Position numbers and translations under genes: made by a program. 37,350 bases of DNA. Origin: Leucoraja erinacea. Taxonomy: Eukaryota. This document shows positions 1 to 37,350 of this stretch, piece after piece (positions within the stretch are counted from its first letter, which is position 1; each line of letters starts with the position of its first letter). The stretch covers positions 1 to 37,350 of the forward strand of contig NW_026575662.1 in NCBI RefSeq assembly GCF_028641065.1, in the 5' to 3' direction. The notes under the pieces are model-generated. The model saw only the letters and a list, made by a program, of their open reading frames with translations. It was not told the DNA's origin and searched no databases.

Positions 1-135
1 ATCCCAGGGATCAATGTTGTGAACCTACGCTGCACTGCCTGAATCACAAGGATGTCCTTCCTCAAAGTAGGAGACCAAAACTGTACACAATACTCCAGAT
101 GTGGTCTCACCAGAGCCCTGTACAACTGCAGAAGA
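1..135 (-). mobile_element. Older CR1 LINE fragment
   Basis: Reverse complement resembles the CR1 ORF2 segment [19 protein letters not shown] seen in younger copies. Confidence 0.75.
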
Positions 136-384
136 AGTGTTGCATGTCAGGCAGACTGGGTGAAAAGGATTAATGGGTTAATCAAGCTGTACAGAATGGA
201 AACAGGCTCTTCAGACCACTTGGTTCTGTGTGCAAAGCAAGATTTTCATTGTCCTATACAGGGACACATGACTATAAACTCACTTGAACTTTGTCCATGC
301 CGGCCAACTTGGCATCTTGGGCTAGTCCCGTTTACCTCCATTTGGTCCACATCCCTCTTAAACCTTCCTACCCTAATATCTGGA

Positions 385-547
385 CAGTCACCATAGCGCA
401 ATGGTAGAGTTGCTGCCTTACAGAGCATGTAGCACCAGGGACCCGGGTTCAATCCCGACATACGGGTGCAGTCTATATTGAATCTGAACATTCTCCCTGT
501 GGCCGCATGGGTTTTCTCCGAGATCTTCAGTTCCTTCCCACATTCCG
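385..547 (+). mobile_element. tRNA-derived V-SINE (HE1-like), interrupted at its 3' side
   Basis: A-box-like atagcgcaatggtagag, B-box-like gggttcaatcc and central ttctccctgtggccgcatgggttttctccg motif shared with other copies. Confidence 0.75.
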
Positions 548-1337
548 GAAGTGGCGGCGCTGTTAACGGCTGCGGCTCGCCTGCAGTCTTTACTTTTTTC
601 TGCTGTTTTTTGTCTTGTTTTGGTTAAGTTTTAGTTTGTTGGGTTGTGTTCGAGGAGGGGGGCGGAGGGAACATGTTCTCTGTCTCTTCCTTCGGGGGAA
701 TGCAACTTTTTCGTGTCGTATCCCCCTTCTCTGCCTCCGTCTGCGCTGAGGCCTAATGGCGGAGCTGGCGGCCTCCAGCCTGCGACCGACCCCGAGGCTC
801 CAGAGGCAGAGCCAGCCAGGACTCACCAACGAGAGGCTGGCCGTCTTCGGGGCTGAGGCAGAGGTGGCCCGACTTGCTGGTGCGGCGTTCTGGCTTTCGG
901 CGGCGGCCTGGAGCTGGGGCAGCGGGGCTCGGAGCGGAGACTGCGGGACCCGGAGCTGGGGCAGCGGCCTGGAGCTGGGGCGGCTGCCCGGAGCTGATGC
1001 TGTGGCGGGCTGTCTCGGAGCGGAGACGGCGTTCCGGCTTTCGGCGGTGGCGGTGACATCACCACGGAGCTCCCCTGGACTGGAGGGCGGCATCTCCGGC
1101 CTGGATCGATCGCCTCAGCGCAGAGGGAGAACAAGGAGGGAAGAGACGGAGACTAAGACTTTGCCTCCATCACAGTGAGGAGGTGCTTGGTGAACTCACT
1201 GTGGTGGATGTTTAATTTGTGTTTATTGTATGTTTTGTTTTTATTGGTTCTGTGTATGACTGCAAGCAGCATAATTTCGTTCAGACCGAAAGGTCTGAAT
1301 GACAATAAAGGATCTAATCTAATCTAATCTAATCTAA
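548..1337 (+). mobile_element. Unclassified GC-rich non-autonomous retroelement with a Rex1/L2-type 3' tail
   Basis: Begins abruptly inside a SINE, contains internal GC-rich repeats (ggagctggggcagcgg) and ends in tgacaataaa plus (CTAAT)n. Confidence 0.55.
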
Positions 1338-2034
1338 TTCCAAAGATGTAGAACCTGGTAGGAAGGGACTGCAGATGTGGGTTTACACTGTAGATAGACA
1401 CAGAATGCTGGAATGGGTAACTCAGTGGGTCGGGCAGAGAAGGAAAGGGTGACATTTCAGGTCGAGCCATGATCACAATGAATGGCGGTGCAGGCTCGAA
1501 GTGCCGAATGGCCTCCTCCTGCACCTATTTTCTTTCTTTCTATGTTTCTATGTTTCTATGAGACAAGGGTCGACCGTTCTGTATTTATGTTGTTGAACAA
1601 TCAACCTGTGAGTGGGTTTATTCAGAAGTTAACCAACCAATGTTTCACTTACAGTACAAAGCAAAGCAGACAGCAAAGTTAATCACCAATTGTCACACTT
1701 GTGAACCTTTGATGGTCATGTACAGCTTTACAGACAGAGATCGAGGTCTCGGTTTCTCAGTTTAGGAAGCTTTAATAGACAGACAGCTTATCACTTCATC
1801 TAAAGGTCATGGTCTGAAGCCAGAAACTGAATGTACTGCAGCCATATACTGTAGAAAGCAGCGCATTTTCACACCTATAGAGTTTTCACACCTACGGTGT
1901 ATTGTTTTCACACCTCCACTGTATTGGTCCACTATGTCATTGAATCTGCTTTCAATGTTTCCATCGACTAACTCCCTTCTTTCCAGACCACACAAAGAAC
2001 CTGTCATTTAGAAAACCACCAAACCAATGAAGGT

Positions 2035-2395
2035 CTACGTGGAAACACAAACAACTGCAGATGCTGATATTAAAAAAAACACACTAATTGCTGGAGTTAC
2101 TCGGCAGGTCAGACAGCATCTCTGGAGGACAGGGGTAGGTGATGTTTCAGTGTGGTACCTTTCCTCAGATGGATCTTGACCTGAAACGTCACTTCTCCAT
2201 GTCCTCCAGTAAAGGGCTATGTAGAAACGCAAGGAACTGCAGATGCTGATTTTTCAAAAACCACATTGAAGTGCCGCAATAACTCAGTGGCTCGGGCAGC
2301 ATCTCTGGGGGAGCAGGGACAAGCGAGGTTTCAATGTGGGACCTTTCCTCAGATGTGTCTAGATCTGAAACATTGCCTATCCACGTCCTCCAGTT
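2035..2395. mobile_element. Two adjacent degenerate Penelope-derived palindromic elements
   Basis: Two copies of aactgcagatgctg...actc.g..gg.c.g.cagcatctctgg...gtttca, each followed by an inverted ctgaaacgtcac-like arm. Confidence 0.6.
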
Positions 2396-2533
2396 AAACA
2401 CTATACCTCACTCCATTCCTCCTCCCCCTTCCTCTTTCTCCGACCAGTCTGACTGTCTCCCTGATTAAATGTTATCTCTGTCTGCTTTGTTGTCACCTTC
2501 TGTGAGCTAACAATGAACTATTCCACATTATTT

Positions 2534-3163
2534 GATTTGAGTATAGGAGCAGGGAGGTTCTACTGCAGTTGTACAGGGTCTTGGTGAGACCACACCTGGA
2601 GTATTGCGTACAGTTTTGGTCTCCAAATCTGAGGAAGGACATTATTGCCATAGAGGGAGTGCAGAGACGGTTCACCAGACTGATTCCTGGGATGTCAGGA
2701 CTGTCTTATGAAGAAAGACTGGATAGACTTGGTTTTATACTCTCTAGAATTTAGGATATTGAGAGGGGATCTTATAGAAACTTATAAAATTCTTAAGGGG
2801 TTGGACAGGCTAGATGTAGGAAGATTGTTGCCGATGTTGGGGAAGTCCAGGACAAGGGGTCACAGCTTAAGGATAAAGGGGAAATCCTTTAAAACCGAGA
2901 TGAGAAGAACTTTTTTCACACAGAGAGTGGTGAATCTCTGGAACTCTCTGCCACAGAGGGTAGTTGAGGCCAGTTCATTGGCTATATTTAAGAGGGAGTT
3001 AGATGTGGCCCTTGTGGCTAAGGGGATTAGGGGGTTATGGAGAGAAGGCAGGTACGGGATACTGAGTTGGATGATCAGCCATGATCATATTGAATGGCGG
3101 TGCAGGCTCGAAGGGCCGAATGGCCTACTCCTGCACCTAATTTCTATGTTTCTATGTTTCTAT
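2534..3163 (+). mobile_element. CR1 family B, 5'-truncated
   Basis: RT C-terminal ORF fragments ([20 protein letters not shown]; RVVNLWNSLPQ) and (TTTCTATG)n tail. Confidence 0.92.
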
Positions 3164-3169
3164 TACCTT

Positions 3170-3380
3170 TGATCTCCATCCCCTTTAATGTAGTGTTTTC
3201 ACACCTTACACTTCCTTATCTCTGTGTCTCCCTCTCTCCTGACTCTCAATCTGCTGAAGCGTCTTGACCCGAAACGTCACCCATTCCTTCTCTCCAGAGA
3301 TGCTGCCTGTCCCACTGAGTTACTCCAGCATTTTGTGCCGATCTTTGGTGTAAACCAGCACCTGCAGTTCCTTCCTACAC
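3170..3380 (+). mobile_element. Penelope-like terminal fragment with a degenerate hammerhead motif
   Basis: ctgctgaagcgtcttgacccgaaacgtcacc followed by the family's ctctccagagatgctgcctg...cagttccttcctacac segment. Confidence 0.65.
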
Positions 3381-3740
3381 ATGCCCCACTGGGTCTCTCT
3401 CCTTCTCACGACACATCTGTAATAATGATTCATTCTTGCACGCACATCTGTAATTCCTTGAGGCACATCTGTTTGCTCCCACAATCAAAAAGGAACCCAT
3501 GTTACGTTTACAACTGCACTTGTTCAACAGCAACAGGGTGAGTACTGGTCGGCATGGAGGGCTTGTTTCCACATTGTATCCCTTATTTGTTTAAATTTCA
3601 TTGTACATGGCTCATGTTACAATGACAATAAAGAAACTATTCTATTCTATTCTAAAGTTTAAAGTATAAAGCAAGTCAATATTCTTGCATGCACACCTGA
3701 TATATTTTATTTTTTATTAATTTTGGTCCTATCAATATCG

Positions 3741-4025
3741 GGGCAGCACAGTGGCACAGCGGTAGAGCTGCTGCCCTACAGCGCCAGAGTCCCGGGTTTA
3801 ATCCTGGCCATGGGTGCTGTCTGTACGGAGTTTGCACGTTATCCCTGTGACCACGTGGGTTTTCTCAGGATGCTCCAGGTTACTCCCACACTCAAAAAAT
3901 GTGTAGGTTTGTAGGTTTATTGGCTTCGGTAAAATTGGGAATTGCCCCTAGTGTGTAGGATAGTGTTAGTGTAGGGGATGGTCGTTGGTTGGAGTGGACT
4001 CAGTGGGCTGAAGGGCCGTTCTTGA
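3741..4025 (+). mobile_element. tRNA-derived V-SINE (HE1-like)
   Basis: gtggcacagcggtagagctgctgcc head, central domain and CR1-like gggctgaagggcc tail. Confidence 0.8.
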
Positions 4026-4120
4026 TGTGTTCCCCGGAGTAGACTACTCCACCTTGGCTGCAGCACAGCTGGCGGACGAGGAGATGCCGGAATATCATGG
4101 TAAATGGAATCATGGAATAT

Positions 4121-4885
4121 TACATGGTAAATGGTAGGGAATTGAAGAATACAGTTGAACAGAGGGATCTGGGTATAACCGTGCATAGTTCCTTGAAGGT
4201 GGAATCTCATATAGATAGGGTGGTAAAGAAAGCTTTTGGCATGCTAGCCTTTATAAATCAGAGCATTGAGTATAGAAGCTGGGATGTAATGTTAAAATTG
4301 TACAAGGCATTGGTGTGAGACCAAATCTGGAGTATGGTGTACAATTTTGGTCGCCCAATTATAGGAAGGATGTCAACAAAATAGAGAGAGTACAGAGGAG
4401 ATTTACTAGAATGTTTGCCTGGGTTTCAACAACTAAGTTACAGAGATAGGTTGAATAAGTTAGGTCTTTATTCTCTGGAGCGCAGAAGGTTAAGGGGGGG
4501 ACCTGATAGAGGTCTTTAAAATGATGAGAGGGATAGACAGAGTTGATGTGGACAAGCTTTTCCCTTTGAGAATAGGGAAGATTCAAACAAGAGGACATGA
4601 CTTCAGAATTAAGGGACAGAAGTTTAGGGGGTAATATGAGGGGGAACTTCTTTACGCAGAGAGTGGTAGCGGTGTGGAATGAGCTTCCAGTGGAAGTGGT
4701 GGAGGCAGGTTCATTGGTATAATTTAAAAATAAATTGGATAGGCATATGGATGAGAAGGGAATGGATGGTTATGGTATGAGTGCAGGCAGGTGGGACTAA
4801 GGGGAAAAAAAATTTGTTCGGCACGGACTTGTAGGGCCGAGATGGCCTGTTTCCGTGCTGTAATTGTTATATGGTTATATGGTTA
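4121..4885 (+). mobile_element. CR1 family A (subtype A2), 5'-truncated
   Basis: YMVNGRELKNTVEQRDLG through to GMSAGRWD-type sequence with frameshifts; (TTATATGG)n tail. Confidence 0.92.
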
Positions 4886-4889
4886 ATAT

Positions 4890-6837
4890 CGTACCACAAT
4901 CTCGGGTTTGGTGCTCGAGGTGCAGCCATGACCTTTTGTTCTGGCGGCCTGGAGCAATCGCATTTTTGACGTCATCCATGGATTGTCCCACCAGTCTATC
5001 CGGGCCACGGTGGCGATGGTGGCCGCGGGATTCACGTGGCACGGGCTGCGGAAGCACGTCAGTCGCTGGGCCCGGGCGTGCATTCGGTGCCAAACTTCCA
5101 AGGTGCATCGGCACGTCCGGGCGCCTGTTCAGTTGTTCGCAGTGCCTCGCTGGTGCTTCGACCACGTGCACATGGACATCGTGAGGCCGCTGCCTCCATC
5201 GCGGGGTGTTTGCACGTGCTGACGGTGGGGGATAATTTTACGTGGTTACCGGAGGCCATCCCACTCGTGAACAATTCTGCCAAGTCGTGCGCTCGTGGCC
5301 TCGTGGCTAATTGGATTATAACCATATAACCATATAACAATTACAGCACGGAAACAGGCCATCTCGACCATTCTAGTCCGTGCCGAACACATAATCTCCC
5401 CTAGTCCCATATACCTGCGCTCAGACCATAACCCTCCATTCCCTTCCCATCCATATAACTATCCAATTTATTTTTAAATGATAAAAACGAACCTGCCTCC
5501 ACCACCTTCACTGGAAGCTCATTCCAAACAGCTACCACTCTCTGAGTAAAGAAGTTCCCCCTCATGTTACCCCTAAACTTCAGTCCCTTAATTCTCATGT
5601 CATGCCCCCTTGTTTGAATCTTCCCTACTCTCAGTGGGAAAAGCTTTTCCACGTCAACTCTGTCTATCCCTCTCATCATTTTAAAAACCTCTATCAAGTC
5701 ACCCCTTAACTTTCTGCGCTCCAAAGAATAAAGCCCTAACTTGTTCAACCTTTCTCTGTAACTTAGTTGCTGAAACCCAGGCAACATTCTAGTAAATCTC
5801 CTCTGTACTCTCTCTATTTTGTTGACATCCTTCCTATAATTAGGCGACCAAAATTGTACACCATACTCCAGAATTGGCCTCACCAATGCCTTGTACAATT
5901 TTAACATTACATCCCAACTTCTATACTCAATCGCCCGCTTCAGGGTGCCGCTGGACATCACTTCCCACTGGGGTGCCCAGTTCACATACAAACTGTGGTC
6001 CGCAATGGCTCGCCTGCTGGGGACTCAGCTCCACCATTCGACAGCGTACCATCCCCAGGGTTGGTGGAGCGCTTCCACCGCCATCTCACGGACGCCTTGA
6101 AGACTCACCTCACCTCACGGGCCCTGAATGGATGGACGAGTCGCCGTGGGTCCTGCTGGGAATTTGGACTGCCCCGAAGTAGCATTTGTCATCATCCTCG
6201 GTGGAGTTGGTTTATGGCGCTCAGCTCAGCGTTCCCGGGGGATTGATCCCGGCCGCTGATGGGTCCCGGGAGTTGCCATCATCTGTGCTGGTGCGCTTGT
6301 GGGAGCAGGTCGTCACCCTGTCTCCCGACATCTCGTCGTGGGGTGGTGCCATTCCACGTGCCAGCGGCGCTCGCGAACAGTTCGTACGTCTTTCTGCACC
6401 GCGACGCCCACAGGTCACCCTTGCAGCGCCCATATGACGGTCCATTTCGGGTGCTGTGGCACGGGTCCACCATGTTTGTTTTGGACATGGGTGGCTGGCA
6501 AGAAACTGTGTCGGTGTCGTGACTGAAGCGGGCCCATTTGGACCTGAGCGAGCCAGTACAGGTAGCTCAAATTTACCGGCAGGGGAATCCGCCATCCCGG
6601 GTTCCCCCGAGTACGGTTTCCCGTCCGTTTCGGTGCCTCTGGTTCTGCGGGAGGGGGGGGTGGTCATGTGGCGGCACCTGATGGTGAGCCATGCATAGGG
6701 CGAACCCTCAGCTCTGGAGGGAGGAGTCAGGCGTCACGGTAACGGGAGATGCAAGTCACGGGGCTCCCCGGGCGGTATATAAGGTCGGCCGGGCAACGCT
6801 CTTGCCCCTTGTTAGGAGTTAGAAGCTGTACGGAGGA
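4890..6837 (+). mobile_element. Degenerate Ty3/Gypsy LTR retrotransposon 3' part (integrase, PPT, partial 3' LTR), split by a CR1 at 5317-5931
   Basis: HHCC-like SHQSIRAT...CIRC, core HVHMDIV, NWI|ARFRVPLDITS, AYHPQ, VERFHR and the GPF motif LQRPYDGPFRV, with several frameshifts. Polypurine tract at about 6648-6660, then tgtggcgg (probable LTR start near 6667) and tatataag near 6776. Confidence 0.88.
5317..5931 (-). mobile_element. CR1 family A (A1) inserted in the Gypsy integrase
   Basis: ORF 5401-5991(-) ends GLSAGIWD. Removing the insert rejoins aattggat|cgcccgc, which reads NWIAR. Confidence 0.93.
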
Positions 6838-7013
6838 AGCTATATTTACAAGGGAGTTAGATGCGGCCCTTGTGGCTAAGGGGATCAGGGGGTATGGAGA
6901 GAAGGCAGGTACGGGATACTGAGTTGGATGATCAGCCATGATCATATTGAATGACGGTGCAGGCTCGAAGGGCCGAATGGCCTACTCCTGCACCTAATTT
7001 CTATGTTTCTATG
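6838..7013 (+). mobile_element. CR1 family B 3' end
   Basis: GYGEKAGTGY-coding end, 3' UTR and tttctatg tail. Confidence 0.88.
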
Positions 7014-7047
7014 AAGAAGAAACGACAATTGCTTGCACAAACCAATC

Positions 7048-7502
7048 CAAGTTACAGAGAAAGGTTGAACAAGCTAGGGCTTTATTCTTTGGAGCGCAGA
7101 AGGTTAAGGGGGGACTTGATAGAGGTTTTTAAAATGATGAGAGGGATAGACAGAGTTGACGTGGAAAAGCTTTTCCCACTGAGAGTAGGGAAGATTCAAA
7201 CAAGGGGACATGACATGAGAATTAAGGGACTGAAGTTTAGGGGTAACATGAGGGGGAACTTCTTTACTCAGAGAGTGGTAGCTGTGTGGAATGAGCTTCC
7301 AGTGAAGGTGGTGGAGGCAGGTTCGTTTTTATCATTTAAAAATAAATTGGATAGTTATATAGATGGGAAGGGAATGGAGGGTTATGGTCTGAGCGCAGGT
7401 ATATGGGACTAGGGGAGATTATGTGTTCGGCACGGACTAGAAGGGTCGAGATGGCCTGTTTCCGTGCTGTAATTGTTATATGGTTATATGGTTATATGGT
7501 TA
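7048..7502 (+). mobile_element. CR1 family A (A1), 5'-truncated
   Basis: SYRERLNKLGLYSLERRRLRGD...GLSAGIWD and tail. Confidence 0.92.
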
Positions 7503-7924
7503 AACCTTGTGTCTGTATTATTCCTGGCTGGACATTTCAAGTGTCAAGTGAGTTTGTTGTCATGTGTCCCTGATATGACAATGAAATTCTTGCTTTGCTT
7601 CAGCACACAGAACATAGTAGGCGTTTAATACAAAACAGATCTGTGTGTTCCAGCCACACCACTGTATCTCTAAAGTAAATTGAATTTATTTCCCATTTTC
7701 TCTTTGCAGAGTCAATAAAGGTACTTCATCATAAATAAACCGTTTAAATGAATATGTGGGATAAGAAAGGAAGTTGTGATGTTGGAGTGATAAGTGTTGG
7801 GAGAGTGATAAGTGGTGCCAGGCCCAAAGAGCAGAGGAAATGTGTTTAAGAAGGAAATGCAGAAGCTGGTTGAAACTAAAGCTAGACACAAAAAGTTGGA
7901 GTAACTCAGCAAGACCGAATGAAA

Positions 7925-8156
7925 TTGTAGCAAATCTTGTACGCATCCCAGACTATTACACAAACCAACCTCCCTTCTATTAACTCCATCTACACTTCAT
8001 TCTGCCTTAACAAGGCCAGCAGTATGATCAAGGATGGGTCGCACCCTAGCTATTTCCTCTACTCCCCTCTCCCATCAGGCAAAAGGTATAGAAGTGTGAA
8101 AATGCACACCTCTAGATTCAAGGACAGTTACTTCCCAGCTGTTGTCAGGCAACAGC
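7925..8156 (+). mobile_element. Rex1/Babar-type LINE 3' fragment
   Basis: LPSINSIYTSFCLNKASSMIKDGSHPS...PLPSGKRYRS motif. Confidence 0.75.
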
Positions 8157-8160
8157 TACA

Positions 8161-8956
8161 AGGTGCTACACCTTGGCAGGACAAATCAAAATAGGACGTA
8201 CATGGTAAATGGTAGGGAATTGAAGAATACAGTTGAACAGAGGGATCTGGGAATAACCGTGCATAGTTCCTTGAAGGTGGAATCTCATATAGATAGGGTG
8301 GTAAAGAAAGCTTTTGGTATGCTAGCCTTTATAAATCATAACATTGAGTATATAAGCTGGGATGTAATGTTAAAATTGTACAAGGCATTGCTGAGACCAA
8401 ATCTGGAGTATGGTGTACAATTTTGGTCGCCCAATTATACGAAGGATGTCAACAAAATAGGGAGAGTACAGAGGAGATTTACTAGAATGTTGCCTGGGTT
8501 TCAACAACTAAGTTACAGAGATAGGTTGAATAAGTTAGGTCTTTATTCTCTGGAGCGCAGAAGGTTAAGGGGGGACTTGATAGAGGTCTTTAAAATGATG
8601 AGAGGGATAGACAGACTTGATGTGGACAAGCTTTTCACTTTGAGAATAGGGAAGTTTCAAACAAGAGGACATGACTTCAGAATTAAGGGACAGAAGTTTA
8701 GGGGTAACATGAGGGGGAACTTCTTTACTCAGAGAGTGGTAGCGATGTGGAATGAGCTTCCAGTGGAAGTGGTGGAGGCAGGTTCATTGGTATCATTTAA
8801 AAATAAATTGGATAGGCATATGGATGAGAAGGGAATGGAGGGTTATGGTATGAGTGCAGGCAGGTGGGACTAAGGGAAAAAAAGTTGTTCGGCACGGACT
8901 TGTAGGGCCGAGATTGCCTGTTTCCGTGCTGTAATTGTTATATGGTTATATGGTTA
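8161..8956 (+). mobile_element. CR1 family A (A2), 5'-truncated
   Basis: Uninterrupted ORF 8142-8873 ending GMSAGRWD, plus tail. Confidence 0.93.
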
Positions 8957-9015
8957 ACTGAACCATCCTACCACAAACTTTATTTATCCCAGGAGGGAAA
9001 TTGATCGGCCAAACG

Positions 9016-9645
9016 TTCATAGCAAAAGGATTTGAGTATAGGAGCAGGGAGGTTCTACTGCAGTTGTACAGGGTCTTGGTGAGACCACATCTGGAGTATT
9101 GCGTACAGTTTTGGTCTCCAAATCTGAGGAAAGACATTCTTGCCATAGAGGGAGTACAGAGAAGGTTCACCGGACTGATTCCTGGGATGTCAGGACTTTC
9201 ATATGAAGAAAGACTGGATAGACTTGGCTTGTAAACTCGCTGGAATTTAGGAGATTGAGGGGGGATCTTATAGAAACTTACAAAATTCTTAAGGTGTTGG
9301 ACAGGCTAGATGCAGGAAGATTGTTCCCAATGTTGGGGAAGTCCAGGACAAGGGGTCATAGTTTAAGGATAAAGGGGAAATCCTTTGGGACAGAGATGAG
9401 AAAAGCATTTTTCACACAGAGAGTGGTGAATCTCTGGAACTCTCTGCCACAGAAGGTAGTTGAGGCCAGTTCATTGGCTATATTTAAGAGGGAGTTAGAT
9501 GTGGCCCTTGTGGCTAAAGGGATCAGGGGGTATGGAGAGAAGGCAGGTACAGGATACTGAGTGGGATGATCAGCAATGATCATATTGAATGGCGGTGCAG
9601 GCTCGAAGGGCCTACTCCTGCACCTATTTTTCTATGTTTCTATGT
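9016..9645 (+). mobile_element. CR1 family B, 5'-truncated
   Basis: FIAKGFEYRSREV...GYGEKAGTGY and tail. Confidence 0.92.
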
Positions 9646-11254
9646 AAAAACACAAGACACATGAAACATGATATTAAAATGATGAGCAGAAAGTCCAGGA
9701 TTTGGGGAGGGGAAGGGGAGTCAGTCTACCCCACGACAGAAGGGGGAGGAATTGTACTGTTTGATAGCCACAGGGAAGGAGGATTTCCTGTGGCGTTCTG
9801 TACTGCATCTTGGTGGAACCAGTCTGTTGCTGAAGGTGCTCCTCAGGTTGACCAGTGTGTCATGGAGGGGGTGAGTTCTGTTGTCCAAGATGCTCTGCAG
9901 TTTGAGGAGCATCCTCCCCTCCCGTACCATATCTGGTGAATCCAACTCCGCCCCAGGATGGAGCCAGTCTTCCTGATGAGCTTGTTAATCCTGTTGGCAT
10001 CCGCGGCCTTCACCCTGCTGGCCCCAGCACATGGCCGTGAAGAGGATGGACTGGCCACCACCGATTGGTAGAACATCTGCAGCATCTGAGTACAGATATA
10101 ACCATATAACAATTACAGCACGGAAACAGGCCATCTCGGCCCTACAAGTCCGTGCCGAACAAATTTTTTTCCCCTTAGTCCCACCTGCCTGCACTCATAC
10201 CATAACCCTCCATTCCCTTCTCATCCATATGCCTATCCAATTTATTTTTAAATGATACCAATGAACCTGCCTCCACCACTTCCACTGGGAGCTCATTCCA
10301 CACCGCCACCACTCTCTGCGTAAAGAAGTTCCCCCTCATATTACCCCTAAACTTCTGTCCCTTAATTCTGAAGTCATGTCCTCTTGTTTGAATCTTCCCT
10401 ATTCTCAAAGGGAAAAGCTTGTCCACATCAACTCTGTCTATCCCTCTCATCATTTTAAAGACCTCTATCAGGTCCCCCCTTAACCTTCTGCGCTCCAGAG
10501 AATAAAGACCTAACTTATTCAACCTATCTCTGTAACTTAGTTGTTGAAACCCAGGCAACATTCTAGTAAATCTCCTCTGTACTCTCTCTATTTTGTTGAC
10601 ATCCTTCCTCTAAATTTGGCGACCAAAATTGTACACCATACTCCAGATTTGGTCTCACCAATGCCTTGTACAATTTTAACATTACATCCCAGCTTCTATA
10701 CTCAATGCTCTGATTTATAAAGGCTAGCATACCAAAAGCTTTCTTTACCACCCTATCTATATGAGATTCCACCTTCAAGGAACTATGCACGGTTATACCC
10801 AGATCCCTCTGTTCAACTGTATTCTTCAATTCCTTACCATTTACTATGTACGTCCTATTTTGATTTGTCCTGCCAAGGTGTAGCACCTCACATTTATCAG
10901 CATTAAACTCCATCTGCCGTTGAAGGAATGGAGCCTTCTCAAAAAGTACAGCCGGCTCTGTCCCTCTTGTACAGGGCCTCAGCGTTCCTGGATCAGTCCG
11001 GTTTACTGTACACGTAAACTCTAAGATATTTGTACTCCCTGGTAAACTACACATCCACACCATTGATGGAGACAGGGGACAGGGGTGTCCCACTCCTCCT
11101 AAAGTCCACCACTAACTCCGCAGTCTTGTCGGAGTTGAGCTGCAGGTGATTCAGCCCACACCACTCAACAAAGTGGTCGACTACACCTCTGTATCAGGTT
11201 CCCTCCCCTCACTGATGCAGCCCACAATTGCTGTCATCTGAAAGCTTCTGCAGG
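9646..11254 (-). mobile_element. Rex1/Babar-type LINE fragment split by a CR1 at about 10096-10917
   Basis: MLQMFYQSVVAS, ANRINKLIRKTGS and THPLHDTL motifs at 9720-10090. Sequence 10920-11254(-) carries the RT-end motifs F(S)DD(S) and KYL(R)V. Confidence 0.75.
10096..10917 (-). mobile_element. CR1 family A (A2), 5'-truncated
   Basis: QMEFNADKCEVLHLG...GMSAGRWD across two ORFs, plus tail. Confidence 0.93.
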
Positions 11255-11918
11255 TGTGGTAAAGAAAGCTTTTGGTGTGCTGGCCTTTATAAATCAGAGC
11301 ATTGAGTATAGAAGTTGGGATGTAATGTTAAAATTGTACAAGGCATTGCTGAGGCCAATTCTGGAGTATGGTGTACAGTTTTGGTCGCCTAATTATAGGA
11401 AGGATGTCAACAAAATAGAGAGAGTACAGAGGAGATTTACTAGAATGTTGCCTGGGTTTCAGCAACTAAGTTACAGAGAAAGGTTGAACAAGTTAGGGCT
11501 TTATTCTTTGGAGCGCAGAAGGCTAAGGGGGGACTTGATAGAGGTTTTTAAAATGATGAGAGGGATAGACAGAGTTGACGTGGAAAAGCTTTTCCCACTG
11601 AGAGTAGGGAAGATTCAAACAAGAGGACATGACTTCAGAATTAAGGGACAGAAGTTTAGGGGTAATATGAGGGGGAACTTCTTTACTCAGAGAGTGGTAG
11701 CGGTGTGGAATGAGCTTCCAGTGGAAGTGGTGGAGGCAGGTTCATTGGTATCATTTAAAAAATAAATTGGATAGGCATATGGATGAGAAGGGAATGGAGG
11801 GTTATGGTATGAGTGCAGGCAGGTGGGAATAAGGGGAAAAAAAATTTGTTCGGCATGGACTTGTAGGGCCGAGATGGCCTGTTTCCGTGCTGTAATTGTT
11901 ATATGGTTATATGGTTAT
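11255..11918 (+). mobile_element. CR1 family A, mosaic (A1 5' part, A2 3' part)
   Basis: A1 markers (RPILEY, VEKLFPLRVGK) followed by A2 markers (HDFRIKGQK, GMSAGRW). Confidence 0.9.
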
Positions 11919-12099
11919 GTATCTGTCCACTGTAAATGGATCGATTGTAATCATGTATTGTCTTTCTGCCAACTGGTTAGCACGCAACAAGTGCTTTTCA
12001 CTGTACCTCGGTACACGAGACAATAAACTAAACTGAGTTCATGTGCACATACTGATTTTTTTTTCAGTTTATTATATTGTTTACAGTGTGCAATGTTTA

Positions 12100-12232
12100 C
12101 AGTTTGTAGAATGGTCTCGACCCAAAATGTCACCCGTTCCTTCCCTCTACAGATGCTGCCCGTCCCGCTGAGTTATTCCAGCTTTTTGTGTCTATCTTCG
12201 GTTTGAGCCAGCATCTGCAGTTCCTTCCTACG
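12100..12232 (+). mobile_element. Penelope-like terminal fragment
   Basis: ggtctcgacccaaaatgtcacc...gatgctgcc...cagcatctgcagttccttcc. Confidence 0.6.
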
Positions 12233-13001
12233 ATATAACCATATAACCATAGAACCATATAACAATTACAGCACGGAAACAGGCCATCTCGACCCTTCTA
12301 GTCCGTGCCGAACACATAATCTCCCCTAGTCCCATATACCTGCGCTCAGACCATAACCCTCCATTCCCTTCCCATCCATATAACTATCCAATTTATTTTT
12401 AAATGATAAAAACGAACCTGCCTCCACCACCTTCACTGGAAGCTCATTCCACACAGCTACCACTCTCTGAGTAAAGAAGTTCCCCCTCATGTTACCCCTA
12501 AACTTCAGTCCCTTAATTCTCATGTCATGTCCCCTTGTTTGAATCTTCCCTACTCTCAGTGGGAAAAGCTTTTCCACGTCAACTCTGTCTATCCCTCTCA
12601 TCATTTTAAAAACCTCTATCAAGTCCCCCCTTAACCTTCTGCGCTCCAAAGAATAAAGCCCTAACTTGTTCAACCTATCTCTGTGACTTAGTTGCTGAAA
12701 CCCAGGCAACATTCTAGTAAATCTCCTCTGTACTCTCTCTATTTTGTTGACATCCTCTCCTATAATTAGGCGACCAAAATTGTACACCATACTCCAGAAT
12801 TGGCCTCACCAATGCCTTGTACAATTTTAACATTACATCCCAACTTCTATACTCAATGCTCTGATTTATAAAGGCCAGCACACCAAAAGCTTTCTTTACC
12901 ACCCTATCTATATGAGATTCCACTTTCAGGGAACTGTGCACAGTTATTCCCAGATCCCTCTGTTCACCTACATTCTTCAATTCCCTACCATTTACCATGT
13001 A
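12233..13001 (-). mobile_element. CR1 family A (A1), 5'-truncated
   Basis: YMVNGRELKNVGEQRD...GLSAGIWD with one frameshift, plus tail. Confidence 0.92.
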
Positions 13002-13679
13002 TTGCAGAGCAGGACTAACCATTTAGGATATGTTTCCATATGTACTCTATTGTGCTGCTGCAAGTAAGAATTTCATTGTTCTATCTGGCACATATGACAA
13101 TAAAACACTCTTGCCTTAACTCTTGATTCTTGCACAAGTTTGTTCACATGCTAATCCAGATGGTCGAGAGTTGGCGGCTCGACGCTCTGTTTCTTTGAAA
13201 TATGACTTCCTGATTATTAAACCACAGAGCAAAGGATACTGCTGTTAGTCCTGCTCTGCAGCAAAGAAAGCCGCAGACTGATAAGCAGAACAATGGGCTG
13301 TACATGAAGCAAATGGTGTGTTGGTTACATGAAGTGGGTCGCAGGTCACACGGTACATCTTCTTGCAATGACCACTTCTCAGTTCAATTATTCGACCAAT
13401 GTTAGCCAGTGTTTTATCTTCCAAAAAATAAACTTCATTCAGACTGAAACATACAAAAACAAAAACCATGGAGGAATCTCCCTAAGATGTCCAAACAGCA
13501 TTGGAACAGGCTCTTCAACCCATCAAGTCCATGCTGGCCATCAAACATCACTGTGGCACAGTGGTAGAGTTGCTACCTTACAGCGCTGGAGACTGGGGTT
13601 CAATCCTGACAACCTGCAGGGTTATTCAAGAGCCTGAGGGTCAAAAGTGAGAGAAGGTCAAAAGCCCCTGAGTACACTC

Positions 13680-14678
13680 CTGAGGGAGTGCAGCGTAGGT
13701 TCACCAGGTCAATTCCTGGGATGGTGGGACTGACATATGATGAACGAATGGATCAACTGGGCTTACATTCACTGGAATTCAGACGGATGAGAGGGCATCT
13801 TTGAGAAACATTTAAAATTATTAAGGGATTGGACAGGATAGATACAGGAGAAATGTTCCCGATGTTGGGGGGAGTCCAGAATCAGGGGTCATAATCTAAG
13901 AATAATGGGTAGGCCATTTAGGACTGAGATGAGGAAAAACTTTTTTACCCAGAGAGTTGTAAATCTGTGGAATTATCTGCCACAGAAGGCAGTGGAGGCC
14001 AATTCACTGCATGTTTTCAAGAGAGAGTCAGATTTAGCCATTAGGCTAACGGAATGGTGAACTTCACCGCTGCACCATCGAGAGCATCCTTACCAACTGC
14101 ATCACAGTATGGTATGGCAACTGCTCTGTCTCCGACCGGAAGGCATTGCAGAGGGTGGTGAAAATTGCCCAACGCATCACCGGTTCCTCGCTCCCCTCCA
14201 TTGAGTCTGTCCAAAGCAAGCGCTGTCTGCGGAGGGCGCTCAGCATCGCCAAGGACTGCTCTCACCCCAACCATGGACTGTTTAACCTCCTACCATCCGG
14301 GAGGCGCTACAGGTCTCTCCGTTGCCGAACCAGCAGGTCGAGGAACAGCTTCTTTCTGGCGGCTGTCACTCTACTCAACAACGTACCTCGGTGACTGCCA
14401 ATCACCCCCCCCCGGACACTTATTATTATTTATTCAAATCGTTTGCTATGTCGCTCTTCCAGGGAGATGCTAAATGCATTTCGTTGTCTCTGTACTGTAC
14501 ACTGACAATGACAATTAAAATTGAATCTGAATCTGAATCTGAACCTGAATTAAGGGATATGGGGAGAAAGCAGGAACCAGGTACAGATTCTGGATGATCA
14601 GCCATGATCATATTGAATTACGGTGCTGGCTCGAAGGGCCAAATGGCCTACTCCTGCAGTTACTCTGTATGTTTCTGT
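13680..14678 (+). mobile_element. Older CR1 (B-related) with a nested Rex1 element
   Basis: gagggagtgcagcgtaggttcacc...gaggccaattcactg, resuming at about 14546 with ggatatggggagaaagcagg...gaagggccaaatggcctactcctg. Confidence 0.8.
14055..14545 (+). mobile_element. Rex1/Babar LINE 3' end
   Basis: CTIESILTNCITVWYG...LQRVVKIAQRITG...LLPSGRRYRS and (ATCTGA)n tail. Confidence 0.85.
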
Positions 14679-14849
14679 CTGAAAGGGAAGAAGCTGTTTT
14701 TAAATGTGGGGGTCAGTTTTTGGGCTCCAGTACCTTTTTCCTGAGGGTGGCAGTGAGGTGAGTGTGTGGCCAGGGTGGTGTGGATCTTTGATGACAATGG
14801 ATGCCTTCTTCAGGTCCACTGGTAAAGACTTTATATAAATGCACAGTGC

Positions 14850-15012
14850 CGGGCGAAACGGTGGCGCAGCGGTAGAGTTGCTGCCTCACAGACCAGAGAC
14901 CCAGGTTCAATCCCGACTACAGATTTGCAGGTTAATTGGCTTTGGCAAAATTGTGTAGGATGGTGCTAGTGTACGGAGTTTGTGCGTTCTCCCCGTAACC
15001 TGCGTGGGTTTC
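14850..15012 (+). mobile_element. Rearranged V-SINE
   Basis: gtggcgcagcggtagagttgctgcctcacag head, with central segments out of order. Confidence 0.65.
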
Positions 15013-15464
15013 GACTGAGTCTGTGCTGACCAGTGATCATAGAAACATAGAAACATAGAAATTAGGTGCAGGAGTAGGCCATTCGACCCTTACTGTGAGT
15101 TGGGGAAGGAACATGATGAAAGACACTATGGAGGTGCAACTAAAAGACTAAGGACTGAACATAGCGATCAGACAAAGACATTGGGCATTCAATGAACAAC
15201 TTTCACACAGAACACACAGCTGAAATAGGCTTGCTTATCTATATAGGGCGATTGGAATGTACCAAGCACCACGAGCATTATGAAGGAATCACATTGTGCC
15301 TGGGTTGTTATCAGTTGCAACCAAAGATCCTATAGCAGATGCTCAGCAGCTTTGAGCTCAGCAGCTGCTCCTTGTCACTGTGTGTTTGGTAAACCTGTTC
15401 TCAGGCACTTAACGGTTCATTGGCAGAATGAGGCTGAATGCAAATTGCAGGAACTGTATCTCAC

Positions 15465-15871
15465 GTCTGAAGAAGGGTCTTGACCCGAAATGTAACCTAT
15501 TCCTTCGCTCCACAGATGCTGCCTCACCCGCTGAGTTTCTCCAGCATTTTTATCTAACTTCAATTTTGCTTGGTCAGTGGTATGATATTGATCACTCTAA
15601 CTTCATGTAACCCCCTCTCTCTCTATCCCTCCCCCACCCAAGAAGCACTAGCTTCTCATTTTCACCCAACAAACAGCTGACAATGGCCTTTTTCTTTTAT
15701 CAGCGTTACATTTTTGCATATCTTCCTTATTCCTTAACACTCCACATCACCATCTATATCTTATACCTAACTAGTCTGACGAAGGGTCTCGACCTGAAAC
15801 GTCACCCTTTCTTTTTCTCCAGAGATGTTGCCTGTCCCACTGAGTTACTCCAGTGTTTTGTGTCTATGTGT
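15465..15871 (+). mobile_element. Penelope-like element end with two tandem hammerhead-bearing terminal repeats
   Basis: ctgaagaagggtcttgacccgaaa near 15467 and ctgacgaagggtctcgacctgaaacgtc at 15776. Between them lies a remnant of the endonuclease C-terminus (IDHSNFM*) like that at 25667-25855. Confidence 0.7.
15776..15803 (+). ncRNA. Minimal hammerhead-ribozyme core motif
   Basis: CUGACGA-A-GGGU(CUCG)ACCU-GAAAC-GUC. Confidence 0.55.
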
Positions 15872-16070
15872 ATTAACCATATAATAACCATATAACAATT
15901 ACAGCACGGAAACAGGCCATCTCGACACTTCTAGTCCGTGCCGAACACATAATCTCCCCATGTCCCATATACCTGCGCTCAGACCATAACCCTCCATTCC
16001 CTTCCCATCCATATAACTATCCAATTTATTTTTAAATGATAAAAACGAACCTGCCTCCACCACCTTCACT
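15872..16070 (-). mobile_element. CR1 family A (A1) 3' end
   Basis: VKVVEAGSFLSFKNKLDSYMDGK and tail. Confidence 0.88.
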
Positions 16071-16119
16071 TGTTCGATGTTCAATCCACAGCACCAGGGT
16101 GAAGTGTGGACATAGAATA

Positions 16120-16304
16120 ATGTCATAGAGATACAGTGTGGAAACAGGCCTTTCAGCCCAACTTGCCCACACTGGCCATCATGTCCCAGCTACACTAGTC
16201 CCACCTGCCTGTGTTTGGTCCATATCCCTCCAAACTTGCCCTATCCATGTAACTGTCTTGCTGTTTCTTAAACATTGGTGTTATCCGTGCCTCAGTTACC
16301 TCCT
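16120..16304. repeat. 185-bp direct duplication, copy 1 (copy 2 at 16936-17120)
   Basis: Aligned by eye, with 3 substitutions and no indels. Confidence 0.92.
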
Positions 16305-16935
16305 AGAAACATAGAAACATAGAAATTAGGTGCAGGAGTAGGCCATTTGGCCCTTCGAGCCTGCACCGCCATTCAATATGATCATGACTGATCATCCAAC
16401 TCAGTATCCCGTACCTGCCTTCTCTCCATACCCCGTGATCCCCTTAGCCACAAGGGCCACATCTAACTCCCTCTTAAATATAGCCAATGAACTGGCCTCA
16501 ACTACCCTCTGTGGCAGAGAGTTCCAGAGATTCACCACTCTCTGTGTGAAAAAAGTTCTTCTCATCTCGGTTTTAAAGGATTTCCCCCTTATCCTTAAGC
16601 ATGTGACCCCTTGTCCTGGACTTCCCCAACATCGGGAACAATCTTCCTGCATCTAGCCTGTCCAACCCCTTAAGAATTTTGTAAGTTTCTATAAGATCCC
16701 CTCTCAATCTCCTAAATTCTAGAGAGTATAAACCAAGTCTATCCAGTCTTTCTTCATAAGACAGTCCTGACATCCCAGGAATCAGTCTGGTGAACCTTCT
16801 CTGCACTCCCTCTATGGCAATAATGTCCTTCCTCAGATTTGGAGACCAAAACTGCACGCAATACTCCAGGTGTGGTCTCACCAAGACCCTGTACAACTGC
16901 AGTAGAACCTCCCTGCTCCTATACTCAAATCCTCT
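16305..16935 (-). mobile_element. CR1 family B, 5'-truncated
   Basis: ORFs 16401-16652(-) and 16573-16896(-), plus (CATAGAAA)n tail. Confidence 0.92.
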
Positions 16936-17290
16936 ATGTCATAGAGATACAGTGTGGAAACAGGCCTTTCAGCCCAACTTGCCCACACTGGCCATCATGT
17001 CCCAGCTACACTAGTCCCACCTGCCTGTGTTTGGTCCATATCCCTCTAAACTTGCCCTATCCATGTAACTGTCTTGTTGTTTCTTAAACATTGGTGTTAT
17101 CCCTGCCTCAGTTACCTCCTCTGGCAGCTTGTTCCATACACCCACCATCCTTTGTGTGAGAAGGTTACCCCTCAGATTCCTATTAAATCTTTCCCCCTTC
17201 ACTTTGAACATATGTCCTCTGGTCGTTGATTCCCCTACTCTGGGCAGGAGATTCTGTGCATCCACTGATTCTATTCCTCTCATGATTCTA
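16936..17290 (-). mobile_element. Older CR1 3' end
   Basis: ORF 17011-17283(-) MRGIESVD...GYGPNTGRWD. Confidence 0.8.
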
Positions 17291-17530
17291 TATCCCCTGT
17301 GGTGATCTCACTCAGACCTGGCCTTGGCTTCCTTCAGAACCAGGTCATGATAGATTATAGTTTCCAGCCTCAGTGTAAATAACTATTATCTCTCCCGTTC
17401 ATAAACTGTTGATGCGGGGGGTGATTTGATTCAGAGGCGGAACATTTAGTCAGTGTCTTTATGATGACAGGAAGTTGCAAAATCGTGCAGGAAACATGCA
17501 GCCAACCCAGAGCAAAGATTGTTTCTCCAA

Positions 17531-18269
17531 TAGAGTAATTTCACCAAAGGTCAAATGAGCGTAGATCCCCCCTCACGTGACCGAAAATTTTAACTGGAGG
17601 ACATATCTCAGATCGGTACATGTTAGTGAATGGGGAAACACGCACTTTCCCACCCGTTAAAAACATGGAAAACGGCCGATTTTTGAGCTGAAATTTTCTG
17701 TGCTAGTCGGGGTGACCGTGAAGCACAGCGACCTAAATTTTCAGGCAAAAAAAAAGATAGAAAGTAAGTAATTATAAGAGGGAACTGAAGGTAGAAAGCG
17801 GTGGAAGTGAACAGCTGACATTTGCCATGGAGATTTTAAGATCCAAAATATCGGGAATTATCGCGTTTGCTCGCTGAATTTCATCAAAAGTAAGTTAATA
17901 ATGCCTTACTTTTGATGAAATTCAGCGAGCAAACGCGATAATTCCCGATATTTTGGGTCTTAAAATCTCCACGGCAAATGTCAGCTGTTCACTTCCGCTG
18001 CTTTCTACCTTCAGTTCCCTCTTGTAATTACCTTACTTTCTATCTTTCTTTTTGCCTGAAAATTTAAGTCGATGTGCTTCACGGTCACCCCGACTAGCAC
18101 AGAAAATTTCAGCTAAACAATCGGCTGTTTTCCATGTTTTTAACGGGTGGGAAAGTGCGTGTTTCCCCATTCGCTAACATGTACCGATCTGACATATGTC
18201 CTCCAGTTAAAATTTTCGGTCACGTGAGGGGGGATCTACGCTCATTTGACCTTTGGTGAAATCACCCTA
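17531..18269. mobile_element. 739-bp fold-back (palindromic) non-autonomous DNA transposon, possibly Academ-like
   Basis: Arms 17531-17894 and 17905-18269 are near-perfect reverse complements around a 10-nt spacer (ttaataatgc). Termini are TAG...CTA. The superfamily call is inferred from termini only. Confidence 0.85.
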
Positions 18270-18279
18270 TAGCATTGCT

Positions 18280-19075
18280 ATGAGAATGCAGGATGACTTG
18301 GATAGGTTGGGTGAGTGGGCAGATGCATGGCAGATGCAGTTTAATGATAAATGTGAGGTTATCCACTTTGGTAGCAAAACAGGAAGGCAGATTACTATCT
18401 AAATGGTGTCAAGTTGGGAAAAGGGGAAGTACAAAGGGATCTGGGAGTCCTTGTTAATCGGTCAATGAATGTAAGCATGCAGGTACAGCAGGCAGTGAAG
18501 AAAGCCAATGGCATGTTGACCTTTATAAACAGAAGAGGAGTTGAGAATAGGAGCAAAGACATCCTTCCGCAGTTGTACAGAGCCCTAATGAGACCACATC
18601 TGGAGTCTTGTGTGCAGTTTTGGTCTAGTAATTCAGGCCCGTACGAAGCTTTCAAAAAGGGGGGTGGCATGACAGGATTACAAAAATTTAATGTGAAATA
18701 GTGTGCGCGCTGCACACATCATGAGCGTGAAGCATGAACTACCTCAATGCCAAGCTCTGGGGTTTTAAAAGCTCTCTGATGCATTCTGAGCCTTATTTTG
18801 GAGCATTTTTGCACCAAATTTATGACCAATATTTCAGAAATTAACAGGAATCTGAGAGGTAGCTTTCACACAAAGGGTGCTGGGTGTATGGGGGTAGTTA
18901 AGACTGGGCCTATCAAAATGTTTAAGAGACATTTGGACACGTACATGGATAGGACAGATTTAGATGGATATGGGCCAAACGCGTGTGAGTGGGACTAGTT
19001 TAGATGGGACATGTCGGTCTGTGTGGGGAAGTTGGGCTGAAGGGCCTGTTTCCACACTGCATCATTCTATGACTA
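18280..19075 (+). mobile_element. Older CR1 fragments separated by an unclassified insert (about 18630-18840)
   Basis: EVQRDLGVLV...HLESCVQFWS at 18414-18626 and FKRHLDTYMD...WD at 18840-18998. Confidence 0.7.
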
Positions 19076-19590
19076 AAAAGTTAAGAAGGAAAATGCATGT
19101 AGATAAGTAGAGCAGATTTAGAAACATAGAAACATAGAAAATAGGTGCAGGAGTAGGCAAAATAGGAACCTCCCTGCTCCTATACTCAAATTATTTTGCT
19201 AAGAATGCTAACATACAACTCGCTTTCTTCACTGCCTGCTGCACCTGCATGCCTACTTTCAATGACTGGTGTACCATGACACCCAGGCCTCGTTGCATCT
19301 CCCCTTTTCTTAATTGAAAGAGGAGTGAATTGTAAAGGCAGAGAGAGGTTTATGGGTGGAAAGGACAATAGGAAAGGAGGGGGGAGAGTGGGCTTGGGCA
19401 GATGGGTGAAGGGAAAATAGACACAAAGTGCTCGAGTAACTCAGTGGGACAGGCAGCATCTGCGGAGAATATGGACATTTTTCAGGAGGAGATTGATAGA
19501 TTCTTGATTGATATGGGTGTCAGAGGTAACGGGGAGAAGGCAGGAGAATTTGTTTGAGAGGGAAAGATAGATAGAGCCATAGTGATACAA

Positions 19591-20417
19591 AGAAACATAG
19601 AAATTAGGTGCAGGAGTAGGCCATTCGGCCCTTCGAGCCTGCACCGCCATTCAATATGATCATGGCTGATCATCCAACTCAGTATCCTGTACCTACCTTC
19701 TCTCCATACCCCCTGATCCCTTTAGCCACAAGGGCCACACCTAACTCCGTCTTAAATATAGCCAATGAACTGGCCTCAACTATCTTCTGTGGCAGAGAAT
19801 TCCAGAGATTCACCACTCTCTGTGTGAAAAATGTTTTTCTCATCTCGATCCTGAAGGATTTCCCCTTTATCCTTAAACTGTGACCCCTTGTCCTGGACTT
19901 CCCCAACATCGGGAACAATCTTCCTGCATCTAGCCTGTCCAACCCCTTAAGAATTTTGTAAGTTTCTATAAGTTTCTATAAGATCCCCCCTCAATCTCCT
20001 AAATTCTAACGAGTACAAGCCGAGGCTATCCAGTCTTTCTTTATATGAAAGTCCTGACATCCCAGGTATTAGTCTGGTGAACCTTCTCTATGGCAAGAAT
20101 GTCTTTCCTCAGATTTGGAGACCAAACTGTACGCAATGCTCCAGGCGTGGTCTCACCAAGACCCTGTACAACTGCAGTAGAACCTCCCTGCTCCTATACT
20201 CAAATCCTTTTGCTATGAATGCTAACATACCATTCACTTTCTTCACCGCCTGCTGCACCTGCATGCCTACTTTCAATGACTGGTGTACCATGACACCCAT
20301 GTCTCGTTGCATCTCCCCTTTTCCTAATCGGCCACCATTTAGATAATAGTCTACTTTCATGTTTTTGCCACCAAAGTGGATAACCTCACATTTATCCACA
20401 TCATGCTGCATCTGCCA
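19591..20417 (-). mobile_element. CR1 family B, 5'-truncated
   Basis: WQMQHDVDKCEVIHFG...GYGEKVGTGY and tail. Confidence 0.9.
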
Positions 20418-20419
20418 TA

Positions 20420-20978
20420 CAGTGGAGAAACAGGCCCTTCGGCCCTGCATGTCCTATCCCCACATCCCACCTGCCCACGTTTGATCCATATCCCTCCAAA
20501 CCTGTCCTATCCATGTACCTGTCTAACTGTTTCTTAAATGTTGCGCTAGTCCATGCCTCAACTACCTCCTCTGGCAGCTTGTTCCATACACCTACCACCC
20601 TTTGTGTGAAAAAACATACCCCTTAGATTCTTATTAAATCATTTGCCGTTCAGCTTAAACTTATGTCCTCTGCTCCTCGATTCACCTACTCTGGGCAAAA
20701 GACTCAACCATAGCTATTCAAATCATGATTTTATACACCTCTATTAGATCATCCCTCATCCTCCTGTGCTCCATGAAATAGAGTCCCAGCCTACTCAACC
20801 TCTCCCTATAGCTCTGGCCCTCTAGTGCTGGCAACATCCTCGTAAATCTCCACTGTACCCTTTCCAGTTTGAGGACATCTTTCCGATAACATGGTGCCCA
20901 GAGCTGAATACAATACTCTGAATGCGGCCTCACCACCTTCTTATGCAACTGCAACATGACCTCCCAACCTCCATACTC
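20420..20978 (-). mobile_element. Older CR1 3' portion
   Basis: ORFs 20718-20957(-) and 20401-20598(-). Confidence 0.8.
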
Positions 20979-21049
20979 AGCCTGACCCGCTGAGTTACTC
21001 CAGCACTCTGTGAAACGTCACAGAACAGGGCAAGATTAGCAAGTTTTGA

Positions 21050-21791
21050 TAGGGAATTGAAGAATACAGTTGAACAGAGGGATCTGGGTATAACCGTGCA
21101 TAGTTCCTTGAAGGTGGAATCTCATATAGATAGGGTGGTAAAGAAAGCTGGTGTGCTGGACTTTATAAATCAGAGCATTGAGTATAGAAGCTGGGATGTA
21201 ATGTTAAAATTGTACAAGGCATTGGTGAGACCAAATCTGGAGTATGGTGTACAATTTTGGTCACCCAATTATAGGAAGGATGTCAACAAAATAGAGAGAG
21301 TACAGAGGAGATTTACTAGAATGTTGCCTGGGTTTCAGCAACTAAGTTACAGAGAAAGGTTGAACAAGTTAGGGCTTTGTTCTTTGGAGCGCAGAAGGTT
21401 AAGGGGGGACTTGATAGAGGTTTTTAAAATGATGAGAGGGATAGACAGAGTTGACGTGGAAAAGCTTTTCCCACTGAGAGTAGGGAAGATTCAAACAAGG
21501 GGGCATGACATGAGAATTAAGGGACTGAAGTTTAGGGGTAACATGAGGGGGAACTTCTTTACTCAGAGAGTGGTGGCTGTGTGGAATGAGCTTCCAGTGA
21601 AGGTGGTGGAGGCAGGTTCGTTTTTATCATTTAAAAATAAATTGGATAGTTATATGGATGGGAAGGGAATGGAGGGTTATGGTCTGAGCGCAGGTATATG
21701 GGACTAGGGGAGATTATGTGTTCGGCACGGACTAGAAGGGTCGAGATGGCCTGTTTCCGTGCTGTAATTGTTATATGGTTATATGGTTATA
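21050..21791 (+). mobile_element. CR1 family A, mosaic (mostly A2 5' part, A1 3' part), abutting the Ig V exon
   Basis: ORF 21057-21707. The tail (ttatatgg)n runs directly into ttagagtgg, the LEW codons. Confidence 0.92.
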
Positions 21792-22074
21792 TTAGAGTGG
21801 CGTTTACACAACAGCACAACTCCGCTTGTGAGACTGAGCCGATCAAACTGCCCTCCACACACTGACCGACCCGCTTGTAACTGTTCAGTTCGCTGGACGA
21901 CCAGACCATCCCACACGGGGCGAGTCCAACTCTACCCCGTGAATGGGTCCCTGTTACTGCGGGATTTACGGCGCAGTGACAGCGGAGTGTACGAGATATC
22001 GGTTTACAGCGGCGGTAACAGCAGCGTGAAAGACACCGTGACATTAACGGTCTACAATCACCACACAGAGACAG
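21792..22074 (+). CDS. Ig V-set domain exon (strands C-G only) of a putative CD2/SLAM/CEACAM-like receptor; 5' part missing next to a CR1 insertion
   Basis: Translates LEWRLHNSTTPLVRLSRSNCPPHTDRPACNCSVRWTTRPSHTGRVQLYPVNGSLLLRDLRRSDSGVYEISVYSGGNSSVKDTVTLTVYNHHTET. C-strand Trp, GRVQL, NGSLLLRDL and DSGVY are V-set motifs, and the F-strand Cys is replaced by Ile. Ends at phase-1 donor ACAG|gtagga (GT at 22075). Confidence 0.85.
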
Positions 22075-22189
22075 GTAGGAACCGGCGGAGCGTTCACACA
22101 CAGAGGGGACAATTAAATCATGAAAGTCCAAATAGCAATGGGGTAACAAAGCGGGGTAATTAAAGTGAGAGTAACCCCTTCCCTCCCAT

Positions 22190-22246
22190 CGGCGCAGCGG
22201 TAGAGTTGCTGCCTCACAGCGCCGGAGACCATTGTTCCATTCTCAC
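22190..22246 (+). mobile_element. V-SINE head, interrupted
   Basis: ggcgcagcggtagagttgctgcctcacagcgcc. Confidence 0.65.
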
Positions 22247-23430
22247 CAAAGACCCTATAGCGAGCAAGATAGGCTACTCCTGCGAAATGCAATGGGCTGA
22301 CGCAAAGATCTTATAGCAGACCTTTGGGCTGACGTGTAGTACGCCACGGAGCGGATCCTGGGCATTTCCCCCCGCCCATTTTAGTAACCGGAACCGACCC
22401 CACTCTCACTGTGATCAACGTTGCGGGGAACAGTTTGTGTGTGATATAGGGTTAGATTCATAATTCTGCCAGTTCATACATCTGTTAATTCTTGTCAATA
22501 ATAATATTTGACTCTGGTAATTGTCCTTTTTAATGTTTTTTAAATCATTTCTTTTTAAATGGCTCACAAGCAGTGTTTTGAGTTGATTTTGTAATAACCG
22601 GGACCTACCCGACCCGACTCGCAGCGCAATCAACGTTGCGGGGGAAGTTTTTGTGTGTGATATAGGGTTAGATTCATAATTCTGTTAGTTCATAATTCTG
22701 TTAATTCTTGTTAAAAAATAAAATGTTTATACATTTGGACTGGTAATATTCTTTTTTTACTGTATTTTAAATCATTTATTTTTAAATGGCATATGCTTTG
22801 AGTATAGAAGTTGGGATGTAATGTTAAAATTGTACAAGGCATTGGTGAGGCCAATTCTGGAGAATGGTGTACAATTTTGGTCGCCTAATTATAGGAAGGA
22901 TGTCAACAAAATAGAGAGAGTACAGAGGAGATTTACTAGAATGTTGCCTGGGTTTCAGCAACTAAGTTACAGAGAAAGGTTGAACAAGTTAGGGCTTTAT
23001 TCTTTGGAGCGCAGAAGGTTAAGGGGGGACTTGATAGAGGTTTTTAAAATGATGAGAGGGATAGACAGAGTTGACGTGGAAAAGCTTTTCCCACTGAGAG
23101 TAGGGAAGATTCAAACAAGGGGACATGACATGAGAATTAAGGGACTGAAGTTTAGGGGTAACATGAGGGGGAACGTCTTTACTCAGAGAGTGGTAGCGGT
23201 GTGGAATGAGCTTCCAGTGAAGGTGGTGGAGGCAGGTTCGTTTTTATCATTTAAAAATAAATTGGATAGTTATATGGATGGGAAGGGAATGGAGGGTTAT
23301 GGTCTGAGCGCAGGTATATGGGACTAGGGGAGATTATGTGTTCGGCACGGACTAGAAGGGTCGAGATGGCCTGTTTCCGTGCTGTAATTGTTATATGGTT
23401 ATATGCTGTGTTTGAGTTGATTTTGTGTTA
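22247..23430 (+). mobile_element. Putative DNA-transposon end (CAAAG terminus) with an internal ~210-bp tandem repeat, split by a CR1 at 22798-23405
   Basis: Starts caaagaccctatagc. Two units (about 22385-22594 and 22595-22797 plus 23405-23427) share taaccgg...atcaacgttgcgggg...tgtgtgtgatatagggttagattcataattctg...tttaaatggc...tttgagttgattttgt. Confidence 0.55.
22798..23405 (+). mobile_element. CR1 family A (A1), 5'-truncated
   Basis: ORF 22821-23327 and tail. Flanked by atatgct at 22791-22797 and 23401-23407. Confidence 0.93.
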
Positions 23431-23744
23431 CACTTGCACTCTGTAATTCATTCATCTAATCACGTTAATGTAATCACACTGTTCACAACTGCAGTATTTG
23501 GGAAAATAATAGCAATACGAAGAAGGGTTCCTACTAGAAATGTCATCTATTCCTTCTCTCCAGAGATGCTGCCTCATGCGCTGAGTTACCTCAGCACTTT
23601 GTGTCTATCTTTAATTAAACCCTATCTTGCACTAAATGTGGATTCCTTTATCCTTTATCTGTACACTGTGGACGGATTGATTGTAATCAAGTTTAAGTCT
23701 TTTCTTTGACTGGATATCAGGTAACAAACAAGTACCTCCATACA

Positions 23745-24237
23745 CCATATAACCATATAACAATTACAGCACGGAAACAGGCCATCTCGACCCTTCTAGT
23801 CCGTGCCGAACACATAATCTCCCCTAGTCCCATATACCTGCGCTCAGACCATAACCCTCCATTCCCTTCCCATCCATATAACTATCCAATTTATTTTTAA
23901 ATGATAAAAACGAACCTGCCTCCACCACTGTCACTGGAAGCTCATTCCACACAGCTACCACTCTCTGAGTAAAGAAGTTCCCCCTCATGTTACCCCTAAA
24001 CTTCAGTCCCTTAATTCTCATGTCATGTCCCCTTGTTTGAATCTTCCCTACTCTCAGTGGGAAAAGCTTTTCCACGTCAACTCTGTCTATCCCTCTCATC
24101 ATTTTAAAAACCTCTATCAAGTCCCCCTTAACCTTCTGCGCTACAAAGAATAAAGCCCTAACTTGTTCAACCTTTCTCTGTAACTTAGTTGCTGAAACCC
24201 AGGTAACATTCTAGTAAATCTCCTCTGTACTCTCTCT
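23745..24237 (-). mobile_element. CR1 family A (A1), 5'-truncated
   Basis: ORF 23824-24120(-) and tail. Confidence 0.92.
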
Positions 24238-24583
24238 ACACGTGACAGTAATAAACTAAACTAAACTAGCTAACCATAACAAATGCCGAATACCATCTGA
24301 TACCATACGATTGAACTTGATAGTAGGGAGATTGATCTGTCAGCAGTCATAAAAACACAAAATACATGAAATTAAAGTGAGGAGTGGAAAGGATTGAGGA
24401 TGTGCAAAGATTGGGAAGGGAGAGGGAAGGGAGTCAGTCTCAGTCTTCCTCATCACAGTTCTCACGCTGCGGGATGGGAGCGTGGCCAGGGTTGTGTGGG
24501 TCTTTGGTGATATTGGCTGCCTCATTGAGGAAGTGGTCCCTTCTGATCTAGTTTACTGCAATAACCCAACTGTTTTATTACAG

Positions 24584-24718
24584 AAAGTGTCACCTCCACT
24601 TCCGCGACTACAACAGGATCTGGGCGGAACAGGCTGATGGATACAGTTATACCCGCATCCCTTTTCCTTATCCTAATCACCATTGGCTTGACCATACTGC
24701 TGACCAAAGGCCTCAGGA
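24584..24718 (+). CDS. Stalk and transmembrane exon of the same receptor
   Basis: Acceptor tgttttattacag| and donor A|gtaagt; 135 nt, phase 1-1. Encodes (E)SVTSTSATTTGSGRNRLMDTVIPASLFLILITIGLTILLTKGLR, a Ser/Thr stalk plus an uncharged hydrophobic run of about 20 aa. Confidence 0.9.
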
Positions 24719-24834
24719 GTAAGTGACCCTTCCTGACTCAGTGAATGGCGGTCAGCATCTAGTGGTAGATCACAAGTTTACTGATGGCATGGCCTCACAT
24801 ACCGAGAGAGAAGGGCAGGTTGCACCAGCACTGT

Positions 24835-24968
24835 GCAGGAAGGAACTGCAGACGCCGGTTTAGAATGAAGATAGACACAAAGAGCGGGAGTAACTCAGTG
24901 GGACAGGCAGCATCTCTGGAGAGAAGGAATTGGTGATGTTTCAGGTCGAGACCCTTCTTCAGACTGAG
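24835..24968 (-). mobile_element. Penelope-like terminal repeat with a hammerhead motif (minus strand)
   Basis: Reverse complement reads agtCTGAAGAagggtctcgacctGAAAcatcacc followed by the family's 3' segment. Confidence 0.65.
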
Positions 24969-25027
24969 AGTCTGGAGCAAAGAATTTATTTTCAATGGTG
25001 TTTAAATTCAAAGTTGTGTGAAGCTTA

Positions 25028-25671
25028 CATAGAAACATAGAAACATAGAAATTAGGTGCAGGAGTAGGCCATTCGGCCCTTCGAGCCTGCACCGACATTC
25101 AATATGATCATGGCTGATCATCCAACTCAGTATCCCGTACCTGCCTTCTCTCCATACCCCCTGATCCCCTTAGCCACAAGGGCCACATCTAACTCCCTCT
25201 TAAATATAGCCAATGAACTGGCCTCAACTACCCTCTGTGGCAGAGAGTTCCAGAGATTCACCACTCTCTGTGTGAAAAAAAAGTTCTTCTCATCTCGGTT
25301 TTAAAGGATTTCCCCTTTATCCTTAAGCTGTGACCCCTTGTCCTGGACTTCCCTAACATCGGGAACAATCTTCCTGCATCTAGCCTGTCCAACCCCTTAA
25401 GAATTTTGTAAGTTTCCATAAGATCCCCTCTCAATCTTCTAAATTCTAGAGAGTATAAAACAAGTCTATCCAGTCTTTCTTCATAAGACAGTCCTGACAT
25501 CCCAGGAATCAGTCTGGTGAACCGTCTCTGCACTCCCTCTATGGCAATAATGTCCTTCCTCAGATTTGGAGACCAAAACTGTACGTAATACTCCAGGTGT
25601 GGTCTCACCAAGACCCTGTACAACTGCAGTAGAACCTCTCTGCTCCTATACTCAAATCCTTTTGCAATGAA
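25028..25671 (-). mobile_element. CR1 family B, 5'-truncated
   Basis: ORF 25258-25773(-), CR1 part FIAKGFEYRS onward, plus tail. Confidence 0.92.
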
Positions 25672-26630
25672 ATTACCTGATCTCCCGGTTGCTAAACACT
25701 TTAATTCCCCTTCCAATTCCCACAATGCCCTTTCCGTCTTGGGTCTCCATTGTTCGAGTGAGGCTAAATACAAATTAGAGGACCAGCTTCACATATTTTG
25801 CATGTGCAGCTTACACCCCAGGGGTGTGAACATTGATTTCTCTAACTTCAAGTAACCCCGGCCTTCCCTCTCTCTCCATCCCTCCCCCACCCAAGTCACA
25901 TCAGCTTTATATTCTCACCTCGCTACACCTAACAATTACCTATTTCCTTTTTCATTGTTACATAGAAACATAGAAACATAGAAAATAGCTGCAGGAGTAG
26001 GCCATTCGGCCCTTCGAGCCTGCATCACCATTCAATATGATCATGGCTGATCATCCAACTCAGTATCCCGTACCTGCCTTCTCTCCATACCCCCTGATCC
26101 CTTTAGCCACAAGGGCCACATCTAACTCCCTCTTAAATATAGCCAATGAACTGTGGCCTCAACTACCTTCTGTGGCAGAGAATTCCAGAATTCCTCTGTG
26201 TGAAAAATGTTTTCCTCATCTCGGTCCTAAAAGATTTCCCCCTTATCCTTAAACTGTGACCCCCTTGTTCTGGACTTCCCCAAAATCTGGAACAATCTTC
26301 CTGCATCTAGCCTGTCCAACCCCTTAAGAATTTTGTAAGTTTCTATAAGATCCCCCCTCAATCTTCTAAATTCTAGCGAGTACAAGCCGAGTCTATCCAG
26401 TCTTTCATCATATGAAAGTCCTGACATCCCAGGAATCACTGGTGAACCTTCTCTGTACTCCCTGTACATTATTTGTATGCATATTTTTCATTCATTTGTT
26501 CTATATCTCTACACCATTGTCTATATATCTCATGTCTCTTTCCTGCGATTTTCAGTCTGAAGAAGGAAACGTCACCTATTGCTTTTCTCATGAGATGCTG
26601 CCTGTCTTGCTGAGTAACTCCAGCTTTATT
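25672..26630 (+). mobile_element. Penelope-like retroelement 3' end (GIY-YIG endonuclease C-terminus plus terminal repeat), split by a CR1 at 25961-26466
   Basis: LPDLPVAKHFNSPSNSHNALSVLGL...KLEDQLHIFCMCSLHPRGVNIDF* matches the PVAxHF...E..I..L..L.PxGxN pattern of PLE endonucleases. Followed by ctgaagaag|gaaacgtc (stem II deleted) near 26557. Confidence 0.75.
25961..26466 (-). mobile_element. CR1 family B, 5'-truncated
   Basis: IPGMSGLSYDERLDRLGL... and tail. Confidence 0.9.
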
Positions 26631-26692
26631 GCATAAACAAGTTTTTTTGAAAGGTAAGACCTAACAGACATGGAAAACTTGATGACGATACT

Positions 26693-27967
26693 GGACTCTT
26701 ATAGAATTTTTCGAGGATGTAACTAGTAGCGTGGATAGGGGAGAACCAGTGGATGTGGTGTATCTGGACTTCCAGAAGGCTTTCGACAAGGTCCCACATA
26801 AGAGATTAGTATACAAACTTAAAGCACACGGCATTGGGGGTTCAGTATTGATGTGGATAGAGAACTGGCTGGCAAACAGGAAGCAAAGAGTAGGAGTAAA
26901 CGGGTCCTTTTCACAATGGCAGGCAGTGACTAGTGGGGTACCGCAAGGCTCGGTACTGGGACCCCAGCTATTTACAATATATATTAATGATCTGGATGAG
27001 GGAATTGAAGGCAATATCTCCAAGTTTGCGGATGACACTAAGCTGGGGGGGCAGTGTTAGCTGTGAGGAGGATGCTAGGATGCAAGGATGCAAGGTGACT
27101 TGGATAGGCTGGGTGAGTGGGCAAATGTTTGGCAGATGCAGTATAATGTGGATAAATGTGAAGTTATCCATTTTGGTGGCAAAAAAAACGGGAAACGGGA
27201 AGCAGACTATTATCTAAATGGTGGCCGATTGGGAAAGGGGGAGATGCAGCGAGACCTGGGTGTCATGGTACACCAGTCATTGAAGGTAGGCATGCAGGTG
27301 CAGCAGGCAGTAAAGAAAGCGAATGGTATGTTAGCTTTCATTGCAAAAGGATTTGAGTATAGGAGCAGGGAGGTTCTACTGCAGTTGTACAGGGTCTTGG
27401 TGAGACCACACCTGGAGTATTGCGTACAGTTTTGGTCTCCAAATCTGAGGAAGGACATTATTGCCATAGAAGGAGTGCAGAGACGGTTCACCAGACTGAT
27501 TCCTGGGATGTCAGGACTGTCTTATGAAGAAAGACTGGATAGACTTGGTTTATACTCTCTAGAATTTAGGAGATTGAGAGGGGATCTTATAGAAACTTAC
27601 AAAATTCTTAAGGGGTTGGACAGGCTAGATGCAGGAAGATTGTTCCCGATGTTAGGAAAGCCCAGGACAAGGGGTCACAGCTTAAGGATAAGGGGGAAAT
27701 CCTTTAAAACCGAGATGAGAAGAACTTTTTTCACACAGAGAGTGGTGAATCTCTGGAACTCTCTGCCACAGAGGGTAGTTGAGGCCAGTTCATTGGCTAT
27801 ATTTAAGAGGGAGTTAGATGTGGCCCTTGTGGCTAAGGGGATCAGGGGGTATGGAGAGAAGGCAGGTACGGGATACTGAGTTGGATGATCAGCCATGATC
27901 ATATTGAATGGTGGTGCAGGCTCGAAGGGCCGAATGGCCTACTCCTGCACCTAGTTTCTATGTTTCT
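26693..27967 (+). mobile_element. CR1 family B, longest copy, including the RT core
   Basis: [24 protein letters not shown] and FADD motifs, one frameshift near 27050-27090, and tail. Confidence 0.95.
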
Positions 27968-27989
27968 GTCTCTATGGACTGGTCTCTGC

Positions 27990-28523
27990 TTAGTTTAGCT
28001 TAGAGATAAGCTCTTCGGCACACCGAGCCCTCTCCGACCAGCGATCCCCGCACACTAATACTATCCTACACACAGGAGGGGCAATTTTATAATTTGACCA
28101 ACCCAATTAGCCTACAAACCTGGGTACACAAAAATGCTGGAGAAACTCAGCGGGTGCAGCAGCATCTATGGAGCGAAGGAAATAGGCGATGTTTCGGGCC
28201 GAAACCCTTCTTCAGACTAAAGAAGGATTTCGGCCCGAAACGTTGCCTATTTACTTCGCTCCATAGATGCTGCTGCACCCGCTGAGTTTCTCCAGCATTT
28301 TTGTGTACCTTCGATCTTCCAGCATCTGCAGTTCCTGCTTGAACATTTAGCCTACAAACCTGCTCGTCATTGGAGTGTAGGAAGAAACCGAAGATCTCGG
28401 AGAAAACCCACGTAGGTTACGGGGAGAACGTACAAACTCCGAACAGACAGCACCCGTAGTCAGGATCGAACCTGCGTCTCTGGTGTTGTAAGGCAGCAAC
28501 TCTACCGCTGCGTCACCGTGCCG
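27990..28523 (-). mobile_element. V-SINE containing a nested palindromic element
   Basis: Reverse complement of the SINE head at about 28460-28523, body, and tail near 27990. Confidence 0.75.
28123..28346. mobile_element. Palindromic Penelope-derived element with opposed hammerhead motifs and a 16-bp TSD
   Basis: About 28123-28309 is a hairpin centred near 28216. ttagcctacaaacctg occurs at 28107-28122 and 28347-28362. Confidence 0.85.
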
Positions 28524-28709
28524 CATCTGGAGAATTTCACCACGTTTTGGCTGCCAATTGTCAAATGGCTCACACTTTCACTTCATCCATCTCTGGCTCC
28601 TTCATTTCTTTATCCACCCCTGGGACTAAATTAGTGACCAATATCCTCCATAAACCTAGAATAAACTCTATATGTGCAACATATTAATCCAGCATTAAAG
28701 TATTGTGTT

Positions 28710-29010
28710 TAGTTTTAGTTTAGTTTAGAGATACAGCACAGAAACAGGCCCTTCGGCCCACTGAGTCCACATTGATCATGTTCCCACTATCCTACACACA
28801 CTAGGGACAATTTACATTTATACCAAGCCAATTAACCTACAAACCTGTCCATCTTTGGAGTGTGGGAGGAAACCAAAGATCTTGGAGAAAACCCGTGCAG
28901 GTCACGGGGCGAACATACAAATTCCGTACAGACAGCACCCGTAGTCAGGATCGAACCCAGGTCCCTGGCGCTGTAGGGCAGTATCTCTACCGCTGCACCA
29001 CCATGCTACC
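28710..29010 (-). mobile_element. V-SINE (HE1-like)
   Basis: Reverse complement of head, central domain and (ctaaa)n tail. Confidence 0.78.
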
Positions 29011-29100
29011 CTGCTTCCTTCATTTAATGGCTACTAATTGGTAAGACTCTGGATAATGCACAATTAGAAATCCTGTTGCTATCTCATTGTTTTATGTCAG

Positions 29101-29180
29101 ATTATTATCGAAGGAGAAAGTCGGACGCCACGGAAGGATTTGTTGCGTTTAACAGAGTTTCACGGCAAGACTTGAACAAG
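29101..29180 (+). CDS. Juxtamembrane cytoplasmic exon
   Basis: Acceptor ctcattgttttatgtcag| and donor AAG|gtaagt; 80 nt, phase 1-0. Encodes (N)YYRRRKSDATEGFVAFNRVSRQDLNK with a basic stop-transfer cluster. Confidence 0.85.
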
Positions 29181-29334
29181 GTAAGTGGGCAGTGGGTTGG
29201 AGCGTGGAGAAATCATTCGCAAAATAAAATCTGCTTCATCAATTGTGTCAAATGACCCCTCTTCCTTGGCCAAACATGTTAGCATCTGGAAGGCAAAGGG
29301 AGTGAATGCGATTCTGGTTGTATACATTTGAGCT

Positions 29335-29520
29335 GCTGGAGCTACTGAAGAAGGATCTCGACCCGAAACATAGTCACCTCTTCCTTTTCTCCAGAGATGC
29401 TGCCTGACCCACTGAGTTGCTCCAGCATTTTGTGCCGAAGCTGCAGGAACTCAGCGTGTCAGGCAGTATCAGGAGAAGGAAATGGACAGTCGACATTTCG
29501 GGTTGGGACCTTTCCTCTGG
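29335..29520. mobile_element. Penelope-like terminal fragments in both orientations
   Basis: ctgaagaaggatctcgacccgaaac...ccagcattttgtg followed by an inverted arm. Confidence 0.6.
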
Positions 29521-29791
29521 ACTATCAGGGTGGGGAGGGGAAAACCAGTAGGGAGTGGGGGGGTGGAAAGAGATGGCACCTGGTCAGTGGATCCAGGTTG
29601 AGAAGGGGATGGGTTGCTGGATATAGTTGAACTGGGTTAAAGAGGGATGGTGATAACAACGGTGGGTGGGATGTGAATGATGGAGGTGACCAGGGGTTGC
29701 AGATGATGGGATCAGATGGGAAGGGAAGGGATGGTGGTGTCTGGGACCAAAGAAGAGAAAGGTGTAGGGATCATGTTAATGAGTGGGAAGG

Positions 29792-30230
29792 GTTAAAATT
29801 GTACAAGGCATTGGTGAGGCCAATGGTGGTTTTGGTCGCCTAATTATAGGACCAAAATAGAGAGAGAGGAGATTTACTAGGCCTGGTTTCAGCAACTAAG
29901 TTAGAGAAGGAACAAGTGCAGGAGCGCAGAAGGTTACTGATAGAGGTTTTTAAAATGATGAAGGGATAGACAGAGTTGACGTGGAAAAGCTTTTCTGGAG
30001 TAGGGAAGATTCTGACAGGGGACAGGATTGAAGGGGTAATGGGGGTCTGACTCAGAGAGTGTCCCTGTGTGGATCCCAAATCGTCACCCATTTTTATCAT
30101 TTAAAGGAGAGGAAGTTGGGTGGGAAGGGAATGGCAATGAGGAGAGGGGCGGAGGGGAGATTATGTGTTCGGTGACTGGGTCGAGATGGCCTGTTTCCGT
30201 GCTGTAATTGTTATATGGGATATGGTTATA
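29792..30230 (+). mobile_element. CR1 family A1-like copy with many microdeletions
   Basis: Collinear short exact blocks of A1 sequence from gttaaaattgtacaaggc to the tail. Confidence 0.75.
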
Positions 30231-30459
30231 GACAAAAAACGCTGGAGTAATCTCATTTAGTTGAAGGGTGGTGAAAAAGGGTGGAACTCATTGCCACCAA
30301 AGGACGAGAAGTTGGAGGCCAATGCCATTAGGAGAGTATATTGGGTGAAAGCAGGTTGATCGACAGATACATTTATTCAGGGTGGTGAAGGGTCATTGCC
30401 ACAGACGTCAAGTGTTATGGACGAGGGGACAGAACCTCATTGAAAGGACTTACCGAAAT

Positions 30460-30790
30460 AGGGGAAAGGCCTGGATAGAGTGGAAGTGGAGAGGATGTTT
30501 CCACTCATGCGAGAGTCCAGGACCAGAGGTCACAGCCTCAAAATTAAAGGACTTTCCTTGAGGAAGGAGATGAGGTGGAAGTTCTTTAGTCAGAGGGTGT
30601 TGAATCTGTGGAATTCATTGCCACAGAAGGCTGTGGAGGTAAGTTAGTAGATATTTTTAAGGCAGAGATAGCTAGAGTGGGTTATGGGGAAAGGCAGGAG
30701 AATGGGGTTGAGAGTGTAAAATAGATCAACCATGATTGAACGGCGGAGTAGATGTGATGGGCTGAATGGTCTAATTCTGCTCCTATGATA
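30460..30790 (+). mobile_element. Older CR1 3' end
   Basis: ggatagagtgga...ttctttagtcagagggtgttgaatctgtggaattcattgcc...gggctgaatggtctaattctgctcc. Confidence 0.75.
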
Positions 30791-31089
30791 TAGGAACATG
30801 AGTTGGGGGGGCGTAAAGTTGTGGGAAAGGAGAGTATGTATGGATGAAAGGGTGGATAGAGGAACAGAGGTGCTTCACGGGATGGGGAGTGGTCTGTTCT
30901 GTTTTAGAGCAGAGGGATCTAGGAGTGCAGGTACAAAGTTCCTTGAAATTGGCTTCACAGCTCAATAAGGCAATCAACAAGGATTTTGCCACATTGGCTT
31001 TCATCAGTCAGAGTACTGAGTATAGAAGTTGGAAGATAGACACAAAAAGCTGGAGTAACTCAGCGGGACAGGAAGCATCCTGTCAGTAT

Positions 31090-31978
31090 GTCAAGGAGGA
31101 CTCTCTCGAACCTCTACAGGTGCACAGCAGAGAGCATGCTGACCGGTTGCATCGTGGCTTGGTTCGGCAACTTGAACGCCCAGGAGCGTAAATGACTGCA
31201 AAAAGTTGTAAACACTGCCCAGTCCATCATCGGCTCTGACCTCCCCACCATCGAGGGGATCTATCGCAGTCGCTGCCTCAAAAAGGCTGGCAGAATCATC
31301 AAAGAGGGGATAGAGCCTTCTCTGTTGCTGCTCCGGCACTCTGGAACACCCTGCCGTTGCACATCATACAGGCCCCCTCACTGTCCATCTTCAAATCCAG
31401 TGTTAAAACGCATTTGTACTCCCTGGCTTTTGACCATGCCTGAGGCTTTGCTTCTGTTTGTGGTGTTTTTGATGTTTCTTTATTTTACATGTCTTTTCCT
31501 ACTATTTCTTTTGATTGTTATTTTTGGTGTGTATTAACTTTTTTGTCAATGATTAGTGATGTACAGCACTTTGTTGCAGCTTTGTTTGTTTTTAAAGTGC
31601 TCTATAAATAAAATTATTATTATTATTATTATAAAGACCCACACCATCCTGGCCACACACTCATCTCTCCGCTGCCTTCAGGTAGAAGGTACAGGAGCCT
31701 GAAATCTGCAACATCCAGGTTCAGTAATAGCTACTTCCCCACAGCCATCAGGCTATTAAACTCAACTCAAACAAACCCTAATCTTTAAATAGCTCATTAC
31801 ACTTTATCTGTTTATTTATGTGTGTGTATATATATATATTCATTGGTGTATGGTCACACTGATCTGGTCTGTTCTGTATTTATTCATGCCTACTATATTC
31901 TGTTGTGCTGAAGCAAAACAAGAATTTCATTGTCCTATATGGGACTCATGACAATAAACTCACTTGAATCTTGAATCT
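31090..31978 (+). mobile_element. Rex1/Babar LINE 3' end split by an L2 at 31306-31632
   Basis: YRCTAESMLTGCIVAWFG...IIKD|PHHPGH...LPSGRRYRS and 3' tgacaataaa. Confidence 0.8.
31306..31632 (+). mobile_element. L2 LINE 3' end
   Basis: Nearly identical to 32683-33000, with (ATT)n tail. Flanked by aaaga at 31301-31305 and 31633-31637. Confidence 0.88.
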
Positions 31979-32344
31979 CTGGAGAGAAGGAATGGGTGGC
32001 GTTTTGGGTCGAGACTCTTCTTCAAACGGATGACACACTCCTTATAGCCATTACCCACTAATTCAGGCTGGTTCTGGTAAACCTCTTCTGTGCTCTTTCC
32101 AAAGCCTCCACATTCTATCTGTACGGGGCGACCAGAACTGCATGCAATACTACAAATGCAGATCAACCAATGTCCTATGAAGCTGCATTATGCAAATCTG
32201 CACTACCCAACTCTTATACGTAATGGCTCGTGCAACGCAGGCAAGCATACCACACCCCTCCTTTACTACTTTGTCTACCTGTGTTGCCATTTACAGGAAG
32301 CTGTGGAGCTGTGAGCTACTGAGATGCAGCACTTGACATTTCTT

Positions 32345-32988
32345 ACACTTTATTACATCTAGGCTGGATTACTGTAACGCGCTCTATTTTGGTGTTGCTC
32401 GTTCTTCACTGGCTCGTCTCCAGTTGGTTCAGAATGCTGCTGCTCGCCTTTTAACAGGGACTCGAAAGACGGAGCACATATCGCCAATTCTGGCCTCCAT
32501 ACACTGGCTCCCGGTGCACTTTCGGATTCATTTTAAGATACTGCTATTTGTTTTTAAATCTCTGAATGGGCTCGCCGCGCCTTACATCTCTGAGCTGCCC
32601 AACCCATACGCTCCTGCCCGGTCCCTCAGGTCAGCTGGTCAGCTGCTCCTGGAGGTACCGAGGTCTAGTCGGAGGCTCAGAGGGGATAGAGCCTTCTCTG
32701 TTGCTGCTCCGGCACTCTGGAACACCCTGCCGTTGCACATCAGACAGGCCCCCTCACTGTCCATCTTCAAATCCAGTGTTAAAACGCATTTGTACTCCCT
32801 GGCTTTTGACCATGCCTGAGGCTTTGCTTCTGTTTGTGGTGTTTTTGATGTTTCTTTATTTTACATGTCTTTTCCTACTATTTCTTTTGATTGTTATTTT
32901 TGGTGTGTATTAACTTTTTTGTCAATGATTAGTGATGTACACCACTTTGTTGCAGCTATGTTTGTTTTTAAAGTGCTCTATAAATAAA

Positions 32989-33021
<33 letters not shown>
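32345..33021 (+). mobile_element. L2 LINE, 5'-truncated
   Basis: SRLDYCNALYFG...LQLVQNAAARLLTG...HWLPVHFRIHFKILL...RAFSVAAPALWNTLP, then AATAAA and (ATT)n. Confidence 0.9.
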
Positions 33022-33417
33022 TCACAGGAATAAATTTATTCCACCCGTTCCTTCTCTCCAGAGATGCTGCCTGTCCCGCTGAGTTACTCCAGCTTTGTGT
33101 GTCTATGTTTGGTTTAAACGTTAAACCAGCATCTGCAGTTCCTTCCTACACATAGAAGTTGGAAGGTTATGTTACAACATTACAAGACATTCCTTGAGAA
33201 CACATTTGGAGTGTTGTGTTCAGTTTTGGTCGACCTGTTATTGGGGTTGATCCCCACCAGATGGCGCCACACGACAGCAGACTCTTGTGTGTCTTGCTGC
33301 CTTTTTTTTGGTATGACTGTACAGCAAATCAAATCCCTCGTGTGTTGCAAAACATACTTGGCTAATAAATTACGATTATGATTATGAATAAGCAGAAAAG
33401 GGTGCAGAGAAAATTTA

Positions 33418-33634
33418 TTTAAGAAGGAACTGCAGATGCTGGAAAATCGAAGGTACACAAAAATGCTGGAGAAACTCAGCGGGTGCAGCAGCACCTATGG
33501 AGCGAAGGAAATGGGCAACATTTCGGGCCGAAACCGCAGTCTGAAGAAGGGTTTCGGCCCAAAACGTTGCCTATTTCCTTCGCTCCATAGATGCTGCTGC
33601 ACCCGCTGAGTTTCTCCAGCATGTTTGTGTACGA
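33418..33634. mobile_element. Palindromic Penelope-derived element with a 13-bp TSD
   Basis: Hairpin at about 33453-33632, same family as 28123-28346 in the opposite orientation. cagagaaaattta occurs at 33405-33417 and 33635-33647. Confidence 0.85.
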
Positions 33635-33910
33635 CAGAGAAAATTTACGTTGCAAGGACTCATGGGCCTGAGTTGTGGGGAGAGGTTGAGCAGGCTTGGA
33701 TTGCAGCAGGATAAGAGGTGATGTTACAGAAGTGCATCATATCATGAAGAGATAAATGTAGTCTTTTACCCAGAGTTGGGATATCAAGAGCCAGAGGACA
33801 CGGGTTAAAGATGAGGGGGGAAAGATCCTGAGGGACAACTTTCACACCTAGAATGAGTTGTAGACAGGAGGTAGATGAGGCCAGGTACTATCACAGCGTT
33901 GAAAAGCATT

Positions 33911-34661
33911 TAACCCATATAACAATTACAGCACGGAAACAGGCCATCTCGACCCTTCTAGTCCGTGCCGAACACATAATCTCCCCTAGTCCCATATACC
34001 TGCGCTCAGACCATAACCCTCCATTCCCTTCCCATCCATATAACTATCCAATTTATTTTTTAAATGATAAAAACGAACCTGCCTCCACCACCTTCACTGG
34101 AAGCTCATTCCACACAGCTACCACTCTCTGAGTAAAGAAGTTCCCCCTCATGTTACCCCTAAACTTCAGTCCCTTAATTCTCATGTCATGTCCCCTTGTT
34201 TGAATCTTCCCTACTCTCAGTGGGAAAAGCTTTTCCACGTCAACTCTGTCTATCCCTCTCATCATTTTAAAAACCTCTATCAAGTCCCCCCTTAACCTTC
34301 TGCGCTCCAAAGAATAAAGCCCTAACTTGTTCAACCTTTCTCTGTAACTTAGTTGCTGAAACCCAGGCAACATTCTAGTAAATCTCCTCTGTACTCTCTC
34401 TATTTTGTTGACATCCTTCCTATAATTAGGCGACCAAAATTGTACACCATACTCCAGAATTGGCCTCACCAATGCCTTGTACAATTTTAACATTACATCC
34501 CAACTTCTATACTCAATGCTCTGATTTATAAAGGCCAGCACACCAAAAGCTTTCTTTACCACCCTATCTACATGAGATTCCACTTTCAGGGAACTGTGCA
34601 CAGTTATTCCCAGATCCCTCTGTTCACCTACATTCTTCAATTCCCTACCATTTACCATGTA
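33911..34661 (-). mobile_element. CR1 family A (A1), 5'-truncated
   Basis: ORF 34053-34658(-) and 3' UTR. Confidence 0.93.
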
Positions 34662-34796
34662 CTATTTGGATAGTTTAGTTTAGTTTTTTGTTATGAAATA
34701 CAGCACAGAAACAGGCCCTTCAGTCCAGTCCGTATCCAACTGCAATCCCCGCATATTAAAACTATCACACACACACTATCTGGGGCTAAACGTTTT

Positions 34797-35176
34797 TAGA
34801 GGTCTTTAAAATGATGAGAGGGATAGACAGAGTTGATGTGGACAAGCTTTTCCCTTTGAGAATAGGGAAGATTCAAACAAGAGGACATGACTTCAGAATT
34901 AAGGGACAGAAGTTTAGGGGTAATATGAGGGGGAACTTATTTACTCAGAGAGTGGTAGCGGTGTGGAATGAGCTTCCAGTGGAAGTGGTGGAGGCAGGTT
35001 CATTGGTATCATTTAAAAATAAATTGGATAGTCATATGGATGAGAAGGGAATGGAGGGTTATGGTATGAGTGCAGGCAGGTGGGACTAAGGGGAAAAAAA
35101 GTTGTTCGGCACGGACTTGTTGGGCCGAGATGGCCTGTTTCCGTGCTGTAATTGTTATATGGTTATATGGTTATAA
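34797..35176 (+). mobile_element. CR1 family A (A2) 3' end nested in a minus-strand V-SINE (about 34675-35328)
   Basis: ORF 34811-35089 and tail, with SINE halves on both sides. Confidence 0.9.
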
Positions 35177-35359
35177 ACCTGTACATCTTTGCAGTGTGGG
35201 AGAAAACCGAAGATCTTGGAGAAAACTCACGTACAAACTCCGTACAGACAGCACCCATAGTCAGGATCGAACTCGGGTCTCTGGCGCTGTAAGGCAGCAA
35301 CTCTACCACTGCGTCACTGTGCTGCCCCAAAGTTACCTCGATAGGATAGATTTAGAAGG

Positions 35360-35772
35360 AATTGAATAACCTTTAATAATCCTTTACAGGAAATTACAGT
35401 GCCACAACAGCTTCAAACAGACATACCACACATTTCCACAGATAGCTTCAATACTTAATAAGTTAAAATACAATGAATGAATACTAAAAAAATCCAAAAT
35501 TATTTTTGTGCATTATAAAACCTTATAGCAGCTGGTATACAAGACTAACTATATCTCTCCGTTTTGCACATTGGTGCAATCAGTCTCTGACTGAAGATGC
35601 TGCACTTGATCACCTTCAGGGCGTGGAGTGGGTGAGTGGGGTTGGTCATTATTGAACCTAGTTTGTTCAGAGTTCTGGCCTCTGCCACCTGCTGGACCGT
35701 TAGTTGCTCAGCCCCGACCACTGAGCCGGCCTTCCTGATCAGCTTGTCCAGTCTGTTTTTGTCCGCTGTGCT
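35360..35772 (-). mobile_element. Rex1/Babar LINE 3' fragment
   Basis: ADKNRLDKLIRKAGSVVG...NPTHPLH motif. Confidence 0.75.
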
Positions 35773-36107
35773 TTGAGGCCAAATGAGGCAGATGGGACAT
35801 GTGTAGATGGGGCATGCTGGTTGGCATGGGCTAGTTGGGCTGAAGGGACATTTCACACTATGACACTATGACTCCATGTGCAGGCAGTTGAAACTAGTTT
35901 ATTTTGGCTTCATGTTCAGCGTAGACACTGTGGGCTGAAGAGCCTGTTCCTGTGTTGTACTATTCCATGTTCCACATTCCAACTTTCCTCTCAAAGTATC
36001 TGAAAACGTAGTCTTCCTCCGTTAACCACTTGTTGCCCAGCTACATACTTTCTTGCATCAACTCGAATATTGCATCCCGTAAATGGTCCTCTCTCTGTTC
36101 TTCACAG

Positions 36108-36242
36108 GCCCCGGAATTAGATTCACCGGTTGAGACCACATACTGCCTTCTCCAGCTTCCTCAGGCCAACAGGCCAGCAACACCAGATAATCAGGACGCA
36201 GGCATTATCTACGCTGTGCCACAGAGAGTGCAACGCAGGTGA
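36108..36242 (+). CDS. Terminal cytoplasmic exon with two tyrosine motifs
   Basis: Acceptor cctctctctgttcttcacag|, phase 0. Encodes APELDSPVETTYCLLQLPQANRPATPDNQDAGIIYAVPQRVQRR* with TxYxxL and IxYxxP motifs. Confidence 0.8.
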   Translation, partial: APELDSPVETTYCLLQLPQANRPATPDNQDAGIIYAVPQRVQRR

Positions 36243-36267
36243 AGGGCTGGATCTCACATCTGCGCCC

Positions 36268-36963
36268 TATCCACATGGGGATCCTGTGGATAGGGTGAAC
36301 TGTTTTAAATATCTGGGAGTCCACATCTCTGAGGATATGACATGGTCATCACACGCCTCAGCACTGGTGAGTAAGGCAAGGCAGCGCCTTTACCACCTCA
36401 GGCAATTGAGGAAATTCAGAGTGTCTCCGAGGATCCTCCAGTGCTTCTACGCAGCGGCGGTGGAAAGCATCTTGTCCGGGAACATTACCATCTGGTTCGG
36501 GAATTGCTCTGCCAAGGACAAGAAGGCTCTGCAGAGAGTAGTACGTTCGGCCGAACGCACTATGGGAACTTCACTCACCCCCCTGCAGGGCATATACAAC
36601 AGGAGGTGCAACTCCAGAGCAAACAAAATCATGAGAGACCTCTTCCACCCCTGCAACGGACTGTTCCAGCCGCTACGGTCAGGCAAACGCCTCCGTTGCC
36701 ATGCAGTGAGAACGGAGAGGTTGAGAAGGAGTTTCTTCCCAGAGGCAATTCGGACTGTAAACGCCTTTCTCACCAGGGACTAACTGTACAGAACGTTTTT
36801 CCTTCTATTATTTATTATGTAATATAATATGTGTGTTATGATTGTGTTTATAATTTGTTTGGTTGTTTTGTTGTTCCACGAGCATTGCCACTTTCATTTC
36901 ACTGCACATCTCGTATGTGTATGTGACAAATAAACTTGACTTGACTTGACTTGACTTGACTTG
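36268..36963 (+). mobile_element. Rex1/Babar LINE 3' end
   Basis: VNCFKYLGVHI...KARQRLYHLRQLRKF...VESILSGNITIWFG...SFFPEAIR, AATAAA at 36929 and (ACTTG)n tail. Confidence 0.9.
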
Positions 36964-37059
36964 GAACAGCAGCATTTTGTTGGGACATTGGATCAGCTAA
37001 CAGCGCCAACAGGAGAAGATGGACACAAGGAGAAATGTCACAACCCAGGCCTTTCAGAA

Positions 37060-37350
37060 AAAGATGCAAAGTGCTGGAGTAACTCAGCGGGCCAGGCTGC
37101 ATCTCTGGAGAACATGGATAAGTGACGTTTCGGGTCGGGACCCTTCATCAGACTGTATGTGGTGGGGGAGGTGGGGGAAGAAAGCTTGAAGAGAATAGAG
37201 GCAGGACAAATATTGACGAGTGATAGGTGGATACAGGGAGGCGGGAAGGGTTTGGTAGGTGGATAGTTGGACAAAGCCCAGAGATAAAAAGACAAAAGGT
37301 TTGAGATAAGAATAGGAGAGTTTCAAATTGTGAAGCTGGAGGACAAATGT
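37060..37350 (-). mobile_element. Penelope-like element 3' terminal region
   Basis: Same family segment as 15600-15871, in reverse orientation. Confidence 0.65.
37124..37151 (-). ncRNA. Minimal hammerhead-ribozyme core motif (best copy in the window)
   Basis: Minus strand reads agu-CUGAUGA-A-GGGU(CCCG)ACCC-GAAAC-GUC-acu; the flanking agu/acu can pair as a 3-bp stem I. Confidence 0.6.

What the first reader, a model, noticed from the sequence alone, without database searches (positions are those of the whole stretch)
21792..36242. Hidden spliced gene for a single-V-domain immune receptor with ITSM/ITIM-like tail
Seen: four non-repeat islands join through canonical GT-AG introns with consistent phases (1, 1, 0) into one stop-free frame of about 210 aa. 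The order is Ig V domain, S/T stalk, TM (VIPASLFLILITIGLTILLT), RRRK, and a tail with ETTYCLL and GIIYAVP. Known: a V domain lacking the F-strand Cys with NGSL.L..L...DSG.Y is typical of CD2/SLAM/CEACAM N-terminal domains; TxYxx(V/I/L) motifs recruit SAP/EAT-2 or SHP phosphatases; YxxP suits Crk/Nck/Abl SH2 domains. Inference: an inhibitory or switch-type receptor with no C2 domain, unlike the V+C2 layout of typical CD2/SLAM proteins, possibly from a poorly described chondrichthyan family.
Basis: partly seen in the sequence, partly recalled or inferred. Interest (0 to 1): 0.8.

Follow-up and report, generated by a model that had tools for sequence, protein, structure and literature searches.

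The report
Beheaded skate single-V immune receptor gene
The four exons are real and belong to an unnamed immune-receptor family of sharks, rays, birds and turtles, but in this skate copy a jumping-gene insertion has removed the start of the gene, so it is probably a young pseudogene.

Summary
They have GT-AG borders and phases 1, 1, 0, and they give about 210 stop-free codons. They are not chance: each matches RefSeq-predicted proteins of other skates, best Amblyraja radiata LOC116990025 (tblastn E 6e-50, 5e-12, 2e-12, 1e-17). Rhinoraja longicauda LOC144602877 reproduces all three junctions.

The family has a single V domain, a stalk plus TM, and a two-exon tail with two tyrosine motifs. It occurs in sharks, rays, sawfish, birds and turtles. 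All members are 'uncharacterized' or auto-named HEPACAM-like, and I found no paper on it. Some sharks and skates also have a sister form with nearly the same V domain, an Arg in the TM and a short tail, which suggests a paired receptor system.

The 'V exon' here starts in mid-domain. A young CR1-type repeat ends at 21791 and the homology starts at 21792. The signal peptide and strands A, A' and B (relatives' residues 1-70) are nowhere in the 21.8 kb upstream. Two RNA runs gave no coverage and no splice joint.

Verdict: a decapitated, probably non-functional copy of an inhibitory-type member. The scan's note s1-877491, on this same window, already flagged the decapitation.

The parts
21047..21791 (+). 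CR1-type LINE 3' fragment of about 745 nt. Its 3' tail (...ATTGTTATATGGTTATATGGTTATA) abuts the V-exon remnant.
   Evidence: It is 96.5-98.9% identical to other copies in the window, and five copies share the same 5' end. There are 16 copies of the 3' end motif, all ending in the (TTATATGG)n tail. An open 237-codon frame spans 20994-21704.
21792..22074 (+). E1: 3' part of the V-domain exon (strands C to G, 94 codons plus 1 base). It ends at a GT donor in phase 1 and has no native acceptor.
   Evidence: 87% identical to P0055 residues 233-326 (E 6e-50). Pfam V-set profile positions 57-109 only. Family C-half profile E 1.6e-35, N-half profile no hit. It aligns from residue 71 of P0002, whose model places strands A, A' and B at residues 38-61.
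22075..22163 (+). Read-through of the E1 donor into intron 1 up to a stop. The RefSeq model of A. radiata LOC116990023 uses this same reading.
   Evidence: tblastn of P0001 runs through 22160 with 27 of 29 residues identical.
24584..24718 (+). E2: Ser/Thr stalk plus transmembrane helix (TM about 24646-24705), phase 1 to phase 1.
   Evidence: 41 of 44 residues identical to P0055. It aligns with the stalk and TM of P0002. The splice sites are consensus.
29101..29180 (+). E3: juxtamembrane cytoplasmic exon (YYRRRKSD...), phase 1 to phase 0.
   Evidence: 26 of 26 whole codons identical to P0055 and 77% identical to P0002.
36108..36242 (+). E4: last coding exon, with TTYCLL (36135-36152), IIYAVP (36204-36221) and the TGA stop (36240-36242).
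   Evidence: 36 of 44 residues identical to P0055. The stop is at the same position as in the skate and shark proteins.
36245..36780 (+). LINE reverse-transcriptase C-terminal fragment that starts right behind the stop codon, inside what should be the 3' UTR.
   Evidence: The 36121-36780 frame hits PF09004 at E 1.3e-12. From my own knowledge, this Pfam model picks up LINE tails. The sequence was read.

Best explanation
This is a 5'-truncated ('decapitated') copy of the inhibitory-type member of an unnamed single-V receptor family. Intact relatives are type I membrane proteins. They have a leader, one V-set domain without the canonical B-F disulfide (it has a conserved NCS...NCS cysteine pair instead), a glycosylated stalk, a TM, and a tail with two tyrosine motifs about 20-27 residues apart. 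By inference, the phosphorylated tyrosines recruit tandem-SH2 phosphatases or SAP-type adaptors. In this window a young CR1-type element ends exactly where the V-exon homology begins. Everything 5' of that point is gone: part of strand C, strands B, A' and A, the leader exon and the promoter. This most likely happened by an insertion-associated deletion or by later recombination between repeats. The remaining exons are still open, keep consensus splice sites and keep the family's conserved residues, so the lesion is recent. Without a signal peptide and three beta-strands the locus cannot make a folded surface receptor, so it is most likely a young pseudogene. Shown here: the exon homology, the junctions, the missing N-terminal part and the repeat boundary. 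Inferred: the mechanism of loss, non-function and the signalling role.
For: The four exons match P0055 and P0002 and nothing else in the window does. The junctions agree with the P0002 protein (TET-E-SVTS, LR-x-Y, LNK-APEL). Residues 1-70 of P0001 and 196-232 of P0055 have no match in the window by tblastn. A family profile of the N-half also finds nothing (best E 0.46), while the C-half scores 1.6e-35. The repeat tail consensus ends at 21791-21794, and the repeat is 96.5-98.9% identical to its copies. The AlphaFold model of P0002 (V domain pLDDT above 90) puts the leader helix at 17-32 and strands A, A' and B at 38-61, all upstream of residue 71 where the window begins. Conserved family residues (W, both NCx cysteines, R, P, NGSLLL, DSGVY, LTV, tail Tyr) are all kept in the window exons. 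RNA runs X21 and X24 gave depth 0 to 0.8 on E1 and E2 and no 22074/24584 joint.
Against: Only 21.8 kb upstream is visible, so a far-upstream leader or N-half exon cannot be excluded. An AG at 21794-21795 would give a phase-1 acceptor in frame. The remaining exons show no decay. That fits a recent lesion, but it also fits continued use. The RNA test covered only two runs of unknown tissue from coded organisms, and which of them is the window's species was not established.
Confidence: 0.75

Rival explanations
1. The gene is intact and working, and its leader and the first half of the V domain lie more than 21.8 kb upstream. On this reading the V domain is split by an intron in skates, and the AG at 21794-21795, supplied by or next to the repeat tail, is the real phase-1 acceptor.
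For: An in-frame phase-1 AG lies at 21794/95. E1-E4 are intact, with conserved residues and consensus splice sites. Introns here are already 2.5-6.9 kb.
Against: A repeat 3' end sitting 0-4 nt from a native acceptor would have replaced its pyrimidine tract and branch site. The other three acceptors have clean pyrimidine tracts, and this one has an AT-rich microsatellite. No N-half or leader lies in the 21.8 kb upstream. No RNA was seen. From my own knowledge, not tested here, V/N domains of CEACAM- and CD2-like genes are normally single exons.
Confidence: 0.1
2. The lesion is specific to one allele or one assembly. The sequenced haplotype carries the CR1-associated deletion, while other little-skate haplotypes, or a second copy elsewhere, keep an intact gene.
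For: The repeat is young (up to 98.9% identical to other copies) and the downstream exons are undecayed, so the event is recent enough to be polymorphic. Contigs of run X16 hold E1 from 21848 on, and E2, at 98-99% identity.
Against: No read or contig that crosses 21792 into an intact V exon was seen. However, the listed contigs do not reach the junction, so this is untested. The repeat/exon junction is itself unique sequence and is unlikely to be an assembly join.
Confidence: 0.1
3. The truncated locus is still transcribed from a repeat-borne or upstream promoter, through a cryptic acceptor (21794/95 or 21887/88). It makes an N-terminally truncated protein or a non-coding RNA with some regulatory or decoy role.
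For: There are two phase-1 AGs inside or at the edge of E1. A bamboo-shark gene model (P0086) joins its leader to the position equivalent to 21889. One read each lay on E1 and E2 in run X24.
Against: No leader exon is present. A half V domain would not fold. Coverage is essentially nil. The shark model may be a prediction artefact.
Confidence: 0.05

Closest known systems
RefSeq-predicted skate genes LOC116990025 (Amblyraja radiata, P0055) and LOC144602877 (Rhinoraja longicauda, P0002), with their shark, ray, bird and turtle relatives (e.g. Carcharodon LOC121291131, Gallus LOC771657)
   Same: The exon set and order are the same: V, stalk plus TM, cyt1, cyt2. Residue identity to P0055 is 87% (E1), 93% (E2), 100% (E3 whole codons) and 82% (E4). 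The conserved W, the NCx...NCS cysteine pair, ENGSLLLRDL, DSGVY and the two tail tyrosines are the same, and the stop is at the same position.
   Different: The window copy lacks the leader and strands A, A' and B. It lacks the 11-residue duplication seen in P0001 and P0003. No protein of this locus is in the database.
CEACAM N domains (CEACAM1/5/6/8 and the single-V CEACAM19) and CEACAM1's ITIM-plus-ITSM tail
   Same: These are the best solved-structure sequence matches: CEACAM1/6 N domain, strands C'' to F, full-sequence E 5e-9 to 4e-7, with single-domain E only 0.15-0.3. Both lack the canonical disulfide and both have two tail tyrosines about 25 residues apart. A CEACAM19 cluster is among the nearest Atlas neighbours.
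   Different: There are no IgC2 domains. The extra NCS...NCS cysteine pair is not a CEACAM feature as far as I know. Bird relatives occur in chicken and duck, where intact CEACAM genes are reported absent (PMC13278318). Synteny with LIPE/CNFN/TOMM40 could not be tested.
HEPACAM / HEPACAM2 (the name given automatically to several members) and JAML
   Same: There is V-domain sequence similarity around the D-E-F strands. JAML is the best profile hit in the PDB (E 5e-9), and an Atlas structural neighbour is HEPACAM (TM 0.40).
   Different: HEPACAM proteins have V plus C2 domains and a long unrelated tail, and JAML has two V domains. Both keep the canonical cysteines. The fold search gives only generic IgV matches (PD-L1, CAR D1, TIGIT).
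CD2/SLAM family
   Same: Both have a V domain without the B-F disulfide. There are weak PDB hits to CD2 and CD48 (E 0.008-0.1). The tail has a TxYxxL motif (TTYCLL).
   Different: There is no membrane-proximal C2 domain. Only one ITSM-like motif is present, with L rather than V/I at +3. No sequence hit is significant at the domain level.
Paired inhibitory/activating Ig receptors (e.g. SIRP alpha/beta, Siglec-5/14, CEACAM1/3)
   Same: In the same species nearly the same V domain occurs on a two-tyrosine tail form (P0010) and on a short-tailed form with an Arg in the TM (P0088, P0014, P0072, and little-skate P0003).
   Different: This is an analogy of layout only. No adaptor binding, expression or gene conversion was tested here.

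Membership tests
Unnamed single-V receptor family (LOC116990025 / LOC144602877 type) | C-terminal half of the V domain with W, NCx...NCS, R, P-x-NGSLLL-x-DL, DSGVY and no F-strand Cys | tested here: met
   E1 is 87% identical to P0055. The family C-half profile scores E 1.6e-35. Conserved columns are kept, except S after the first NC, which is also P in little-skate P0003.
Unnamed single-V receptor family (LOC116990025 / LOC144602877 type) | Leader plus N-terminal half of the V domain (strands A, A', B; motif VNGTV...LL..SY) | tested here: not met
   No match in the window by tblastn or by profile (best E 0.46).
Unnamed single-V receptor family (LOC116990025 / LOC144602877 type) | Stalk/TM exon and a two-exon tail with two tyrosine motifs, joined in phases 1, 1, 0 | tested here: met
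   E2, E3 and E4 match P0055 and P0002, and the junction residues agree with the P0002 protein.
Pfam V-set (PF07686) | Score at or above the gathering cut-off of 26 bits over the domain | tested here: not met
   The window piece scores 24.9 bits on profile positions 57-109 only. Intact relatives score 26.9-33.3 bits over positions 2-109.
CEACAM family | N domain specifically related to CEACAM N domains | tested here: inconclusive
   These are the best PDB sequence hits, but the single-domain E values are 0.15-0.3. The fold search is generic IgV.
CEACAM family | Locus syntenic with LIPE/CNFN/TOMM40, and a taxon range matching CEACAM1 | tested here: not met
   No flanking genes lie in the window, so synteny is untestable. 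The taxon range does not match: family members occur in Gallus, Anas and Numida, where PMC13278318 reports no intact CEACAM genes.
CD2/SLAM family | V plus C2 ectodomain | tested here: not met
   In full-length relatives the V domain is followed directly by the stalk and TM, and no C2 exon lies between E1 and E2.
ITIM/ITSM inhibitory receptors (functional class) | (S/I/V/L)xYxx(I/V/L) or TxYxx(V/I) motifs in the tail | tested here: inconclusive
   TTYCLL fits TxYxxL, while IIYAVP fits neither. Sharks have a canonical ITIM (LTYSLL) plus a non-canonical TIYAFA. Birds have an ITSM plus an ITIM.
ITIM/ITSM inhibitory receptors (functional class) | Phosphotyrosine-dependent binding of SHP-1/SHP-2/SAP | not testable with these tools
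   This needs biochemistry.

The most novel reading that the evidence does not exclude
The exons belong to an ancient, still unnamed paired-receptor system. It has an inhibitory two-tyrosine form and a short-tailed form with an Arg in the TM, both carrying nearly the same disulfide-less V domain. It is kept in cartilaginous fishes and sauropsids but has no evident mammalian counterpart. In the little skate the inhibitory partner has just been lost by a CR1-associated decapitation, while the activating-type partner (LOC129716097) stays intact. That would be a snapshot of how paired receptors become unpaired.
Probability: 0.2. Interest if true: 0.55.

Novelty: new member of a known kind. Interest (0 to 1): 0.33.

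Why it matters
For this locus little is at stake. It is most likely a recently disabled copy of a gene that RefSeq already predicts in sister species. Two things have wider value. First, the case is a clean example of a LINE-associated 5' truncation that leaves perfectly readable downstream exons, and such exons can mislead exon-joining gene finders. Second, the family behind it is conserved from sharks to birds and turtles, has a conserved extra cysteine pair, two tail tyrosine motifs and an apparent activating-type twin, yet has no name and no literature that I could find. A comparative immunologist could take it up as a candidate old inhibitory/activating receptor pair.

Tried and rejected
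1. Chance ORFs: rejected, because all four pieces hit skate proteins at E 1e-12 to 6e-50.
2. A split exon with its 5' half just upstream of the repeat: rejected for the visible 21.8 kb. The flank at 21018-21046 and the inverted CR1 at 20721-21017 are not V-exon sequence.
3. Membership of the new CD28 family members (CD28HL1-3, CD28X): rejected, because these keep YxC and EIP/PPP motifs that this family lacks.
4. Bird CEACAM1: rejected on taxon range and domain number.
5. Chicken TREM-B1: considered from memory for the two-V chicken member. By its abstract TREM lies on chromosome 26. The chicken member sits on a 90.9-Mb record, which by my own reading is a macrochromosome. Not pursued.
6. Foldseek against the PDB gave only generic IgV neighbours.
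7. The ESM Atlas gave leads only: CEACAM19, HEPACAM, VSTM5, TIGIT.
8. A paper search for six LOC identifiers of the family found nothing.
All searches were made exon by exon, by reference.
11. The big representative search was not used. Its top 150 hits would be filled by this same family and carry no names.
12. The search of earlier findings by sequence gave nothing.


Full report
**1. The observation**

The window has no N and no soft-masking.

| Exon | Coordinates | Length | 3' border |
|---|---|---|---|
| E1 | 21792-22074 | 283 nt | ACAG\|gtagga |
| E2 | 24584-24718 | 135 nt | AGGA\|gtaagt |
| E3 | 29101-29180 | 80 nt | CAAG\|gtaagt |
| E4 | 36108-36242 | 135 nt | ends in TGA |

- E2, E3 and E4 have clean pyrimidine-rich AG acceptors.
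- The phases are 1, 1 and 0, and the reading frame stays open for about 210 codons.
- The quoted TM, RRRK, ETTYCLL and GIIYAVP strings are all present.
- The rest of the window is almost wholly repeats:
  - 16 copies of one CR1-type 3' end;
  - reverse-transcriptase and integrase fragments.

**2. The exons are real**

- A word search with the E1 open frame found Amblyraja radiata LOC116990023 (P0001, 83% identical).
- Searching with P0001, and then with a family profile, found 140 relatives.
- The closest relative is A. radiata LOC116990025 (P0055).
  - tblastn of P0055 hits exactly the four islands (E 6e-50, 5e-12, 2e-12, 1e-17) and nothing else in the window.
  - Residue identity is 87% for E1, 41/44 for E2, 26/26 whole codons for E3 and 36/44 for E4.
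- Rhinoraja longicauda LOC144602877 (P0002) is a complete model with leader, V domain, stalk, TM and tail. It reads TET-E-SVTS, LR-H-Y and LNK-A across the three junctions, the same as the window's splice model.
- The stop codon is at the family's usual position.

**3. What is missing**

- Pfam V-set matches only profile positions 57-109 in E1, at 24.9 bits (cut-off 26). Intact relatives match positions 2-109.
- P0001 residues 71-204 align to 21792-22160. Residues 1-70 have no counterpart anywhere in the window.
- The same holds for P0055 residues 196-232.
- A family profile of the N-half gives a best E of 0.46, against 1.6e-35 for the C-half.
- An AlphaFold model of P0002 built on a 38-sequence alignment has pLDDT above 90 over the V domain. 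It places the leader helix at residues 17-32 and strands A, A' and B at residues 38-61. The window begins at residue 71, inside strand C.
- Upstream of 21792 lies the 3' tail of a CR1-type element spanning 21047-21791.
  - Its tail...ATTGTTATATGG(TTATATGG)n, ends in the same way as the other copies in the window.
  - It is 96.5-98.9% identical to those copies, so it is young.
  - Its 5' flank is another, inverted CR1 fragment and not V-exon sequence.

The exon was therefore cut in the middle, and the 5' part of the gene was lost or moved more than 21.8 kb away. The scan's own note s1-877491 said the same for this window, and I agree with it after testing.

**4. State of the remainder**

- E1-E4 carry no stop or frameshift.
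- They keep the nearly invariant family residues: W, both NCx cysteines, R, P, NGSLLL, DSGVY, LTV and the tail Tyr.
- The one departure is NCP instead of NCS. Little-skate P0003 shares it over an identical 20-residue stretch.
- Earlier notes of the scan call this genome little skate. The shared stretch fits that, but I did not prove the species.
- Two AG dinucleotides (21794/95 and 21887/88) would give in-frame phase-1 acceptors, so use of a cryptic acceptor cannot be excluded.

**5. RNA and DNA reads**

No listed holder of the stretch is on record as RNA. I laid two raw RNA runs and two contig sets on 21600-24800 at 90% likeness.

| Run | Kind | Result on E1 and E2 |
|---|---|---|
| X21 (organism C) | raw RNA reads | depth 0; no 22074/24584 joint |
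| X24 (organism A) | raw RNA reads | one read on each exon; no 22074/24584 joint |
| X16 (organism B) | contigs | 21848-22217 with 7 differences; 24477-24800 with 3 differences |
| X18 (organism C) | contigs | 92-95% identical pieces, in two variants |

- All other RNA coverage lies on repeats.
- None of the listed contigs crosses 21792.
- The tissues are unknown, so this is weak evidence of silence and no evidence on polymorphism.

**6. The family**

- Members occur in sharks, skates, rays, sawfish, many birds (including chicken, ducks and ratites) and turtles.
- All are 'uncharacterized' or automatically named HEPACAM-like or HEPACAM2-like.
- The canonical B and F cysteines are absent in most members. 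An NCS...NCS pair is invariant instead.
- Tail motifs differ by group.

| Group | First tyrosine motif | Second tyrosine motif |
|---|---|---|
| Sharks | LTYSLL (ITIM) | TIYAFA (non-canonical) |
| Skates | TTYCLL or IIYCLL | [IV][IV]YAV[PS] (non-canonical) |
| Birds | TxYA[RT][IV] (ITSM) | VVYTSI (ITIM) |

- Some sharks and skates also have a sister protein with nearly the same V domain. It has a TM containing Arg and a short tail (P0088, P0014, P0072, little-skate P0003). That is the layout of paired inhibitory and activating receptors, but this is inference only.

**7. Comparison with known families**

- The best solved-structure sequence matches are CEACAM N domains, JAML, CD2 and CD48.
- The fold search returns only generic IgV domains.
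- The Atlas neighbours include CEACAM19, HEPACAM, VSTM5 and TIGIT.
- It is not the bird CEACAM1 of Zimmermann and Kammerer. That gene has IgC domains and is reported absent from fowl (PMC13278318), whereas this family is present in fowl.
- It lacks the YxC and EIP/PPP marks of the extended CD28 family (PMC11599192).
- No paper holding six of the family's LOC identifiers was found.

**8. Verdict**

- The exon reading is right and the family assignment (a single-V receptor with a tyrosine tail and no C2 domain) is right.
- The locus is not a complete hidden gene. It is a decapitated and probably dead copy (confidence 0.75).
- The family is already predicted in RefSeq and is not confined to cartilaginous fishes.

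Noticed in passing
P0003 (little skate), P0072 (catshark), P0088 and P0014 (bamboo sharks); no window coordinates: Sister proteins carry nearly the same V domain as the two-tyrosine form of the same species, but have a TM with an Arg and a short tail. This suggests an activating-type partner, that is, a paired receptor family.
   Followed up: partly
P0002 (Rhinoraja) and P0061/P0066 (Mobula): The last tail exon, which holds both tyrosine motifs, is tandemly duplicated and both copies are included in the gene models. The result is four tyrosine motifs.
   Followed up: no
P0055 (A. radiata LOC116990025) and P0066 (Mobula): RefSeq models of this family absorb retroelement pieces. P0055 has a 195-residue reverse-transcriptase fragment fused in front of the V domain. 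P0066 has a CR1-like stretch (RRRMRGDLMEVYKMMRGIDRE) inside the tail. The family sits in very repeat-rich DNA in several species.
   Followed up: no
P0001 and P0003 versus window 21852: An 11-residue tandem duplication (TPLVRL-type unit ending in Cys) in the C' region is present in the Amblyraja and Leucoraja activating-type paralogues. It is absent from the window copy, P0055, P0002 and the sharks. The run X16 contig's alignment ends at 21848, close to this point.
   Followed up: partly
window 36245-36780: A LINE reverse-transcriptase tail begins two bases after the receptor's stop codon, so the original 3' UTR is displaced or replaced.
   Followed up: partly
window 4932-5219: An integrase H2C2 zinc-finger fragment (PF17921, E 4e-11) of an LTR-type retroelement.
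   Followed up: partly
window 593-1175: A GC-rich stretch (55-60% GC) with long overlapping open frames on both strands and no Pfam hit. It could be a CpG-island-like region or a low-complexity repeat.
   Followed up: no
window 22191-22230 and 23537-23574: Very high read pile-ups with sharp loose ends in all four runs mark the edges of short, highly repeated elements (SINE-like) inside intron 1.
   Followed up: no
P0030-P0042 (birds, e.g. Gallus LOC771657): Bird members with two tandem copies of the family's V domain before the TM and tail.
   Followed up: no
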